Source: a bacterium
GTDB lineage: Bacteria > Patescibacteriota > Minisyncoccia > Phycocordibacterales > UBA9973
DNA: 64,000 nt
Assembly: GCA_037143195.1 (NCBI GenBank)
Contig: JBAWZD010000001.1
Span: forward strand, 272,892 to 336,891
Direction: 5' to 3'
In this document: one piece after another, positions 1 through 64,000 of the stretch
How positions within the stretch are numbered: position 1 is the first letter of the stretch
How the letters are laid out: each line of letters begins with the position of its first letter
Notes under the pieces: generated by a model
The model's database searches: none
Told to the model about the DNA's origin: nothing
Seen by the model: the letters and a program-made list of their open reading frames with translations, nothing else
Translations under genes and position numbers: made by a program

Positions 1-257
1 GTTCAGTGTCACCGCCAAGGCCGAAACGGCTTTTGACAATATCAAGAGAACGATCCTGGAGTGGCGAGAGGATCTTTTTGGTGACCTGCTTGGGCTTGAA
101 TGATATCTTCTTTGACATAAGTATGATTTGTGTTTATTTGCTACCGGTCCAATATATCATTATTTATTGTAAAGGTCAAATTTACTCATATATCGTTATT
201 TTTCAACGTATTTTTAATATCGAAACCTTCTCCAAAAAATCGGGTCGGGCAATAAAA

Positions 258-1361
258 CTAGGAGAAGAGGCGCGCAATATCGTGGTAAGTAACATATATC
301 ATCAATAAAATCAAGAGGATAAAACCACCTTGGTTAATCAGTGAAATAACGCGCTTAGAAATGCGTGATTTGCCATCAGTGGTAAACAATTCGAGGATCA
401 ACCTTCCCCCATCAAGGGCTGGAAACGGGAGCATATTGACGACAGCAAGATTCACCGAAATGAGCGCAACAAAAGAAAGGAACGATCCGAATCCAAGTGC
501 ATATGCTTGGCTTGCAATCTGAGCTATGCCGACTGGTCCTGAGACTTCTGATAGTACTCCACCCTTCCCGCCATGAACGGAAGAAGCGAGCATTGCCCCG
601 ATTCCAGTAAATACACTCTTACATTCTTGCAACGTATAGTGTGCTGCATATGAAATAGCTTTTGAAAACGGAAGTCGCACAAGTGACACCTCAGAAAGAC
701 CCACACCAATCCCAGGCTTTCCATCAACAACACCTTCACGCGGAGTAACAACAACATCACGCACTGTATGCATGTGCATAATCGAAAACGTAATCGGCGA
801 AAGGCCATTCATTTGAATAAACGAAATAACATTGCCAGCAGTATACGGCACGAGTGTTTTTCCTCCAGCCGAAATTCGCGTGATCAAATCACCTGCTTGG
901 ATTTTTGCTTCACTTGCTGGACTATTATTCACGACTTGTGTCACCAGCATTTCTGGTTTGTTCACAACGACACTCCCTGAGAAATCAGACGGCGTACCAA
1001 GAAATCCAATACTAAACGATATAACGTAGAGCACGAAGGCCAAAAGCATGTTCGCCACGATACCAGCGAGGACGACGGCCGAGCGCTTCCACTTCGCTTG
1101 GTACGAGAATGAATTCAAGACAATTTCATTTGTTTCGCTGTCAGTCTCCTCACCAAAGATTTTTACGAAACCTCCAAATGGTAGCCAGTTGAGACTAAAG
1201 AGTGTTTTCTTCCAGACAAAAAGTTTTAGGGCACGTGGCGGATATCCGATACCGAATTCATCAACACGAATACCAAACAATTTTGCAACGACAAAATGAC
1301 CGAGCTCATGAATGACCACGAGAACGACGATGACAACGAGAAAAAGGATGACTGTAGACAT
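258..1361 (-). CDS. rseP: Site-2 protease, M50 family zinc metalloprotease (RseP-like)
   Basis: HExxH motif (HELGHF) inside a hydrophobic N-terminal helix, multiple TM segments, PDZ-like middle region, C-terminal LDGG-type motif; sits upstream of frr as in many bacteria. Confidence 0.8.
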   Translation of the reverse strand: MSTVILFLVVIVVLVVIHELGHFVVAKLFGIRVDEFGIGYPPRALKLFVWKKTLFSLNWLPFGGFVKIFGEETDSETNEIVLNSFSYQAKWKRSAVVLAGIVANMLLAFVLYVISFSIGFLGTPSDFSGSVVVNKPEMLVTQVVNNSPASEAKIQAGDLITRISAGGKTLVPYTAGNVISFIQMNGLSPITFSIMHMHTVRDVVVTPREGVVDGKPGIGVGLSEVSLVRLPFSKAISYAAHYTLQECKSVFTGIGAMLASSVHGGKGGVLSEVSGPVGIAQIASQAYALGFGSFLSFVALISVNLAVVNMLPFPALDGGRLILELFTTDGKSRISKRVISLINQGGFILLILLMIYVTYHDIARLFS

Positions 1362-1366
1362 AGAGC

Positions 1367-1906
1367 TTAGCTCATGACCTCTGTTTCTTTCGATTCAAAT
1401 ATAGCTTCGAGCTTTGAGTTTGCAGCGTCGATGCGCTTTTGAATTTCGTCTTTTGCGCGACGAGCCTCATCTTCTGGAAGTTCTGCTGACTTGAGTTCAT
1501 TGAGTGCATTCTCGCGGTCACGACGCACGCTGACGCGTGCTTCCTCCATTTTCTCTTTCAACACTTTGACGAGACGAGTACGATTTTCTGTTGTAAGTGG
1601 TGGGAAAATAACGCGCATGCCTTCGCCGTCTGTCGCAAGCGACAAACCAAGGTTTGCAGCAATGATTGCCTTTTCGACATCTTTGAGTACGGTCTTGTCC
1701 CAAAGAGTGATGCGAAGTGTTCGTGAATCTTCGATAGATACTGATCCGACGTTTTTGATTGGCTGGAATGATCCATATGCTTCAACCATGACGCCGTCGA
1801 GGAGCATTGGCGAGGCACGTCCAGTGTGTACGCGAGAATATTCGCGACCGAGCCAATCTGTTGATTCTTTTAAATTTGTATCGAGACTTGAAAAATTGAA
1901 TGCCAT
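1367..1906 (-). CDS. frr: Ribosome recycling factor
   Basis: 179 aa; full-length match to the RRF family (VHTGRASP..., LKDVEKAI..., RVSVRRDR... motifs). Confidence 0.9.
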   Translation of the reverse strand: MAFNFSSLDTNLKESTDWLGREYSRVHTGRASPMLLDGVMVEAYGSFQPIKNVGSVSIEDSRTLRITLWDKTVLKDVEKAIIAANLGLSLATDGEGMRVIFPPLTTENRTRLVKVLKEKMEEARVSVRRDRENALNELKSAELPEDEARRAKDEIQKRIDAANSKLEAIFESKETEVMS

Positions 1907-1943
1907 ATTGGGTTAGTATAATAGGAAACGCACAATTAGTAAA

Positions 1944-2594
1944 TTAGAGGGTAAGCGCAAGCGTTTCGAGAATCATTCGCGATGAAGCACCTGGGATATA
2001 GAGGTATTTCTTAAATTTTAAAATCTGTTCGAGCTTCGATGCATTTTTTTGCAAATCTTCGGACAATGATTGTTCGAGCGCATCGAGGAGCGCGAGCGTA
2101 CGCTCGCGCACTTCTGCCGCTGCTTCCTCATCATCTGATTTTTCTACGAGCTTCGCAACAAGCGACAATCGTTGCTGCTGCGCGCTTCGCAAAAAATCGA
2201 GCGCTTCTTTTTTGAAATCATCATTTCGTACTGGAGTGATTACTCGGACACGAGACAACAATGTTGGAAGCAAAACATCAGGTTTTGGAATTGCAAAAAA
2301 AATGTGTGTGTTCGGGATTGGCTCTTCGAGCGTCTTAAGCAGCGCGTTCTCTGCTTCACGAGTAATAAAATCTGCGTACACGACATGAACTTTGTGTCCT
2401 CCGTTCATCGAGGTGAGTTCTTGCCATGCACGGAGTTCGCGCGCGTCCTCAATTGCAAATGAGACGAGTTCGCGGAATACGAAATCGGAATTGCTTGTCT
2501 GAGCGAATCCGTGCTCGGTGAGCATGGATTCGATGTGGGCGCGCGCGGTAGCGCGCGCCCCGCCCACTACATACGCATGAAATAATTCCTCCAT
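1944..2594 (-). CDS. holB: Minimal DNA polymerase III delta-prime-like clamp-loader subunit
   Basis: 216 aa; LLKTLEEP motif typical of the delta-prime/tau clamp-loader AAA+ lid; no intact Walker A. Confidence 0.55.
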   Translation of the reverse strand: MEELFHAYVVGGARATARAHIESMLTEHGFAQTSNSDFVFRELVSFAIEDARELRAWQELTSMNGGHKVHVVYADFITREAENALLKTLEEPIPNTHIFFAIPKPDVLLPTLLSRVRVITPVRNDDFKKEALDFLRSAQQQRLSLVAKLVEKSDDEEAAAEVRERTLALLDALEQSLSEDLQKNASKLEQILKFKKYLYIPGASSRMILETLALTL

Positions 2595-2603
2595 ACGAAA
2601 ATA

Positions 2604-3611
2604 TTATCGCTTACTCATGATCGAACGCTTGTAGGTCGAAAGATGTTCCAAAGCGATTCCCGTCCCCTTCACCACACAAAAGAGCGCATCATCTGCAAGT
2701 ACCGCCTTCACACCAGTGCGTCGATAAATCAAATCTGGAAAATTACGAAGCTGTGATGTCCCTCCTGTCATAATGATACCTGCATCAATAATATCCGCAG
2801 CAAGTTCTGGTGGCGTTTCCTGCAACACATCTTTAATAGCTTTGACCACCTGACGCAGTTCTGGATCAATCGCACGCACGATTTCGTTTGTCGAGACCTG
2901 TGCCGTACGTGGCAATCCCTGTACAAAGTCTCGTCCTTTGATTGTCATCGTCAATTCTTCTTCGAGTGGTACGGCGGCACCAATTTCCATTTTTATTTTT
3001 TCAGCAGTCTTGTCTCCGATTGCCAAATTAAATGTTTTGCGAATATATTCTGCGATTGCGTGATCGATTTTGTCTCCGGCGCATTTGACCGAAGTTGAAG
3101 CCACAATTCCACCGAGTGCGATGACCGCAACGTCTGTTGTCCCTCCACCAATATCTACGATCATATGTCCGCGTGATTCTTGAATCGGAATACCCGCACC
3201 AATAGCAGCGAGAATCGGCTCCTTCACCACATACGCATTTTTTGCGCCCGCGCGGAGCGCTGCCTCAACGACAGCACGACGTTCAGTAGATGTAATTCCA
3301 GCAGGAACTGAAATCATCGCTTCTGGTTTAAAGAGGTTCCATTTACCGAGTGCTTTTGAAATGAAGTAGCGAAGCATTGCTTCCGTCACGCGGTAGTCTG
3401 CGATAACTCCATCTTTCATTGGACGATACGCAATAATAGACTCAGGAGTCTTTCCGATCATTTCCTTTGCCTCGATTCCAATAGCCAAAATAGTGTTGTC
3501 TTGTTCCGAAACAGCAACAACAGACGGTTCATTCAAAATAATACCTTTTCCAGGGATATAGACGAGCGTGTTGGCAGTGCCAAGGTCAATTCCGATTTTC
3601 TTTCCAAACAT
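2604..3611 (-). CDS. mreB: Rod shape-determining protein MreB
   Basis: Actin-like ATPase motifs (KKIGIDLGTANT..., DIGGGTTD...). The ORF extends to 3683, but homology begins at MFGKK, so the likely start is near 3611. Confidence 0.85.
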   Translation of the reverse strand: MFGKKIGIDLGTANTLVYIPGKGIILNEPSVVAVSEQDNTILAIGIEAKEMIGKTPESIIAYRPMKDGVIADYRVTEAMLRYFISKALGKWNLFKPEAMISVPAGITSTERRAVVEAALRAGAKNAYVVKEPILAAIGAGIPIQESRGHMIVDIGGGTTDVAVIALGGIVASTSVKCAGDKIDHAIAEYIRKTFNLAIGDKTAEKIKMEIGAAVPLEEELTMTIKGRDFVQGLPRTAQVSTNEIVRAIDPELRQVVKAIKDVLQETPPELAADIIDAGIIMTGGTSQLRNFPDLIYRRTGVKAVLADDALFCVVKGTGIALEHLSTYKRSIMSKR

Positions 3612-4031
3612 GTGCGGATTATATGCTAATCCGTCGTATATGTAAAAGTGCCTGCCATTTCCCGTAGGAAATGGCAGGCACACTTAATTATTCTCCGGAC
3701 TATTTGGCCCGAAAAATGGATGATCTTGCTCAACCTTGTCACGAGCGAGCACATTTTTAAAAAAAATAAACCAGCATGTACACACAACGGTAAAGATACA
3801 GAAACCACATATCACCGTTGCCATGGTATGCCCCTTGAAGAACGAAAATAATTGTGCTATTTTCGTAATTATTATGGTGGCTCCTAATGACATGACGAAG
3901 GTCAAAGGAAGCACTCGTTGCAAGTTCCTCATAAATTTGGTTTTCAAAACTGTAAGTAAAATTACATACTTTGTCAACCACCCGCTACCCTCTGTTCCAG
4001 ATAGGGTGACTTCGTGCTTTAATGGCGGTAT

Positions 4032-5963
4032 ATGTGGATTGTTGAGGTCGTTCCAATCAAACGAGGGCTCCCCAAGGAGACCCTCACCTATTTCTCGTCG
4101 GAGCACGTACCTGACGGGACCGTTGTTTCAGTGCCGATTCGATCAAAATCGGTCGATGCTGTAGCCGTAGCATGTCGCGATGCCAAAGAGGAAAAATCGG
4201 CAATTAAGTCTGGCTCGTTTGCACTCAAGAAGATTCTCAAAGTCAAAGTTGGCTCGCCAGTCCCCGCCTCCATATTTGAGACAGCCAAACTCTCCGCACA
4301 ATACTATCGAGGAAGTCGTGGAACAATTCTCAATTTTCTCATTCCGGACTATTCATATTATGGACTGTTCGCGCACGAGGAAAACAAGCCACGCAGCACT
4401 GAAGCCCAACCTGAACGATTGCTCTTTCAATCACCGCTTGACGACCGCCTCGCTTTCTATCGCACCTATATACGTGAAGCATTCGCCAAAAAAGAATCCG
4501 TCACTTTTGTCTGTCCGACAATTGCAGACTGCTCACTCTTTGCCGAAGCACTTGCGCGCGGAGTATCTGATTTCGTCGTCGTGCTCAATAGCGAAATCTC
4601 AAAAAAGAAACTTGTCGATACGATCAAAAAATTGTCGACAGACAAACATGCGTTCGTCACGATTTGTACACCGACGTATGCCACACTCATGCGGCCAGAC
4701 ACAGGTACGATCATTCTTGAACATGAAAGTTCAAGTGCCTACGCCACACCAACACACCCCTCATACGATTTTCGTGTATTGATTGAACTGTTTGCACGAT
4801 GCTCTGGAAAGAAATTCATTCTTGGAGACAGCTTGCTTCGCGTCGAGACACTCGGCCGACATGAGACCAAGGAGCTCGGCACGATTGCGCCAATTACGTT
4901 TCGTGCGCTTGCACCAATTGAAATCACTGTCATTCCTCACGGAGTGCCCGCGGAGCTACCGCTCCGCGCCCGTAGCGACCAAGTCCCCGCTCTCTCCGAA
5001 CCAATGCGCGCACTCATTGGTCGTGCCCTCGAAAAGAAATCACACATCTTTGCCTTCGCGCTTCGCACGGGACTTGCTACGTTTACGCGTTGTCGTGATT
5101 GTGGACAGACGTGTCTATGTGAATATTGTGAAGCGCCACTCGTACTCTACACAATCCCATCAGGCAAACGCGTATTCATTTGCAACAAATGCAAACGTCA
5201 CAAACCATCTGAACAAAAGTGCGCCCGATGTAATAGCTGGAATCTTGGCGCAATTGGTACCGGTACAGAATTCGTCGAAGAAGAAATTCGTCGACTGTAT
5301 CCCGACCTTCCAGTCTTTCGTATTGACCGCGAAGCGACACCCACACGCACAGAGGCACGCAAAGTCGCTTCGCTATTCACTTCGGCACCAGCCGGAGTCC
5401 TCGTTGGCACAGAGATGGCACTCTTTTATTTGAGTGAGGCCATTACAGATTCAATCGTCGTATCATTTGATACGCTTTTCAATATTCCAAGTTACCGAGC
5501 AAGCGAGCGCATCATCGAACTCTTCCTCGCCATCGCTGAACGCACCCGAGGCAAGCTCTATGTCCAAACCAAAAGTCCGGACGAGCCAATCATTGAACTC
5601 ATACAATCAAACAATTACGCGTCATGGTATCGCAACGAACTCGCCGAGCGTATTGAATACAACTACCCTCCGGCATCAACCATCATCAAAATCACTTGGC
5701 GTGGCAAAGAATCTGAAAAAGATGCGGCAAAAGATTATCTCCAAGAATTACTCGCTCCGTGCGCACCAGATATTTTTGAGAGCATCATTGTTGTCAAAGG
5801 CAAAAAAGAAATTGCCGTAAACGCCGTCATTCGTCCGAAGCGCGACGAATGGTCGCTCTACGCGCTCCAAGAAGGCAAAGGCCTCTCAGAAAACCTCCGC
5901 CAAATCCTCGCAAAACTTCCCGACGAATGCATCATTTCGGTCAATCCGGACAACTTATTGTAG
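4032..5963 (+). CDS. priA: Primosomal protein N' (PriA) homolog with degenerate helicase motifs
   Basis: N-terminal 3'-DNA-binding domain pattern, Cys-rich zinc-binding insert (CRDCGQTCLCEYCEAP...CNKCKRH...CARCNS) and the GTE..EEE..LYP..RIDRE motif match PriA; Walker A and DExH are not conserved. Confidence 0.7.
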   Translation: MWIVEVVPIKRGLPKETLTYFSSEHVPDGTVVSVPIRSKSVDAVAVACRDAKEEKSAIKSGSFALKKILKVKVGSPVPASIFETAKLSAQYYRGSRGTILNFLIPDYSYYGLFAHEENKPRSTEAQPERLLFQSPLDDRLAFYRTYIREAFAKKESVTFVCPTIADCSLFAEALARGVSDFVVVLNSEISKKKLVDTIKKLSTDKHAFVTICTPTYATLMRPDTGTIILEHESSSAYATPTHPSYDFRVLIELFARCSGKKFILGDSLLRVETLGRHETKELGTIAPITFRALAPIEITVIPHGVPAELPLRARSDQVPALSEPMRALIGRALEKKSHIFAFALRTGLATFTRCRDCGQTCLCEYCEAPLVLYTIPSGKRVFICNKCKRHKPSEQKCARCNSWNLGAIGTGTEFVEEEIRRLYPDLPVFRIDREATPTRTEARKVASLFTSAPAGVLVGTEMALFYLSEAITDSIVVSFDTLFNIPSYRASERIIELFLAIAERTRGKLYVQTKSPDEPIIELIQSNNYASWYRNELAERIEYNYPPASTIIKITWRGKESEKDAAKDYLQELLAPCAPDIFESIIVVKGKKEIAVNAVIRPKRDEWSLYALQEGKGLSENLRQILAKLPDECIISVNPDNLL

Positions 5964-6012
5964 AAAATCCCCCAACAATTGTTGGAGGATTTTACTTTTG
6001 AGCTTAGTATTT

Positions 6013-6351
6013 TTAACTGCTCGCATTTTCGATGTAAATATTCATTGACACTTCCGCAATTAGAAGTGTTATTGGAAGCGCGATTGATACGAGTAGGGCG
6101 ATTTCACTATATTTTACGCTGACAGGTCCAATTGAAAAAATTGATCCCATCATAAGCAAATCGAATACTACTGGAGCAAACGACCAGATTGAATTTTCTG
6201 GTGAAAATTTCCAAATTGCCGCCGTAACACACAGCAAAGCAATAAACGATAGCACAAGGCCGTCCTTTGGTGTTTGATAGCAGGCTGCCACATCAAGGGC
6301 AGCACCACACAAAAAATAAAATGCGATCAGTAATTTTTTATTATATTCCAT
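6013..6351 (-). CDS. Hypothetical small integral membrane protein
   Basis: 112 aa with 3-4 hydrophobic helices; no recognised family. Confidence 0.4.
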   Translation of the reverse strand: MEYNKKLLIAFYFLCGAALDVAACYQTPKDGLVLSFIALLCVTAAIWKFSPENSIWSFAPVVFDLLMMGSIFSIGPVSVKYSEIALLVSIALPITLLIAEVSMNIYIENASS

Positions 6352-6535
6352 GAGAAAGAACTGTTGTTTTATCCAGTTAGTTAAATTTTAACACTTATAT
6401 TTAATAGTGTCAATTATTCACAATATAACATCTCAGAAGCGAGTGCGGTTTTGCTTCGCTGAGGCTCGCGATATTTATCAAACTATTGGCTTTGTAACTT
6501 GCGTTTCCGCTTTTCTCGTGGTATCCTCATTCGGC

Positions 6536-6799
6536 ATGAATAGCAAACCAACAATCGAAGTCAAAAAGGCTTCAAATGAGAGCAACATGACTCTCATCCG
6601 TCGTTTTAGTCGTCGCGTCCAAGAGGCTGGCATCATCCGTGCTGTCAAAGCTCAGCGTTACCACGACCGCGCACCATCAAAGCTTGATCGCAAAACATCA
6701 GCTATCAATCGTCTCAAGCGAGGCAAAGAAGTTGAGCGTTTGAAAAAGCTCGGCAAATGGGTAGAACGTGAACGCGGTGCTCCACGTAAACAAGCATAA
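6536..6799 (+). CDS. rpsU: 30S ribosomal protein S21
   Basis: Basic ~87-aa product (IRRFSRRVQEAGIIRAVKAQRYHDRAPSKLDRK...) matching the S21 pattern. The ORF begins at 6407, but internal ATG 6536 gives the expected size; TAATG overlap with ybeY. Confidence 0.65.
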   Translation: MNSKPTIEVKKASNESNMTLIRRFSRRVQEAGIIRAVKAQRYHDRAPSKLDRKTSAINRLKRGKEVERLKKLGKWVERERGAPRKQA

Positions 6800-7179
6800 T
6801 GACTGGAGATTTCTCAATCACCAACAGAACAAACGGCAAGCTTCCACGCTTGCCGTTTGAGCAGGTAAAGGACGCAATACTTGGACCAAAGTATTCTCTT
6901 TCGGTTGCGCTCGTCACTCCCAAAGAATCGCACAAACTCAATCTCACTTATCGCCAAAAAGACAAGCCAACGAACGTGCTCTCGTTTCCATTCGGAAAAA
7001 ATTCTGGTGAACTTGTCCTCGATCTCAAAACATCACGCGCTGATGCGGTGAATTTTGACATGACGCCGGACAATTTTTTGCTTTTTCTCGTTATCCACGG
7101 AATGCTTCATTTGAAAGGTTACGACCATGGTAGTACAATGGAGAAAGCGGAAAAGAAATTTTTGAAAAAGTTCTTGTAA
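6799..7179 (+). CDS. ybeY: rRNA maturation endoribonuclease YbeY
   Basis: 126 aa, conserved HGxLHLxGYDH zinc-binding motif (HGMLHLKGYDH). Confidence 0.85.
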   Translation: MTGDFSITNRTNGKLPRLPFEQVKDAILGPKYSLSVALVTPKESHKLNLTYRQKDKPTNVLSFPFGKNSGELVLDLKTSRADAVNFDMTPDNFLLFLVIHGMLHLKGYDHGSTMEKAEKKFLKKFL

Positions 7180-7186
7180 TTTTTTC

Positions 7187-8374
7187 TTGCGATTTGTTTT
7201 CTCACCCACAATGGCTCGACCTACTATCACCGTCGGTATAGATCTCGGCACGGCAACAACTCGCTGTGTGGTTTTTTCGTGGATGCCCGGAGCGAGCAAT
7301 CCTGAAACACTCGCCTCCGTCTCCGTGCCTTCACGAGGCATGCGTCACGGATACATCGTCAATCTCTCTGATGCTGCAGGATCTATCAAACGTGCTGTAG
7401 CGCAAGCAGAGAAAGAAGCAAATATTCAAATCAAAAAAGCAGCCTTCTCACTCGGAGGTACAAGTCTCTCCGCAGAATCTGGGGTTGGAAGTGCCATTAT
7501 TTCAAAATCTGATGGCGAGGTCACAGCTTTTGATACAAAGACAGCGCTCACTGGCGCAGAAGAATCGCTCGATCTTAAAAATCGCCGCATCATTCATCAA
7601 GCCCCAATGGTGTGGAAACTCGACGGCAAAGAAATGCAGAACCCTCCGGTTGGAATGCATGGAGTAAAGCTTGAGGTAAAAGTAGTTTTCGTAACCTGTC
7701 TTTCACAGCACCTCGATGATCTATTGTCTGCAGCTGGCGAGGCTGGTATTGAAGTCGTCGATGTCATTCCCTCATCAGTCGCAGCGAGTACGATTGCACT
7801 CAGTGATCGTCAGCGCACCGTGGGTGTCATGCTCGCCAACATTGGCGCAGAAACTGTTTCAATAGCTGTCTTTGAAAACGGAGCACTCATCGGCATGTCT
7901 GTCTTTCCCATTGGTTCGACCGATATCACCAACGACATCGCGCTCGGTTTTCGCATTTCACTCGAAGAAGCTGAAGGCATCAAGACAGGTAGTGTGATGA
8001 CCATGGCCTACCCAAAACGCAAGGTGGACGACATCATCGAAGCTCGATTGTCAGACATATTTGAATTGATCGATGGATATCTCAAGAAAATTAAACGAAG
8101 TGGTTTGCTCCCCGCAGGAGTCGTTATCACCGGAGGAGGAAGCGGACACGCGCTCGTTGAGGGTCTCGCAAAAGATATGTTGCGTCTCCCCTCGCGCGTC
8201 TCAAGCGACGACGTCCTCTCACAAATGAAAAGTCCAATCCGTGATTCATCGTGGTACGTAGCATTCGGCCTCGGATTTATGGCCAAAGAAAACGAAGCGA
8301 GCGGCAAATCTCGCGGTACATCAGGTGGAGGTTCAGGACTCTTCAAAGAATTCTTGCGACAGTTTTTGCCATAA
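7187..8374 (+). CDS. ftsA: Cell division protein FtsA
   Basis: Actin-fold ATPase (ITVGIDLGTATTRC...), FtsA-type architecture, adjacent to ftsZ. Confidence 0.85.
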   Translation: MRFVFSPTMARPTITVGIDLGTATTRCVVFSWMPGASNPETLASVSVPSRGMRHGYIVNLSDAAGSIKRAVAQAEKEANIQIKKAAFSLGGTSLSAESGVGSAIISKSDGEVTAFDTKTALTGAEESLDLKNRRIIHQAPMVWKLDGKEMQNPPVGMHGVKLEVKVVFVTCLSQHLDDLLSAAGEAGIEVVDVIPSSVAASTIALSDRQRTVGVMLANIGAETVSIAVFENGALIGMSVFPIGSTDITNDIALGFRISLEEAEGIKTGSVMTMAYPKRKVDDIIEARLSDIFELIDGYLKKIKRSGLLPAGVVITGGGSGHALVEGLAKDMLRLPSRVSSDDVLSQMKSPIRDSSWYVAFGLGFMAKENEASGKSRGTSGGGSGLFKEFLRQFLP

Positions 8375-8421
8375 AAAAATACCCAACCTTGAAGGCTGGG
8401 CTTTTAAATGTGAACAATGTT

Positions 8422-8646
8422 TTAGATTTTATGCATCGCATGAGCGATCGCATAAGCAATGGAACAAGTTGCGATAAGTGCACCGACCAAAAATTTTCTC
8501 CACCAGATTCTTGTTCTTTTTTTGTTTTCAATGATACCCGCCTCGTCGATCGGGATTTCAATCGGGTACACAAGGCTTAGCCTCTGTGCTAACTCAAGAG
8601 CCTCCTTTGTAGGCTGATACCCTACTTTCTTTTTTTTAGAAAACAT
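8422..8646 (-). CDS. Hypothetical small protein with C-terminal TM helix (antisense to the ftsA-ftsZ spacer)
   Basis: 74-aa ORF with a hydrophobic C-terminus inside the 426-bp ftsA-ftsZ intergenic region; weak support. Confidence 0.25.
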   Translation of the reverse strand: MFSKKKKVGYQPTKEALELAQRLSLVYPIEIPIDEAGIIENKKRTRIWWRKFLVGALIATCSIAYAIAHAMHKI

Positions 8647-8800
8647 AAATTTATTTTTAATGCGTTCAATTATTACCTAAACTCTACGCCAATTACAAAC
8701 CCTGTCAATAGCAAAACAGGTGCGTTTACACCCATTTCTTTTTTTAGAATATCTGATAGAATGACGCAGGTTCGTTACTAGCTTTTAGCCCTATTATTCT

Positions 8801-10036
8801 ATGCCCAAAATCAATCCTGAAGTCGAGACATTCGCCCGCATCAAAGTCATCGGAGTTGGAGGTTCCGGAAAGAACGCCATCAACCACATGATCAACGCCA
8901 AAGTTCGTGGTGTTGAATTCATCGTGATGAATACCGATACGCAAGACCTCCACAATTCGCTCGCAGACAAAAAAATCCACATCGGAAAAAATCTCACTCG
9001 CGGTCTCGGCGCAGGAATGAATCCTGACGTGGGCAAACGCGCAGCCGAGGAAACCAAAGCTGAAATTCAGGATGTCATCAAGGGCTCTGACATGGTTTTC
9101 ATCGCGTGTGGAATGGGAGGAGGTACCGGTACTGGTGCTGCTCCAATCGTTGCAAAATCTTCAAAGGAGCAAGGTATTCTCACCGTTGCTGTCGTTACGA
9201 AGCCATTCTTCTTCGAAGGCAATCAGCGTTCACGCATTGCTGAAGAAGGTCTCCGCGAACTCGAAAAGGAAGTCGATGCAATCATCGTCATTCCAAACGA
9301 CAAGCTCATGCAGATCGCAGGCAAGGACATGGGATTCCGCGATGCATTCGCGCTCTGTGACTCTGTTCTCCAGCAAGCAGTCGAAGGTATCTCTGACCTC
9401 ATCACAACTCCAGGAGTCATCAACGTAGACTTCGCCGACATCAAAGCCATCATGGCAGATACGGGTACCGCACTCATGGGTATCGGTATGGGTTCAGGAG
9501 AAGGTCGCGCAGGCAAGGCAGCAACTGAAGCTATCAATTCCCCACTCCTTGAAGTTTCAATCAATGGAGCACGTGGCGTCCTCTTTGCAATCTCAGGTGG
9601 CGACGACCTCACTATCCACGAGATTCAAGAAGCTGCAAAAATCATCACTGAGTCAATTGACAGAGAAGCAAAGGTTATCTTCGGAACAATCAAAGACGAT
9701 CGTCTCAAAAAAGGCGAAGTCAAAGTCACTGTCATTGCGACTGGTTTCCCAACAGAGACCAACCCAAAGCGCTCACTCTTCCAGCCATCGTTTGCTCAGG
9801 CGACTGCCCAGCAGACAGTACAGGCAGTTGATCGCGCAGAAACACCAACACCTGCTCCAAAAAAGGAACAGCCAGTTGTACAAGCAACAGCTCCGATGGC
9901 AAGTGATTTCGTAAAGCGTCCAACGATCGAGAAAACTGTTGAAGTCTCTTCAAATCGCGACGACATCCCAACATTCGGCGACGACACAGACGATTGGAGT
10001 GCGGTTCCTGCATTCCTCCGCCGTCCAAAAAAATAG
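8801..10036 (+). CDS. ftsZ: Cell division GTPase FtsZ
   Basis: Tubulin signature GGGTGTG, N-terminal IKVIGVGGSG, T7 loop region; acidic variable C-tail and conserved C-terminal peptide. Confidence 0.95.
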   Translation: MPKINPEVETFARIKVIGVGGSGKNAINHMINAKVRGVEFIVMNTDTQDLHNSLADKKIHIGKNLTRGLGAGMNPDVGKRAAEETKAEIQDVIKGSDMVFIACGMGGGTGTGAAPIVAKSSKEQGILTVAVVTKPFFFEGNQRSRIAEEGLRELEKEVDAIIVIPNDKLMQIAGKDMGFRDAFALCDSVLQQAVEGISDLITTPGVINVDFADIKAIMADTGTALMGIGMGSGEGRAGKAATEAINSPLLEVSINGARGVLFAISGGDDLTIHEIQEAAKIITESIDREAKVIFGTIKDDRLKKGEVKVTVIATGFPTETNPKRSLFQPSFAQATAQQTVQAVDRAETPTPAPKKEQPVVQATAPMASDFVKRPTIEKTVEVSSNRDDIPTFGDDTDDWSAVPAFLRRPKK

Positions 10037-10068
10037 GCAGAATTTGACTCACTTGGTATAATCTACCT

Positions 10069-10998
10069 ATGTACGATCTTCTCATCATCGGTGGTGGCCC
10101 CGCAGCAAGTGCCGCAGCAGTCTACGCCGCTCGCAAGCGCCTCAAAACAGTGCTCGTCGCTGGCGAATTTGGCGGACAGTCAACAGTCTCAACAGATATT
10201 CAAAATTGGATTGGTACTCCGCATATTAGTGGTGCTGATCTCGCAAAAAGTTTGAAAGCTCACGTGTATGAATATGCGGGAGATTTTCTTACTATCAAAG
10301 AGGGTGGCTACGTGACGAAGATTGAAGGTGTCGCGGGTAATTTTTCTATCACGATTGGTGAGAAAGACGTAGTGAAAGCTCACGCAATCCTCGTCGCGAC
10401 GGGATCAAATCGTCGCAAGCTCGATATCAAAGGTGCAGATGAGTATGAACACAAAGGTCTCACGTATTGTGCATCGTGTGATGGACCACTCTTTGCAGGT
10501 CAAGAAGTTGTCGTCATCGGTGGAGGTAATGCTGCGTTTGAGACTGCAGCGCAATTGCTCGCGTACTGTAGCAAAGTCACGCTCTTGAATCGCAGCGACA
10601 AATTCCGTGCTGATGAGATAACGGTCACACAGACACAAAAAGATCCAAAATTCCGCGCAGTAACTGAAGTCGAAATGCTCGAAGTATTCGGCGGAGATTT
10701 TGTCGAGGGCATGACAATCAGACACAAAAAAGATAGTACCGAAGAAAAAATTCCGGCCTCAGGAATTTTCGTCGAAGTTGGCCAAATTCCAAACTCAAGT
10801 TTCGTCAAAGGCATTGTCGACATGAACGATGTTGGCTCGATCAAAATTGATCCACGCACGCAAGCAACTTCAGTTGAAGGCATTTGGTCTGCCGGTGACG
10901 TCACTGATGTCCTCTACCACCAAAACAATATAGCTGCTGGAGACGCTGTTCGAGCACTCGAAGATATCTATATCTGGCTCCATAAGCACAAGGCATAG
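10069..10998 (+). CDS. trxB: Thioredoxin-disulfide reductase
   Basis: FAD motif GGGPAA, redox-active CASCDG, second Rossmann GGGNAA; 309 aa. Confidence 0.9.
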   Translation: MYDLLIIGGGPAASAAAVYAARKRLKTVLVAGEFGGQSTVSTDIQNWIGTPHISGADLAKSLKAHVYEYAGDFLTIKEGGYVTKIEGVAGNFSITIGEKDVVKAHAILVATGSNRRKLDIKGADEYEHKGLTYCASCDGPLFAGQEVVVIGGGNAAFETAAQLLAYCSKVTLLNRSDKFRADEITVTQTQKDPKFRAVTEVEMLEVFGGDFVEGMTIRHKKDSTEEKIPASGIFVEVGQIPNSSFVKGIVDMNDVGSIKIDPRTQATSVEGIWSAGDVTDVLYHQNNIAAGDAVRALEDIYIWLHKHKA

Positions 10999-10999
10999 A

Positions 11000-11120
11000 C
11001 GCGGGCACGCAAAATACTCCCTTCAAAAGCATCTTCGGAGCGCGACGGCGCGAGAATAAGGCGAAAATCCTTCAGGATTTTACGCCGGTGCTTTTGAAGG
11101 GAGTATTTTGCGTGCCCGCG
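11000..11120. repeat. Perfect 32-bp inverted repeat with a 57-nt structured spacer, occupying the whole convergent intergenic region
   Basis: 11000-11031 is the exact reverse complement of 11089-11120; the spacer contains a nested hairpin (ggcgaaaatcct...aggattttacgcc) and a cgcgacggcgcg palindrome. Confidence 0.8.
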
Positions 11121-11121
11121 G

Positions 11122-11862
11122 TTAGAGTTTGTGCAAAAGATCTAAGTGTTCTTTCGTGTTCACACCTATCGCTTCCTTCGGATCAATTGAAATCGATGCG
11201 ATATCGGCGCCTTCGGCGCATGCCATGCCGATGAGATCGGTGAGATAGTATTCGCCTTGCGCGTTTTCGTTTTTGAGTGCTTTGAGATGCGCCCAGAGCC
11301 ACTGTGCTTTGAACGAATACGAGCCTGAATTCACTTCGGTGATTCGGAGCTCATCTGGTGTGGCATCTTTTTTTTCTACAATTTTTGTGATGTCGCCATT
11401 CTCATTGCGAATGATGCGACCAAAATCCGCAAACCCTGCGCGCCATTCTTCGAAGTCGGGCACATGCACGGTCGCCATGGTGAGCACGGCATCAGAATTT
11501 TCTGCCATTTCGGCGAGCATATGGATCGAGTGCGGTTTGATATACGGTACGTCGCTATTGAGCACGAGCACATTTTTGACTTTGCCTTCGAGTTCAGGCA
11601 TAGCTGAAAGCACTGCATGTCCTGTGCCGAGCTGTTCGAGCTGAGCGACATAGCGATACCCATCGCCAAGCGTCTCCATGACGAGCTCACGCTTCTGACC
11701 CACGACCACAATGGGTGTCCTCGTCACACCTGAAGCCTCCACAGCCTCGAGGACGTGCAGTACGAGTGGTTTGCCATGAAGTGGCACGAGCACCTTGGGC
11801 AAGTCGCTCTGCATGCGTTTGCCATATCCGGCGGCGAGAATGACGACTTCGGTTTGTTGCAT
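11122..11862 (-). CDS. Sugar-phosphate nucleotidyltransferase (GlmU N-terminal-domain-like, no acetyltransferase domain)
   Basis: LAAGYGKRM...LPKVL...GTGHAV motif set of GlmU/RmlA-type NTP-transferases; 246 aa with no left-handed beta-helix domain. Confidence 0.75.
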   Translation of the reverse strand: MQQTEVVILAAGYGKRMQSDLPKVLVPLHGKPLVLHVLEAVEASGVTRTPIVVVGQKRELVMETLGDGYRYVAQLEQLGTGHAVLSAMPELEGKVKNVLVLNSDVPYIKPHSIHMLAEMAENSDAVLTMATVHVPDFEEWRAGFADFGRIIRNENGDITKIVEKKDATPDELRITEVNSGSYSFKAQWLWAHLKALKNENAQGEYYLTDLIGMACAEGADIASISIDPKEAIGVNTKEHLDLLHKL

Positions 11863-11949
11863 GGAGAAACTATACCAAAATCCCCCGCTCGCTCATACTT
11901 GACTAAATACAAATTTTAATACATAGTGAGACAAATTTAAAACCAAATA

Positions 11950-12873
11950 TTGTTTATGAAGAAGATCCTTCTCATTGCCGTACTCGGCCTCTCTCAGCTT
12001 GCGCAGGCGCAAGTGAGTGTATCTTTCACTGCAACCAACGGCCAAATGTCGGCCAAAGTTGCAACACGTCACACCGGTTTGATTCCGGGGCACCAAGTGG
12101 TGCGCTCCGTGATGGTGAGTAACACAATTGACTTCAGCACCATTGTTGGTGCCGTTGTTGATTCTTTCGTTGCCACCGATACCATTATGTTCTCGGTGGA
12201 TTCTGTTCACACTTCTGTACCTTACCCGAATATATATTGGGTCAAGGATAGTGTGTGGCAAGCTGACACAGTAGCCACCAGCGCAGTTGCAACGAACGAT
12301 TCAGGAGTGCTCCTGACACCGTTTTTTAGGAACCCAACCAAGGTGCTTAGCGCACCAACAGTTGATTCATCGAATGCCTATTTCCACGGCACATTTACTT
12401 CAGGGTACGATATTGCCATTGTGAGAGTCGTAGTTTCATATGGTGATTCACTATTTCTGTCGCCGGAATTTCTTTTCCCCGCTGTTTCGGACACGATTCA
12501 TCCCGTCTTGGGTACAACGGTCCAAAACGTTGTAGATTCGATCGTGATTCCGATCGGAGTGAATAATCTTCCTTTTTCTTATCGTGTTTACACGATAAAT
12601 TCAAAAAAGGCAGACACTTCAATTGTGTATCACGGGCGGACCAAGTACGTTGCACCCGCTGGGATAAATGGTATTACCCCTCAAGAAATAATTCCGGGGA
12701 CAATCACTATTTATTCACTCGCAGGGGTACTGCTTTACTCAGCCCACGAGGAAAATCTGTCTGTGGGAGACAGATTGATTAAGCAAGAAGTTACCCTCCC
12801 CACGGGTAATTACGTTCAGTGCTCACGCACGGACTCAGGGCTCCAGCTCCCTGGCAAAATAATATGCTGGTAG
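11950..12873 (+). CDS. Hypothetical secreted protein
   Basis: N-terminal signal peptide (KKILLIAVLGLSQLAQAQ), Ser/Thr/Val-rich beta-type composition. Confidence 0.5.
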   Translation: MFMKKILLIAVLGLSQLAQAQVSVSFTATNGQMSAKVATRHTGLIPGHQVVRSVMVSNTIDFSTIVGAVVDSFVATDTIMFSVDSVHTSVPYPNIYWVKDSVWQADTVATSAVATNDSGVLLTPFFRNPTKVLSAPTVDSSNAYFHGTFTSGYDIAIVRVVVSYGDSLFLSPEFLFPAVSDTIHPVLGTTVQNVVDSIVIPIGVNNLPFSYRVYTINSKKADTSIVYHGRTKYVAPAGINGITPQEIIPGTITIYSLAGVLLYSAHEENLSVGDRLIKQEVTLPTGNYVQCSRTDSGLQLPGKIICW

Positions 12874-13008
12874 CCATCAAAGCCATCAAAGAAAAGCCAC
12901 TAAGGCAACTTTCTTTGGTGGCTTTTCTTTTTGCCCGTTATTTCATATTCGTAGTATGCCAAAATGGAATATAAAATACCGCCGTATTGAGTGGCGGTGT
13001 TTTATTTT

Positions 13009-13581
13009 TCATGATTCGGTTTGCGGTTTTTCCCACAAAATGTCGAGCACACTCTTGGCGTCAAAGTACGATACACAGCGATGGTATATCCAAAACTTTG
13101 AAAGCAGTCGCGCTTTCCTGTCTGTGCTGAATTCTTTGTTGTTTTGTCGGTAGACATCCATCTCACGTTTGAGTGCGATGATTTCTTCTTGAAAACAAAA
13201 ACTATTCGAAGTCATGTATCGCCAAAGCCATACAGACACCCCAAGTTGCTCTTGACGCTCGATATGAGTAGTCTCGTGCTCGATAATCGATTGCGTAAAC
13301 CAGTCTGGCTGGCCCGTCATATAGTCTTGATGTAATGAATCGTTCAAGAAAATATATGGCGCAATCGCAATAGAGATGTCGCTCGGCAAAATACCGAGTC
13401 GCACAATCCAATTCGGTACTTTCCTAATTTTCGCCATATTGTAGTCTTTTTCTTCACAATACGATGATTCCGTATCCAAGTCAATTTCTTCTCCGACAAA
13501 AGTTCCGTCTATGTGTTTAGTTGACAAGTCAATCTTGTCTGTTATGCTCAAAAACAAACTGGTACAATAATTTGATATCAC
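13009..13581 (-). CDS. Hypothetical protein with HExxH motif (putative zinc peptidase-like)
   Basis: 190-aa ORF containing IIEHETTHIERQ; no other recognisable family. Confidence 0.4.
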   Translation of the reverse strand: MISNYCTSLFLSITDKIDLSTKHIDGTFVGEEIDLDTESSYCEEKDYNMAKIRKVPNWIVRLGILPSDISIAIAPYIFLNDSLHQDYMTGQPDWFTQSIIEHETTHIERQEQLGVSVWLWRYMTSNSFCFQEEIIALKREMDVYRQNNKEFSTDRKARLLSKFWIYHRCVSYFDAKSVLDILWEKPQTES

Positions 13582-13609
13582 GATTGCTCAACACTTTAAA
13601 AACACATAT

Positions 13610-14023
13610 ATGGTAGTACTTAAAATGACAGGAATCCTGAACGAAGGTTCTGAAATCAATAATGCATCGGGTACATTCACCATGAGGGATGATACTGGCA
13701 AAGAAAAACTTTTCATCTGGAAATCAAAAGATTATTCAAAGGAGACAATTTCTTTTTCACTTTCGTCACAGGATGGTGTCGAGATTTGTTCATTGTCTAG
13801 CGGTAATTATGATCCAGCGGTGAATTTTTCTGGGAGACAACAAGCACTCTCATTACTCACCCTTCACATAATACCTCATATTTTGGCAGTTATGGCTCAG
13901 CACGTAGTTTTGATGGAAATCATTAAGCCAAAATTTACAACTTTGAAAGGATCAAGCATCGTAATGCTAATTCGAAAAGAAATTAATGTAGATGATCAAA
14001 CATATCTCTACATTTTCGAGTAA
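13610..14023 (+). CDS. Hypothetical protein
   Basis: 137-aa ORF, no recognised domain. Confidence 0.3.
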   Translation: MVVLKMTGILNEGSEINNASGTFTMRDDTGKEKLFIWKSKDYSKETISFSLSSQDGVEICSLSSGNYDPAVNFSGRQQALSLLTLHIIPHILAVMAQHVVLMEIIKPKFTTLKGSSIVMLIRKEINVDDQTYLYIFE

Positions 14024-14116
14024 AGTAATGATTAATTAAAAGACTAAAGGCAACAGAAATGTTGTCTTTTGTTTTGTCTCCAGCGTAAAAATTCATTCTT
14101 GGTCTAGCACGAATTT

Positions 14117-14190
14117 GTGACTCTACCGGGAATCGAACCCGGATTACAGCCTTGAAAAGGCCGTGTCCTAACCGTTAGACGATAGAGCCA
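14117..14190 (-). tRNA. tRNA-Glu (anticodon UUC)
   Basis: Reverse complement folds as a cloverleaf: acceptor TGGCTCT/AGAGTCA, D-arm TCTAACGGTTAGGACA, anticodon loop TTTTCAA, T-arm GGTTCGATTCC; no encoded CCA. Confidence 0.8.
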
Positions 14191-14248
14191 TACGAACAAA
14201 ATACCGTGCCACTATAACAGTATTTTGTCCTTTTTTCAAGAGGGCGAT

Positions 14249-15250
14249 TTAAGCCTTGTTTTTCAACATCCGATCGACACTATACTTCCCTGCTCCCGTG
14301 ACGACGAGCATTGAGATCGCCCCAAAGAGCGTGACGTGTGAATACACTGACTCTTTGAAGTAGAAGAACGAGAGCGAAATCACGACGAACGACACGATAG
14401 CGACGAGACGAATCTCAAATCCGATAATGAGTAATACACCGAGTAAAAATTCCACAATCCCCGCTCCGAGTACCCACAATGCGGGCGAAACTGGAATGAC
14501 ATTCGTAAGATGATACATTTGCACAACGAGTGCTGAATCGTGCGGATTCATAAATTTTTCATATACAGCGAGGAATATGAACGCAATACCAAGCCCGAAG
14601 CGGAGCACGAGCGGAACGAGCTCGCGAGCCTTTTCACCAAGTGAGAATTGTGTGATGTTCAAGATATCGTCGAGCCCTGGTCGTGCTGATTCGAGCAATA
14701 GCGCAGACACAACGAGTGCGAGAAAATCCATATTACCGAACACATAATTTGAGTGCACAACGCCAGCAAAGAAAAGTGCAATGCTTCCAACGTAGGCAAA
14801 CGGAAGCAAAAATCCGAGCAAAAACAAGAACCCGAGGATGATTTCGATGAATCCGATCATTGGTGTGCCCATGAGCACCGGTGAGACGAACACATTCGCC
14901 GTGCCCGCGCCGATCAGTGCAATACCGAGCGAGAGACGCGCCATCCATGAAAGGAGCTCCGTGTACGATGAGAGCTTTTCGATCACTCGTGCGAGCAATA
15001 CTTTGGATCGTGGTCGTGTGCGCCAATAGATGATGGCTCCGACCACGGCGAGCGTGACGAGCCCTGCGATGAGGACTGAAAGTGGAGCATCAGTGACTCC
15101 GGAAATCAAAAAATGCATGTCCGAGCCTTCATGACTTACGAAATCATCATGGTCGAGGACATAGCCGACGTGTGCACTTGCGAGGAGCGGCGTAGCCGCG
15201 ACGACGATACTTGAGACGAACCCGAGCAATACCCGTTTGATATTTTTCAT
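14249..15250 (-). CDS. Hypothetical polytopic membrane protein
   Basis: 333 aa, signal-like N-terminus and 8 or more hydrophobic helices; no catalytic motif recognised. Confidence 0.55.
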   Translation of the reverse strand: MKNIKRVLLGFVSSIVVAATPLLASAHVGYVLDHDDFVSHEGSDMHFLISGVTDAPLSVLIAGLVTLAVVGAIIYWRTRPRSKVLLARVIEKLSSYTELLSWMARLSLGIALIGAGTANVFVSPVLMGTPMIGFIEIILGFLFLLGFLLPFAYVGSIALFFAGVVHSNYVFGNMDFLALVVSALLLESARPGLDDILNITQFSLGEKARELVPLVLRFGLGIAFIFLAVYEKFMNPHDSALVVQMYHLTNVIPVSPALWVLGAGIVEFLLGVLLIIGFEIRLVAIVSFVVISLSFFYFKESVYSHVTLFGAISMLVVTGAGKYSVDRMLKNKA

Positions 15251-15322
15251 ATGGAAAGTATATCAAATTTGGTCTTAGAATGTAAAAATGATAGTATTGC
15301 CTTCGGGCATATTCAACCGTAG

Positions 15323-15412
15323 GGAGACGTGGCTGAGTGGTTGAAGGCACTTGTTTCGAAAACAAGCGTGCGGGAAACCGTACCGTGAGTTCGAATCTCA
15401 CCGTCTCCGCCA
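15323..15412 (+). tRNA. tRNA-Ser (anticodon CGA)
   Basis: Acceptor GGAGACG/CGTCTCC, long variable arm, anticodon loop TTCGAAA, T-arm GGTTCGAATCC, encoded CCA. Confidence 0.85.
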
Positions 15413-15460
15413 AAAAGAAAGCTTGAATTTAAGAGCAAATCTGCTATTCTATACAGGTTC

Positions 15461-15533
15461 GCGCGGTTAGCTCAGTTGGTAGAGCATCCCCTTGACGTGG
15501 GGAGGGTCAGAGGTTCGAATCCTCTATCGCGCA
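15461..15533 (+). tRNA. tRNA-Val (anticodon GAC)
   Basis: Acceptor GCGCGGT/ATCGCGC, D-arm AGCTCAGTTGGTAGAGC, anticodon loop TTGACGT, T-arm GGTTCGAATCC. Confidence 0.85.
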
Positions 15534-15587
15534 CAAAATTGGTATAAAAAAGAAGCTGGTTAGGCCTCTTAATAATTTTACAACCAT

Positions 15588-15914
15588 TTAATTGTTCAAA
15601 GAAAGATAGTTGCCTACTGCCATATTTAAATATGGTCCAGGATCTTCGGTTTGAAAATCAAATCTGATGCTTTGGTAGTACTTATTCGCAAAGGTACTGA
15701 TTTGCTCTCTTGTTTGCTCAAGAACTTTATCCTCAGATGGATCAAGATTCTTATTCAAAAAGGCTTCGGCTTTATCTTTGTCAGTCCAAACAAACAAACT
15801 TCGTGGGTAATCTAAGGTACCGTACGCTTGATCATTTGGTCCACCGATAATAAGAAATCCCACCTGAAGTGTCATTACTTTTTCTTTAGTATTTTGTATC
15901 TCCTCGTTGCCCAT
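15588..15914 (-). CDS. Hypothetical protein
   Basis: 108-aa ORF immediately downstream of the tRNA pair; no family recognised. Confidence 0.35.
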   Translation of the reverse strand: MGNEEIQNTKEKVMTLQVGFLIIGGPNDQAYGTLDYPRSLFVWTDKDKAEAFLNKNLDPSEDKVLEQTREQISTFANKYYQSIRFDFQTEDPGPYLNMAVGNYLSLNN

Positions 15915-16195
15915 GAGACTATTTTTAAAGATTCACAATATTATTATTGTATCATAAAATTATGATTTGTAAATAGTACCATCCGAAGTACGGTTAGTTC
16001 TCTTTAATTTCAACCCTAAGCCGCCAAAGACAAAGTTAAACGGGTATTTCGTCCATATTTTTGAGTTCGGGGTAAGAATTCTTCCCTCAAAATTTTATGT
16101 AGAAATGCTGGTTAGGTTTCTTTGAATTTTACGACGACTTGATTGTTAAAATTGAAAAGCCGCAGAAAATCTGAGACTTTTCTGCGGCTTAAAAT

Positions 16196-16696
16196 TTATT
16201 TTCTTTCTACAGCGAACCACGCTATCTCCAACATTTCTGCCGGACAGACCTTCCACGGCCCCTTTTTTACATCAGTGGTTCTTCCGTTCCAAAGTAACAC
16301 AATCGTTTCCTCCTCGCTAAAGGCGATGATGATTTTATAAATTGGAATCGCCTTATCCCTATGGATTGCAACCAGCCTCATTGTGTCGAGTCGTGATGCT
16401 GGTTTGAAACCACGGTCTGCTATTTCATTTGCAATGTAATCCGTTTTACATTGAATAAGTTCGATCATTTTAGGTTGATCGGTGTCAGTCTCGACACGGA
16501 ACTGAGATAAATTTGCCTTACCGTCGATTTTGAATGTCAAAGTTCTAACAAAATTCTCTGAACTCAATTTTGATGATATAATCGGCACATGGAAAATTTC
16601 GGATTCCCCCAGCCTAAAAGGGTAGAAATGTTTGCTATAGAGGACGAGGCGGACATCAATCAATTCAAAAACAAAAGTGCTGCATTGCAAGATCAA
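16196..16696 (-). CDS. Hypothetical protein (start uncertain; overlaps the facing ORF)
   Basis: 166-aa ORF; the 5' ~100 nt overlap the opposite-strand ORF, so the true start may be an internal Met (~16468). Confidence 0.3.
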   Translation of the reverse strand: MILQCSTFVFELIDVRLVLYSKHFYPFRLGESEIFHVPIISSKLSSENFVRTLTFKIDGKANLSQFRVETDTDQPKMIELIQCKTDYIANEIADRGFKPASRLDTMRLVAIHRDKAIPIYKIIIAFSEEETIVLLWNGRTTDVKKGPWKVCPAEMLEIAWFAVERK

Positions 16697-16948
16697 ATTG
16701 ACTCATATCTTGAATCACTCAAAGGTTTGATTGCTCAGCGAGACGAGTACCAAAGACTCCTCGAAGAAAATCCAAACGACACCTTTGTCCAAGGCGAGCT
16801 GAACGTGCTCCAAGTCAACATTGATTCAATCCATGACCAGATGAATGAACTTTCGGCGAAAAAAATGCAAGAAAATTTCAACGTAGAATCCTACAACGAA
16901 GTCAGTAAGGCGATAATGACTCATGTGCCAAAGGAATCATTAAACTAA
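16628..16948 (+). CDS. Hypothetical coiled-coil protein
   Basis: Internal ATG at 16628 preceded by AAAGGGTAGAA; predicted helical and acidic; followed by a strong terminator. Confidence 0.4.
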   Translation: MFAIEDEADINQFKNKSAALQDQIDSYLESLKGLIAQRDEYQRLLEENPNDTFVQGELNVLQVNIDSIHDQMNELSAKKMQENFNVESYNEVSKAIMTHVPKESLN

Positions 16949-16950
16949 AT

Positions 16951-16985
16951 TAAAAAAGCGTGGTCTTGATAACCACGCTTTTTTT
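16951..16985. terminator. Bidirectional rho-independent terminator
   Basis: aaaaaagcgtggtcttgataaccacgcttttttt: 8-bp GC-containing stem with A-run/T-run on both sides, between convergent ORFs. Confidence 0.8.
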
Positions 16986-17002
16986 AAAATCAATTTACAT
17001 AC

Positions 17003-17458
17003 TTACATGACTACAGATGAGTCAATCGGAAAAATTTCCGGTTGCAGTTGCCTTGTCAGGGCAAAAATCATCGTCCCTTTCCCTACGGAAAGGTTAAGGA
17101 CGGTGCTTTCGATATTCTTCACCTTTAAGTTAAGATAATTTTCGAAAACAATGATTTCATCAACCTTCCCATCAAAAGCAATTACAACGGGATTCTCGTC
17201 CAGCGTTTTATTTAACGCTTGAACACATGCGGTGGCGTCTTTAATGCCATTAACATACATGAAATGTGGATTTGCTTCTGCCACATCTAACGGAATAATA
17301 ACTGCACAACGAGACTCGCAGTTTGCCATAATAACAGGACTCTTTCCATCAACTTTGTACCCGAATGACATTGGGTCAGAATCTGCCGGTACGATAAATA
17401 CTTTTTTCAATTTGAACTTTTTAATTGTTAAACAAAATAGTCGCTTGGATACTATCAC
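17003..17458 (-). CDS. Hypothetical protein (probable later start)
   Basis: 151-aa ORF; the N-terminal 30 aa overlap a repeated promoter-region motif, so the start is probably the internal MSFGYK. Confidence 0.35.
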   Translation of the reverse strand: MIVSKRLFCLTIKKFKLKKVFIVPADSDPMSFGYKVDGKSPVIMANCESRCAVIIPLDVAEANPHFMYVNGIKDATACVQALNKTLDENPVVIAFDGKVDEIIVFENYLNLKVKNIESTVLNLSVGKGTMIFALTRQLQPEIFPIDSSVVM

Positions 17459-17780
17459 AAATGAACAAAAAAACTACTTGACATAGTTTTCCCCACGAGA
17501 TTATTCGCAGGTACGATATACTGTTTCAGGACCCTTCGTCGATTAAACAAAATAGTCATTTGGAACATTTTTCGGAGGGCCACTTCTTTTAAAACTTGAA
17601 TCACTACGAACTTGGCAACCGATTAACGGTTGCCATTTTTTATTTAAATCTCCTTCGAATATAGAAATTTTCAACCTTCAGCATACGGATTATGCTTCAG
17701 TCTTTTCTTTACGATTTTTTTGACATATCAAGGTATATATAGTATTAATAGCTCATAAATTCATCCTTTAAAGCTAAATT

Positions 17781-18095
17781 ATGAGTAACAGCATGCACGA
17801 AATGACTCAATTATTTTTTATGGCGGTTGCAGGAATATCTTTTTTTGATATGCTCATCCTCGGTCTTAAGACAGAAAGTACTATTGAACGAGGTATTTGC
17901 ACCATCATGGCCACTGTTTTCGGGTTGATCTGTCTAGAAATACTGCTGCGGATTATTATCATTCCCGACATCAGTGATTTTCCGATTATTCAGCTCGTTG
18001 TAGTATTGCTTGCGCGAATATCGGAATTGATTTTTGGGGCACTTGGTATTTTTTTCGGAATCAAACAATTGACCCAAAAAAGAGCAAACAAATAA
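17781..18095 (+). CDS. Hypothetical small membrane protein
   Basis: 104 aa, three hydrophobic helices; TTGACA-17-TATTAA promoter upstream. Confidence 0.4.
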   Translation: MSNSMHEMTQLFFMAVAGISFFDMLILGLKTESTIERGICTIMATVFGLICLEILLRIIIIPDISDFPIIQLVVVLLARISELIFGALGIFFGIKQLTQKRANK

Positions 18096-18330
18096 GGAGC
18101 ACAAATATGCTCTCAAAAAAACTCGCACGAGTTGGAGAAAACACGCTCCAATACCGGCGAGTTTTCTTTTTATGTTACTCTGTCAGATTTTTACAAGCAA
18201 AATGCCTCATATTAAATTCAAGACAAGGACTTTTTCATTTGGGCGATATATCTGTCACACCTATATATCACAGAAAATGGCACCATCCTCGTAAGGTATA
18301 GTGCCATTTAATTTAATTGCCATTCATTAT

Positions 18331-18705
18331 TTATGGCAAAGTAGTTTCAGCAATTCCACCATTCATGTGGAAGTGTATGAACTTACTTTTGTACGCCCCC
18401 CCTTTTGCAGCGAAAACTTCGACATACTGACCATTCACTAGGCCAATTTGTCTATTAATCAGATAGTTGCCCTCCTGGTCCTGCACTTGCAGGATTCCCA
18501 TTCCATCAGTCTGTGATGTGCAAGTGATAACCAAGTCACCGTCTTGATTATACTCGGCGCTAACGCTGATCACTGCCTGATCGAGGGCAACTGTTGCAGT
18601 TGGGACAGGAGCTTGTGAGCTCCCAGTTTGTGGTGCTCCAAACATTATGGCAGCACAACAAAACAAAATGAATGTTTTTTTCATATTTATGAAATTTAGT
18701 GACAC
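18331..18705 (-). CDS. Hypothetical secreted small protein
   Basis: 124 aa with an N-terminal signal peptide (MKKTFILFCCAAIMFGAPQ). Confidence 0.45.
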   Translation of the reverse strand: MSLNFINMKKTFILFCCAAIMFGAPQTGSSQAPVPTATVALDQAVISVSAEYNQDGDLVITCTSQTDGMGILQVQDQEGNYLINRQIGLVNGQYVEVFAAKGGAYKSKFIHFHMNGGIAETTLP

Positions 18706-18898
18706 ACATTATAGCATATTGCCGATTAAAATCAATACCTTGACTATCGAGCTCCCAATTAGGCTTTCCACGGTGCACAGATTTTAACAAATACAAAAAG
18801 CCATAAAAAATCAATTCGCTTTTTTCACATGGCCATCATTTTCCTAAAAACGTTTTGTGTAAATATGACAAGCAGGTGCCAAACCAAAGTAGTCAATC

Positions 18899-19777
18899 AT
18901 GATACAATGTTCGAATATGATGTCGTTATACTTTACCGCATGGCTCGCTTCAATAATGTCTGGAGCTGAGGCAATTCTCGGAAAAATCACCAGCAGGCAC
19001 TCAGTCAGGAACCCCTGGTTGTTTAACTTTTTCTGGTCGCTTTTCATCCTCGTGGGTATCATAATCGCGGCTATCTATTCCCACGCAGGTATTCCGAGCA
19101 GTTGGAGCTACATCGTCTCAGCGTCAATCGCTTACGCGTTGACTGGGACCACGTATGCATTTTCGGTGTACACGCTTGATGCTTCCGTTGTGGCTCCTTT
19201 ATACAGCATGCGCACAATTATGGCTGTTGCCGTCGGGAGTCTCTTCTTTGGGGAGACACTGTCTTCACACCAGTATATTCTTATTGGCATTATTTTTGTC
19301 TTCGGAATACTTGTAAGTATGGACGAAAAATTCAGCTTGAGGTCATTTTTTAATTGGAAGATCACGCGAGCACTTTTCGGCATGGCCTGTTTGTTAGCGT
19401 TATCGCTCTTAACAAAAAAAGCTATTGCAGTAGCCGGCTTCTGGAACTCAACATTATGGATTGCTCTTTTGGGACAAGTTTGGCTTCTTGCAACAATCCC
19501 GCTGTTTAAAAAGGAGTGGCAATCAACAAGCAAAAAGCAGCTAGGTGCCATCGCGCTCGTATCGGCAGCTGGTGTTGTAGGTACTATTTCTGCAATGGCT
19601 GCTTACTCAAAAAACGTCAGCATCGCTACGGCAATCATCTCACTACCACTTTCAATGATCGCTGCAATTGGACTTTCATTCATTGCGCCAGATCTACTGG
19701 AAAAACACACGGCGAAAGTGTACGCAGTGCGGATCATCTCGGCCACGATAATGATTATCGCTGCTTTAAAACTCTAA
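18899..19777 (+). CDS. EamA/DMT-superfamily transporter-like membrane protein
   Basis: 292 aa, ~10 TM helices arranged as two 5-helix halves typical of EamA domains. Confidence 0.55.
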   Translation: MIQCSNMMSLYFTAWLASIMSGAEAILGKITSRHSVRNPWLFNFFWSLFILVGIIIAAIYSHAGIPSSWSYIVSASIAYALTGTTYAFSVYTLDASVVAPLYSMRTIMAVAVGSLFFGETLSSHQYILIGIIFVFGILVSMDEKFSLRSFFNWKITRALFGMACLLALSLLTKKAIAVAGFWNSTLWIALLGQVWLLATIPLFKKEWQSTSKKQLGAIALVSAAGVVGTISAMAAYSKNVSIATAIISLPLSMIAAIGLSFIAPDLLEKHTAKVYAVRIISATIMIIAALKL

Positions 19778-19862
19778 GTTCACTCAACCCCTGAACAATG
19801 TCGCACCCAAAAGAAAATTGCCCGAGAACAATTTTCTGTTCAAGGGCAATTCAAATGATACA

Positions 19863-21206
19863 TTATTTAATTATCATACTACTGCCAATCACTTCATGTT
19901 TTCGATGTGGATGAACCCATGTCTCTTTGAGATGGATCTTACGGACTATATTCCCGAATTCGTCACGATAGTTTCTATCGTGATGCCGTCTAGGATGTGG
20001 AGGTTTCTCATTACCAATCTGAATACAAAAACCAGTCGTACTTTTTTTCTTTGATGCATGCGAAAGATACGTAATACCTCCCCTATTCACTTCAAACCAT
20101 GTAAGTGGCTCGCTTTCTGTAACGATTTTTTTGATTTTTTCCAAAGCTCTCGGTGACTGCTCTGGTATATCGGGCGCCGCCTGATACGTTTTGATACCAA
20201 CAGGGGCGACATAGTCATGAAAGAGTTTGCCGATACCATTCAACAGAAAAGTGAGGACCTGAATATGCCAGTCGTTCGCAAGAAAATCCAAAACATCTTT
20301 GTTTGAACCCGACCAAGATTCCTTGGTCTGTGCTCCCTGAATCCTCAAGAGACTCAGCTGGTCAATCGGTTCGAATTCCAAAGTGTCTGGATGACTATCC
20401 ATTACTTTTCCCGTAGCGATATCGATACGGAATGAAAGAAATAATGGAACAAGGTGATCCGCAACTATTTTTTCGAATTGCTGCTGAACCTTCTCAGCTT
20501 GCTTTGTTTTATTTTGTGAAAAGTAACGTATCATTTCCTCCATTTTTTCTATCGCCTCTTTTGGATAAAGCGAGCGTTCAATGTCATCTGGGATGCCAAA
20601 CACTCTCAAATACCCGTTCGATTTGCTCACAATAAAAGTACTGAAATGAAACGTGACCATGTTCTGCACTTTTTTCTCCTGCTTAATTGCAAACAAAGGG
20701 TTAAACTGTCGTTCGGAATAATAGCCAACGGGCTCGTCAAGAGTAACAATGAAATCATCGTACGGCAACGAAGCAATGTAAGCCTTTTCACATGGGTCGA
20801 TCAATGGAATTTTTTTGGCCGCTTTCACCTCGCATACTTTTTTGCCGCCATCTTTCCAACGTTTTACAAAAAACGGAAACAAAAGCAGTTCGTTAGCAGC
20901 GAGAATTTCAACGCATTTATCTTGTTCAAGCTTGCCGACAAGCTCCTTCGGAACTCTCGGCAAAAACCTCATGGGGTCAAACGGATAATTGCCAGATAAG
21001 CATTCGGCCAATTTGTGGAAATCACCGATTGGCGCCAAGAAGGCGCCGTTCAATGCGAGCTCTGAGCCAGACGCTGGCAACAGCTTTCGATCTTTTTTAT
21101 CGAGAGCAAATTCTCCTTTGTGATTAACTTTTGCGGCAAGTTGCATGTTTTCCCATGCAATCAAAGTGTGGTGTAGTCGATGTAATGTTAAAGTAGTCTT
21201 CTTCAT
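19863..21206 (-). CDS. Large hypothetical protein (447 aa), no recognised domain
   Basis: Long uninterrupted ORF with its own intergenic flanks; His/Arg-rich C-terminus. Confidence 0.5.
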   Translation of the reverse strand: MKKTTLTLHRLHHTLIAWENMQLAAKVNHKGEFALDKKDRKLLPASGSELALNGAFLAPIGDFHKLAECLSGNYPFDPMRFLPRVPKELVGKLEQDKCVEILAANELLLFPFFVKRWKDGGKKVCEVKAAKKIPLIDPCEKAYIASLPYDDFIVTLDEPVGYYSERQFNPLFAIKQEKKVQNMVTFHFSTFIVSKSNGYLRVFGIPDDIERSLYPKEAIEKMEEMIRYFSQNKTKQAEKVQQQFEKIVADHLVPLFLSFRIDIATGKVMDSHPDTLEFEPIDQLSLLRIQGAQTKESWSGSNKDVLDFLANDWHIQVLTFLLNGIGKLFHDYVAPVGIKTYQAAPDIPEQSPRALEKIKKIVTESEPLTWFEVNRGGITYLSHASKKKSTTGFCIQIGNEKPPHPRRHHDRNYRDEFGNIVRKIHLKETWVHPHRKHEVIGSSMIIK

Positions 21207-21382
21207 TGGAATAAAATTTGGTTATCAAAAAGTCCGAGCAGAGCCCCTTTGATAACCAAACATTCCATTTGTCTAAATTAAACATACAAAATTTATATTG
21301 TCAATCAATACGTAATATTTGACATCTAAAATTAATTATTGTAATTTCAGTAATAACCATTTTTTAAAAAAAATATACAGAT

Positions 21383-21814
21383 ATGCACACACTATTCGCA
21401 AACGTGGACATCAAGAACGACACTCGTCCAGTTGAGCAACGCCAAAAAATCGATATCGACGCAGAAATTACTTTTGAGGTTAAAGGTGTCGATGTACGCC
21501 CAAATTTTTCTATGACAGTGCGGGGTTCAGACAGAGAAACCTCAATCATTTCCCTCACTGAGGGAACAAGAACAGTCGCTCATGGTAAAGCGGGCGAAAT
21601 TCGCTTAAAGATTAGCGAATTTACAATGAGAGATCAACTGATTTTTGTGACGTGCCTGTCCATAATCAGCAAGTTACTAGAAGAAATCAACGCAACGAGG
21701 CGGACACTTGATATGCTGGACTTACTGTCAAGCTATGGCTTGCAAATCACAAAGATCGACTCGTTTTCATTCCCAACAACAAGGGACCATATAAACGAGA
21801 TATTTACTCAATAA
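21383..21814 (+). CDS. Hypothetical protein
   Basis: 143-aa ORF with TTGACA-17-TAATTT promoter upstream and a shared hairpin terminator downstream (21816-21864). Confidence 0.4.
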   Translation: MHTLFANVDIKNDTRPVEQRQKIDIDAEITFEVKGVDVRPNFSMTVRGSDRETSIISLTEGTRTVAHGKAGEIRLKISEFTMRDQLIFVTCLSIISKLLEEINATRRTLDMLDLLSSYGLQITKIDSFSFPTTRDHINEIFTQ

Positions 21815-21914
21815 AACCTATCAGAGATTAGATAAGAAATCTATTTCGATAGGTTTTTTATTATTGGAATCTCCTCCGGATCAGACGAGAAAGCGCACGT
21901 CTCGTATTATATCG

Positions 21915-22139
21915 TTACGACATGTTACGAATGTACATGGTCTCAACTTTTTTTCGCGCCCACGGAGTTCGACGCAAAAATACCAAACTTGATTTAATAC
22001 TTGGGTCTTTAAGAAAGCAATTGACCGGAATACGTTCGCCGAGCTCTGCCCAGCCATACTCTTGCACAAGAGCGGTGAGAATCATTTCAAGAGTTTTGCC
22101 CTGAAGTGGATTTTTGGGATGTGTGTCCATACAGTGCAT
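21915..22139 (-). CDS. DUF2132/VF530-like small conserved protein
   Basis: 74 aa containing YGW..L...I..NCF...PSI.SSL.FLR.TPWAR.KVE pattern, characteristic of that family. Confidence 0.5.
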
Positions 22140-22279
22140 ATCTTAGCATCAAACCCCCAAAAAACCTTGTAAATAAGGGTTTATTGACAATTTTAATCTT
22201 CCGTGATTCTTTGACAAAATAGTATTTTCGTGATAGAATATATGTTAACCATTTTTTTAACAATTAAAAACAGAAAGAC

Positions 22280-25200
22280 GTGAAAAAATCACTACTTTTG
22301 ATGGTAGCGCTACTATGCTGCTGCCTTCTGTCCCCTCCCACTGCGAGCGGACAACTCACAACGATTCCGAGCTTCTCAGTAAGCCCGACGACAGTGTGCA
22401 TGTTCCAGCCGGTTCTGCCGGTGAACACCACTGTAACCGTAGCAGGTCATCGCTACGCCTATTACTGGAATTACGACTACGGTCGACCAACGAGTGACAA
22501 CACTCGCGACCCTCGTGGTCCAGTAATTTTTACGTACCCTGGAGCACCATATATTTCGATTATGGTGCACGACAGTGATGCGTACGGAGGTGCCGGGGGG
22601 GATTATTACTATCGGCAGAGCATCACGGTGCTCGATTTGCCGACAGCAACTATTGAAGCAACGCCGCGAAGTGCAGCGCTCAATTGTATTGCTGACAGTG
22701 TTATTTTGGTGGCAACACCATCTGACACTCTTGGCCACATTTTGTGGACTAGACCCACTGGGTTTACGGACACAAACGAAACAATTGCTGCTCGAACAAG
22801 CGGCAATTACCAAGTAATTGCCACCGACAGGCACGGTTGTTCTTCCAATTATCCGACATCAATTTGGGTAAACGGAGGAACACCAGTACATGTCGATCTG
22901 GCATTAGCCACCAGTTACGGTGGGATTATCAGCACAGACACAAGCGTCTCTGTCTGCTCGAGTGATGGACGCATTTTGCAACCAATTGTCAGTGGAGCCA
23001 TGTGGCCAATCACCTACAACTGGAACGACGGAAGTACAGCGAGCACTGACCCAATAGCCACTTCTGGCTACTATTGGGTTAAGCTCACAGATGCAAATGG
23101 ATGTATAGGTCGCGACACAATCCATGTGACGCGAAACATTACTCCGCCAAACACTATCACTCCAAGCACCTCAGCCACACTGTGTTCCGGTGATTCTCTG
23201 ATTCTCAGAGTCGCATCAGGATACAGCTATAGCTGGAGTACATGGAGTGGCGTAGTATCCACTTCAGATTCCGTAATTGTAACGAGTTCAAATTATTACT
23301 CAGTACAAATCAACGGATTGGGTGGCTGCAACGCCACGAACACCTACAACGCGAACTTCAATGCAGCGCCAACGCCCAGCATCGAAATATTCCCGAATGT
23401 AGGAGTGTCACATAGTGGACCAATCGACACAGTGCGTATATGCTCGAACGCAAGTTCAAGTATGTACGCAAGTAGTGCAGTGTATTCAACGACACTTCAC
23501 TATGTGTGGAACACTGGCGACACAACTGCCAATCTTCCTCTCCGCAGTGGAGGATTAAAGAGAGTAACGATAACAACAGCTGAAGGATGCAGCGCATCCA
23601 AAAGTATTTTTGTTGTTATGTACTCTGCACCTGATAGTAGCTATACATTAAGTAACCTTGGTCCATTATGCGACGGGACGACACAAGTTGTACGTCTTCG
23701 TCGCGCACCAGGAAACAGCTACACATGGAGTACTGGAGGTATTGCCGATTCGGCGATACTGACGAGTTCAGCAACCATCACCGCGGTTATAACCTCTGCA
23801 AGAGGTTGTATGAGTCCCGTGACGTACACAGCGGTGTTCAATGCAACACCGCACCCTGTCGTTTCGGCAGGACCATGCAGTATGGAAGCTGGAACGATCA
23901 CATCTGGCAACAGATATCAGTGGTCTACTCCAACGGGGATAATTCCCGGTGCAACAAGTGCATTTTATGGTGCAACAACTGGAGGTTTTTATTCCTACAA
24001 GGAAACAACTCCCTTAGGTTGTAACGCGACAGCCACAATGACCTACATTACCTGTGGTGGAACCACAGGTACAGGAACAAGTACTGATAGTGTACATGCG
24101 TACTTCGCAGAAGACGCAACACTGTCATGCGGTACAGGATATTTACGAGTGACGAATCTCTCGACGGCAATCTTGCCATCAAGGTTAAAGTATTTCTGGT
24201 CATTCGACGGTGGCACTCCTGCTACTTCAAATCTTCAGAATCCGCCACCGATTCTATTCAGCCCTGGATTACATTTCGTGAACCTTGTCGCTCGCGACAC
24301 CGTAAACGGAAGTACCAGTACGTATTTGGGATCGTTCATCGCAGACACCCTAAAAATCCGTGCGTATGGTTACGCACCCACAACAGGCCGGACAAGTTTC
24401 GACACACTTCCTGTTTGTCCAAACGACTCGGCTTGGGTTGGTGCATTAATCTACGCCGGAGCAGGCGTAAGTTATCAGTGGAACAACGGCGACAGTAGTG
24501 CACGTTTCGTGCCACACGCAAGTGGTATGTACTCAGTGCATGTTACTGACAACCGCGGTTGTTCAGCTGATGATAGTGTGTATTTAAGCGTAAGCAATTT
24601 TCCTGACAGTAGTATTACGAGATCATCACTTAGTAATATATGTGCAGGAGACACATTACGGCTTTCGCTCCACACTGGTAATAGTTACCAGTGGAACACG
24701 TACGACACTACGAGTAGTATCGGAGTCACAACTCCTGGATATTATTCAGTACGTATCATGAACAGGTTTGGTTGTGTTTCGCATGCAAATGCAAACATAA
24801 CGTTTAACCCAAAACCAATTCCAAGCGTCACCGTTTCGGGTGCACGATTTAGTTATGGAATTTTTGACACCGCACATGTTTGTGCAAACGCCAATCCTTC
24901 CATCTCAATCGCGCCATCGGGGATGACGTATCATTGGAACACGGGAAGTTCGTTCTCGAATTTTCCTCTCACAGTTAACGGTGTTTACACTGCGACAGTG
25001 ACGAATTCATACGGCTGTAAAGCCGCAAGTAATCCTGTGTATGTAAACATACACTCGTCGCCTGACAGCTTAATCACGGTAACAAGAGTAAGTGCATGCA
25101 TGGGCGACAGCATCTCTCTCGGACTTTCCCCTGGCAACTCATATAGTTGGAGCACAGGAGAAAGAAGTAACGGAATTAATGTTTTTACCTCTGGCACTTA

Positions 25201-26449
25201 TTCTGTAACGGTAACAACAGATGCTGGCTGTGTAAGTCATGCAACGAAGTCTGTAACGTTTAATCCACTTCCAAATGTAACAATCGGAATATCTCCGATG
25301 ACGCTGTATACATTTGGTGGCGGGACTGATACCGCTCATGCGTGTAGCAATACGCACGTGAACATATCAGCAACAACGGGGACTGGTAACACTTACCAAT
25401 GGAATAACGGAAGCACTTTTTCAAGCTTCCTCATTCCACTGAGTGGGTTGTATACGGTAACAGTGACGAATACGTATGCTTGCTCCGCTTCGGCGCAAGT
25501 GTACGTAAACATACACTCTGCTCCAGATAGCATCATCATGCCGTCGAAAGTAAGTGTTTGTAAAAATGACACACTGATTTTATGGTTGCCTTCCGGTAAC
25601 CATTATCTGTGGAATACAGGAAGCGATAACGATTCAATCATGGTGTTTGATAACGGAATTTTTTCCGCAACAGTTTCAAACATATATGGTTGTGAGTCTC
25701 ACACGCTACCATATACCGCTACCTTCCATTCGATACCAAAACCTGAAATTGCAGCATCCAGTTGTAATCTCAGTTTGTTATCGATAGCAAGCGGATCTAC
25801 GTATCAATGGTATGAAGGATCGAATCCAATCTGGATTAACGCCTCGTCATACATTGTTACGGCAAATGATTGGTACTCAGTCGAAGAAACAACAAGTGAA
25901 GGATGCAGAAATCGCTCGAATTCAATTTTCGATTCCGCATGTGTAATCCCCATTCCAATTGATTCGTGCAAGTCGTTCCCGATCCAGAGTCCAAGCATAG
26001 TTATAGACGTTACAAATTGCATGCTTGGATGCAGTAGTAAATATACGGTGGATTCCTTCGTCTGGACTCGCAGTGGCATATTCTTGCCCGCAACAGACAC
26101 ACCGTATATCAGTTCTTTTATAAACGGGCTCTATCAAGTCACCGTTTACGATACCCGTGGATGCAGTGCGACATCAGAATTAATTTCTGCTGGTTGTGTG
26201 CAAGACACAACTCATGCACCAATTAATTTTGATGTGTATCCAAATCCGTTCTCTCAACATGTGACAATCACATGCGATAGTACATTTTCTGTCCTCGTAT
26301 TTAATATGCTAGGACAAAAGGTCCTAGAGACCATGGAAAATAATGGTGTGACACTCCAAACAGGGCAATGGCGCCCTGACACATACTTCATTGTTGTCGG
26401 CAATCGCTTCGGCGTTGTCACAACAAAAAAAGTTGTGAAAACAAAATAA
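22280..26449 (+). CDS. Giant secreted repeat protein with T9SS (Por) C-terminal sorting domain
   Basis: GTG start after a TTGACA-17-TAGAAT promoter; signal peptide; about ten ~95-aa SprB/Ig-like repeats (C..D...L....G.SY.W.TG...GCxS); last ~75 aa match the por_Secre_tail pattern (VYPNPFS...GQKV...GQW.PDTYFIVV...KKVVK). Confidence 0.85.
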   Translation: MKKSLLLMVALLCCCLLSPPTASGQLTTIPSFSVSPTTVCMFQPVLPVNTTVTVAGHRYAYYWNYDYGRPTSDNTRDPRGPVIFTYPGAPYISIMVHDSDAYGGAGGDYYYRQSITVLDLPTATIEATPRSAALNCIADSVILVATPSDTLGHILWTRPTGFTDTNETIAARTSGNYQVIATDRHGCSSNYPTSIWVNGGTPVHVDLALATSYGGIISTDTSVSVCSSDGRILQPIVSGAMWPITYNWNDGSTASTDPIATSGYYWVKLTDANGCIGRDTIHVTRNITPPNTITPSTSATLCSGDSLILRVASGYSYSWSTWSGVVSTSDSVIVTSSNYYSVQINGLGGCNATNTYNANFNAAPTPSIEIFPNVGVSHSGPIDTVRICSNASSSMYASSAVYSTTLHYVWNTGDTTANLPLRSGGLKRVTITTAEGCSASKSIFVVMYSAPDSSYTLSNLGPLCDGTTQVVRLRRAPGNSYTWSTGGIADSAILTSSATITAVITSARGCMSPVTYTAVFNATPHPVVSAGPCSMEAGTITSGNRYQWSTPTGIIPGATSAFYGATTGGFYSYKETTPLGCNATATMTYITCGGTTGTGTSTDSVHAYFAEDATLSCGTGYLRVTNLSTAILPSRLKYFWSFDGGTPATSNLQNPPPILFSPGLHFVNLVARDTVNGSTSTYLGSFIADTLKIRAYGYAPTTGRTSFDTLPVCPNDSAWVGALIYAGAGVSYQWNNGDSSARFVPHASGMYSVHVTDNRGCSADDSVYLSVSNFPDSSITRSSLSNICAGDTLRLSLHTGNSYQWNTYDTTSSIGVTTPGYYSVRIMNRFGCVSHANANITFNPKPIPSVTVSGARFSYGIFDTAHVCANANPSISIAPSGMTYHWNTGSSFSNFPLTVNGVYTATVTNSYGCKAASNPVYVNIHSSPDSLITVTRVSACMGDSISLGLSPGNSYSWSTGERSNGINVFTSGTYSVTVTTDAGCVSHATKSVTFNPLPNVTIGISPMTLYTFGGGTDTAHACSNTHVNISATTGTGNTYQWNNGSTFSSFLIPLSGLYTVTVTNTYACSASAQVYVNIHSAPDSIIMPSKVSVCKNDTLILWLPSGNHYLWNTGSDNDSIMVFDNGIFSATVSNIYGCESHTLPYTATFHSIPKPEIAASSCNLSLLSIASGSTYQWYEGSNPIWINASSYIVTANDWYSVEETTSEGCRNRSNSIFDSACVIPIPIDSCKSFPIQSPSIVIDVTNCMLGCSSKYTVDSFVWTRSGIFLPATDTPYISSFINGLYQVTVYDTRGCSATSELISAGCVQDTTHAPINFDVYPNPFSQHVTITCDSTFSVLVFNMLGQKVLETMENNGVTLQTGQWRPDTYFIVVGNRFGVVTTKKVVKTK

Positions 26450-26467
26450 CAGCCAGCCATTCAAGTC

Positions 26468-26550
26468 AAAAAAGCCCCGGCAATGTCGGGGCTTTTTCAT
26501 ATGTCAGGATCGTTTCAATACAAACAAAAAACCGCTTACGTACTACGTAA
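26468..26550. terminator. Pair of facing rho-independent terminators
   Basis: aaaaaagccccggcaatgtcggggcttttt (for the + gene) and ccgcttacgtactacgtaagcgg (for the - gene). Confidence 0.7.
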
Positions 26551-27105
26551 GCGGGGAATGTCTTTTAATGCTCCGAGCGGGATCACCTCAACACCTCTTG
26601 TTTGTTTAAAGAACAAGTGCCAAGAATTATCAACTGCGATTTCAGGGTCGTACGAAATACCGAAATATTCATACACCGTATAATCTTGTTTTTGATGAAG
26701 CAAGGACAGATCCAAAATCCTTCCTTGATACAGGATCCAACTGTGGCTTGAGATTACGTACATATAATTACAAACCCTTTCAACGGCATACAGGCCGGTA
26801 ACAACCTGAAAATCAGCCCCAGTCTTGCCATTGTTTAACAAAGTCTTCGCGTGCAACATTGTGTTCGCGTGACAATATTTATCCTGAAAAAAAATCGGCA
26901 AGATACCGTCTGGATAGACCGTCCAAACATCCATGGGCATATACGATTTTCGGTATTGTTTTGCTAGACTGATAAGATCAGATGGCTCAGTCCGAGGTGG
27001 GAGCTGTTCAAAATATTTTTTAATTTCAAACCTTTCTGGCGAATACGCCACTGGGAAGTCCCGATGATGCAACTGCTCAAAAGTTACGATATTCTTTTTT
27101 ACCAT
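26536..27105 (-). CDS. Hypothetical protein
   Basis: 189-aa ORF, no family recognised. Confidence 0.45.
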   Translation of the reverse strand: MVKKNIVTFEQLHHRDFPVAYSPERFEIKKYFEQLPPRTEPSDLISLAKQYRKSYMPMDVWTVYPDGILPIFFQDKYCHANTMLHAKTLLNNGKTGADFQVVTGLYAVERVCNYMYVISSHSWILYQGRILDLSLLHQKQDYTVYEYFGISYDPEIAVDNSWHLFFKQTRGVEVIPLGALKDIPRLRST

Positions 27106-27214
27106 AGCGTGTGTTTTTTCTTCAATCTACATTATATTTTAATATTGTCAAATATATCATCCCTGATATAAAGTTGTTCCTGTACATATCGCTAGAAAAG
27201 CCTAGTATGAACAC

Positions 27215-28081
27215 ATGAAAAACTCTTGGATATACGGAGGTATTGTATTCGGTATCCTGCTCGTCGTTTTTGGTATTTCGCGATATGAACATAGTGGTGC
27301 GCCAGTCACGAATGTATTGCCAGCAATCGTTACTCCCGAGACGCCACCTGAGACTCCCCCAGTTACCCCGCCAGTCGTAGACTCGACTCCTGTCTCGCAC
27401 TATATTGAAATTACGGGTGGGTGCGATTGGAAATTCACTGGCTCATGCGTGAACGTGCGATCAGGCGCTGGTACGCGCTACGGCGTCGTCATGCGTCTCC
27501 GTGCTGGCATTGTGCTCCGTGTAGAGCCAGAGGCAGTCGCAGGAGATGGATTCAATTGGTACAAAGTCATTCAAGACAAACAACTCTGGCATCCAGAGCG
27601 AGTGAAAAGCGATTGGTATGTGGCGAGCGATGCTGGCTTCGTGATGCACTTTACTGATCCAGGTGACATACAAATCAATGCAAGCGAAGTGACTCCTCCG
27701 ACCAACAAACGCATCGTAGTCAATCTCACCAAAGAAACCCTCATGGCATACGATGAAGACCAGCTTTTCATGGAAGAATCAATCTCCACGGGCATCGAGG
27801 CGAACCCAACGACGGCGGGAAAATTCAAAATTTTTCGAAAAACGCCGAGCCGATACATGCAAGGACCACTCCCTGATAGTGACATCACTGAATCATACGA
27901 CTTGCCCGGTGTCGCGTGGGACATGTACTTCACGGCCGATGGATCTGTCCTCCATACGGCATATTGGCATGATAGTTTTGGAGAGCCGATGTCTCACGGA
28001 TGCATCAACCAACGCGCCGAAAATGCACGAACATTGTATGCATGGGCAGATTTGGGCACACCGGTAGTCATTGAAGAATAA
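27215..28081 (+). CDS. L,D-transpeptidase (YkuD domain) with N-terminal TM anchor and SH3b-like domain
   Basis: C-terminal catalytic motif ...HTAYWHDSFGEPMSHGCIN (His / SHGC); Pro/Thr linker; SH3b-like segment GCDWKF...NWYKV. Confidence 0.8.
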   Translation: MKNSWIYGGIVFGILLVVFGISRYEHSGAPVTNVLPAIVTPETPPETPPVTPPVVDSTPVSHYIEITGGCDWKFTGSCVNVRSGAGTRYGVVMRLRAGIVLRVEPEAVAGDGFNWYKVIQDKQLWHPERVKSDWYVASDAGFVMHFTDPGDIQINASEVTPPTNKRIVVNLTKETLMAYDEDQLFMEESISTGIEANPTTAGKFKIFRKTPSRYMQGPLPDSDITESYDLPGVAWDMYFTADGSVLHTAYWHDSFGEPMSHGCINQRAENARTLYAWADLGTPVVIEE

Positions 28082-28135
28082 GGATATTGCAACACTTTTC
28101 TTGCTATTGCAAGTCATGTGTGAAAGGATGGATAG

Positions 28136-28687
28136 ATGCTCCCTATTTCCCTACCGCAAACAATCGCAAATGTCCCCTACCATTCACAGTTAACAGAAAT
28201 CTCTTCTCACACATGGCAGATGCAAGGCTGCGGCATCACCAGCCTCGCCATGATTATTGATTACTACAACAAGACAGATTCTGTATCGGTAGAATCTTTG
28301 CTCAAACAAGGAATCGTTTCTGGTGCATTCATCAACAATGTCGGTTGGTCATACGCAGGACTAATAAAACTTTCCCAAAAATATGATCTCGATGGCAAGA
28401 CATATGATTTCGCTGGGCTCACTTCAGCCAAAGCATTTACTGAGCTCAAAAATCAATTGAAAGATGGTCCCGTGATTGCATCAATTCATTACAAATTTGA
28501 TCCGAAAAATACGCTTCCGCACATGGTCGTAGTCGACGGCATCGACAACGACATGGTGTACTACAACAACCCATCAGGCAAAGCGGGGGTAGCCGAAATC
28601 TCAACAACAAAATTCCTCGCCGCATGGAAAAAGCGATTCATCGTCATTCGTCCAATCACACCAGTACTCGCCTCGACACAGAAATAA
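28136..28687 (+). CDS. Papain-like C39-family peptidase domain protein
   Basis: QMQGCGITSLAMIIDYY motif (catalytic Cys in GCG context) and downstream His-containing region typical of C39-like peptidases. Confidence 0.5.
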   Translation: MLPISLPQTIANVPYHSQLTEISSHTWQMQGCGITSLAMIIDYYNKTDSVSVESLLKQGIVSGAFINNVGWSYAGLIKLSQKYDLDGKTYDFAGLTSAKAFTELKNQLKDGPVIASIHYKFDPKNTLPHMVVVDGIDNDMVYYNNPSGKAGVAEISTTKFLAAWKKRFIVIRPITPVLASTQK

Positions 28688-28760
28688 AACTCGTAATCGA
28701 AAATCGCAACAAAAAACCCACACAAAGCATGGGCTTTCTGTGGGTACATTTTTGATTTTA

Positions 28761-29453
28761 TTATTTTACTTCGACAAAATCCTCGTCGAAGATTTTCATG
28801 GCGGTTTGCCATGATCCTTGGTCAGCGTGCATGTACGCTAATGCGCGTAACACATTCGCACGATAGCCCGTAGCTACTTGCAGAACAGCGCAAATACGCT
28901 CGAATGGCACCTTCCCTTGCGACATCAGGCTCGCTGATTGCAATGAGGCTATAACCTTCTTGTTTTCGGACAGGTTCATTACGCAAGCGATTTGCTCGGT
29001 ACTTAGTTGCGAATGTCGACACGCGTCGATCGCACAGCTAAGTAATTGTGAATCCGAAATTGCCGGCATTGAGACGGCCATCGGAAGTGAAAACTTCGCC
29101 TCGCAACTTGCGAAAAATAAATCTTCTGCAATATTGATAGCTTCAATGTCAATTGTTGCGATTGCTAGGATCATGCAAATAGCCGTTTTATTTTCTTTCG
29201 TGTAGCGAATAAGCCACACAATTTCATCTAACGAAACTTTGGCTTTCGCCAATAATGCGGCTACTCTTAATGATGCTGTCACTCGATTTTTCGAACACGC
29301 ACTTTCAATTTTTCCTATTTCCCAGTTTTTTAATCCTGCCTGGAGACAGGATTCCCTCGCACACAAATACTGAGGGGTCTGCGCAATTGTTTGCGCTTCT
29401 TTGTTGCTGTTGATACCTTTTTTGCCTTTTCCTACTAAATTGTTTGAACGCAT
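28761..29453 (-). CDS. Hypothetical protein
   Basis: 230-aa ORF with RBS-like GGGGGAGCAGAACC upstream. Confidence 0.4.
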   Translation of the reverse strand: MRSNNLVGKGKKGINSNKEAQTIAQTPQYLCARESCLQAGLKNWEIGKIESACSKNRVTASLRVAALLAKAKVSLDEIVWLIRYTKENKTAICMILAIATIDIEAINIAEDLFFASCEAKFSLPMAVSMPAISDSQLLSCAIDACRHSQLSTEQIACVMNLSENKKVIASLQSASLMSQGKVPFERICAVLQVATGYRANVLRALAYMHADQGSWQTAMKIFDEDFVEVK

Positions 29454-29756
29454 GGTTCTGCTCCCCCGTTGGAGACTTTTAATTTAATCCGGGTTAAAAT
29501 CGGTCTTTCCCGCGTCAGCTTTCTTACGTAACTCATCTCCATGGCAGGCTGGCCATATATAGTATCGAGTTTTACTTTTGCGGAGAGGACTTGCGATTTC
29601 GCGTACCTAGGTAAGAGCGCGCGATGTACAGATGGTGCGCACCGTGCGCTCTTACTTAGGGTTGAATGTTGGTTTATGTTTTCAACGTATATTGCACATT
29701 GTCTATAGTTTACCATATATAGACACTAGTGTCAATTAGTGTTATGGTACAAAAAA

Positions 29757-30473
29757 TTAGATGATCGTCATCAAACTCGAAATGACCGGTGACATCGTTC
29801 CGGCTGTCCACAAGTATGGAGCTGTGCCCGTGAGATCGCGACCAGCAAGCTTGTAGAGCTGAACAGTAAGTGAATCACCGATGACCGCAGTCATAGCAAT
29901 ACTACTCTGCACGCTGAGTGTGACCGATCCCCCAGCTGGAACGAGAAGTCCACTTGATGTTGTGGCTGTGTAAATCAGTGGGTGATTTGGAATACCGGTA
30001 GATGTTGGAACAACAAGAATGGGATTACCGAACATACTTGTACCACTAAATACAGCAACCTTGTAAACATCGGTCGGCGTCGTGTCGTTCAAACCAAATT
30101 GCATGCGAAGAAGTGCGACTGGACACGCGGTTGGATTTGAAACAACAAACTGTCCAAGTGTTCCGGTACTGCCATGGGTAACATTACCAGAAAGGAATGT
30201 TGAATCTGCAGTAACAACGAGTGTCCCCGAACTTGCCGTTGGAGTAGTTGGACATGTCCAAGTCGAGCCAGCGACAGTCGTTCCTGTACCTGTTCCATAT
30301 CCCACTGCGCTTGTCGCTGCTGGAGAAACGCCGACACTTCCGGTATTTTGAAGTGCGTCTGTGTGCATACTTTTGTACACAAAAAATCCGGCGAGAATAC
30401 AAGCACCAACGACAACCAAAATTTTTACACCGTTATTTTCAGAATTTTTCCAAAAGGCAATAAGTGATTTCAT
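29757..30473 (-). CDS. Hypothetical Thr/Ser/Gly-rich surface protein with N-terminal anchor
   Basis: 238 aa, N-terminal TM/signal, low-complexity T/S/G-rich beta-type sequence. Confidence 0.45.
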   Translation of the reverse strand: MKSLIAFWKNSENNGVKILVVVGACILAGFFVYKSMHTDALQNTGSVGVSPAATSAVGYGTGTGTTVAGSTWTCPTTPTASSGTLVVTADSTFLSGNVTHGSTGTLGQFVVSNPTACPVALLRMQFGLNDTTPTDVYKVAVFSGTSMFGNPILVVPTSTGIPNHPLIYTATTSSGLLVPAGGSVTLSVQSSIAMTAVIGDSLTVQLYKLAGRDLTGTAPYLWTAGTMSPVISSLMTII

Positions 30474-30576
30474 GGTATTGTCTACGATTACTAATAGTTA
30501 TGAGACAATTATAAACTGTCTCACTCATGTTGCAAGGCAAAAACAAATACAAGGACTTTGTGAATATTTCAAAAAG

Positions 30577-32319
30577 CTAATTACGTTCGCCGATTTGTTG
30601 ACGCCACATTGCGTAGTAGAGACCTTTTTGTGCAAGGAGATCATCGTGAGTACCTGACTCGACGATTTTTCCTTTTTCGAGTACGTGAATAGTGTCTGCA
30701 TGCATGACAGTCGAGAGACGGTGCGCGATGAGTACCGTAATATGTGAACGAACTTCGGACACATCTTTGATCGTCTTCCCTATTTCTTCCTCAGTGAGCG
30801 AGTCGAGTGAACTCGTGGCCTCGTCAAACACAAGTACGTTTGGTTTACGGAGCAGAGCACGTGCGATCGAGAGACGCTGTTTTTCTCCACCTGATACTTT
30901 GACTCCACCTTCACCGATGACAGTGTCGAGTCCTTGCCCACCACGTGCGAGCAGGTTTTGACATTGCGCTTTTGCGAGCGCATCAAGACATTCTGCATCA
31001 GTTGCGTTTGGATAGACGAAACGAAGATTCTCGCGAATCGTTCCTGCAAAGAGCTGAGTGTCTTGCGTGACAAATCCGATTTGTTTTCGCAATTCATCTT
31101 TCTGCATTTCGTCGTGACGTACCCCGTTGTAAAGCACGGCACCACTCGTTGGCTGATAGAGACCGACGAGCAATTTCACCATCGAAGTTTTGCCCGAACC
31201 AGATGGTCCAACGAACGCAACTGTCTGTCCACGACGCACACCATATGAAATATGTTCGAGTGCTTGGTTTTGTGCGCTTTTGTATCCAAACGAGACGTCC
31301 TTAAATTCAAGATGCTCAACAGTGCCGATTGGCGTTGGGTGTCCTGCTTCATGTTCAACTGGTGCGTCGAGCAGCAATTTGAAGTTCGCGAGCGATGCTT
31401 CTGCTTCGCGATATGTTGAAATGACCGTGCCCATTTCTTGGAGTGGATTGAATACGAAGAATGAGTAGACAAAAAGTGAAAAGAATTCACCGAAGGTTAT
31501 TACCTTGGCAAAAATGAGATACACGAGGAAAAAGAGAATACTCGTGCGAATGAAGTTGATGACAGTACCTTGAATGAAGCTGAGACTTCGGAGATAGCGA
31601 AGTTTTTTGAGTTCAAGCGTCAGAATTTTGTTTGTCGTTGTGTTGAGGCGGTCGACTTCTTGATCGGCAAGTCCAAGACTCTTTACGAGCTCGATGTTGC
31701 GAAGCGATTCTGTCGTTGAGCCCGCAAGTGCTGTCGTTTCTCGAACGATCACTGTTTGTATGCGTTTGATCTTTTGAGACAACAATAAACTCATGCCTCC
31801 GATGATAGGTACAGTAGAAAGAAACGCCACGGCCACACCCCAATAGATATGCACGGCGTAAATCGCGACGAAGATGAATCCGACAAGGGAAACGAAGAGG
31901 ATATTGATGAGCGCAGCGATCAATTTTTCCGTGTCATCACGTACTTTTTGGAGTTTCCCGAGGGTTTCGCCGCTGCGCTCATCCTCAAAACTCTCATATG
32001 GCAACGCAAGTGAATGTGCAATCCCGTCTCGATACAAATCAGCTCCAACACGCTTGCTCACCCCATTCAAGAAATAATCTTGAAAATTCTTTGCAGTGCG
32101 AGAGATAAATGCCACTCCGACGATCGCAAGGAGAAGCAATCCAACACCACGGAAAAATTCCGCTCGTGTATAGAGATCGGGCTTCATCGCATACTCGTCG
32201 ATCACATGACGAAAGATATATGGATCGAGTAATGAGAAAATCTGGTTGATACTCGCAAGCACAATAGTAAGGACGCACAGCTTCCAATATTTTTTGAGAT
32301 AGTGATAAAAAATGTTCAT
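30577..32319 (-). CDS. ABC exporter, fused permease/ATPase (MsbA/type-I exporter family)
   Basis: Six-TM N-terminal domain; Walker A GPSGSGKTS, signature LSGGEKQR, Walker B LVFDEATS, H-loop. The ORF extends to 32394; likely start is the MNIFYHY Met (~32319). Confidence 0.85.
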   Translation of the reverse strand: MNIFYHYLKKYWKLCVLTIVLASINQIFSLLDPYIFRHVIDEYAMKPDLYTRAEFFRGVGLLLLAIVGVAFISRTAKNFQDYFLNGVSKRVGADLYRDGIAHSLALPYESFEDERSGETLGKLQKVRDDTEKLIAALINILFVSLVGFIFVAIYAVHIYWGVAVAFLSTVPIIGGMSLLLSQKIKRIQTVIVRETTALAGSTTESLRNIELVKSLGLADQEVDRLNTTTNKILTLELKKLRYLRSLSFIQGTVINFIRTSILFFLVYLIFAKVITFGEFFSLFVYSFFVFNPLQEMGTVISTYREAEASLANFKLLLDAPVEHEAGHPTPIGTVEHLEFKDVSFGYKSAQNQALEHISYGVRRGQTVAFVGPSGSGKTSMVKLLVGLYQPTSGAVLYNGVRHDEMQKDELRKQIGFVTQDTQLFAGTIRENLRFVYPNATDAECLDALAKAQCQNLLARGGQGLDTVIGEGGVKVSGGEKQRLSIARALLRKPNVLVFDEATSSLDSLTEEEIGKTIKDVSEVRSHITVLIAHRLSTVMHADTIHVLEKGKIVESGTHDDLLAQKGLYYAMWRQQIGERN

Positions 32320-32380
32320 AGATGTGGGCAGATTATAGCAGGCTCGCAGAATTTGGCGAACATGGTAGAGTAGAGGGACT

Positions 32381-33157
32381 ATGCATGAGCCCATTATTTG
32401 TTTCGGACAGCAACCATGTGGGTTTTTCCCAAAGCGGTATGTTTATGCCAAAGTGTTGACTGCTCGTCGATTGCAAAAAGAGATTGGTGGCAAAATTGTA
32501 TTTTTCTATCACGACTCTGATGCTGATTACCGCGAGACTATTACCCTCTTTCGTGATCCGTTGAATGGCGAAGATGTGCGTCTCAACTTCACGCAAGCGA
32601 ACAAAATCCAAAAAAAATATTCTCCGCTCTATGCCAAAATGATTCCGGCCGGATGGCAGGATGAGATTGCTCGCAAACTTCCGCGATTGGTGCCTGCGCG
32701 ATTGGTGGAGATGTTCAAGAGCGCGAGCGGAGCGAGCGCGGGAGATTTTTGCCTCGACATGTACCAGAGACTCGGATTGCTCGATGGTATCGAAATAGTC
32801 CGCTCAGGCGACAAGGTATTCCGGACACAGGCAGACGAGCTCACGACGGACTACTACGCAGATATTCCATACGAAGGAGAAATCGTGCGCGCTGAAAAAT
32901 CTGGTGACTCGTTTCGTCTCCACGAAGGTGGCGGTAACTACATCACCGTTCCGAGCCCAGACCATATCGAAAAAACACAAAAAAACCCAGGACGAGACTA
33001 TCGCTTCCGCTGGATGCAATCTGTGGTACATTGTACGCATTACATCAGTGGTGCCGGCGAAAACGCCTATCTTAAGAAAGATGATTTCCCTGACGTAACA
33101 TTCGTAACTCGTGACGAAATCGCAGATTCAAATTACGCATATTTACCAGAAGCATAA
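32381..33157 (+). CDS. bshC: Short BshC-like protein (putative bacillithiol synthase N-terminal domain only)
   Basis: ICFGQQPCGFFPKRYVYAKVLTARRLQKEIGGKIVFFYHDSDADYRE aligns with the BshC GGQQAGL(L)TGPLY...FW.ASEDHD block; 258 aa versus ~540 aa for canonical BshC; leads a bshB/bshA operon. Confidence 0.5.
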   Translation: MHEPIICFGQQPCGFFPKRYVYAKVLTARRLQKEIGGKIVFFYHDSDADYRETITLFRDPLNGEDVRLNFTQANKIQKKYSPLYAKMIPAGWQDEIARKLPRLVPARLVEMFKSASGASAGDFCLDMYQRLGLLDGIEIVRSGDKVFRTQADELTTDYYADIPYEGEIVRAEKSGDSFRLHEGGGNYITVPSPDHIEKTQKNPGRDYRFRWMQSVVHCTHYISGAGENAYLKKDDFPDVTFVTRDEIADSNYAYLPEA

Positions 33158-33168
33158 TCAAAAAACAT

Positions 33169-33864
33169 ATGAAAAAAATTCTTGCTATCGGTGCACATCC
33201 AGATGATGTTGAGTTTGGCGTGAGCGGTCTCCTCATCAAAGAAATCAGTAACGGCGCACAAGTCAAAATTGTTGTGTGTTCGCTCGGTGAGGCAGGATCG
33301 AACGGAACTCCTTTGGGACGCAAGGCCGAAGCGGAATCTGCAGCCAAGCATATTGGTGCAGAATTTCAGTATGTCGACATGGGTGGCGATTGTCATATTG
33401 AAGACACTCCAGCCAATCGCAAAATCATTGCAGAAATTATTCGTACATGGAAGCCAGACATCGTGCTTGCGCCATCACTTACTGAGAACCAACATCCCGA
33501 CCATCTTGCTGTCGCTCACATCGCGCGCTCGGCGTCCCGCCTCGCGCGCTACGGCGGTCTCGAAGACCTCAAATCTCTCCCTGTCCACAGTATCGAAGCA
33601 CTCTACTACTATCCATCAAGTGCTGAATTCGACAAACGTCCTGATATCATCGTCGATGTCACAAACGAATATACAAAATGGACGGAGGCCATGAATCTCC
33701 ACGAGAGCCAAATGAAAACACGCGGATATATCAATCTCGTCACTAGCAAAGCAAAATATCTCGGCGCAACCGTTGGAGTAGATTATGCGATCGGTCTTTG
33801 GGTCAATGATTCAGTCATGGTAGACACGCTCGAAGCGCTTGGATCATCACGAAAATATAAATGA
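33169..33864 (+). CDS. bshB: PIG-L/LmbE family N-acetylglucosaminyl deacetylase (BshB-like)
   Basis: N-terminal AIGAHPDDVEFG zinc-binding motif and HPDH motif of LmbE-like deacetylases. Confidence 0.7.
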   Translation: MKKILAIGAHPDDVEFGVSGLLIKEISNGAQVKIVVCSLGEAGSNGTPLGRKAEAESAAKHIGAEFQYVDMGGDCHIEDTPANRKIIAEIIRTWKPDIVLAPSLTENQHPDHLAVAHIARSASRLARYGGLEDLKSLPVHSIEALYYYPSSAEFDKRPDIIVDVTNEYTKWTEAMNLHESQMKTRGYINLVTSKAKYLGATVGVDYAIGLWVNDSVMVDTLEALGSSRKYK

Positions 33865-35030
33865 ACCATACACAGCAAAAAAATACAAAAAAACATCTCG
33901 CCATAGGTATTGTGTGCTATCCATCAGTCGGTGGCTCAGGCATCGTTGCAACACAACTCGGCACTGAACTTGCGCGCCTCGGACACAAAGTGCATTTCAT
34001 TAGTTATGACGAACCGTTCAAACTCGATACGAACGAGCCGAATATTTCGTTCGACAAAGTAACCTTCAACGGATACGAGCTTTTTAAATATCCTGATTAC
34101 ACATTGCCCCTCGCGGTCAAAATGGTCGACGTCGCAAAGAAGTACAAACTCGATATTCTCCACGTACACTACGCCGTGCCTCATGCGACAGCAGCGCTCC
34201 TCGCCAAAAGTATCGCGAATGAAGAGAAACTTCCCTTTCCTCACGTCGTCACCACACTCCACGGCACAGACATCACGCTTCTTGGTCGAGACAAGACCGT
34301 CATGCCCGTCATCAAATATTCGATCGAAAGCTCATGTGGTGTGACAGCGGTTTCAGAGAGCCTGAGAAAAGACACGGTCAAAGTACTCAAAACAAAAAAA
34401 GAAATCCGAGTCATTCACAATTTTTACAATCCAAAAACACCAACACAATCTCGCGAATCAATTCGTGCGAGTATCGGCGTGCGTGACGACGAATTCCTTG
34501 CGATTCATCTTTCAAATCTTCGTCCCGTCAAACGTATTCCTGATTTGATTGATATTATCAAAAAAGTAAAAAAACATCCGCGCATCAAATTACTCATTCT
34601 CGCTGGTGGAGATTTTTCGGTCTTTGAGCCACTCGTCAAAAAATACGGACTCGAAAATCGCATCATCGTACTTCCTCGTGTGCTTGATATTGAAAATTAC
34701 ATCAATGCATCAGACATCGGCGTGTACACATCCGAAGAAGAAAGTTTCGGCATGGGCATTCTTGAAACTCTTTCCTATGGCAAACCCATCCTCGCCACAC
34801 GTGCGGGAGGTATCCCAGAGTTCATGAAGAACGGCAAAACAGGTTTCCTCTTTAAAATCAGCGACACGAGTGGTATGGCGCACAAACTCGCCGAACTCGC
34901 AAAGAATCCAGACCTTGTTGCGAAACTCGGCGAACATGCAAAAAACCTTGCACAATCAGAGTTTACTGCCGAGAAAAAAGTCCAAGAATACGTCGACTAC
35001 TACCGCACGATCATCGCCTCGGGAAAATAA
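33861..35030 (+). CDS. bshA: GT4 glycosyltransferase (BshA-like)
   Basis: N-terminal YPSVGGSGIVATQLGTELARLGHKVHFI characteristic of BshA-type GT4 enzymes; C-terminal GT-B E..G...EA motif; 4-nt overlap with bshB. Confidence 0.7.
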   Translation: MNHTQQKNTKKHLAIGIVCYPSVGGSGIVATQLGTELARLGHKVHFISYDEPFKLDTNEPNISFDKVTFNGYELFKYPDYTLPLAVKMVDVAKKYKLDILHVHYAVPHATAALLAKSIANEEKLPFPHVVTTLHGTDITLLGRDKTVMPVIKYSIESSCGVTAVSESLRKDTVKVLKTKKEIRVIHNFYNPKTPTQSRESIRASIGVRDDEFLAIHLSNLRPVKRIPDLIDIIKKVKKHPRIKLLILAGGDFSVFEPLVKKYGLENRIIVLPRVLDIENYINASDIGVYTSEEESFGMGILETLSYGKPILATRAGGIPEFMKNGKTGFLFKISDTSGMAHKLAELAKNPDLVAKLGEHAKNLAQSEFTAEKKVQEYVDYYRTIIASGK

Positions 35031-35055
35031 TATTCTGTGGTATAGTACTTACACC

Positions 35056-35976
35056 ATGCAAAATTTCGCAGACAAACTCATCGAAGCAATCAAAGAAAAA
35101 GGCAATCCATGCATCATCGGACTTGATCCCCGCATGGAGCTCATTCCTCAAGCATTTTTTGCTGAAGGTGAAGACAAAACCAAAAACGAACTCATCGAAG
35201 ATAGTATTTTTGAATGGGCAGAATGTATCATCGACAAGATCAAAGACCTCGTCCCTGCGGTCAAATTCCAAAGTGCATTTTACGAACAATATGGCGTCCC
35301 CGGCATGTGGGCAATGAAGCGCGCGATCTCATACGCCAAAAGTGCTGGACTCATCGTTGTCATTGATGCGAAGCGTAACGATATCGGATCAACTGCGGAA
35401 GCATACGCGAATGCATTCATCGGTCGCTCAAAGATAATCGACACGGAAGATCCTATTTTCGACGGCGACTGCGTCACAGTCTCGCCATTCCTCGGTCGCG
35501 ATAGTTTGCTCCCTTTCGTCGAAGCATGTAAAAAATACGGCAAAGGAATTTTCATCCTCGTCAAAACAAGTAACCCGGGTTCAGGAGATTTCCAAGACGT
35601 TAAAAATGAACATGGTGAACCACTCTACACCGTACTCGCAAAAATCGTCGCCGAACTCGGAGATGGACTCGTCGGCACACATGGCTATAGTTCAGTCGGT
35701 GCTGTTGTCGGAGCGACTCATCCAGAAGAAGCCAAGGTTCTTCGCACAATGATGCCAAAAGCATTCTTCCTCGTGCCTGGATATGGCGCACAAGGTGGCA
35801 CAGCAAGCGACACACTCCCATGCTTTAACCCTGACCACATGGGTGCGCTCGTACACTCAGCACGCAACATAACCTTCACACACGCAGATCAAAATATCAG
35901 CAAAAATGAATACGGCTACTTCGTCCGCGAAAACGTCGAGAAAATGATTGCCGACGTTACCGCCGTCCTCAAATAA
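35056..35976 (+). CDS. pyrF: Orotidine-5'-phosphate decarboxylase, long type-2 form
   Basis: IIGLDPRME and VIDAKRNDIGST catalytic motifs; ~306 aa; start chosen at the MQNFADK Met. Confidence 0.75.
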   Translation: MQNFADKLIEAIKEKGNPCIIGLDPRMELIPQAFFAEGEDKTKNELIEDSIFEWAECIIDKIKDLVPAVKFQSAFYEQYGVPGMWAMKRAISYAKSAGLIVVIDAKRNDIGSTAEAYANAFIGRSKIIDTEDPIFDGDCVTVSPFLGRDSLLPFVEACKKYGKGIFILVKTSNPGSGDFQDVKNEHGEPLYTVLAKIVAELGDGLVGTHGYSSVGAVVGATHPEEAKVLRTMMPKAFFLVPGYGAQGGTASDTLPCFNPDHMGALVHSARNITFTHADQNISKNEYGYFVRENVEKMIADVTAVLK

Positions 35977-36990
35977 TTAACTGAGCAGTTCGGGTTCTGG
36001 CTCAATACTGATTCCGTACTTTTCTTGGACAGCATCTCTGATTTGGAGAATGACGTCACTGAGTTCAGCTCGTGTACCTCCGCCTTCGTTCACAATCACC
36101 ATTGCATTGCCTTTGTAGAGCGAGAAATTGCCGATACGTTTGCCTTTCCAGCCCATCGTATCGATGAGCGAGCCGGTGCCCACTTTGGCGGTCGCAGTGT
36201 CGACATCATAAATCGCAAGTGTTGGGAAATCTGCACGCAATTGATTTGCTTTTTCAATCGGCACAAAACTATTTTTAAAAAATGAACCGACCGACGCGAC
36301 CTCTTTTGGATCAGGAAGTTTCTTGGTGCGAATCGCAATGATTGCGTTTCGAATATCTTCGAGGCTTGCTGCGCGGATATTGTGCTCGGCGAGATAGTCG
36401 GCGACTCCTGGGTATTGTGGAACGTCGGGGAGCTCGCGCGATAGCGCGAGCGTAATCTCAGTGATGACGTACCGCCCCTTGCCTGCGTTTTTGAAAATAC
36501 TGTCTCGATATCCAAATTTACATTCTTTGTTTGAAAATACAACCATCGATTTGGTCCACAAATCGTACGCTCGAAGCGACGTAAGCACATCACGAATTTC
36601 CGTTCCATATGCTCCAACATTTTGCACGGGAGTCGCTCCAGCAGTCCCCGGAATCCATGACAATGTCTCGATACCAGACAAATCGTTTTCCACAGCAAAT
36701 GCTACAACTGAATCCCAGATCTCACCTGAACCAACGACAAGTGTCGTCTCATCAACAAGGCGTTTTCCAAGGATTTGCGGTCGAATGAGCGTCATGTCGA
36801 GATCGCCATCAGGGAAGACAATATTTGAACCACCGCCAAGCAAAAACCACTTTTCGTCTTGTGGCATAAGGCGAAAAACCTCTTCGAGATCAGCCTCTGT
36901 TGTAACCGTAACAACTTCTCGGGCCGTTCCTCCGATACGAAACGTAGATAATTCACGAAGCGGTACATTGTATTCTCGCGTGATTGACAT
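35977..36990 (-). CDS. murB: UDP-N-acetylenolpyruvoylglucosamine reductase
   Basis: FAD-binding N-terminus (LSTFRIGGTAREV...LLGGGSNIV), MurB C-terminal domain; divergent from murA. Confidence 0.85.
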   Translation of the reverse strand: MSITREYNVPLRELSTFRIGGTAREVVTVTTEADLEEVFRLMPQDEKWFLLGGGSNIVFPDGDLDMTLIRPQILGKRLVDETTLVVGSGEIWDSVVAFAVENDLSGIETLSWIPGTAGATPVQNVGAYGTEIRDVLTSLRAYDLWTKSMVVFSNKECKFGYRDSIFKNAGKGRYVITEITLALSRELPDVPQYPGVADYLAEHNIRAASLEDIRNAIIAIRTKKLPDPKEVASVGSFFKNSFVPIEKANQLRADFPTLAIYDVDTATAKVGTGSLIDTMGWKGKRIGNFSLYKGNAMVIVNEGGGTRAELSDVILQIRDAVQEKYGISIEPEPELLS

Positions 36991-37027
36991 ATTGCAAATA
37001 TATCATATATGAGATATTATTTCCACT

Positions 37028-38545
37028 ATGGCAAAAACAAAAGATGATCAGGAAAAGATTGGTTTGTTTATCAAAAACCTCCGCGAAGAGCGAGGTCTCA
37101 CCCAAGCAGAATTCGCAAACGCACTCAATACCTCACAAAGCGCCGTTGCTCGCATGGAAAAAGGCGAACAAAATCTCACTGTCGCAAACCTCGCCAAAAT
37201 TAGCGAGCTCCTCGGTCGACAGATCCTCTCACTCTCAAAAAGTATGGATTTTGAAGTGACTGGTGGTCGTGAACTCAAAGGTAGTATCCGTACCAACTAT
37301 TCCAAAAACGGAGCGATCAACATGCTCTGTGCTTCCCTACTCAACAAAGGCAAAACAATTCTTCACGGAATTCCACGCATTGAAGAAGTATTTCGCTATA
37401 TCGAAATCATGGAGTCGCTCGGTGTCGCAGTACGCTGGATTGAAAAAGATACTCTCGAAATCATTCCACCAACGAAACTCACTTTTGATCGCATGAATCT
37501 CGAGTCTGCGCGCAAGACACGTTCATTCACATTCGTCGGAGCGCTCATTCACTGGCAGAAATCATTCTCATTCCCGCATTCTGGTGGATGCAAAATGGGC
37601 GAACGCACCATCGCCGCACACAAATACGGTCTCAGCAAATTTGGAGTGAATATTAAAACACTTACTGATAGTTACGATATCCGTTACAAGAAACTCAAAC
37701 CAGCAGAATTTGTACTCTACGAATCAAGTGACACGGGTGCTATTGGTATGCTCATTGCAGCCGCAGGGATTGCTGGCACTTCAATCATCCGCTTTGCTCC
37801 ACCGAACTACCAAGTTCAGGATGTGTGTTTCCTGATTGAAAAAATGGGAGTGAAGATTGAAGGCATTGGCACGACAACACTCACTGTGCACGGCCGCGAA
37901 AATATCAATGAAACGATCGAGCACTGGAACAGTGAAGATCCGATTGAATCAATGTTCTTCCTCTCAGCGGGAATCGTCACCAAGAGTTCGCTCACTGTCA
38001 CTCACTGCCCTATCGAATTCATCGAACTTGAAATCGAAAAGCTTCGCCAAATGGGAGTGAAGTTCAAGATGAGCAAGTCATACAAATCAAACAACGGACG
38101 CACCACGCTTCGTGATATTTCTGTCTCACCATCAAAGCTCATCGCTCCGCTTGAGAAATTGCACGCACAGCCATTCCCGGGAATGCAAAACGACAATCTT
38201 CCGTTCTTCGTACCAATCGCTACGCAAGCCAAAGGCACAACGCTCATTCATGACTGGACATGGGAAAATCGTGCGATCTACTTTACCGAACTCAACAAAC
38301 TTGGCGCGAATGTTCGTCTCGTTGATCCACATCGTGCATTCATCGAAGGACCAACGAAGCTCCGCGCAGCCCAAATCGTTTGCCCACCAGCACTTCGTCC
38401 ATCTGCGGTCATTTTGATTGCCATGCTCGCAGCCGAAGGCACATCGGTACTTCGCAATGTATATTCGATCACTCGTGGCTACGAAGAAATCGCCGAGCGT
38501 CTCAATGGTATTGGTGCACAGATTCGTGTCGTCAAAGGAATGTAA
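37028..38545 (+). CDS. murA: XRE-family HTH domain fused to UDP-N-acetylglucosamine 1-carboxyvinyltransferase
   Basis: aa 1-65 are a typical Cro/C1 HTH (LTQAEFANALNTSQSAVARMEKGEQNLTVANLAKISELLG); aa ~73-505 align end-to-end with MurA (FEVTGGRELKGSIR.., catalytic Cys loop SGGCKMGERTIAAH, C-terminal ITRGYEEIAERLNGIGAQIRVVKG); no stop codon between the two parts. Confidence 0.85.
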   Translation: MAKTKDDQEKIGLFIKNLREERGLTQAEFANALNTSQSAVARMEKGEQNLTVANLAKISELLGRQILSLSKSMDFEVTGGRELKGSIRTNYSKNGAINMLCASLLNKGKTILHGIPRIEEVFRYIEIMESLGVAVRWIEKDTLEIIPPTKLTFDRMNLESARKTRSFTFVGALIHWQKSFSFPHSGGCKMGERTIAAHKYGLSKFGVNIKTLTDSYDIRYKKLKPAEFVLYESSDTGAIGMLIAAAGIAGTSIIRFAPPNYQVQDVCFLIEKMGVKIEGIGTTTLTVHGRENINETIEHWNSEDPIESMFFLSAGIVTKSSLTVTHCPIEFIELEIEKLRQMGVKFKMSKSYKSNNGRTTLRDISVSPSKLIAPLEKLHAQPFPGMQNDNLPFFVPIATQAKGTTLIHDWTWENRAIYFTELNKLGANVRLVDPHRAFIEGPTKLRAAQIVCPPALRPSAVILIAMLAAEGTSVLRNVYSITRGYEEIAERLNGIGAQIRVVKGM

Positions 38546-38548
38546 TTT

Positions 38549-39715
38549 ATGAATATTCTCGCAATCGAAACTTCGTGCGACGAGACAGCCATCGCCATCC
38601 TCACGCGAAAAGGCAATCATTGCACTCTTCACGCGCACCAAGTCGCTTCACAAATCGCACTCCATACTCAATACGGAGGCGTATTCCCGATGATGGCGAA
38701 GCGCGAACATAGTCGAAATATCGTTCCGCTTTTCCTCGAAACGCTCAATGAAGCGGGAGTACTTGCTGATGCGAAAAAAAGTTCAGTATGGAAACCACGA
38801 ATCGTCGCAAAGCTTACAAAGCTTCTTGAACGCGAACCTGAAATGCTCGAACTTTTTCTGCGAGAAATTCCTCGTTTGCAAAAACCAAAAATCGATCGCA
38901 TCACGGTGACGGTCGGCCCAGGCCTTGAACCAGCACTTTGGGTTGGTATCAATTTTGCAAAGGCACTTTCGTATGCGTGGGACATTCCGCTTGTACCAGT
39001 CAATCACATGGAAGGGCACGTACTTTCTATTTTTCCTGAAGAATCAAAAAAAGAATTTACGATTTCAAAAATTGCGACTCCCGCTATTTCATTACTCGTT
39101 TCTGGTGGGCACACAGAGCTCGTACTTGTAAAAGGCGTTGGCAAATATGCTGTCGTTGGAAAAACACTCGACGATGCAGCCGGTGAAGCCTTCGACAAAG
39201 TCGCGCGCATGCTCGGACTTCCCTATCCAGGTGGCCCAGAAATTTCGCGCCTCGCAGAAAGTGTGCGCGACAGTATCAACCAAGGAGGGATCAAAAAAAC
39301 AATTTCACTCCCTCGACCAATGTTGCACGCTGACAATTTGGATTTTTCTTTTTCCGGACTCAAGACCGCAGTACTCTACCTCATCAAAAAACTCGGCGAC
39401 CTAAACGAAGCAACCAAAAAAGAAATCGCGTGCGAATTCGAAAATTCTGCCGTTGAAGTGCTCGTGGTAAAAACAATGAAGGCAGTGAAGAAATTCAAAG
39501 CAAAATCAGTTATCGTTGGTGGCGGAGTTTCGGCAAACAAACATCTTCGAAAAGTACTCACAGAAGCATGCAAAGAATACGGTGTCGAAGTGATCTTCCC
39601 AACCAAAACGCTTACAACCGACAACGCTATTATGATTGGTATTGCAGGCTCGTTCGGAAAGAAGGTTCGTAGTACCTCAAAAAAACTTCTCGCTAACGGA
39701 AATATGTCCCTGTAG
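38549..39715 (+). CDS. tsaD: tRNA N6-adenosine threonylcarbamoyltransferase (Kae1/TsaD)
   Basis: MNILAIETSCDETAIAI N-terminus, metal-binding His pair (HMEGH), ASKH-fold; begins 4 nt after the murA stop. Confidence 0.9.
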   Translation: MNILAIETSCDETAIAILTRKGNHCTLHAHQVASQIALHTQYGGVFPMMAKREHSRNIVPLFLETLNEAGVLADAKKSSVWKPRIVAKLTKLLEREPEMLELFLREIPRLQKPKIDRITVTVGPGLEPALWVGINFAKALSYAWDIPLVPVNHMEGHVLSIFPEESKKEFTISKIATPAISLLVSGGHTELVLVKGVGKYAVVGKTLDDAAGEAFDKVARMLGLPYPGGPEISRLAESVRDSINQGGIKKTISLPRPMLHADNLDFSFSGLKTAVLYLIKKLGDLNEATKKEIACEFENSAVEVLVVKTMKAVKKFKAKSVIVGGGVSANKHLRKVLTEACKEYGVEVIFPTKTLTTDNAIMIGIAGSFGKKVRSTSKKLLANGNMSL

Positions 39716-39861
39716 GTTATCCACATAGGCCTTCGACAAAGTCGGCCAGTTTGGTATAAATAATGTATGTTCAAAGTAAGAACAACAGCAGTCGTGGTCG
39801 TCGTCACCAACTCATTCCGAGGGGGCCAATTTGTTGCATAAGACGAAATAACAAACAACAA

Positions 39862-39896
39862 AAGAGCGGCTCCCGAAAGGGAGCCGCTCTTTTTGC
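39862..39896 (+). terminator. Rho-independent terminator after tsaD
   Basis: aaaagagcggctcccgaaagggagccgctcttttt. Confidence 0.8.
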
Positions 39897-40009
39897 AAAA
39901 AACTCCCTGCCCCATGTTTTGAACTAGCGTTCTCGAGATTCAAAAAAGTCTCAAGAACGGTGGTCCAAACAAACCACCACATTTCCTTACTTTCAAAACT
40001 CAATATCGT

Positions 40010-40429
40010 ATGCAGCTACCACCTAAGTATCAACGTTTGCTCGTGATCTTAGATCGCCTGCACAACAAACAACCTGCCAAAGATTCGCTTTCAGCCTACA
40101 AAATGATTGCAGACACAATCATAGAAGTTGAAAATGAATTTTTTGGTCCAGAATCTTCGAATTTACATTTGAGCGATCCTCATCTTGGACGTATGACAGC
40201 ACCTACACTTGATAATATTTTCTCGGTTCCTGATTACAATGGAGTTTCCATTCTAATTAGTACAAACCAAGTCACTTTTATCAGTAAGTCCGGTGCGATC
40301 GAAATTCAAAAGAAAAATCGCGAAGATAAGTACGGAGAGATTATCTCGTTCTCACAGAGAACAGAACTTGTTCTGTTCAAAAAGAACGACTCTTCTGGAC
40401 ACGGAGTCTGGCACAAAAAAAACAAATAG
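40010..40429 (+). CDS. Hypothetical protein
   Basis: 139-aa ORF followed by a 9-bp-stem hairpin (aaccataat...attatggtt). Confidence 0.4.
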   Translation: MQLPPKYQRLLVILDRLHNKQPAKDSLSAYKMIADTIIEVENEFFGPESSNLHLSDPHLGRMTAPTLDNIFSVPDYNGVSILISTNQVTFISKSGAIEIQKKNREDKYGEIISFSQRTELVLFKKNDSSGHGVWHKKNK

Positions 40430-40513
40430 AACCATAATACTCATTCATTATGGTTCTATTCATTCAAAATCCATTATCATTGAAAATAAAGCCTAAAATG
40501 CTATACTTTTTTT

Positions 40514-43240
40514 ATGCACAACGACAATAACATCCCCGAAAAACTCCTCAAACCTTACAGCGCCAAAGACACCGAATCTCGTATTTATGAAGCATGGCTC
40601 GACAGCGGATTCTTCAATCCCGATATCTGTGTTGAAAAGGGCGTCACCAAAGCCGACGCAGAGCCATTTTCAATGGTTTTGCCCCCACCGAACGTCACCG
40701 GGACGCTCCATACAGGACACGCGCTCATGCTCGTCATCGAAGACATCATGACTCGCTACGCTCGCATGCAAGGCAAGCGCACCCTTTGGCTCCCTGGTAC
40801 CGACCACGCCGCAATTGCCACACAGTCCAAAGTTGAAAAAATTCTTGAAAAAGAAGAAGGCAAACGCAAACAAGATCTCGGTCGCGAAGAATTCCTCGCA
40901 CGCGTCAACAAATTCGCGCAAGAATCTCACGACACGATCGTTGGTCAAGCAAAACGCATGGGTGCATCACTCGACTGGAGTCGTGAAGCATTCACGCTCG
41001 ACGCAACACGCAATCTCGCCGTTCGCACCGCATTCTCCCGCATGTACAAAGACGGGCTCATTTATCGTGGCCACCGTATCGTAAACTGGGACCCAAAAGG
41101 TCAGACAGTTATTTCAGATGATGAACTTGTATACGAGGAGCGCAAATCAAAACTCTACACCTTCAAGTATTCAAAAGACTTCCCTATTTCAATTTCAACA
41201 ACCCGACCCGAAACAAAAGTTGGCGATACGGCGGTTGCAGTTGATCCTACCGACGAGCGATACAAGCAATATGTCGGCAAAGAATACGATGCAGTATTTT
41301 GTGGCGTACCTATTCATATCAAAATAGTTGCAGACGAAAGTGTTGAAAAAGATTTCGGTACAGGAGCGCTTGGTGTTACTCCAGCGCACAGCCAAATTGA
41401 CGCGGAAATTGCTACGCGGCACAATCTTCCGACCATTCAAGTCATCAATGAATATGCAAAAATGATGATTGGAGGAGAAAATCTTCTTGGGAAAAAAGTA
41501 ACTGAAGCTCGGGAAACAATAGTGCAGTGGATTCGCGATGAAGGTCTGATGGAAAAGGAAGAAGATGTGACGCAAAATGTGTCGACCGCAGAACGAACTG
41601 GGGCAATCATCGAACCACTTCCAAAATTGCAATGGTTCATTAACGTAAACAAGCCGATTGCAGATCGAGGCAATAAAACCCTCAAGGAATTGATGCTTGC
41701 TCCAATCCGTGAAAAACAAATCGAAATTCTTCCCGACCGTTTCGAAAACGTGTACTACAACTGGGTCAACAATCTTCGCGATTGGTGTATTTCTCGTCAA
41801 ATCTGGTACGGACACCGCATTCCTGTATGGTACGACAAAGACGGTGCAATCCATTTGCCGAAGGAACGCCGTGTATTGCTCGCACGTCACGGTGAAAGCG
41901 AGGCAAACTCGCTTCGCTTGTTCGCCGGTGGCAAAAGTCAATCTCCACTCACCGATACCGGTCGCGCTCAAGCAAAAGAACTTGGGCAAAAACTGAAATC
42001 AGAAAATGTAACCAAAATTATTTCGTCAAATCTTCCTCGCGCTCGCGAGACAGCGGAAATCATTGCGCGCGAAATTGGCCTCGACCCACAATCAATCGAA
42101 GAATGGGCTGACTACCGTGAATATGAAGTTGGAGACCTCGAAAATACCCCCTGGCCAGAAAAAGGAATTCCATTCCGCACTGCAATAGAATCACAAAAAG
42201 GAGAAAATCTCGCGCAGATTGAACAGCGCGTTATTTCCGTATTCAAAAAACTCGAATCAGTTGAGACTGAGGGCACACTGCTCATGGTCGGACACAACGG
42301 ATTCAACTGTTGTATGAAGGCACATATTGAAGGCGTACAAAAAGAACGTTTCGTAGAATTCGCCGAACTGTGCACAATGGAAAATGCATCGACTCATGAA
42401 TTCATGCTCATGCACAATCCGAGCGGTGAAGGTCTCACTCAAGACGAAGACACACTCGATACATGGTTCTCCTCTGGCCTATGGACATTTTCCACACTCG
42501 GCTGGCCACAAAAGACACACGATCTCAAGATGTTCCATCCGACGTCTGTACTTGAGACTGGCCACGATATTATTTTCTTCTGGGTTGCTCGTATGATTTT
42601 GATGAGTACATACCTCCTCGGAGAAATTCCGTTCAAAACAGTCTACTTCCACGGGCTTGTTCGTGACGAAAAAGGCCGTAAGATGTCGAAGTCGCTCGGC
42701 AATATCGTTGACCCGATTACGCTCATCGACAAATATGGCACTGATGCACTTCGCATGGCGATGATCGTCGGTGTAGGTCCTGGCTCTGACAGCAATCTTG
42801 GAGAAGAAAAAATCAAAGCATATTCAAAATTCGCAAACAAGCTTTGGAACATCGCCCGTTTCGTTATGGAAAATACTTCCAAGCTCGACACGACCACGAC
42901 ACACACACTCGACACCGAAGATCAAGCAACGATTGATGAAATCAATGCTCTCCTCAAGGAAATCACAAAAGAAATGAACGAGTACAAATTCTATCTCGTT
43001 GCCGAAAAACTCTATCACTACACATGGCATACATTTGCCGACGTTGTAATCGAACGAAGTAAAAATAAAATCGCAAACGGAACAGGTTCAGAGTCAGCAC
43101 AACAAATGCTCGTCACTGCACTTCCCCTTTTGCTCCGCGCGCTTCACCCATTCATGCCGTACATTACTGAAGAACTTTGGAATACAGTGTATAATGAAAA
43201 GAATCTTCTGCTTGTAGAAGAGTGGCCATGCAAAATCTAA
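40514..43240 (+). CDS. valS: Valyl-tRNA synthetase carrying an inserted histidine-phosphatase (PGAM-like) domain
   Basis: HIGH motif (LHTGHAL), CP1 editing motifs (TTRPETKVGDTAVAV, GTGALGVTPAHS), WCISRQIWYGHRIP, KMSKS; between WYDKDG and QDEDTLDTWFSS lies a ~195-aa block with RHGESEAN...PLTDTGRAQA...SSNLPRARETAEII...VGHNGF (His-phosphatase superfamily motifs). Confidence 0.9.
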   Translation: MHNDNNIPEKLLKPYSAKDTESRIYEAWLDSGFFNPDICVEKGVTKADAEPFSMVLPPPNVTGTLHTGHALMLVIEDIMTRYARMQGKRTLWLPGTDHAAIATQSKVEKILEKEEGKRKQDLGREEFLARVNKFAQESHDTIVGQAKRMGASLDWSREAFTLDATRNLAVRTAFSRMYKDGLIYRGHRIVNWDPKGQTVISDDELVYEERKSKLYTFKYSKDFPISISTTRPETKVGDTAVAVDPTDERYKQYVGKEYDAVFCGVPIHIKIVADESVEKDFGTGALGVTPAHSQIDAEIATRHNLPTIQVINEYAKMMIGGENLLGKKVTEARETIVQWIRDEGLMEKEEDVTQNVSTAERTGAIIEPLPKLQWFINVNKPIADRGNKTLKELMLAPIREKQIEILPDRFENVYYNWVNNLRDWCISRQIWYGHRIPVWYDKDGAIHLPKERRVLLARHGESEANSLRLFAGGKSQSPLTDTGRAQAKELGQKLKSENVTKIISSNLPRARETAEIIAREIGLDPQSIEEWADYREYEVGDLENTPWPEKGIPFRTAIESQKGENLAQIEQRVISVFKKLESVETEGTLLMVGHNGFNCCMKAHIEGVQKERFVEFAELCTMENASTHEFMLMHNPSGEGLTQDEDTLDTWFSSGLWTFSTLGWPQKTHDLKMFHPTSVLETGHDIIFFWVARMILMSTYLLGEIPFKTVYFHGLVRDEKGRKMSKSLGNIVDPITLIDKYGTDALRMAMIVGVGPGSDSNLGEEKIKAYSKFANKLWNIARFVMENTSKLDTTTTHTLDTEDQATIDEINALLKEITKEMNEYKFYLVAEKLYHYTWHTFADVVIERSKNKIANGTGSESAQQMLVTALPLLLRALHPFMPYITEELWNTVYNEKNLLLVEEWPCKI

Positions 43241-43980
43241 CTTTCGCAAATAATCCAACTGTATTTATCATTGCGCTTATCGCAGGGGTCGTCCCGTCAA
43301 TACTCTGGCTGTTTTTTTGGCTACGCGAAGATGAGACAGGCAAGCATGAACCGACAGGTCTCGTTGCGCTCACGTTCATCGCCGGAATGGTCTCAGTCGT
43401 GCTCGTGCTCCCAATCGAAAAATTTATTTCGACACTCCCTTACAGTCACACAACCTTAATTGCACTTTGGGCTGCGAGTGAAGAATTTCTCAAGTACGCA
43501 GCATTCACAATCATTATGACTCGCAGTCCGTATCTCGATGAGCCAGTAGACTATCCACTCTACCTCATGACTGCAGCTCTCGGATTCGCCGCACTTGAAA
43601 ATGCAATGTATCTCATTCATCCAGTCGCAGTGAACGACGCGACGGTGTCATTTCTCACAGGAAACATGCGTTTCCTTGGATCGACGCTCTTGCACTCAGT
43701 TTCAAGTGGTATCGTTGGTCTCTCGATTGGTCTCGCGTTCTTCAAATCAAGTGGCTCCCGATTGTTCTACACTTTATTTGGCCTTGCCGCTGCAATCGCC
43801 TTGCACAGTGTCTTTAACTTTTTTATAATGCAGAAGAACGGCGAAAACTTTTTACAAGTTTTTGGCTTTCTCTGGGTTGTAACTATTATCATAATGCTCC
43901 TCTTCGAGAAATTGCGCCGTATGGGAAACTACGTTGAAACAGACCAGCAACCCACACCAGTGCAATACGCTCAATACTAA
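43222..43980 (+). CDS. prsW: PrsW-family intramembrane metalloprotease
   Basis: Polytopic; conserved EEFLKY and GFAALEN motifs of the PrsW/CPBP clade; overlaps the valS end (alternative start at 43228). Confidence 0.7.
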   Translation: MAMQNLTFANNPTVFIIALIAGVVPSILWLFFWLREDETGKHEPTGLVALTFIAGMVSVVLVLPIEKFISTLPYSHTTLIALWAASEEFLKYAAFTIIMTRSPYLDEPVDYPLYLMTAALGFAALENAMYLIHPVAVNDATVSFLTGNMRFLGSTLLHSVSSGIVGLSIGLAFFKSSGSRLFYTLFGLAAAIALHSVFNFFIMQKNGENFLQVFGFLWVVTIIIMLLFEKLRRMGNYVETDQQPTPVQYAQY

Positions 43981-43985
43981 AATAT

Positions 43986-44471
43986 ATGGCAAAAAATGAA
44001 AAAAAGCGTTCATTCTTCGAGAGACTTTCTGGTGGTATCCGACTCGACGAAGAAGAAACCAAAAATGAAGAAAAGCGTCCCTCAATAAAAAGCGCTGGCA
44101 ACGAAGAATTGTGGAATACCTCAGATGAAGAAATCGAAGGCGACGGAGAGCTCGCGCTCGATGTCTATCAAACTGCCAACGATATTGTTGTGCAGACTTT
44201 TGTCGCAGGCGTACGTCCAGAAGATCTTGAAATCAACATAACGCGCGACATGCTCACCATCAAAGGCAAGCGTCATGAAAACCGCACCATTCAAAATGAT
44301 GATTTTTTCAGCAAAGAGCTCTATTGGGGTACTTTTTCACGAAGCGTCGCACTTCCTCAAGAGATTGAGCCCGAAGAATCAGAAGCAATGGAACGCCACG
44401 GCCTTCTCACTGTGCGAATGCCAAAGATCGACAAAAACAAGCGTTCAAATTTGAAAGTAAAGTCTCTCTAG
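43986..44471 (+). CDS. Small heat-shock protein (Hsp20/alpha-crystallin)
   Basis: Alpha-crystallin domain (LALDVYQTANDIVVQTFVAGVRPEDLEINI...LTIKGKR...GTFSRSVALP). Confidence 0.8.
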   Translation: MAKNEKKRSFFERLSGGIRLDEEETKNEEKRPSIKSAGNEELWNTSDEEIEGDGELALDVYQTANDIVVQTFVAGVRPEDLEINITRDMLTIKGKRHENRTIQNDDFFSKELYWGTFSRSVALPQEIEPEESEAMERHGLLTVRMPKIDKNKRSNLKVKSL

Positions 44472-44487
44472 TGCTCTTATTGTTTTT

Positions 44488-44886
44488 CTACACACTCATT
44501 TCATCGAGCGCTTTGTAATAATATTCTTGATTGCCGACGGCCTCTGAGACTTCCAAGATTCGCGCCCATAATTTGGTCGCGATGTCTGTGTGCCCGAGGT
44601 CACGATACGCATCGGCTGCCATGCCCAACCCCAAAAAAGCCTGACTCCCAGGAATCCCCGGAAGATGCGTTCCAACAAAAAGACGTTCAATGAGCTTTAG
44701 AATTCGAGCTTCTTCTTTTTCAGTGCGATTTGGTTTTTGAAGCAGCGCTACGATGCGCTCACCGTCGGTCTTGTCATCGCCATCAAAATCCTCGTCTTCG
44801 TCGTCGAGATAGCTGTCTTCGTATCGTTTTCGGTACCCCATACGGTACACTATATACCACAAAATGCGGAAATTCAAAAAAATCAC
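44488..44886 (-). CDS. Hypothetical acidic protein translationally coupled to dinB
   Basis: ATGA start/stop overlap with the upstream dinB; Asp/Glu-rich N-terminal half; no family recognised. Confidence 0.35.
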   Translation of the reverse strand: MIFLNFRILWYIVYRMGYRKRYEDSYLDDEDEDFDGDDKTDGERIVALLQKPNRTEKEEARILKLIERLFVGTHLPGIPGSQAFLGLGMAADAYRDLGHTDIATKLWARILEVSEAVGNQEYYYKALDEMSV

Positions 44887-46109
44887 CCATGCTTCGGAAA
44901 TGAATTTCCACGCTCATGAATACTTTCTTTTTGTGACGATGCGCGCATCAATGCACCTCGCCCGAATTTTTTTCGTATCGTATCCGCGACTCTTTCGACA
45001 ACGAGTTGGTCGATAGCTGTATCTTGCGTACCAAACAAATCTCTCGGCACATCTTCTTCACGCTGAAGTGAGTGAAGAATAATGCCCGTTGATCGGATCT
45101 TCTGACCTTGCGCGAGCGTGCGCGAAAGATACGGTTCAAGCGCATTTAAAACGATGCCAGGATCGGTCGTAAACACAGACAATTTCGCATCAGCAAAGTA
45201 ATGCACAAACTCAGTTGTTTTTACGAAAAATGAAACTGAATTTGTGAGTAAACGAAGTTCACGAGCTCGAGCACATGCGTGCTCTGCATTGTCACTGAGC
45301 TCAGACCAAATAACGTGAGCATCATTCGACGGAGGACGAAATGTAGAAGTTGATTGGATTGATTGTTGATTGCGAGGGTCAGTATCCGAGGAGATAGTGT
45401 GAATTGATTGACCTGAAAGTTCTAATTGCAAAATACGAAGTGGCTCAGAAAAAAAGCGTTCAATATGATCACTCGAATACGTGATGAAATCGTACGCTGT
45501 TCGAATACCCATTTGAACAAGTCGTGGAGCAGTCCTACGACCTATACCCCACACGTCTTCAATATCAGTCTTTCGTAACGCCTCATGCTCATCAAGCTCT
45601 GTGAGCAAAAGAGCAACGCCATGTGGTTTGTTTAATTTTGAAGCAGTCTTGGCAAGCGCCTTGGTACGAGCAATACCAATAGAATACGTCACTCCGAATG
45701 TTCGCCATATTTCATTCTGGATAGCTATGGCCAACTTTTTTTCGCCACCAAAAAATCGAACATCCGACATTTTGACCTCGGCGAAACATTCATCGATACT
45801 GTATATCTCAACCGTATCGAGATATGAAAGAAGGATTGCATATACGCCATCAGAAATTCGTCGGTATACATCAAAGTGGTGCGGAAGTATAATGACCGAA
45901 GGAAATCGTCGTTTGATTTGGAACACCGGCATCCCTCGAGTGACACCAAGATTTTTGGCTTCAGGACTCATCGCCACCGCGATGCCTCGATCTTCACCGA
46001 CGACGACGGGCAAGCCACGATACTCTGGATTTTGAGAAAGCTCACAGGCCACAAAGAAACTGTCACCGTCAGCATGGAGGAATAATGAATCATGTGAACG
46101 CTCGTTCAT
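44883..46109 (-). CDS. dinB: Y-family DNA polymerase (DinB/Pol IV-like)
   Basis: LHADGDSFFVACE catalytic N-terminus, SIDECF motif, Y-family palm/fingers/little-finger layout; 408 aa. Confidence 0.85.
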   Translation of the reverse strand: MNERSHDSLFLHADGDSFFVACELSQNPEYRGLPVVVGEDRGIAVAMSPEAKNLGVTRGMPVFQIKRRFPSVIILPHHFDVYRRISDGVYAILLSYLDTVEIYSIDECFAEVKMSDVRFFGGEKKLAIAIQNEIWRTFGVTYSIGIARTKALAKTASKLNKPHGVALLLTELDEHEALRKTDIEDVWGIGRRTAPRLVQMGIRTAYDFITYSSDHIERFFSEPLRILQLELSGQSIHTISSDTDPRNQQSIQSTSTFRPPSNDAHVIWSELSDNAEHACARARELRLLTNSVSFFVKTTEFVHYFADAKLSVFTTDPGIVLNALEPYLSRTLAQGQKIRSTGIILHSLQREEDVPRDLFGTQDTAIDQLVVERVADTIRKKFGRGALMRASSQKESIHERGNSFPKHG

Positions 46110-46410
46110 CTCTCTACTGTATCACGGATACCGAGCACCACAAATACACAAAGGCCACTATTATAAAATAATAGTGGCCTTATTCATTTTCACGAAACCA
46201 AAAAAAGGGCTATCGCCAGTAATCCCACGTCAAACCTTAGACAAGGTTCTCAAACTTAAAACCATTTTTTTACGCTACAAATTGAATAACGCACGACGTT
46301 AATTACTAGGATAGCCGTTCACAACTTAAAAAGAATAGTACTGTTTGAACGATTGAGAGTCAACGCTTTTTGTACTGCATCACATAAAACCAGAGTTGAG
46401 AACAGCTACT

Positions 46411-49400
46411 CTATCGGTGAATAAAATACCAAACGCAAGCAAGTAGCAACAACCCCACGATGATCATCCATTTTTTCACCACAAATCCGGAGTGCTGCGC
46501 GTCTGCTCGCAAGACATCGTTTCTTTCTGTCTCGACAAAGTTCACACCTTCTTTGATTGTGCCTGTGTGTTTTGCATTCGCGATCTTCTTCGAGCTTGAA
46601 TCAATCATATGAGTGCTTTGTGTGACGAGAATCGATGTATCAGTTAGCGTATGTATTGGTGTCACAGATTGAGTAATGGCTTGTGTGGGAGCAGGAACAT
46701 CTGGCGGAGAGATCAATTGAGCGGATCCAGAATTCCTATTCGTAGTATTGTTCGAAGGGGCAATCGACGTATCTTCATGTTTTTCTTCTTTCTTCTCTGG
46801 CACGGTAACCGTTTTCACATCTTCTGTGTTACCAACCGAATCAATCGCGAAGTATTGAACAGTGGCACCACTCGCATCAAACGATGACTGATATTGATTC
46901 CATGTCACTCCCCCGTCAATAGAATATTCAATTTCAAGTACGCCCGAATCTGCATCGCTTGCACTGAGCGTGAGGATTCCGGTATCTGAAAAAGAAGCGG
47001 AACTTATAGGCGCCACACTGTCGTCGACCGCCGAGCCCGACACGGTACTTGAAGGAGCATAGACTGCGCCATCTATGCCCTCGCCTGCATCAACGACGAG
47101 CGTAGGTGTGTTCAAAGCATCATCAATCTGGATACGTGACACAACACCGGTAAGAGCAATCGGTATGTCATGGAAATAGTATTCTTTGGTTACAACATCA
47201 TAGCAGTCGATTTTCTTAACACGGAAATCATACCCGCCGACATCAGTCGCCGTGTTCGTCACACGATAGCTAGTACCACTTGGCAAAAACGCGAATGCGT
47301 CCTCACCGATCTCGTCGTACGTGACACCATCAATACCGTACTCAATAGTACCGTCGGACACTGGACCAGTATGATTTCCGTTTGTATCATATATATCCAT
47401 CCGTACGGGACTGTGTTTGCTCACGATTGTACCCGACACACCACATGTTGTTTTGTCCGTACTCACATTATCTGACGAAGGATTCTGCTCTCCAGAAATC
47501 ACTGCTTGAATACTCTCGGGAACACCACTTGCCGATGGAAGCGTTGAGTGTGAAGCTCCTCGGACAAACAGCTGTTGTACGCCATCAAGCAAAGACGAAG
47601 CAAGTGGCACAGTGTCGTCTCCATTCACATAGCCAAGGTCATAGTCATCGACGAATGTGCGTCCAGTACTTGTCCACGAGAATTTTTTGCGAAGCGTGAC
47701 GCTGCCAATCGTTTTGGTTCGCCCACATCCGCTATAATTATATGTTTTTGATTCCGGCAGATGGAGCGAATCAATCGCCGTATGCAAATCTTCAGCTTGA
47801 GGAAATAATGATGTGTTACGCCCAGAACGAATCAATAATTGTTTTGTGTTTTCATAATCTAGATATGCTTGATGCATTGTAGAGACAGTAGTAGTCATCA
47901 GGTCACGAACATATCGCAACCCACGACCAACACCATCTATGTATGTTTTTGTTGGAAGGAGGTCATAAACTGAAGGCAGATTTTGTGACAAGGCAAAGAT
48001 TCTCTTCGGATTCAAAAGATTGAAACCGAGCACACTCGCGCCCAAATTGTCGCCGAACTCAAGCATCGTAAATGCCTTCGGAGCACCAAGATGAGGTGTA
48101 CCCAAAAATATCAGTTTGTGTATATGTGCATCGCCTTCGTTTGCAATATATTGTTTCGCAACCAAACCTCCCATGCTATGCGCGATGAGCGTGACGTCAG
48201 AATATCCCGTTGTGGCGAGGACAGAAGTAATCGTCTGCTGTAATCGTTGAGCACTTTGCCCCACAGACATTCTCCAATCATACGGAAAGACAAAAAGGTC
48301 TTTGCCTTCTACATATCCACGCGACGTAAATGAAGTAATAAGAGAATTAAAAATATGAACCTGAGGATATTCACGAATAATATCTCCGAGATCTACATGA
48401 CTATCCTGTTCCTTGCCACTCGCATCGAGCCTGAGATAATCAAGAAACGAATCCGATGTCGAACGTATCATTTCGGCTATATTCGGCCACACCTCTGTGT
48501 GCGTATCGCTGCGAAGCAACTGAGTACCTGCAATGCCAGGGATAATGATGACGGGTGTATGTGCATCGATCGATTGTATTTTGGTTTCAAATGGATTTGA
48601 TTTTAGCCAAGACTTCACAACAATAGAATCAGATATCGCTTCACCGTCGCCATCTGGGTTTGATGTGGTATTCTTTGGACCATTTGCACTATTCCACCAA
48701 TTCTCACCTATCACAATCGGCACTGGATCAGGCCGATCGACGGCAATCGTATTCCCCACGAAACTATCGCCCGAAATCGCAACCTGAACTGGCGCATTTC
48801 GAATTTCAATCCCGTGCTCATTTTGTGTAATGACAGAATCATGCACGATAAGTCGATTGTTATCCCACGGTTCGGTCGGGTGTTTCTCTACAAAAATACC
48901 GGCTTTCTTCGCGTGTTGCACGGTACATTTTTCGAACGTAACACTACTATCGACTGTCACGGTCACCCCGATGGCATCTGCTTCAATCAAGCTATTCGTA
49001 AGTGTTACCGTCACGTTATCGCGTGTCTGGAGCGCGTTGCCATTCGGACTCATATTTCGAATTACTCCATCATCAAAATGAAGGATCGACCGTCCCTGTA
49101 TATAACTTGGTGCGAGCGCAAGGGACGCTAATTCTGCATCAATCGTCGTATGCGAAACCGTCGCAATCGAACTATCAGCCAAACTCAAACTGCTGAGTGC
49201 CCCGTACGAAATATCTACTGTGGATTTTGTAAGCACTTGAACTCTCAACACATCGGCGTATGAAAGAGTGATTGAAGCATTTGTTCCGTTGATAATGAGA
49301 TTTTTAAATGTAACGCGCTGGTCACTTGTACCCTGCACGAGCAAATTACCGCTTGTGATTGTGAATCCGAGATCGAGTGGTCGTTTACCAAGGCCGTTTT

Positions 49401-49608
49401 CCACAATGACACCCTTTGTGATAGTTAGCGTTGCACCTGAAGTAATGTGAATGTCGTTTGTGAGCACATAGGGACTTCCTGAGATATCCCATGTTGTGTC
49501 GCTCGTAATATCCGCAGTTACATTTGTAGAGGCACTACTTGCGTGCGGAAAAATAGAAAAACAAATCGTAATAAAAATAAATCCAACTATTTTTTTAAGC
49601 ATATTCAA
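46411..49608 (-). CDS. Large surface protein: signal peptide, right-handed beta-helix region, LCAT/PGAP1-like alpha/beta-hydrolase (lipase) domain, Ig-like region, C-terminal TM anchor
   Basis: N-terminal signal; repetitive beta-helix-type segments; central domain with the IAHSMGG nucleophile elbow (GxSxG) and PYDWR motif typical of LCAT-like lipases; C-terminal hydrophobic helix WMIIVGLLLLACVWYF. Confidence 0.75.
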   Translation of the reverse strand: MNMLKKIVGFIFITICFSIFPHASSASTNVTADITSDTTWDISGSPYVLTNDIHITSGATLTITKGVIVENGLGKRPLDLGFTITSGNLLVQGTSDQRVTFKNLIINGTNASITLSYADVLRVQVLTKSTVDISYGALSSLSLADSSIATVSHTTIDAELASLALAPSYIQGRSILHFDDGVIRNMSPNGNALQTRDNVTVTLTNSLIEADAIGVTVTVDSSVTFEKCTVQHAKKAGIFVEKHPTEPWDNNRLIVHDSVITQNEHGIEIRNAPVQVAISGDSFVGNTIAVDRPDPVPIVIGENWWNSANGPKNTTSNPDGDGEAISDSIVVKSWLKSNPFETKIQSIDAHTPVIIIPGIAGTQLLRSDTHTEVWPNIAEMIRSTSDSFLDYLRLDASGKEQDSHVDLGDIIREYPQVHIFNSLITSFTSRGYVEGKDLFVFPYDWRMSVGQSAQRLQQTITSVLATTGYSDVTLIAHSMGGLVAKQYIANEGDAHIHKLIFLGTPHLGAPKAFTMLEFGDNLGASVLGFNLLNPKRIFALSQNLPSVYDLLPTKTYIDGVGRGLRYVRDLMTTTVSTMHQAYLDYENTKQLLIRSGRNTSLFPQAEDLHTAIDSLHLPESKTYNYSGCGRTKTIGSVTLRKKFSWTSTGRTFVDDYDLGYVNGDDTVPLASSLLDGVQQLFVRGASHSTLPSASGVPESIQAVISGEQNPSSDNVSTDKTTCGVSGTIVSKHSPVRMDIYDTNGNHTGPVSDGTIEYGIDGVTYDEIGEDAFAFLPSGTSYRVTNTATDVGGYDFRVKKIDCYDVVTKEYYFHDIPIALTGVVSRIQIDDALNTPTLVVDAGEGIDGAVYAPSSTVSGSAVDDSVAPISSASFSDTGILTLSASDADSGVLEIEYSIDGGVTWNQYQSSFDASGATVQYFAIDSVGNTEDVKTVTVPEKKEEKHEDTSIAPSNNTTNRNSGSAQLISPPDVPAPTQAITQSVTPIHTLTDTSILVTQSTHMIDSSSKKIANAKHTGTIKEGVNFVETERNDVLRADAQHSGFVVKKWMIIVGLLLLACVWYFIHR

Positions 49609-49775
49609 AAAAAGTGTACCGTATCAATTTTGTTTTGAATACAAAACTGGGGATGTTGGTTTTATGTTTTCTTGACGAACGTATTAGGAAAAATACATCT
49701 AGATTTTGCAACAATAATGATAAGGTTCTTTGGAAAACACGCGAGAGTACGGTTCATATTCTTTCCGTACATGAA

Positions 49776-49805
49776 AAAACTCCCCTTTGCGCGGGAGTTT
49801 TTTCG
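49776..49805. terminator. Palindromic rho-independent terminator downstream of the helicase gene
   Basis: aaaaaactcccctttgcgcgggagtttttt. Confidence 0.75.
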
Positions 49806-49812
49806 TTTCGTT

Positions 49813-51564
49813 CTATTCTTTTTTTTCTTTTTTTGGATACCACGTTTCGTCTTTTTCAATCAGTCCAAGCTTCTCAAGACGTGCGCGGATTGATCCAGGT
49901 TGTCTTCCAAAATCGTGCGAAAGTTGTTTTTGGGAAATGCCTGCATTGAATTGAATGGTAAGTGCGTCATCTTCTGCTTCGTTCCATGGCATGTATGCAT
50001 TCGGATATTTTTTGCGCATTTCAGCGACTCGCTCTGCCCACGTGAGTCCGTCTTCATTCACATTCGGTTCCTTTGGAGTTTTTGATTTTTTCGATTTTTT
50101 TTCCTTTGGTTCTTTTTTTGTACTCGGTACTGACTCAACAAATAGTTTGCCTCCCATACGGAGAACAAATTCTCTTTCCAATGTGTCATGCTCTGCTTTT
50201 GTAAGCTTGGAAAAAATACTCACATTGTCCTCACTGTCAGCTTGCAGTTTGTCATCAAGCGCAAGTACGGCAGGATCCATTTGAAGCGCATTGTCCGCAA
50301 ATCCAACAAGCCGGATACCGGCAAGCGTACGCACACGAGACAACGCAACATATCCCATACCGTAGGTAAATGTCTTAGAGAGATCAATCTCGGCCGAATC
50401 AAGACTCATCCCCTGACTCTTGTGAATTGTAATCGCCCACGCGAGTCGGAGCGGATACTGCGTAATACTCGCTTTGACTCGGCCGTTCTCTTCGACTTCC
50501 CAATCCATTGCTTGTACGGAGAGCCGTTTGCCCGTGGCGTAAATTTCTACGATTGGCTCGCCACGAGAATCAAATCCACGAATCGCTCCGCGTGTTCCGT
50601 TCACGTATCCGGCTTCGTAATTATTTTTGATGAACATGACCTCCGCACCAATTTTGAGTTTGAGTTGTTCGGGAGCAAGACACGATTTCTTGAGTGCGGC
50701 GACGAGTGGGTCGGCACCGGTACCTGCCATGTGAAATTCTTTTGTATCACCGGCAAGTTTTTGGAGTTCAGCATAATTGATCGCGTCAACATCAATATTG
50801 TGTGTATAGAGCTTGGTCGGAAATGCGTTTGAGACCGAAGCATTGAGACGATCTTTGATGAGCGCCTTGTGTGTGTCCTCTACCATATTGGCACGCATCG
50901 CATTGAGAATTTCGAGAAATGTATCATCTTCTTGACGGTGCTGTTCGGTGAGATAGCAAATAGCAGGCTTCATGGCGCGCCATGCACGAGAATGAATGAC
51001 CATATCACTTTCGGGGATTTCTTCTTCTTGGAATTCTACGCCTGTGTCGAAGTCGATGAAGAGTTCGCCTTGAGGCGCGGCAGGCGAAGCCTGCCGCGCA
51101 GTAACCACTCCCGCTCGCGAGACCGGAGGCAGCTGAAAAAAATCCCCCGAGAGGATCACCTGCAATCCTCCAAAAGGTAAATCATTTCGTTTAAATCGCC
51201 GACACACTCGCTCGACCATATCGAGTCGATGCGCATGAAGCATAGATACCTCATCGATAATGAGCACTCGGGCTTTTTCAAACCGTTTCCAGAGATATTG
51301 CTTTTGTTCGAGCATATCCATATCAGCATCGGTCAAAAATTCTCGGATACCGATTCCCGCCCATCCATGGATCGTCTGACCGTTCATGTGCGTGGCTGCA
51401 ATGCCCGTAGACGCGGTAATAGCGACAGAGATGTCTCTTTGCTCAAGCCACTTGATATATTCACGGAGTGTATGCGTTTTGCCCGATCCAGCTGAACCAG
51501 TCAGATAGACATTCACCCCCGTTTTCATAATGGCAAGAGCCTGCGCTTGAGTCATGCCAGCCAT
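49813..51564 (-). CDS. PIF1/RecD-family superfamily-1 helicase with C-terminal HTH-like tail
   Basis: Walker A LTGSAGSGKT, AAA_30/Pif1 motif order (IDEVSM, SGDFFQLPPV, ITIHKSQG); ~110-aa C-terminal extension containing ISQKQLSHDFGRQPGSIRARLEKLGL. Confidence 0.8.
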   Translation of the reverse strand: MAGMTQAQALAIMKTGVNVYLTGSAGSGKTHTLREYIKWLEQRDISVAITASTGIAATHMNGQTIHGWAGIGIREFLTDADMDMLEQKQYLWKRFEKARVLIIDEVSMLHAHRLDMVERVCRRFKRNDLPFGGLQVILSGDFFQLPPVSRAGVVTARQASPAAPQGELFIDFDTGVEFQEEEIPESDMVIHSRAWRAMKPAICYLTEQHRQEDDTFLEILNAMRANMVEDTHKALIKDRLNASVSNAFPTKLYTHNIDVDAINYAELQKLAGDTKEFHMAGTGADPLVAALKKSCLAPEQLKLKIGAEVMFIKNNYEAGYVNGTRGAIRGFDSRGEPIVEIYATGKRLSVQAMDWEVEENGRVKASITQYPLRLAWAITIHKSQGMSLDSAEIDLSKTFTYGMGYVALSRVRTLAGIRLVGFADNALQMDPAVLALDDKLQADSEDNVSIFSKLTKAEHDTLEREFVLRMGGKLFVESVPSTKKEPKEKKSKKSKTPKEPNVNEDGLTWAERVAEMRKKYPNAYMPWNEAEDDALTIQFNAGISQKQLSHDFGRQPGSIRARLEKLGLIEKDETWYPKKEKKE

Positions 51565-51570
51565 TATAAA

Positions 51571-52662
51571 CTAAAACTGCGTCGTATGTGGGGTCCCGAG
51601 ACCCGTAACGTAATCGTACCGTTTTCGAGCCGTACAGTAGAAAATACAAGCCCCGTTTTTCCCGCTCGTAATATCAGTAAAATACTGTCCATTTGTTGTG
51701 AGCATTTTGTCTTTATAAAAATTTGTATTTGATGCGCCGCTTCCAAGAGTCGCAAGTGCTGCCCACTGCGGAGCCCCCGCCGAAGTCCCTCCGACCGTCC
51801 TCCAGAGACCTGCATGCACAATGGGAAATCCTGTCCTCGGATCAGCGTCGTACGCAACATCTGGAATCGCACGCATACCCATTGATTTTAAAATTGAATA
51901 CCCAATTTGATATGGTGGAGCTTTTTCATATGCGCTTATTCCTCCGCCACTTCCTCGCCATGCGGTTTCTGCATGAGGTTTTTGCATTCGGTCAAAGATG
52001 ATTGTCGTTCCACCAACAGCAACAACATTCGGTGACGAAGCTGGCCACGACACACCCGCACCATTGTCGCCCGAAGCCGCGAAATAGACTGCTCCACTTA
52101 CATTTACAAAATGTGAATCAAGCGAAACCTCTTCGGGGAACTCTTGTCCGCCCCAACTCATTGAGACAGACGAAACATCTCGCCGAGTAGAAACGTAATC
52201 GAGCGCATCGAGAAAATTCGCCCCAGATGGAGTCGTCGCCGACACAAGCAAAATATGTGCATTCGGTGCAATCGCATGTGCCCATTCAACGTCGAGCGCT
52301 GTTTCAAGTGCCCAACCGGTATCAGACTTCACCTGTGCACTCATTCGGTGCACTTCAAGACATCCATTTTTGGTGGTACATGCAGGTAAGGAAAATTGTG
52401 TATCAAAGTCTGCGAGATCTTTCTCAATTGAAGCATTCGTATATGCACCAATGATTGCGATTGTTCCGTGACCACCGCTCGACGGCAAATGATAGAGTGA
52501 TTTTATCTCATCAGGTGTAACACCACTCGGTTTTGATCCTGTGCTTTTGTACACATGGATCGGTGGCCGACCAACATAATTGGCAAAATGATACGATGCC
52601 TCACTCGAAGATATTGGTATTAATCCAAGCACAATACTCATGACAAAGAATTTGATTTTCAT
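51571..52662 (-). CDS. Secreted S8/S53-family serine peptidase
   Basis: Signal peptide; SGDNG and GGTSAGAPQWAA (Ser nucleophile in GTSxAxP context); WGGQE block resembling sedolisin-type enzymes. Confidence 0.65.
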   Translation of the reverse strand: MKIKFFVMSIVLGLIPISSSEASYHFANYVGRPPIHVYKSTGSKPSGVTPDEIKSLYHLPSSGGHGTIAIIGAYTNASIEKDLADFDTQFSLPACTTKNGCLEVHRMSAQVKSDTGWALETALDVEWAHAIAPNAHILLVSATTPSGANFLDALDYVSTRRDVSSVSMSWGGQEFPEEVSLDSHFVNVSGAVYFAASGDNGAGVSWPASSPNVVAVGGTTIIFDRMQKPHAETAWRGSGGGISAYEKAPPYQIGYSILKSMGMRAIPDVAYDADPRTGFPIVHAGLWRTVGGTSAGAPQWAALATLGSGASNTNFYKDKMLTTNGQYFTDITSGKNGACIFYCTARKRYDYVTGLGTPHTTQF

Positions 52663-52940
52663 ATCCTGAGTATAAATTTAAAAATCAAAATCTGACAAGA
52701 AAAATCGTGGACAAGTTTTTGCAAAGAAAAAGATAATAAAATAAAAAGTAGCGACGGAGGTAAAAACCCTAGTCGCTACTAGCCTCTTGTGAGGCTTTAC
52801 ATTTTTGGCTATGGAATTAAAGAAACAGGCAGCCTACCCATGCCAGGCTAAACCAAAAACCTTCTGCACTTACAGACAACCTCTTTAATTCATAGGCACT
52901 CTACTAATAAACAGCACGAGAGTCAATTCTCGTCGAAAAA

Positions 52941-52970
52941 GGCCCCGCGTACGCGGGGCCTTTTTCTCCT
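52941..52970 (-). terminator. Rho-independent terminator downstream of dnaK
   Basis: aaaaaggccccgcgtacgcggggccttttt, 10 nt after the dnaK stop. Confidence 0.8.
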
Positions 52971-52979
52971 CACAAAATG

Positions 52980-54866
52980 TTATTTCGTTTCAGCATCCTG
53001 CACATTCTCTCCATTCACCTCTGGATTCTGAGGTTCTGCAGTCGTGCCTGTCTCTGGTGTAGCTCCAGCTTTTTGCATCGCTTCACCGATCTTCATCATT
53101 TCAGTCGAGAGTTCTTCTGTCGCTTTTTTGATACCCTCAACATCACTTGAATCCTTGGCTGTACGGAGACTTGCAATCTTCGCCTCAACACCAGACTTCA
53201 CGTCAGCCGATACTTTGTCGCCAGCATCTTTGAGCGCTTTTTCGGCAGTGAAGATCGTCATTTCAGCAGTATTCTTCACGTCAGCTGTTTCCTTTTTCTT
53301 CGCATCTTCATCAGCATGAAGCTCGGCATCTTTTTGCATTTTTGCAATATCTTCTTTTGAGAGACCTGAACTTGCTTCGATGCGAATACTCTGACTCTTG
53401 CCTGAAGCTTTGTCCTTCGCTGTTACAGAAAGAATTCCGTTTGCATCAACATCGAAAGTGACTTCGACTTGTGGCATACCACGTGGTGCTGGTGGAATAC
53501 CTTCGAGAACGAATCGGCCGAGTGATTTGTTGTCGGCCGCCATTGGACGCTCACCTTGTGAAATATGAATCTCGACACTTGTCTGATTGTCGGCAGCCGT
53601 TGAGAATACTTGAGACTTCTGTGTTGGGATTGTAGTGTTTTTCTCAATGAGCTTTGTTTCGACACCTCCGAGTGTTTCAATACCAAGAGAAAGTGGAATC
53701 ACATCAAGGAGAAGCACGTCACGCACGTCACCTTTGAGCACTCCACCTTGCACTGCAGCTCCGAGTGCCACGACTTCATCTGGGTTCACGCCCATGTGTG
53801 GCTTCTTCTGGAAGAATTTTTCCACCTCAGCCTGAAGTGCTGGCATACGAGTCTGACCTCCGACAAGAATCACTTCATTGATTTCAGTGACTTTGAATGG
53901 ACTTGCTTCGACTGCACGCTTGGTAATCATCATTGCGCGATCGATAAATTCACGAGTGAGATCTTCGAGTTCTGCGCGCTTCATTGTGCGAACGAGGTGG
54001 AGTGGTCCAGCCTCACCGCTCGTGATGAATGGAATATTGATTTCAGATTCGATTGCAGTTGAGAGTTCAATCTTTGCTTTTTCTGCGGCATCATCGAGAC
54101 GCTGACGAGCAAGTGGATCTTTGCGGAGGTCGATACCATTTTCTTTCTGGAATCCTTCTGCAAGCCAGTTCATAATCTTCTGGTCGATATCTTTTCCTCC
54201 AAGGTGAGAGTCTCCATCAGTCGACTTCACTTCAATAACATCATCACCAACTTCGAGAATCGAAACATCGAATGTTCCTCCTCCGAAATCGAAGACTGCA
54301 ATCTTTTCATTTTTGTTTTTGTTGAATCCGTACGCGAGTGCAGCTGCTGTCGGTTCGTTGATGATACGCTTTACATCGAGACCGGCAATCTTACCTGCAT
54401 CCTTCGTGGCCTGACGCTGTGAGTCGTTGAAATATGCGGGAACGGTGATGACAGCTTCAGTGATTGTTTCGCCAAGACGAGCTTCAGCATCAGCTTTGAT
54501 TTTTTGCAAAATCATTGCGCTGATTTCTTCTGGGCGAAGCCACTTGTCTGCCATCTTCACTTCGATACCACCATTAGTACTTTTGCGAACTTCAAATGGC
54601 ACACTCTGAATATCCTTCTGAACATCAGCTTCATCGAAATTGTGTCCGATAAAACGCTTGATCTGATAGATCGTGTTTTTTGGATTCGTGATACTCTGGC
54701 GCTTTGCCGTAATACCCACGAGTCGGTCGCCATTCTTGCCCTCGGCAATGATTGACGGAGTCGTGCGCTGACCTTCAGCGTTCTCAATGATCTTTGGCTC
54801 ACCACCTTCGATGACGGCGAACGCACTGTTTGTTGTACCCAAGTCGATACCAATGATTTTTGACAT
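52980..54866 (-). CDS. dnaK: Molecular chaperone DnaK (Hsp70)
   Basis: [18 protein letters not shown], Hsp70 signatures along the full length; 628 aa. Confidence 0.95.
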
Positions 54867-55005
54867 ATTTTTTATTAATTATTAATAATTTGTAACAAAA
54901 TAAATTCGAACTCGCTGATTATATACTCCCCGTCAAATTTTGACAAGTTTTTAGCGACCGCGAAATCTATGTTGAAATATACGTAGGATATGCTAAGATT
55001 GGTGC

Positions 55006-55533
55006 ATGGCAAAAAAGGCTGATTTTTCAAAGAAAATCCTCAATTCCCTCTCTGGCAAGAAGGCGGTCAGTATTCCTGAGCTCAAGGCCGGTTTTAAGCC
55101 GACTTCAGAAGAGGCATATGCCGTAACGCGCAGTATCAAAAATCTCGCTTCTACGGGGCTTATAGAAACGCACGAAGCGGGTCAAAATGACTTCGCTCGC
55201 CTCACCCAAAAGGGCAAGCAAAAAGTCGCCGCCCTCAAGCTCGATAGCTCAAATTCCCTTGCCAATCCAAACTGGGATGGCAAATGGCGCATCATTCTCC
55301 TCGACCTTCCAGAGACACGCAAAGCTGAGCGCGAGAGCTTGCGCTACCTGCTCAAAAAAGCCGGATTTACCCGTCTCAAAAACTCAGCGTGGGTCTCCCC
55401 ATTCCCGTTCGAATTCCTCTTCCAAAACCTTAAGCAAGATTTTGGCCTCACCACAGAACTCATGATCATCGTCACGAGTTCACTTGATGCCGAGACAGAG
55501 GCAGAGCTCAAACAATTCTATTTAATGCACTAG
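55006..55533 (+). CDS. PaaX-like winged-helix regulator (putative)
   Basis: C-terminal WDGKWRIILLDLPE..R..R..LR..L...GF..L..S.W resembles the PaaX C-terminal domain; N-terminal wHTH-like segment. Confidence 0.45.
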   Translation: MAKKADFSKKILNSLSGKKAVSIPELKAGFKPTSEEAYAVTRSIKNLASTGLIETHEAGQNDFARLTQKGKQKVAALKLDSSNSLANPNWDGKWRIILLDLPETRKAERESLRYLLKKAGFTRLKNSAWVSPFPFEFLFQNLKQDFGLTTELMIIVTSSLDAETEAELKQFYLMH

Positions 55534-55874
55534 TTTTCGCTTTCAAATACGACAGCAGGACGAGTCTCGACTGTATACATGCGATCCCAAAATTGCTTCA
55601 TGAGTTTGTCTTGGAATTTGTAAAAATCGGCACCAGAAATACTTGGATCTTCTGAGCTAAAAATCGCATCAAAATACTCATAGACTTCGTCGAATTTGCT
55701 GTCGAACAACTCAGGGTGAGCATCGAAAACACGCTTCATCGCGCGAAAAATATCGCCGTATTGTTTGAACTTAAACAGTTCACTCATTTTTTTGAACGCG
55801 CGGTCATCGCTATACGGAGCCATTTCCATTGCGACCTGAGCGGCACCTGATTCGTTTGTGTTGTTTGTATCCAT
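55530..55874 (-). CDS. Hypothetical protein (start uncertain; ORF extends to 56054)
   Basis: Probable start at the MDTNNTN Met; helical, acidic. Confidence 0.35.
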   Translation of the reverse strand: MDTNNTNESGAAQVAMEMAPYSDDRAFKKMSELFKFKQYGDIFRAMKRVFDAHPELFDSKFDEVYEYFDAIFSSEDPSISGADFYKFQDKLMKQFWDRMYTVETRPAVVFESEN

Positions 55875-56331
55875 TACCCTATTATTGCACATCTTTTGTT
55901 TGCGTGGTAGAACTACACAAACCAAAAATTTTATTCCTATGTGTGAGCTTAAAAATGATATCCTTCTGCAATTAGCAAACGGAACAATACTAGAGATAAC
56001 ATTGCTAAAGCAAGATGTCCAAATTATTTTTGGACTCGGTACAACCACAGACAAAAGTGAGTCCTATGCAGTACAAATGAAAATTTGTAAAACGCAAGTA
56101 GAAATTATACTCATGCAAAGTATATTTTTGCATGGAGACTACAGAATCGACCACCATGTTTGCATCTTCAAAGGTTGTCCTTGGGAATCAAAGGATCTCT
56201 ACGGAGCACAACGAACAAACTACCGTGCTGTGGGTTCTTGTAAGTACACACTCGTCAGTGTTGGAAAAATGATTCCATTCGATATGTAAGAGGGAGCGAC
56301 AACGCTATATGTTGTCGCTCCCTTTTAACAT

Positions 56332-56934
56332 CTATTCCGTTGTATGTGCGTACACCTTCACACGAGCAGGACGAATAACGCGGTCACGCATCTTGTATCC
56401 TTTTTGCATCACAGCCGCGACGGTATGTTCTTTCGCAACTTCATTTGTCGGAACGGTATCAATCAAGTCGTGAATATTTGAATCTGCGAGGTCACCTTCC
56501 TTCGGCGCGATTTCAGTCACCCCATTGTCGAGCAATACTTTCACGAGTTGCTGTTGAATATATTCAACACCCATTCGCCAACTCTTGTCGACTTTTTCCC
56601 ACGCCTCTTTGTTTGCAAACGCCATGTCGTACGCATCGAGCACGGGAAGCAATTCTTCAGTGAATTGTTCACGAGCGAAATCAAGTGTCTGCTTTTTACG
56701 CTCGTCCTCGCCTTTTTTGTAGTTGATAAAATCAGCGCGTTCCTTTTGCCAGTTGGTCAGATAGTCGGCTTTTTCTGTTTGCGCCGTCTTTAAATCAGCA
56801 CGGAGTTTTTTGATTTTGTCGGCAGACAATGCCTCGCCTTCCCCTTCGGCCGTCTCTTCAAACACGACGTCGTCGATTGGTGCGCCGTCATTGTTCTCAT
56901 CCATTGGTTGTGTTGTTTGATCAGTATCTTTCAT
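56332..56934 (-). CDS. grpE: Nucleotide exchange factor GrpE
   Basis: Acidic N-terminus, long coiled-coil (LKTAQTEKADYLTNWQKERADF), C-terminal beta-domain; 200 aa. Confidence 0.85.
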   Translation of the reverse strand: MKDTDQTTQPMDENNDGAPIDDVVFEETAEGEGEALSADKIKKLRADLKTAQTEKADYLTNWQKERADFINYKKGEDERKKQTLDFAREQFTEELLPVLDAYDMAFANKEAWEKVDKSWRMGVEYIQQQLVKVLLDNGVTEIAPKEGDLADSNIHDLIDTVPTNEVAKEHTVAAVMQKGYKMRDRVIRPARVKVYAHTTE

Positions 56935-56994
56935 GCGCCTATTCTATACGTCTCGTAATTTTTTACAAGTTGACACGAAGCATATTCACCTCGT

Positions 56995-57621
56995 TTATTT
57001 CCATGCTTGGAAATATGGAGCGACAACATTCACGAATGGAGAATTCGCAAAGAAGATAACAAGATATAAGAGAATAAATATGAGGGGGACATTTTTTTCG
57101 ACGAGCGAGAGCGGATAGTATTCACTTGGCTTCTTGCCACGACCGAGAATCTCCCATTCCGTCTCAAAGAGCGCGGCCGGAAGTTTGCGTTCGAGACGGT
57201 GAATCACGCGGAATTTCGCCTTCGCGAGCTGACGATATGATTGCATTGCCTGCCACCACGATCGACAGATGACAATGCCGATGAAGGGCACGATAGTGAA
57301 GATGAGCGTCGTAGAGTGCGCGACTTCTTTGGTCTCGATATATCCGAGCACGGCCATAATGGCAGTATTGATACCAAGAAAGAATTCGTTTGATTGCTGA
57401 CGACGTTCGGCCGTGTTGCCGAGCACGCGCAAATAGATTCGATACTGTTCGAGATAGTGACGAATGTAGAGATTCGGATATGTTTCCTTGTGTTCGGTTT
57501 GTTCACCAACGAGAAGCTGATCGATTTTTTCATTCGAAATCATACATATAGTATATATCAATGTAGTTTGGCTTAAGCATTGACGATTCATCAATATTGT
57601 TTTAAATTGATGACAAACCAA
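56995..57621 (-). CDS. Hypothetical membrane protein
   Basis: 208 aa with 4 hydrophobic helices. Confidence 0.4.
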   Translation of the reverse strand: MVCHQFKTILMNRQCLSQTTLIYTICMISNEKIDQLLVGEQTEHKETYPNLYIRHYLEQYRIYLRVLGNTAERRQQSNEFFLGINTAIMAVLGYIETKEVAHSTTLIFTIVPFIGIVICRSWWQAMQSYRQLAKAKFRVIHRLERKLPAALFETEWEILGRGKKPSEYYPLSLVEKNVPLIFILLYLVIFFANSPFVNVVAPYFQAWK

Positions 57622-58116
57622 AAAAAAATTATGTCACAACCAAAAATTGATCAGTTATTCCCACCACTCGTAGGGGAAGGCCATGCGGCCAAATTAAAAA
57701 TGTATTCTCTAACAAGCGACGAGGTGGTCGCTCAAATGGGAACATATCCCAAAAAAAAGGATGGGGATATGATTATTGGGACCATCCCCCCAACACTAGC
57801 GATCTTGGAAACAAGGTACGTGAAAGATGTCAAAAGAATCAATGAGCTTAAGACGCTCCAACTCAGAGCAGAACTAAACCAGGAATATAGTACTGGAACG
57901 CTTTATACGGAGGAAGCAGCGATTATCATCGCGAAAATCAGCATAATTAAAATGAAATTTAATGCTCTTTCGGAGCAATTTTATTCAACGTATAATTTTC
58001 ACGCACTATCGTTAAGAGTAAACGGTATGGTCGTAGAAGTTGCACTTGAAAAAGAACCAATTGATAATGATGCGGAAATATCGATCGTTTTCCCGCCAAG
58101 CCTATTCCCAAGATAA
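57580..58116 (+). CDS. Hypothetical protein
   Basis: 178-aa ORF followed by a hairpin plus T-run at 58131-58166. Confidence 0.4.
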   Translation: MTIHQYCFKLMTNQKKIMSQPKIDQLFPPLVGEGHAAKLKMYSLTSDEVVAQMGTYPKKKDGDMIIGTIPPTLAILETRYVKDVKRINELKTLQLRAELNQEYSTGTLYTEEAAIIIAKISIIKMKFNALSEQFYSTYNFHALSLRVNGMVVEVALEKEPIDNDAEISIVFPPSLFPR

Positions 58117-58265
58117 TTAAAAACAAATTTATAAAAAATACCCAGCGCAATGTTGGGTATTTTTTATACCCAATTCCCTCTTTCAATTTTAACAACGAAG
58201 CACGGCACGCGGACAGATTTGACAATTCATCACTTTAATTTTAATGTGTCCACAAAACCAAAAAG

Positions 58266-58682
58266 ATGGAAAAGATAATGATTTCATATTTACAAGCTGC
58301 TGCTCTTGTAAATAATGAGGCTACAATCGATAATCTCATTGCTCCCCCGGAGCAAATTGATTTAACGAAATACTATCTTTCCCACAAACCAGACAATGGG
58401 GTGTATGTGGGAAAAATTGAGCAAGAAATCGCTCTTCATTTTTGGTGGGCTCATTTCTACGAAAGAGTCACCAAGGGGTTGACCCACCACTTGCTGAAAG
58501 ACTCAACACTAACGTTGAGCAAAGAATGGCTCGCTCGAATTCATTACCTAATTGATGAAGCAAGTCTACTTCATCAAAAAGCAATGAACGAGGCATTCAC
58601 AATGCTCGACGAAGCCTACCCTGAGATGGTAGGCAAAACAATTCTCCTTTATCCTGATAATTATTTCCGAGTAAAGGAATAA
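58266..58682 (+). CDS. Hypothetical protein
   Basis: 138-aa ORF followed by the terminator ttgccacccc...ggggtggcaatttttt (58690-58727). Confidence 0.4.
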   Translation: MEKIMISYLQAAALVNNEATIDNLIAPPEQIDLTKYYLSHKPDNGVYVGKIEQEIALHFWWAHFYERVTKGLTHHLLKDSTLTLSKEWLARIHYLIDEASLLHQKAMNEAFTMLDEAYPEMVGKTILLYPDNYFRVKE

Positions 58683-58876
58683 CAAAATTGCCACCCTCCT
58701 ATAAACCTTGGGGTGGCAATTTTTTCGTCCAAAACACCCTATATTTGAGAGATATTTCGCTCCTTGACTTTTTATACGACTGGTGATATAATTCTCTTTG
58801 CAAAGAAGTTGGGTTCGAAAGGAGTCGATTTGAAGAGCAGACTACATTTGTATTTAGAAGTTTAAACAAAACACCA

Positions 58877-59083
58877 ATGACTGGAATAATCAAAAAGCTC
58901 ACTGACAAAGGTTTCGGTTTCATCTCAGCAGAAGGACTTGCTAAGGATATTTTCTTCCACAGCAAGAACCTCGTAGGCGTCGCTTTCGACGACCTTCGCG
59001 AAGGAGAGACTGTATCATTTGAAGTTGAAGATTCACCAAAGGGACAGAACGCTGTAAACGTACAGCTCGTCCAGAACGCGTAA
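58877..59083 (+). CDS. cspA: Cold-shock protein (CspA family)
   Basis: 68 aa, RNP1 KGFGFI and RNP2-like FFH motifs. Confidence 0.9.
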   Translation: MTGIIKKLTDKGFGFISAEGLAKDIFFHSKNLVGVAFDDLREGETVSFEVEDSPKGQNAVNVQLVQNA

Positions 59084-59099
59084 TCTTTGAGCAATCAAA

Positions 59100-59135
59100 A
59101 ACAAAAGCCGCCCCGTTGGGGCGGCTTTTGTTTTT
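59100..59135 (+). terminator. Rho-independent terminator after cspA
   Basis: aaaacaaaagccgccccgttggggcggcttttgtttttgt. Confidence 0.8.
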
Positions 59136-59259
59136 GTACACCATGTATTCCCTACTTCTTCTTGTCTGCCTTTGCCTTCTTTGGCTTCTTCGCTTCCTTC
59201 TTGTGTGAAATTCCTTTTGCCATAAATGAAAATAGAATTATTTGTAATGAGCAACACTC

Positions 59260-60033
59260 TTAGTATATCAGATACAAAAGAAAAGCAATTGCAATTCCGA
59301 TGCGATACACACCAAACGAAACGAATGTGTGTTTCTTCACGTAGTCGAGCAAGAATTTGATTGCGAAAAATGCAGAAACGAACGCAACAACAAATCCGAT
59401 ACCAAGCATTTCCGTTTCTTGTCCAGAAAAATGAAATCCAGATTTGATCAAATCAAGTCCTGTTGCTGCGAGCATAGTCGGAATCGCGAGCATGAATGAG
59501 AACTCCACTATCGTGTCGCGCGCGATGCCGAGAGCAAGTCCTCCAACGATCGTCGCCGCTGACCGAGACACTCCAGGAATGATTGCAATCGCCTGAAAAA
59601 CTCCGATCCAAAGTGCCTGTGTGTACGTGATTGAATCAATCGTGCTTACGCGAGCAGTCTTCCCTTTCTGAAAATATTCAAACACAACAAGGAAGATACC
59701 TCCGAGAAAAAGTGACCAAAGTACGACGTGCATATTGCCGAGCAGATGTGCTTTGACGAATTTGTACGCGAGTAAACCAATTACTGCAGTCGGAATAAAT
59801 GCAACAGAAACACGAGAAAATATTTTCCACGAGAGCAGTACTCGCTTCCAATACAGAATGACGACGGCAAGAATCGCACCAAGCTGAATGAATATTTCAA
59901 AACTTTTTACAAAATCCGTTTCAGTGAGGTGTAAAAGATTCGCCGTAAGGATCATGTGTCCTGTCGAAGAAATCGGCAAGAACTCAGTGATGCCTTCTAC
60001 GATTCCAAGGACGATTGCGTGAAGTGCGTTCAT
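59260..60033 (-). CDS. uppP: Undecaprenyl-diphosphate phosphatase
   Basis: BacA/UppP signature (GITEFLPISSTGH..., PGVSRSAATI...), 8 TM. Confidence 0.9.
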   Translation of the reverse strand: MNALHAIVLGIVEGITEFLPISSTGHMILTANLLHLTETDFVKSFEIFIQLGAILAVVILYWKRVLLSWKIFSRVSVAFIPTAVIGLLAYKFVKAHLLGNMHVVLWSLFLGGIFLVVFEYFQKGKTARVSTIDSITYTQALWIGVFQAIAIIPGVSRSAATIVGGLALGIARDTIVEFSFMLAIPTMLAATGLDLIKSGFHFSGQETEMLGIGFVVAFVSAFFAIKFLLDYVKKHTFVSFGVYRIGIAIAFLLYLIY

Positions 60034-60036
60034 AGA

Positions 60037-60411
60037 TTATTGGTTATTCGGAGCACTCGTTACGCAACCATCATAGGTAGTCTTTCCGTTTTCTTCGATG
60101 AAGGCCGACGTGCCCTTGTTCCAAAATACAAAACTTTCGTCCGCGTTTACGTATCGTGCGCCACTCGCTGATACTGCATGCGGTAGATTCATGGTACGTC
60201 CATCACTGAGAGCAACGTCTACGCTCGCGTCATCGGGAAGATGAAATGTTGCGGTGATTGATTTTTGATCTGGACACATGAACGTGTATGAAGGATTTTG
60301 ATTGAGCGCCTTAGGAACAGGCGCATTCACGTGACGACGCAAAAGATATCCAGCAACAATAGCCGAGAGAATAATAACAAACAGTGAGATTAAAAGATTT
60401 TTATTTTTCAT
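60037..60411 (-). CDS. MliC-like (lysozyme-inhibitor fold) lipoprotein/periplasmic protein
   Basis: Signal/anchor N-terminus; conserved C...SGARY...W.KG...C arrangement typical of the MliC family. Confidence 0.55.
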   Translation of the reverse strand: MKNKNLLISLFVIILSAIVAGYLLRRHVNAPVPKALNQNPSYTFMCPDQKSITATFHLPDDASVDVALSDGRTMNLPHAVSASGARYVNADESFVFWNKGTSAFIEENGKTTYDGCVTSAPNNQ

Positions 60412-60435
60412 AGTGACCCGATTATACCAAACATT

Positions 60436-60951
60436 CTAGAGTTCACGAGTGTCGTACGCCCAATGAAGGAGCGCCTGTCTTTGACGTGGCCGACAGAGAG
60501 TGTCACCCGGTTTGCAATTGGCCTGTATTTGCGCAATATGCCTCCGTATGGCGTTCCACCGCTTGATCTGACGCATATCTTCATCGGGGATTCTACGACC
60601 CATGTAATAGCGACAATACCACTGAAACCACCCCCGTGGATCGTCTTTGTATATCCAGCCTTTCTTTTGCCATTCACTCAATGTTTGTGAGGCGTTGATT
60701 TTGAAATAGTTGAGCGATGCGTCGTGTTTACCCGGAGAGAGCTTGGCATGGGTAAACCAACTTTTTGGAAATTCGTTTGTACAGTCGGTCATGTATTCGC
60801 CGCCAAACACACCGAGCTCGAGCATTTCCTTGGGTGTGAGCTCAGGGCGAAAGAGCGGATCAAAATTGCGACCCTCGGGTTCAACGAGTTCGTACGTATA
60901 CCCTTTTTGCATTGTGTCGTTCACGACGACGACTTTTGATTTCTTCGTCAT
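60436..60951 (-). CDS. Hypothetical Trp/Cys-rich conserved-looking protein
   Basis: 171 aa; GWFQWYCRYYMGRR and multiple Trp/Cys/Arg residues suggest a folded enzyme-like domain; family not recognised. Confidence 0.45.
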   Translation of the reverse strand: MTKKSKVVVVNDTMQKGYTYELVEPEGRNFDPLFRPELTPKEMLELGVFGGEYMTDCTNEFPKSWFTHAKLSPGKHDASLNYFKINASQTLSEWQKKGWIYKDDPRGWFQWYCRYYMGRRIPDEDMRQIKRWNAIRRHIAQIQANCKPGDTLCRPRQRQALLHWAYDTREL

Positions 60952-60953
60952 AG

Positions 60954-61505
60954 CTATTTACTCGCGAGATAGTCTTGTGCGTTTTTTTGTGCACGCTTTG
61001 CTTTCATTTTGCGAATGAGGAAATATCCATACACGACGACGAGCGACGTGTAGTTGATAATCATGTAGTATTTATTACCCCACGAAATACCGTGCAAAAA
61101 TTTGTAACTCGATACGGGAAACAAAAATGGCGTTGGATAAAAATTCGCTGCGTGCGATGGAATATCAATCAGGATGTGGAGCGCCCAGCCACAGAGTTCA
61201 TATGCGGGGCGTTTTTTGATGAGCCAGACGACGAGAAAGACGGCGAGCCAAATGACAAGCGAGTGACTGTACTGATAAAGATTCGCAGAGAGACCCATGG
61301 TCGACGGTCTACCAAATGTGAGACCGTTGTGGATGAGCGTCGGAATCGAAAGCATCATCGGAAGTACGAAGGCAAACAAATCGGGAAAGACTCCCCAAAA
61401 TGCTGTCCATCCGACACGAATGAGGCGTTCGTGTTTCTGTGCCAATTTTGAGTTTACGGCGCGAGCGCCCGCCGTCGTCCAGAGTGCGTGTGCAAATATA
61501 TCCAT
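60954..61505 (-). CDS. Membrane-bound metal-dependent hydrolase-like protein (YdjM/DUF457-like)
   Basis: Probable start MDIFAHALW; His-containing motifs (HALW..., HILIDIPSH) on a 4-5 TM scaffold. The ORF extends to 61616. Confidence 0.45.
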   Translation of the reverse strand: MDIFAHALWTTAGARAVNSKLAQKHERLIRVGWTAFWGVFPDLFAFVLPMMLSIPTLIHNGLTFGRPSTMGLSANLYQYSHSLVIWLAVFLVVWLIKKRPAYELCGWALHILIDIPSHAANFYPTPFLFPVSSYKFLHGISWGNKYYMIINYTSLVVVYGYFLIRKMKAKRAQKNAQDYLASK

Positions 61506-61524
61506 GTGATTAGTATACCGTACT

Positions 61525-61797
61525 TTAGGGACGTTTTTGTATACGAGCGCCTTCGGCAATGAGGAGCGCGAGCTTCGCTCGCGCTCCTCCCCGATTGTAT
61601 TCCCCAACCGTCCCATCCGACCGTATCACTCGATGACACGGCACCGCCGGGTCATAATTCATCCTCATGATTGACCCGACTGCACGCACTGCGTCCGGGC
61701 TTCCTGCGCGTCGCGCCACTTCCGCATAAGTGAGCGTCTCACCTTTCGGAATTTCTGACACAATCTTTTTTACTTTTTCGGTGAATGTCATCTTCAT
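61525..61797 (-). CDS. Minimal O6-alkylguanine-DNA alkyltransferase-like protein (MGMT C-terminal domain only)
   Basis: Active-site PCHRV with HTH recognition helix (TYAEVARRAG...NYDPAVPCHRVIRSDG); ~91 aa from the MKMTF Met. The upstream ORF extension runs through terminator hairpins and is unlikely to be coding. Confidence 0.6.
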   Translation of the reverse strand: MKMTFTEKVKKIVSEIPKGETLTYAEVARRAGSPDAVRAVGSIMRMNYDPAVPCHRVIRSDGTVGEYNRGGARAKLALLIAEGARIQKRP

Positions 61798-61961
61798 GAT
61801 ATGAGTATATAAAAAATACCCCGAAAGGGGTATTTTTTGAAAAGTCCAGATTAACGCTTTGGTCACAGATAATTCCTCGCCGTCGCTTGGAATTTCCGCG
61901 ACCCCGCCTCGCGGTTTCGCCTGCTGGCGAAACATCGCTCCGGCCGTCGAAGCGTTATAAA

Positions 61962-61985
61962 AAAGCCCCGCAGGGGGCTTTTTTA
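61962..61985 (-). terminator. Rho-independent terminator after rpsI
   Basis: aaaaaagccccgcagggggcttttttatt directly downstream of the rpsI stop. Confidence 0.75.
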
Positions 61986-62387
61986 TTAACGCTTCGACCA
62001 CTGTGGGGCTTTGCGGGCCTTTTTGAGACCGAACTTGCGGCGTTCCTTTGAACGTGGATCACGTTTGAGGTAGCCTTCTTTCTTGAGCTTCGTCTTTGAG
62101 TCTTCGTTCAATTCAGCGAAGTAACGAGCGAGCCCGTGACGAACTGCTTCGGCCTGTGAGTGGATTCCTCCACCGTTGACCATGACAGTCACTTCATATT
62201 TCTGATCTGGAGCAACGAGTGTCATTGCGTCATTGACCACTTTCATGAGAGCAACAGTCTTGAAGTAATCCTTCACATCTTTACCGTTGACGGTGAATGA
62301 TGACTTGGTTGCAGGAGTCAAACGAACGCGACATGTTGATGTCTTTCGGCGACCGATCTTCTCTGTGTATGTTTTCTTTTCTGACAT
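61986..62387 (-). CDS. rpsI: 30S ribosomal protein S9
   Basis: 133 aa, C-terminal ...KKARKAPQWSKR and GGG.SQA..VRHG.ARAL motifs. Confidence 0.9.
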   Translation of the reverse strand: MSEKKTYTEKIGRRKTSTCRVRLTPATKSSFTVNGKDVKDYFKTVALMKVVNDAMTLVAPDQKYEVTVMVNGGGIHSQAEAVRHGLARYFAELNEDSKTKLKKEGYLKRDPRSKERRKFGLKKARKAPQWSKR

Positions 62388-62394
62388 ATAAATA

Positions 62395-62763
62395 TTATTC
62401 GGTTACGACAAGGTTCTTCATGATCTCTGGGCGGAGCTTGTTGCCTGGGAGCATGCCGTAGACCGCACGGCGGAGAACTTCCTCGATACCTTTCTTATCA
62501 AGCACCTGTGCAAGCGTCTCATAACGGAGACCACCTGGGTATCCTGAGTACTGAGCAAACTTGACTGTGTCGAGCTTGCGAGGATCAATCTTGATCTTCT
62601 TTGCGTTCGTGACTGTAACTTTGCCTCCGTTCATCATGTGACGTTCGAAAGTAGCTGAGTCTTTGCCCATGAGCGCAAGCGCAACCTGAGTAGCGACTCG
62701 TCCAACCGTAATGCCTGAAGCATCGATTGTTGTCATTTTGTTGTTTTTAGTCGTTGTTTTCAT
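62395..62763 (-). CDS. rplM: 50S ribosomal protein L13
   Basis: L13 motifs (DASG..LGR.A..VA..L.GK, VYGMLP.NKL). Confidence 0.9.
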   Translation of the reverse strand: MKTTTKNNKMTTIDASGITVGRVATQVALALMGKDSATFERHMMNGGKVTVTNAKKIKIDPRKLDTVKFAQYSGYPGGLRYETLAQVLDKKGIEEVLRRAVYGMLPGNKLRPEIMKNLVVTE

Positions 62764-62795
62764 TGCTGTGATTTACCTTACCCTAAAGTTCGGAA

Positions 62796-63149
62796 TTATA
62801 CAAACTCGATGACTGCCATTCGAGAAGCATCCGACTTTCGCACCGGAAGGCGCGTGATGCGTGTGTATCCACCTGGACGTGTTGCGTACCCTGGCGCAAT
62901 CTCTTCAAAAAGTTTCTTGGTCTCAGTCTTGCGATTGAGGAGTCGGGATACTGCCAAGCGGTGGCTTGCAGTGTCTCCACTTTTTGCGAGTGTTACGAGT
63001 GGCTCAACGACCTTGCGGAGCTCCTTTGCGCGAGCTTCAGTAGTGGTGATTTTGCCGTGACGAATGAGATCAAGCGCAAGCCCCTTAAGGAAGGTACTGC
63101 GGACTTTTCTCTCGCGACCGAATTTTCTGTTTTTGTTTGCGTGTCTCAT
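62796..63149 (-). CDS. rplQ: 50S ribosomal protein L17
   Basis: MRHANKNRKFGR... N-terminus and full-length L17 pattern; downstream of rpoA. Confidence 0.9.
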   Translation of the reverse strand: MRHANKNRKFGRERKVRSTFLKGLALDLIRHGKITTTEARAKELRKVVEPLVTLAKSGDTASHRLAVSRLLNRKTETKKLFEEIAPGYATRPGGYTRITRLPVRKSDASRMAVIEFV

Positions 63150-63176
63150 AATTGTAAATAAATCGAAATACTAAAA

Positions 63177-64000
63177 TTATTTCAGGGTGATACCGTAATT
63201 GGAAAGAATACGCTTTATCTCCTGAATTCCCTTTTCTCCCATTCCTTCGATCTCAAGAAGATCTTCTTTCTTCTTGCGAGCAAGTCCTCCGAGCGTACGA
63301 ATGCCCGCATCGGTGAGGGCGTTCAACGTTCGTGTGGAGAAATCAAGTGTGTCGATGCGAGTCTTGAGGACTTCGCTCATATCGTCTTTGCCCTCTTCGT
63401 TGAGGTCATCGCTTGCAGTATCGCTTTTCATTGCAGTAGCACCACCGTCTGCCTGTTCTTCGGTAAATCCGATGATAGCAGCGAGCTGGTCGATCATGAT
63501 GCGGATTGAATTCTCAAGCGCTTCACGTGGAGTGATTGTGCCATCTGTTTCGATGAGCATGCGGAGACGGTTGTGGTTTGTCTTGTCACCAACACGCATG
63601 TTTTCTACTTCGTAGGAAACACGGCGGATTGGAGTAAAGATTGCGTCGACAGCCATTGTGCCGATTTCAACCTTGCCTTTTTCATGCATCTCGCGAGGCA
63701 TAAATCCAAGACCACGCTCAACACGAACTTCGATATTGAGTGAAGCTGACTTGTCAGTGAGCTCTGCAATAAAGAGATCTGGGTTGAGGACTTCAAGCTG
63801 TCCTGAAACAGTCATGTCGCCTGCTGTTGCCATCTTTGCGCCCTTTACAGAAAGAGTTGCAGTCTGAGGCTCATCAGTCGTCATCTTGAAACGAATCTTC
63901 TTGAGGTGGAGAAGGATAAGAACAACGTCTTCCTTGACGCCTTCTACGGTCGAGAACTCATGAGAAACACCGTCAATTTTGACGTGCGTAATAGCAGCAC
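63177..64000 (-). CDS. rpoA: DNA-directed RNA polymerase alpha subunit (5' end outside the window)
   Basis: Alpha NTD/CTD motifs (…VKIDGVSHEFSTVEGVKEDV… upstream of the listed Met; CTD with LSVRTLNALTDAGI-like helix-hairpin-helix); continues past the window edge. Confidence 0.85.
   Translation of the reverse strand, partial: AAITHVKIDGVSHEFSTVEGVKEDVVLILLHLKKIRFKMTTDEPQTATLSVKGAKMATAGDMTVSGQLEVLNPDLFIAELTDKSASLNIEVRVERGLGFMPREMHEKGKVEIGTMAVDAIFTPIRRVSYEVENMRVGDKTNHNRLRMLIETDGTITPREALENSIRIMIDQLAAIIGFTEEQADGGATAMKSDTASDDLNEEGKDDMSEVLKTRIDTLDFSTRTLNALTDAGIRTLGGLARKKKEDLLEIEGMGEKGIQEIKRILSNYGITLK

Follow-up and report, generated by a model that had tools for sequence, protein, structure and literature searches.

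[quoted passage not shown] We consider it on balance probable, if by no means assured, that the protein forms a surface fibre and stems from Bacteroidota, that it was acquired and domesticated by the Patescibacteria/CPR bacterium, and that it is exported by Sec, with its T9SS tail kept for another role. Every sequence hallmark of a Bacteroidota T9SS cargo is thus maintained by purifying selection in an ultrasmall CPR genome, from a group regarded as lacking an outer membrane and not known to possess a T9SS.

Gene organization and signal peptide

Throughout, the window denotes the whole 64-kb stretch of DNA that was analysed. The open reading frame (22280-26449, + strand) starts with GTG and encodes 1389 aa, as proposed by a first-pass annotation made from the sequence alone. 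The consensus sigma-70 promoter claimed upstream was also recovered (22211..22239, +); it consists of TTGACA, a 17-nt spacer containing the TG of an extended -10 element, and TAGAAT, and matches 11 of the 12 consensus positions. Both hexamers are kept in the orthologous locus (L002, 90% nt identity), where the -10 hexamer reads TAAAAT. A purine-rich putative ribosome-binding region, AGAAAGAC (22272..22279, +), read from the sequence, abuts the GTG, and AAGGAC is found at the equivalent position in the ortholog. Downstream of the gene, an intrinsic terminator (26474..26497, +) can be read directly as GCCCCG, a 7-nt loop, CGGGGC and TTTTT. It is absent from the list of the consensus scanner, and the A-tract on its 5' side may allow it to act bidirectionally. 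With a promoter and a terminator of its own, the gene is monocistronic.

Inspection and hydropathy analysis identified aa 1-24 (22280..22351, +; MKKSLLLMVALLCCCLLSPPTASG before Q) as a Sec signal peptide, in which a charged n-region precedes an h-region of 14 residues and positions -3/-1 read A-x-G. This segment, unchanged in the ortholog, is the sole strongly hydrophobic stretch of the 1389-aa protein. Because the NCBI gene model (MEI8130151.1) begins only at Met41, it lacks the signal peptide. Gln at position +1 is shared by 7 of the 13 homolog N-termini listed, which represent most of those beginning with a signal peptide. The protein is also enriched in D-[ST]-[AILVMT] sequons (z=8.5), and contains no LPXTG motif, C-terminal TM segment or canonical lipobox.

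The C-terminal domain

The type-A CTD occupies aa 1310-1389 (26207..26446, +). The T9SS sorting tail, first recognized by its sequence pattern, was confirmed at the extreme C-terminus (aa 1319-1387) by both HMMs, whose curated cut-offs were exceeded (TIGR04183, 49.0 bits, cut-off 23; PF18962, 36.1 bits, cut-off 27). The motifs characteristic of these domains, YPNP, D/N-x-x-G-K/Q-x-V, G-x-Y and a terminal K-x-V-K, are represented by YPNP, LGQKV, Y1369 and the terminal KKVVKTK, respectively, and the sole deviation is an Asp replacing the nearly invariant Gly of G-x-Y. In an alignment with 16 Bacteroidota CTDs, the residues invariant among them (P22/N23/P24, G46 and Y70) are all kept in the window protein.

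The AlphaFold2 model of the CTD (pLDDT 90.1) is a seven-stranded beta-sandwich. Its top fold match is 8glk_D, the CTD of the substrate NucA solved within a T9SS complex, with a TM-score of 0.68 (query-normalised) or 0.81 (target-normalised) and an rmsd of 1.9 A; further matches are the mirolase CTD 8qb1 (TM 0.71/0.72) and the RemA CTD 8gl6_D. The E-values of these fold matches are modest (~1e-3), because the domain is small. The SprB repeat (PF13573), suggested as a search model by the first-pass annotation, had no match in the protein even at E<=1, and the same was true for the CHU_C type-B CTD (PF13585). Taken with the repeats described below, the CTD bears out the prediction of a large, putatively secreted adhesin-type repeat protein.

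Ig_7-like units and PKD-like modules

The body of the protein, initially described as about ten repeats of ~95 aa, consists instead of 14 units, each with one conserved Cys pair and with a first-Cys spacing of 68-90 aa, and of two PKD-like modules. The proposed unit signature, C..D.L.L...GNSY.W.TG...G.Y.V.V...GC.S, was upheld. An HMM built from Bacteroidota units recovered all of R01-R06 (aa 129-595; 22664..24064, +), with i-E from 3e-14 to 3e-7, and R07-R14 (aa 706-1309; 24395..26206, +), with i-E from 5e-22 to 1.5e-6. In the reverse test, 31 homologs searched with an HMM of the window units each yielded 11-28 units, with i-E down to ~1e-20. The corresponding Pfam family is Ig_7 (PF19081, 'Ig-like domain CHU_C associated'; gathering cut-off 27.3 bits), which the homologs P0079 and P0095 exceed with 55.9 and 66.3 bits. 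The whole window protein matched nothing in this family at E<=1, and piecewise scanning yielded 23.2, 18.7, 15.7 and 10.3 bits, each below 27.3; one such sub-threshold match, in the R01-R06 region, has E=8e-5. The significant reciprocal matches of the custom HMMs indicate that the window units are homologous to the Ig_7-named units of Bacteroidota cargos.

Units R07-R12 form three copies of a two-unit super-repeat, with 39-47% aa identity among the copies. The two repeats reported as adjacent and nearly identical correspond to R09 and R11, with R10 lying in between; the quoted 50-aa segments agree at 31 of 50 positions (62%), and the whole units, although the best pair in the protein, are 52-55% identical. 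The idea of a recent intragenic duplication likewise did not hold, as the most similar super-repeats share 47% of their amino acids and 53% of their nucleotides, an identical codon is used at 28 of 68 conserved residues, and neither Tandem Repeats Finder nor a direct-repeat search detected a tandem or other long DNA repeat. Judged from this divergence, the units and the two-unit super-repeat are old.

The AlphaFold2 model of two units (aa 858-1008; pLDDT 94.6) is all-beta, with two beta-sandwich domains. The solved structures that it matches best are Ig-like domains from the stem of GhpA, in agreement with an Ig-like fold, and some of its other fold neighbours are glycan-binding surface proteins, such as B. 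ovatus SGBP-B.

Of the two PKD-like modules, the N-terminal one (aa ~26-128; 22355..22663, +) is presumed to be the distal tip of the fibre. Against the PKD reference (PF00801 and relatives) it scores 13.5 bits (E=0.075), below the Pfam cut-off of 23.5 bits. By eye, it resembles the second module, which together with a Gly/Thr-rich linker spans aa 596-705 (24065..24394, +) and also remains below threshold (PKD, 16.4 bits, E=0.009, cut-off 23.5; PKD_4, E=0.032).

Genomic context

The genome was thought to belong to a T9SS-bearing lineage of the FCB superphylum. This placement was overturned by DnaK and YkuD, whose named relatives all come from the Patescibacteria/CPR, and the genome is assigned to this group on the basis of these two proteins. 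The named relatives of DnaK belong to Ca. Pacebacteria (88%), Paceibacterota (84%), Nomurabacteria (80-81%) and a 'Patescibacteria group' (80%), and those of YkuD to Ca. Parcubacteria, Yonathbacteria and Kaiserbacteria; in the NCBI taxonomy, all of these fall in Bacillati, phylum Minisyncoccota. The genome does have a reduced appearance, as first noted.

The neighbouring genes encode VF530, a 189-aa ORF, YkuD and a C39 peptidase, and within its contig of 451 kb the gene is flanked on either side by CPR genes. The same CPR context is seen in at least four assemblies. Identical gene order and junctions are present in the independent Logan assembly SRR12676973 and in the ENA assemblies ERZ19028897 and ERZ19027918, the ENA pair being from different samples, and a 44,990-bp contig of ERZ19028522 appears, to judge by its length, to carry the gene together with a CPR DnaK. 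The composition of the gene resembles that of its neighbours (GC z=-0.03; GC3 z=-0.86; codon-usage distance rank 30 of 43), with no compositional sign of a foreign origin.

The contig is at least 451 kb long, and among the ~50 ORFs scanned in its 64-kb window none encodes a T9SS or outer-membrane component. Gliding machinery is absent from the window, PorP/PorE homologs are absent from the vicinity of the gene, and neither the window nor three related CPR loci contain another ORF encoding a CTD or Ig_7 unit. We know of no T9SS in Patescibacteria, and our literature search returned no report connecting CPR with a T9SS cargo or with an adhesin bearing a T9SS-type CTD. A monoderm envelope has been described for the Patescibacteria (PMC11665869; PMC12102498). 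CPR bacteria live as obligate epibionts relying on adhesins, and one cultured member of the Patescibacteria cannot do without certain surface proteins that are predicted adhesins (PMC11665869).

Selection and distribution

A diverged ortholog (93% aa and 90% nt identity) aligns over 1371 aa with zero gaps; this only known diverged variant therefore speaks against the length variation between strains that had been anticipated. The promoter and flanks are also ~90% identical between the variants at the nucleotide level. In this comparison of two sequences that are only 7% apart, the whole-gene dN/dS is 0.105 (dS 0.355; neutrality rejected, P=3e-87), and that of the CTD is 0.155 (neutral decay rejected, P=7.5e-5). 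The five substitutions within the CTD all lie outside the canonical motifs. The lowest dN/dS, 0.013, was found for the linker and second PKD-like module (aa 596-705). Purifying selection acts on every part of the protein, including the CTD.

A search of 5.8 billion proteins returned no relative between 93% and 31% identity, and the GTDB species representatives contain no CPR relative. The region upstream of the YkuD-C39 pair was examined in two relatives, and neither has the gene there. The nearest relatives beyond the lineage are giant Ig-repeat cargos of Bacteroidota, at 24-31% identity. Similar proteins are also encoded by MAGs assigned to Verrucomicrobia and Acidobacteriota, perhaps through mis-binning.

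Comparison with known fibrous surface proteins

The giant Ig_7/PKD cargos of Bacteroidota, found in Flavobacteriales, Chitinophagales, Saprospiraceae and Bacteroidales (e.g. P0006, P0022 and P0025), are annotated as 'T9SS type A sorting domain-containing protein'. They share with the window protein a signal peptide followed by Gln at +1, one or more PKD-type modules, a type-A CTD, and tandem units of ~65-80 aa with the signature C..G.S..L...G..Y.W..G...G.Y.V.V...GC. The window protein is shorter (1389 aa, as compared with typically 1500-2400) and has 14 units rather than 11-28. It is 24-31% identical to these cargos, and none of its units taken singly reaches the Ig_7 cut-off of Pfam. The encoding genome also differs, being that of a T9SS-bearing diderm for the Bacteroidota cargos and of a Patescibacteria for the window protein.

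GhpA, the grappling-hook protein of Aureispira sp. CCB-QB1 (PDB 9flp, 9fls, 9flu-9fly and 9g8b) is the sole solved structure that matches by both sequence and fold. It was detected by phmmer over five stretches (E=5.5e-10), and in the Foldseek search with the two-unit model its stem fragments occupied the top eight places (E 2e-7 to 1e-5; 20-25% identity). The overall plan of GhpA, composed of a signal peptide, an adhesin tip, an Ig-like stem and a T9SS CTD (bioRxiv 10.1101/2024.01.29.577165), is similar to that of the window protein. However, GhpA has 5,898 aa, 52 repeats and a hook module of ~1,400 aa, forms heptamers, and is accompanied by adjacent PorP/PorE-like anchor genes (bioRxiv 10.1101/2024.01.29.577165), whereas the window protein, with 1,389 aa and 14 units, has a PKD-like tip of ~100 aa and no PorP/PorE homologs nearby. 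It thus shares the homologous stem with GhpA-type proteins, and lacks their large hook module and adjacent anchor genes. SprB, the gliding adhesin of Flavobacterium johnsoniae, is a large Ig-like-repeat surface filament with a T9SS CTD (bioRxiv 10.1101/2024.01.29.577165). The window protein shares this combination of a large Ig-like-repeat protein with a T9SS CTD, but its CTD is of type A and neither PF13573 nor PF13585 matches it. By description, the adhesins of cultured Saccharibacteria epibionts are likewise large surface proteins encoded by reduced, host-dependent monoderm genomes.

Discussion

The canonical CTD by itself would fit an ordinary cargo of a T9SS-bearing diderm, exported through SprA and anchored to the outer membrane. 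We regard this as very unlikely, in view of the Patescibacteria/Minisyncoccota marker genes and the monoderm envelope described for this group (PMC11665869; PMC12102498), the ~50 window ORFs devoid of T9SS or outer-membrane components, the lack of any other CTD/Ig_7 ORF in the window and the three related CPR loci, and the lack, in our literature search, of any report on T9SS cargos in CPR. That a Bacteroidota fragment was fused to CPR DNA by assembly or binning is extremely improbable. The family is overwhelmingly from Bacteroidota, and the Verrucomicrobia- and Acidobacteriota-labelled MAGs with similar proteins may be mis-binned, but the gene is flanked by CPR genes on a 451-kb contig, its junctions recur both in the Logan data and in no fewer than two ENA assemblies of separate samples, an ENA contig of 44,990 bp appears from its length to join it to a CPR DnaK, its promoter and flanks are conserved at ~90%, and its composition matches that of its neighbours. 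Confinement to one narrow lineage could also point to a decaying, functionless relic of the transfer, an idea that is hardly credible given the 4.2-kb frame that is intact and free of indels in both variants, the conserved promoter and start codon, and the strong rejection of neutrality; the selection data already contradict it.

Two other possibilities accept a functional protein in the CPR bacterium. With no LPXTG motif, C-terminal TM segment or lipobox to retain it on the cell, the protein could simply be released. As a Sec-exported binding protein, it would act in the medium, for example by coating particles or binding polysaccharides, and its CTD would serve as one more beta-sandwich module. 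The absence of an anchoring motif of any known monoderm type and the glycan-binding fold neighbours, such as SGBP-B, agree with this; yet its close structural and sequence relatives are all cell-attached fibres or T9SS-anchored cargos, and the sparing of the CTD motifs by the five substitutions is more suggestive of a specific partner than of a generic spacer. Release therefore seems rather unlikely to us. Alternatively, the exposed CTD might mimic a cargo of a Bacteroidota host, docking on surface-exposed T9SS components such as its PorV shuttle or its PorU/PorZ attachment complex, so that the epibiont would be tethered non-covalently, or even through a PorU-catalysed linkage to the host surface glycolipid. 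An intact CTD under purifying selection in a lineage expected not to need this secretion signal, the superposition of its model on a substrate CTD bound to a T9SS complex (8glk_D), the overall Bacteroidota-cargo appearance (Gln at +1, the sequons, Ig_7 units) and the dependence of CPR epibionts on adhesins (PMC11665869) would all suit such a mechanism. Nevertheless, it lacks a precedent, in that no T9SS is known to take a CTD offered from outside the cell, and folding constraints could equally explain the motif conservation between sequences only 7% apart. We consider mimicry improbable.

We thus return to a domesticated fibrillar protein of Bacteroidota origin. As no donor closer than 31% was found, the direction and date of the transfer are deduced solely from the family distribution. 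The CTD is presumably not the outer-membrane translocation signal of its producer, because Patescibacteria are regarded as monoderm and no T9SS is known in them. It would instead have been retained to serve otherwise, by fixing the fibre to the producer envelope or by aiding binding. The protein would be exported by Sec, with cleavage predicted at ASG|Q, and would fold extracellularly as a beads-on-a-string rod, each unit being braced by its conserved Cys pair. With 17 domains of roughly 3.5-4 nm each, the rod would measure ~55-65 nm, which is long for an ultrasmall cell. Its architecture suggests that the fibre may attach the bacterium to a host cell or particle, by analogy with the adhesins of cultured CPR epibionts.

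Gene and repeat architecture

The target gene occupies positions 22280–26449 of the forward strand, begins with GTG and encodes 1389 aa, as the first-pass annotation had described. Its proposed promoter, TTGACA-17-TAGAAT (22211–22239, + strand), was likewise borne out: it agrees with the consensus at 11 of 12 positions and includes an extended -10 TG. An orthologous locus of 90% overall nucleotide identity (L002) retains this promoter together with a purine-rich stretch ahead of the start, the GTG itself and the gene's first 60 nt. At 25 nt past the stop codon there is a GC-rich hairpin with TTTTT behind it; with its own promoter and terminator, the gene forms a transcription unit by itself. 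The deposited protein (MEI8130151.1, 'MAG: T9SS type A sorting domain-containing protein [bacterium]', from a 451,635-bp contig) is a model of 1349 aa that begins at Met41 and therefore omits the signal peptide, while the ENA caller begins at Met8 (the region in question being 22280–22402). In favour of the GTG at 22280 as the start are the promoter conservation, the purine-rich region and the complete signal peptide.

The body of the protein contains 14 units (R01–R14) whose first Cys residues are 68–90 aa apart and in each of which one Cys pair is conserved. Two PKD-like modules, at aa ~26–128 and ~596–705, are also present. The signature motif described earlier stands, but the count of about ten units of ~95 aa does not. 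Two segments had been taken as nearly identical and adjacent; they are identical at 31 of 50 positions (62%) and come from R09 and R11, with R10 lying between them. Over their whole length these two units are ~52–55% identical, the highest value of any unit pair. The duplicated entity is a two-unit super-repeat (R07–08, R09–10 and R11–12), the copies of which share 39–47% of their amino acids and 53% of their nucleotides, with a shared codon at only 28 of 68 conserved residues. Tandem Repeats Finder and a direct-repeat search detected no tandem or long direct DNA repeat in the gene. These searches, the pairwise unit identities and the codon-level comparison contradict the recent intragenic duplication that had been proposed. 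The units are 37–54% identical to those of Bacteroidota proteins and 33–55% identical among themselves; being equally close to both, they form an array that must be old. The expected variation in repeat number between strains was not seen either, since the only diverged ortholog at hand (P0121) aligns at 93% amino acid identity over 1371 residues with zero gaps, which speaks against repeat-number instability.

The comparison of these two alleles gave dS = 0.355 and dN/dS = 0.105 for the whole gene. By region, dN/dS was 0.12 for the signal peptide plus the first PKD-like module, 0.10 for R01–R06, 0.013 for the second PKD-like module, 0.12 for R07–R14 and 0.155 for the C-terminal sorting domain (CTD). 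Purifying selection therefore acts on all parts of the protein.

C-terminal sorting domain and relatives

The last ~70 residues (aa 1319–1387) form a T9SS type-A CTD that passes both curated models, with 49.0 bits against a cut-off of 23 for TIGR04183 and 36.1 against 27 for PF18962. An AlphaFold2 model of this domain (pLDDT 90.1) has seven strands, and its best PDB match is 8glk_D, the CTD of the substrate NucA in a T9SS complex (target-normalised TM 0.81, rmsd 1.9 Å); the CTDs of mirolase and RemA also match. Between the two alleles, 7.5 of the 20 changes in the CTD are nonsynonymous, compared with a neutral expectation of 77% (P = 7.5e-5), and the five amino acid changes all fall outside the motif residues. 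The tail is therefore maintained, not decaying. No second protein with a CTD or an Ig_7 unit was found in the window or in the related CPR loci L002, L009 and L010.

Beyond the protein's own 90% cluster, the best of 2273 matches are only 24–31% identical, and the named ones are nearly all from Bacteroidota (Flavobacteriales, Chitinophagales, Saprospiraceae and Bacteroidales), carrying the Pfam labels Ig_7, PKD, Por_Secre_tail or CHU_C. No close relative was found among 185,579 GTDB species representatives, where the matches reach only 25–28% and come from MAGs with Bacteroidota labels (Chitinophagaceae, Bacteroidetes, Marivirga) and from a single Verrucomicrobia-labelled MAG. An HMM built from the 14 units detects 11–28 units in each of 31 homologs, and the reverse HMM, built from homolog units, recovers all 14 (i-E 5e-22 to 1.5e-6). 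Pfam names this unit Ig_7 in the homologs, while the target's own units stay under the cut-off (best 23.2 vs 27.3 bits). The SprB-repeat model, which the first-pass annotation had suggested, found no match, nor did CHU_C, and membership in either family was rejected.

AlphaFold2 models two of the units as a pair of beta-sandwiches (pLDDT 94.6). In the PDB, fragments of GhpA, the grappling-hook protein of Aureispira, take the first eight places against this model, and GhpA is also the sole PDB entry found by the target sequence (E = 5.5e-10). Gln directly follows the signal-peptide cleavage site, as it does in 7 of the 13 homolog N-termini compared; we take this to correspond to the Bacteroidetes 'Q-rule'. 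The motif D-[ST]-[AILVMT], presumably the Bacteroidota O-glycosylation sequon, occurs 26 times, where shuffled sequences have 6.2 ± 2.3 (z = 8.5), an excess that is partly due to the unit motifs 'C.GDS..L' and 'PDS.I'. The Gln and the sequon excess are further Bacteroidota traits. In GhpA, the Ig-like domains carry glycans at Ser/Thr. GhpA is anchored to the outer membrane via PorP/PorE homologs (bioRxiv 10.1101/2024.01.29.577165).

The Ig_7-unit family also turns up in MAGs that bear the names of non-FCB phyla. The contig PAVT01000020.1 ('MAG: Verrucomicrobia bacterium') encodes a protein of 19 units and, in a separate ORF nearby, one that bears a CTD (4592–11671 and 14324–17962), and a homolog labelled 'Acidobacteriota bacterium' (P0100) likewise belongs to the family. 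Mis-binning of Bacteroidota contigs could explain them, or else the family may have additional members outside FCB.

Genomic residence and neighbouring genes

The CTD had led the first-pass annotation to place the genome in an FCB lineage. This placement is wrong, because the named relatives of two other window proteins are all Patescibacteria/CPR. The window DnaK has many relatives at 80–98% identity, those with taxon names being Ca. Pacebacteria (88%), Ca. Paceibacterota (84%), Nomurabacteria (80–81%) and 'Patescibacteria group' (80%). For YkuD, a transpeptidase encoded 0.8 kb downstream of the target gene, the named relatives are Ca. Parcubacteria, Yonathbacteria and Kaiserbacteria, groups that the NCBI taxonomy assigns to Bacillati, phylum Minisyncoccota. 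A Pfam scan of ~50 window ORFs found no T9SS or outer-membrane component.

The target gene belongs to this CPR genome. The gene order VF530, target, 189-aa ORF, YkuD and C39 peptidase recurs in the Logan assembly SRR12676973 and in the ENA assemblies ERZ19028897 and ERZ19027918, from different samples, and on this evidence a chimeric assembly was rejected. An ENA contig of 44,990 bp from a further sample carries a 98%-identical DnaK and reaches 39 kb towards the target gene; its length is the same as that of the longest contig on record for the orthologous protein. The gene's composition is typical of the window (GC z = -0.03, GC3 z = -0.86, codon usage rank 30 of 43). Recent horizontal transfer was thus not detected as a compositional anomaly, a weak test because a GC content of 46% is frequent in Bacteroidota as well. 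In the two relatives examined (YkuD 74% and 56% identical), the target gene was not found upstream of the retained YkuD–C39 pair and the upstream genes are unrelated; synteny defined no clean empty insertion site.

Other features of the window deserve mention. The stretch from the C39 peptidase to an ABC transporter (28700–30500; L002 16400–21600) differs between two strains that are otherwise syntenic. In the window it holds two ORFs (230 and 238 aa) that match no Pfam family; in L002 and L003 it holds six other ORFs, one of which weakly matches dockerin. It is a strain-variable islet adjoining the fibre gene. Genes for a GT4 glycosyltransferase and a PIG-L deacetylase are situated at 33169–35030, 7 kb downstream of the target gene. 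A MurA-like protein of the EPSP_synthase family (37028–38545, +) carries a fused N-terminal HTH_3 (Cro/C1-type) DNA-binding domain, and the 908-aa leucyl-tRNA synthetase (40514–43240, +) has a complete His_Phos_1 (histidine-phosphatase) domain inserted at aa 454–617, an architecture shared by its ENA ortholog (L012). A second large, probably exported protein of 1065 aa (46411–49608, -) combines a NosD/Beta_helix right-handed beta-helix with an LCAT/PGAP1-type lipase domain and is conserved in the ENA relatives L011 and L012; it is a candidate for the type of phospholipase that CPR bacteria have been proposed to direct against host membranes. The PIF1-family helicase is a single 583-aa ORF in the window (49813–51564, -) and is called as two overlapping ORFs in the relatives with 98%-identical DnaK (L011 11043–12793, 197 + 396 aa; L012 7311–9054, 163 + 433 aa); the split could reflect a frameshift, pseudogenisation or an error of sequencing. 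A small tRNA cluster (14117–15534) comprises tRNA-Glu-TTC (-), tRNA-Ser-CGA (+) and tRNA-Val-GAC (+) and flanks a gene for a DoxX-family membrane protein.

Discussion

Our analyses revealed a protein of 17 beta-rich modules that has a signal peptide, ends in a canonical CTD and resides in a CPR genome. By a slight balance of probability, we regard it as a domesticated, Sec-exported fibrillar adhesin with a re-purposed CTD. The protein would be exported by Sec, cleaved between ASG and Q, and folded outside the cell into a rod in which one Cys pair braces each unit; at roughly 3.5–4 nm per domain, the rod may be ~55–65 nm long. The small PKD-like module would lie at the distal tip, for attachment to a host or particle. 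On phylum-level knowledge, the organism is taken to be monoderm and its complete genome to lack T9SS and outer-membrane genes; if it is monoderm, translocation across an outer membrane is excluded as the role of the CTD. The protein has no LPXTG motif, C-terminal TM segment or canonical lipobox, and the CTD is therefore the sole candidate for retention or partner binding.

A released binding protein, with no retention at the surface, is a rather unlikely alternative. More doubtful still is mimicry of a host T9SS, in which a CPR epibiont would display counterfeit Bacteroidota cargo, its exposed CTD being recognised by the shuttle or attachment components on the host surface (PorV, PorU/PorZ) and fastening the parasite to a T9SS-bearing host. 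A weaker version of this idea would give T9SS-type CTDs a second, T9SS-independent anchoring or binding role in monoderm envelopes. That the organism has a T9SS of its own is quite improbable, given the lack of any T9SS or outer-membrane component among ~50 scanned window ORFs. An assembly artefact is scarcely credible in view of the gene order repeated in the three independent assemblies, and a decaying relic equally so, as dN/dS is 0.105 and neutrality of the CTD was rejected (P = 7.5e-5).

The domain families are already known and the target is already labelled automatically at NCBI. The case shows that a T9SS cannot be deduced from the annotation 'T9SS type A sorting domain-containing protein', and that the signal peptide is lost from view in the deposited model, which starts at Met41. 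A T9SS CTD is customarily read as diagnostic of a lineage with a T9SS and an outer membrane, and reading this one in that way led to the wrong phylum. Our literature search on CPR/Patescibacteria with T9SS or Por_Secre_tail found nothing relevant, nor did it turn up any description of a canonical T9SS-type cargo that a Patescibacteria genome has fixed and keeps under selection. The stable presence of such a cargo leaves three possibilities: that the CTD has a function independent of a T9SS in the producer, that a CPR lineage has an unsuspected envelope and secretion system, or that the signal is aimed at the machinery of the host. If the last were true, molecular mimicry of a secretion signal would be a determinant of host range. 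To our knowledge, the host-attachment factors of CPR are mostly unknown; the target gene provides a concrete CPR adhesin candidate of probable Bacteroidota ancestry, which could point to the host.

Follow-up and report, generated by a model that had tools for sequence, protein, structure and literature searches.

A helix-turn-helix–MurA fusion that may serve as both enzyme and repressor of peptidoglycan precursor genes in Paceibacteria

The window analysed here, a 64-kb stretch of DNA, contains a gene that encodes a DNA-binding domain and a peptidoglycan enzyme in one polypeptide (Table 1). Its single open frame starts at the first ATG following a stop and joins a helix-turn-helix (HTH) of the XRE type to MurA, confirming the in-frame fusion proposed in the initial annotation, as well as the position of murB 37 bp away on the opposite strand (intergenic region 36991–37027). 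The murB product scores 315.7 bits on NCBIfam PRK00046 (cutoff 277), which supports the assignment. On the other side lies tsaD, which is possibly co-transcribed with the fused gene and which follows that gene by no more than ~50 nt in ~13 related loci and by up to ~800 nt in another four. The promoter scan found no terminator-like site in 36850–37150.

Table 1. Genes, protein segments and predicted regulatory sites at the locus, in window coordinates
Feature	Position	Strand	Basis	Remarks
Weak operator-like site TATATCATCCCTGATATA	27153..27170	.		10.2 bits; uncertain status
murB (UDP-N-acetylenolpyruvoylglucosamine reductase)	35977..36990	-	ORF list, Pfam, NCBIfam	Divergent from fused gene
Predicted murA promoter	36992..37020	+	Promoter scan	TTGCAA, 17-nt spacer, TATTAT
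Predicted murB promoter	36997..37025	-	Promoter scan	TGGAAA, 17-nt spacer, TG-extended TATATT
Putative operator, 18-bp palindrome TATATCATATATGAGATA	36999..37016	.		17/18 match to family consensus TATATCAyATrTGATATA
HTH-MurA fusion gene	37028..38545	+	ORF list, Pfam, NCBIfam	505 aa, one reading frame
XRE/Cro-C1-type HTH domain, aa 10-65	37055..37222	+	Pfam, AlphaFold2, conservation	
Recognition helix SQSAVARME, aa 36-44	37133..37159	+		Residue 36 is Ser here
Flexible linker, aa 64-72	37217..37243	+	pLDDT, G12-to-G79 spacing	Fixed length
MurA (UDP-GlcNAc 1-carboxyvinyltransferase) domain, aa 74-502	37247..38533	+	NCBIfam, PDB alignments, AlphaFold2	Complete
Catalytic loop SGGCKMGER, aa 185-193	37580..37606	+		Cys188 codon TGC at 37589
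tsaD	38549..39715	+	Pfam TsaD	3 nt downstream of fused gene

The N-terminal domain passes the gathering score of Pfam HTH_3 (aa 15–65, E 6.3e-14, 52.2 bits, cutoff 23), in agreement with the Cro/C1 type first assigned to it. An AlphaFold2 monomer run models it as four helices (aa 5–21, 26–32, 37–44 and 52–62), with pLDDT block means of ~77–84 across aa 11–50 and lower confidence in the final helix, and the best sequence matches of aa 8–63 among solved structures are small XRE repressors, including C.BclI (2b5a) and 4ia8. The segment TSQSAVARME spans aa 35–44, its helix-3 portion being aa 36–44, and all 72 sequences compared have Q37, R42 and E44. The linker falls below a pLDDT of 50 (aa 64–71), and the spacing from G12 to G79 is 67 residues in 70 of the 72. 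Mean pairwise identity across these homologues is 67% for the HTH versus 73% for the MurA part; purifying selection thus acts on the HTH about as strongly as on the enzyme. A toxin-antitoxin reading of the HTH was rejected, as it scores under the cutoffs of the HipB/Y4mF/MqsA-type antitoxin models (TIGR03070, 47.2 bits against 71.65; TIGR03830, 24.5 against 61.8) and the neighbours of the gene are murB and tsaD, with no toxin gene nearby.

Both domains, and with them the N-terminal extension, are present in all of the at least 120 homologues among the matches listed, which share 67–100% identity and are 501–526 aa long with one exception of 679 aa. The fused form is also encoded in 80 species-representative genomes of Paceibacteria/Parcubacteria at 58–98% identity, and a 100%-identical protein is found in one NCBI MAG. 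Because the architecture is shared so widely, a sequencing or assembly artefact is ruled out as the source of the fusion. The accompanying remark that this is not a described MurA architecture holds in part: our searches of the literature on MurA in connection with trigger enzymes or Parcubacteria/Patescibacteria gave no description of it, but many Paceibacteria MAGs carry the fusion, which their automatic annotation logs without comment.

MurA, the target of fosfomycin, carries out the first committed reaction of peptidoglycan synthesis. The C-terminal part of the window protein matches Pfam EPSP_synthase (aa 78–492, E 4.7e-40) and the NCBIfam MurA subfamily PRK09369 (aa 74–502, 311.8 bits, cutoff 297), is covered by PDB MurA chains over aa 71–504, with matches beginning at query residue 71–80, and is modelled with high confidence by AlphaFold2. 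Its score against the MurA equivalog TIGR01072 is below cutoff (296.1 bits, cutoff 392.7), and we regard the protein as a probable divergent, CPR-type MurA. Alignment pairs GGCKMGER with GGCAIGQR, the loop GGCAIGQRPIDLH of PDB 5ujs, so that Cys188 corresponds to Cys115 and Arg193 to Arg120 of E. coli. More fully, K93, R165, C188, R193, D389, R415 and R457 pair with E. coli K22, R91, C115, R120, D305, R371 and R397, positions that we take to be catalytic or substrate residues. S185–G191 and R193 are invariant in the 72 homologues and E192 nearly so. The domain is thus complete with an intact Cys loop, as first described, and on these features the protein is probably an active MurA enzyme.

Two overlapping, divergent promoters are predicted between murB and the fused gene. 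The −10 element of the murA promoter ends 7 nt short of the ATG and that of the murB promoter 6 nt short of the murB ATG, which suggests that both mRNAs are leaderless; no Shine-Dalgarno sequence precedes the fused gene, and leaderless-looking starts are common in this genome. The spacer and −10 element of both promoters are filled by an 18-bp palindrome that scores 27.9 bits; matches as good as its 17 of 18 positions to the family consensus are expected 0.01 times by chance.

This palindrome tracks the presence of an intact HTH. Of the 78 loci with 5′ flank, 77 carry it ahead of the fused gene; it is present in every one of the 77 close loci having 5′ flank and an intact HTH, and in three of four distant fused loci; it is found in none of the five loci without an intact HTH, namely three unfused relatives and two relatives whose HTH has decayed (nominal Fisher p 2e-7 for loci that are not phylogenetically independent). 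A split HTH gene ahead of one unfused relative, P0121, was considered and rejected, since the upstream ORF, of 74 aa, does not encode an HTH and is separated from the relative's gene by a tRNA gene. Half of the palindrome (9/18 positions) is invariant, and the site is kept ahead of fused homologues at 33–50% identity, one of them in a GC-rich genome. Across 650 kb of related loci, 45 of the 46 exact matches are upstream of the fused gene, the chance expectation being ~0.1 matches of at least 14 bits. Six extra matches to the position weight matrix (in L024, L026, L037, L052, L059 and L069) fall within a minus-strand gene, where its N-terminal codons specify the peptide EYIxYDI, and were judged coding coincidences. 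The gap from palindrome to ATG is 8–12 nt in 58/77 loci, without a Shine-Dalgarno sequence. A divergent murB is present in ~27 of the 80 related loci, its start usually 8 nt from the palindrome; what stays constant is the operator ahead of the fused gene, rather than the divergent murB.

The operator also co-varies with residue 36, at the beginning of the recognition helix, which tracks operator positions 5 and 14. Ser or Ala36 accompanies TATATC..GATATA and Thr36 accompanies TATAGC..GCTATA: the residue is Thr in 11/11 loci with the latter variant and Ser or Ala in 55/55 loci with TATATC..GA at positions 5–6/13–14. This co-variation may reflect few evolutionary events, the tree at hand being a neighbour-joining tree without bootstrap support. 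From the palindrome and its co-variation we infer that it is the cognate site of the HTH.

Further copies of the operator abut murC in four relatives (L075, L078, L079 and L080). The weak operator-like site elsewhere in the window lies 45 nt upstream of a gene for an SH3+YkuD L,D-transpeptidase; its outer half-sites are intact and its centre differs. A metagenome scan for conservation of the site gave a single relative, at 50% identity, which lacks it.

Taken together, these features make it probable that the fused protein is a bifunctional enzyme-repressor, an active MurA whose HTH acts on the palindrome at 36999–37016 to repress peptidoglycan precursor genes. The N-terminal XRE-type HTH would bind the palindrome, most likely as a dimer although MurA enzymes are usually monomers, and since the palindrome occupies the spacer and −10 element of both promoters, the bound protein should block RNA polymerase at both. 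Through such a block the protein would repress murB as well as its own gene and the tsaD that follows it; repression is the sign of regulation that we infer. HTH-MurA would then control both murA and murB, and with them the first two committed steps in making peptidoglycan precursors. As the same operator precedes murC in relatives, the genes under its control appear to form a small peptidoglycan-precursor regulon. The initial annotation had proposed that the HTH may autoregulate the shared murB/murA promoter region, in a one-polypeptide enzyme-plus-repressor arrangement, and had pointed to 36991–37027 as the place to look for a palindromic operator; the palindrome lies within that interval, and its conservation, its position on both predicted promoters, its co-occurrence with an intact HTH and its co-variation with residue 36 all favour these proposals.

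Whether DNA binding is also coupled to the ligand state of MurA (UDP-GlcNAc, PEP or UDP-MurNAc) is close to an even call, and we put it forward tentatively. MurA closes extensively on ligand binding and has a high affinity for UDP-MurNAc, and whether it is open or closed (ligand-bound) could determine how strongly the tethered HTH binds the operator, such that flux at the committed step would directly tune transcription of murA and murB, and also of murC in some lineages. With such coupling the protein would be a true trigger enzyme. Distant fused paralogues (P0130, P0132, P0135, P0136, P0142, P0171 and P0184) lack the Cys loop and yet retain the HTH and the entire ~430-aa MurA fold; the operator is present in both of those with readable upstream DNA. 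At L081, the sole locus with enough context, a canonical murA-murB pair lies divergently upstream of the loop-less fused gene and the operator is kept. Since these dead paralogues keep the fold and, in the two with readable upstream DNA, the operator, one of them beside a canonical MurA, they argue that the MurA fold contributes to regulation via sensing or assembly. The fuller evolutionary scheme, in which a metabolite-sensing trigger enzyme gave rise, through duplication and loss of the catalytic loop, to dedicated MurA-fold transcription factors in CPR bacteria, is possible, if on balance a little doubtful.

A plain negative autoregulator would repress murA and murB by protein concentration, with no metabolite sensing; the MurA domain would be enzyme only, perhaps with a part in oligomerization, and its ligand state would have no effect on DNA binding. 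The operator evidence fits such a protein equally well, and the flexible, low-confidence linker of the AlphaFold2 model gives no hint of a rigid allosteric link. That linker is nevertheless strictly fixed in length, and the large closure and tight UDP-MurNAc binding of MurA, together with the preservation of the 430-aa fold in dead paralogues that carry the operator or adjoin a separate canonical MurA, make a purely concentration-dependent repressor unlikely, though still to be reckoned with.

It is improbable that the MurA-like domain of the window protein is itself a non-catalytic sensor, with the real MurA encoded elsewhere and the protein a dedicated transcription factor like its distant paralogues. 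Pseudoenzyme versions do exist, L081 does have a separate murA, and the window protein does fall under the TIGR01072 equivalog cutoff; against this, its Cys loop and other catalytic or substrate residues are intact and invariant in the 72 homologues, and it passes the PRK09369 cutoff that dead paralogues fail (234.6 and 135.3 bits). No second murA was found in the 64-kb window, nor did any of the 80 related loci have one within 4 kb.

Nor do we favour the view that the palindrome is a promoter feature only, formed by back-to-back extended −10 boxes, or a site for another factor, with the HTH vestigial or serving otherwise, for example in protein interaction. TGATATA, which makes up the right half of the palindrome, serves this genome as a generic extended −10 element too, so part of the palindrome's conservation is promoter conservation; TGATATAcT-like boxes 6–8 nt before the ATG are generic here, those on both strands together form TATATCA...TGATATA, and the genes at the window locus are divergent. 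However, the full palindrome is kept in ~40 loci with a co-directional upstream gene, and also in L086 and L087, overlapping the end of such a gene, so a bidirectional promoter fails to explain it and we ruled it out as a by-product of divergent promoters. Its near-uniqueness to the fused gene, in the 650 kb and in the window, likewise rules out a generic promoter. Loci that lack the HTH or have a decayed one lack the palindrome too, its co-variation with helix-3 residue 36 falls on the n of TGn, a position that RNA polymerase leaves unconstrained, and selection on the HTH looks comparable to that on the enzyme; a promoter-only origin is thus quite improbable. Two products from one frame, with MurA starting at Met73 and the HTH read separately upstream, as offered alternatively in the initial annotation, were rejected as very improbable: although the in-frame ATG at 37244 lies directly before the MurA domain, residue 73 is Met in just 11 of 72 homologues (Ile in 53, Val in 5, Leu in 3), the HTH-to-MurA spacing is fixed with no stop codon or frame change between the two parts in any homologue, and no promoter-like or Shine-Dalgarno-like element was found ahead of 37244.

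Canonical MurA proteins (1uae and 1ejd from E. coli/E. cloacae, and the Campylobacter-type 5ujs) share with the bifunctional enzyme-repressor proposed here the full two-domain fold over aa 74–502, the Cys115-type loop, the equivalents of K22, R91, R120, D305, R371 and R397, and murB as a neighbour. Compared with the solved MurA chains, only the window protein has the 72-aa N-terminal XRE HTH and linker, and a dedicated, putative palindromic operator on its own promoter distinguishes its gene from canonical murA. Closer in logic are BirA (wHTH and biotin ligase), PutA (RHH and proline dehydrogenase/P5CDH) and NadR (HTH and NMN adenylyltransferase), in which substrate or product sets the switch between enzyme and repressor roles. 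Like these, HTH-MurA would unite a pathway enzyme and a repressor of the same pathway in one polypeptide with an operator over the promoter; it differs in its XRE fold, its MurA enzyme and the peptidoglycan pathway, and a ligand switch here is only conjectural.

BzdR of Azoarcus sp. has an XRE HTH, a linker and a shikimate-kinase-like effector domain that is a non-catalytic sensor, and the BzdR-related model PRK08154 of NCBIfam matches aa 9–73 weakly. The two proteins alike begin with an XRE HTH and end in an enzyme-fold domain, joined by a short linker, and HTH-MurA would, like BzdR, repress a catabolic or biosynthetic promoter. The non-catalytic domain of BzdR resembles more the dead paralogues (P0130 and others), whereas the window protein keeps all catalytic residues. 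With 434 Cro/repressor and the controller proteins of restriction-modification systems, the HTH shares the SQS..R.E.G recognition-helix pattern and a palindrome of ~18 bp, with half-site centres ~11 bp apart, over −10/−35 elements; those proteins, however, stand alone at ~70–80 aa with their own dimer interface, and the HTH here is tethered to a 430-aa enzyme.

MurA is controlled by UDP-MurNAc feedback inhibition and, in Firmicutes, by ReoM/ReoY-ClpCP proteolysis under PrkA; to our knowledge, the known controls on MurA are allosteric or proteolytic. HTH-MurA would share their control point, the first committed peptidoglycan step, but those mechanisms act on the protein, whereas HTH-MurA would act on transcription, via MurA itself.

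The operator and promoters are predicted from sequence, as is a specificity-determining residue (Ser/Thr36 versus T/G at operator position 5), and natural controls exist in the unfused enzymes, the decayed-HTH relatives and the dead-enzyme regulators, which makes the case unusually testable. If the scheme is true, the family would provide a documented series from enzyme through bifunctional protein to pure regulator. The CPR/Patescibacteria have tiny genomes with few regulators, and we know of almost no regulatory circuit in them; self-regulation by MurA would suit such regulator-poor genomes. If MurA is indeed the transcription factor for murA, murB and murC, it would represent a new solution to cell-wall homeostasis.

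The initial annotation had proposed an XRE-type helix-turn-helix (HTH) fused in frame to a complete MurA, and the gene is indeed a single uninterrupted frame in which Pfam places HTH_3 at residues 15–65 (E 6e-14) and EPSP_synthase at residues 78–492. The MurA part exceeds the cutoff of the NCBIfam subfamily PRK09369 (311.8 bits vs 297, residues 74–502) and falls below the stricter equivalog model TIGR01072 (296 vs 392.7). Solved MurA structures align with the protein from residue 71–80 to ~504, and none covers its first 70 residues; residues 8–63 match the small XRE repressors C.BclI (2b5a) and 4ia8, and no solved structure joins the two parts in one chain. The catalytic Cys loop is intact, as first described, with Cys188 the counterpart of E. 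coli Cys115 in the structure alignment, which also recovers K93, R165, R193, D389, R415, and R457; all of these are functional positions in MurA. In an AlphaFold2 model built from a 72-sequence alignment (mean pLDDT 85.9, pTM 0.80), residues 5–62 form a four-helix HTH, residues 64–71 a disordered linker (pLDDT below 50), and the MurA fold is predicted with confidence.

Features of the fused gene, its promoter region, and related operator sites
Feature	Position	Strand	Details
HTH-MurA fusion gene	37028..38545	+	505 codons
Catalytic loop SGGCKMGER	aa 185–193, nt 37580–37606	+	intact
murB	35977..36990	-	37 bp between murB and fused-gene start codons
Palindrome	36999–37016		TATATCATATATGAGATA; one mismatch to consensus, 27.9 bits
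Predicted murA promoter	-10 ends 37020	+	-35 TTGCAA, 17-nt spacer, -10 TATTAT, 7 nt to start codon
Predicted murB promoter	-10 ends 36997	-	-35 TGGAAA, 17-nt spacer, TG-extended TATATT, 6 nt to start codon
Weak operator-like site	27153–27170		TATATCATCCCTGATATA; 10.2 bits, outer half-sites intact, different centre
Site of P0130 (locus L081)			TATATCATATATGATATT; protein 38% identical to window protein
Site of P0171 (locus L086)			AATATCAAATATGATATA; protein 33% identical
Site of P0122 (locus L087)			CATCTCATATGTGAGATA; protein 50% identical, GC-rich genome, 12 nt before ATG

A protein 100% identical to that of the window is present in an NCBI MAG (451-kb contig), and both domains occur in 120 of 120 homologues among the matches listed (67–100% identity; 501–526 residues, with one exception of 679), from MAGs labelled Paceibacterota, Parcubacteria, or Pacebacteria. 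The comparison with MurA orthologues was extended by a species-level scan using one genome per GTDB species, which found 112 relatives; all 80 loci kept encode the fused form (58–98% identity) and span Nomurabacteria, Paceibacterota, Parcubacteria, Zambryskiibacteria, and others. Over 72 sequences the mean pairwise identity is 67% in the HTH, 52% in the linker, and 73% in the MurA part, while the invariant Gly-12 and Gly-79 are 67 residues apart in 70 of the 72. The conserved fusion, this fixed spacing, and the variability of residue 73 (Ile in 53, Met in 11, Val in 5, and Leu in 3) exclude, as general explanations, both a sequencing error and the alternative that MurA initiates at an internal methionine, Met73. 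One MAG, CAYWEW01, has two fused genes on separate contigs (L053 and L055), whose products are 64 and 63% identical to that of the window; either the gene is truly duplicated there or the bin is mixed.

The divergent murB lies at the distance originally reported, and tsaD begins 3 nt past the stop codon of the fused gene. An 18-bp palindrome lies in 36991–37027, where a search for an operator had been suggested; reading the 60 nt upstream of every fused gene revealed it, with the near-invariant consensus TATATCAyATrTGATATA. Of the 78 loci having 5' flank, 77, among them the window, carry it in the ~100 nt before the fused gene, with positions 2, 3, 6, 9, 10, 12, 13, 16, and 17 invariant; the chance expectation for a match like that in the window is 0.01. 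The exact 16-mer core is found in 46 of 80 loci; 45 of these matches immediately precede the fused gene and one is elsewhere. In 650 kb, a first-order Markov control gives ~0.1 matches scoring 14 bits or more. murB is divergent in ~27 of the 80 loci, where its start typically lies 8 nt from the palindrome. In locus L006 (3954–3987) the stretch between murB and the fused gene holds a 34-bp perfect palindrome, TTGTCTAGTATATCATATATGATATACTAGACAA, whose core is the operator, and locus L077 has two copies, at 3830 and 3902, 72 bp apart.

A promoter scan predicted exactly two sigma-70-like promoters in 36850–37150, one for each gene, and the palindrome fills both predicted spacers and overlaps both -10 boxes. 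The gap from palindrome to ATG is 8–12 nt in 58 of 77 loci; across loci it is rich in pyrimidines, and no Shine-Dalgarno sequence was found in it. Leaderless mRNAs seem common in this genome, since a Shine-Dalgarno-like tetramer precedes 5 of the 42 long ORFs of the window and a -10-like TAnnnT box ends 5–9 nt before the ATG of 16 of the 42, vs 6% of random positions.

Because the right half, TGATATA(c/a)T, doubles as the generic extended -10 element of this genome, two divergent leaderless promoters placed back to back could mimic the palindrome. The full palindrome is, however, kept in ~40 loci with a co-directional upstream gene, often an Nramp-like transporter, and also upstream of the distant fused homologues P0130, P0171, and P0122, overlapping the end of a co-directional gene in the last two. 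It is absent, moreover, from five relatives in which the HTH is missing or decayed: no site of at least 6 bits was found anywhere in the loci of the unfused close relatives P0121 (60% identity), P0123 (54%), and P0124 (48%), or in those of the decayed-HTH relatives L073 and P0125. The co-occurrence of operator and intact HTH gives a nominal Fisher p of 2e-7, the loci being phylogenetically non-independent. The operator also co-varies with residue 36 (Ser in the window protein), immediately before the recognition helix (residues 37–44 in the AlphaFold2 model), in a region which we take to correspond to Thr27/Gln28 of 434 repressor, base- and backbone-contacting positions. A symmetric variant, TATAGC..GCTATA, is present in 11 loci, with Thr36 (KTTQS) in 11/11; TATATC at positions 5–6 with GA at 13–14 is present in 55, with Ser or Ala in 55/55 and a right half of GATATA, or GAGATA in the subgroup of the window. 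In locus L043, of a distant clade, Thr36 goes with a right half reading GCTATA. The operator change is not accounted for by RNA polymerase, for which position 14 is the free n in the TGn of an extended -10. When only the MurA part is used to build a neighbour-joining tree, loci with Thr36 are spread over several separate groups; as the tree carries no support values, we claim only two or more switch events. At the level of comparative sequence analysis, the fusion, the catalytic residues, the operator, and its linkage to the HTH are established.

Extra high-scoring operator sites are rare yet non-random. A second copy, TATCTCAyATATGkTATA, sits immediately against the murC start codon (TIGR01082, 412.7 vs cutoff 335) in four loci (L075 2763, L078 2051, L079 2648, and L080 2662). 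Operator-like palindromes before a thioredoxin-reductase/AhpF-like gene (L026 251, L046 261) and a Nudix-hydrolase-like gene (L006 7954) may mark regulon members or convergent promoters. Six extra matches, inside coding sequence, look coincidental. In the window, the weak site is followed after 45 nt by an SH3+YkuD L,D-transpeptidase gene (27215–28081), divergent from the ORF at 26536–27105; the single distant relative found lacks a counterpart.

Two further genes of the window were noted in passing. A 908-residue ValRS-like class-I aminoacyl-tRNA synthetase (40514–43240, +) contains an unusual insert, a histidine-phosphatase domain of the His_Phos_1/PGAM-like kind (residues 454–617, Pfam E 3.3e-33), that divides its catalytic domain into two stretches. 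A 1389-residue repeat-rich secreted protein (22280–26449, +) ends in a Por_Secre_tail (Pfam E 8e-9), the C-terminal sorting domain of type IX secretion, typical of Bacteroidota; its presence in this otherwise Paceibacteria/CPR-like genome may stem from horizontal transfer or from chimerism of the contig.

From an exhaustive search among representatives of 50%-identity clusters, together with alignment A3, the relatives form an evolutionary series of four states: (i) fusions whose catalytic loop is intact (the window clade and P0122); (ii) fusions in which the Cys loop has been destroyed (P0130, P0132, P0135, P0136, P0142, P0171, and P0184), under the MurA cutoff (234.6 and 135.3 vs 297); (iii) intact MurA with a decayed HTH and the operator gone (L073, P0125); and (iv) plain MurA. 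In the distant lineage of L081 (1–7503; also L082 and L083) a catalytically dead fused gene heads a ddl-mur-ligase operon, whose ddl carries a fused C39-like peptidase domain. A canonical, unfused murA-murB pair runs divergently from this gene, and in the 60-bp gap that separates them the operator lies between -35 and -10. In L086 (2562–5467) the dead-enzyme gene directly follows a RelA/SpoT-homologue gene, whose 3' end the operator overlaps and ~150 nt upstream of which murB ends. State (ii) suggests that an HTH plus MurA-fold protein can act as a dedicated regulator, and, as the 430-residue fold is kept after catalysis is lost, the fold itself probably serves regulation, via ligand sensing or assembly.

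In the mechanism that we infer, the window protein would retain MurA activity and also bind the palindrome, probably in dimeric form. By occluding the overlapping promoters, from which transcripts would start leaderless, the bound protein would repress murA and murB, a negative autoregulation that acts on the two earliest committed steps in making peptidoglycan precursors. Binding might be modulated by which ligand the MurA domain carries (UDP-GlcNAc, PEP, or UDP-MurNAc), a coupling to which we give slightly less than an even chance. In function HTH-MurA would resemble the trigger enzymes BirA, PutA, and NadR; in architecture it resembles BzdR (an XRE HTH joined to a sensor with an enzyme fold) and also the small XRE repressors. 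Full-text literature searches found no description of the fusion, in keeping with the first impression that this is not a recognised MurA architecture, and database names for the fused proteins are solely "UDP-N-acetylglucosamine 1-carboxyvinyltransferase" or "helix-turn-helix domain-containing protein." HTH-MurA would belong among the enzyme-repressor fusions, and it bears on both cell-wall regulation and CPR biology.
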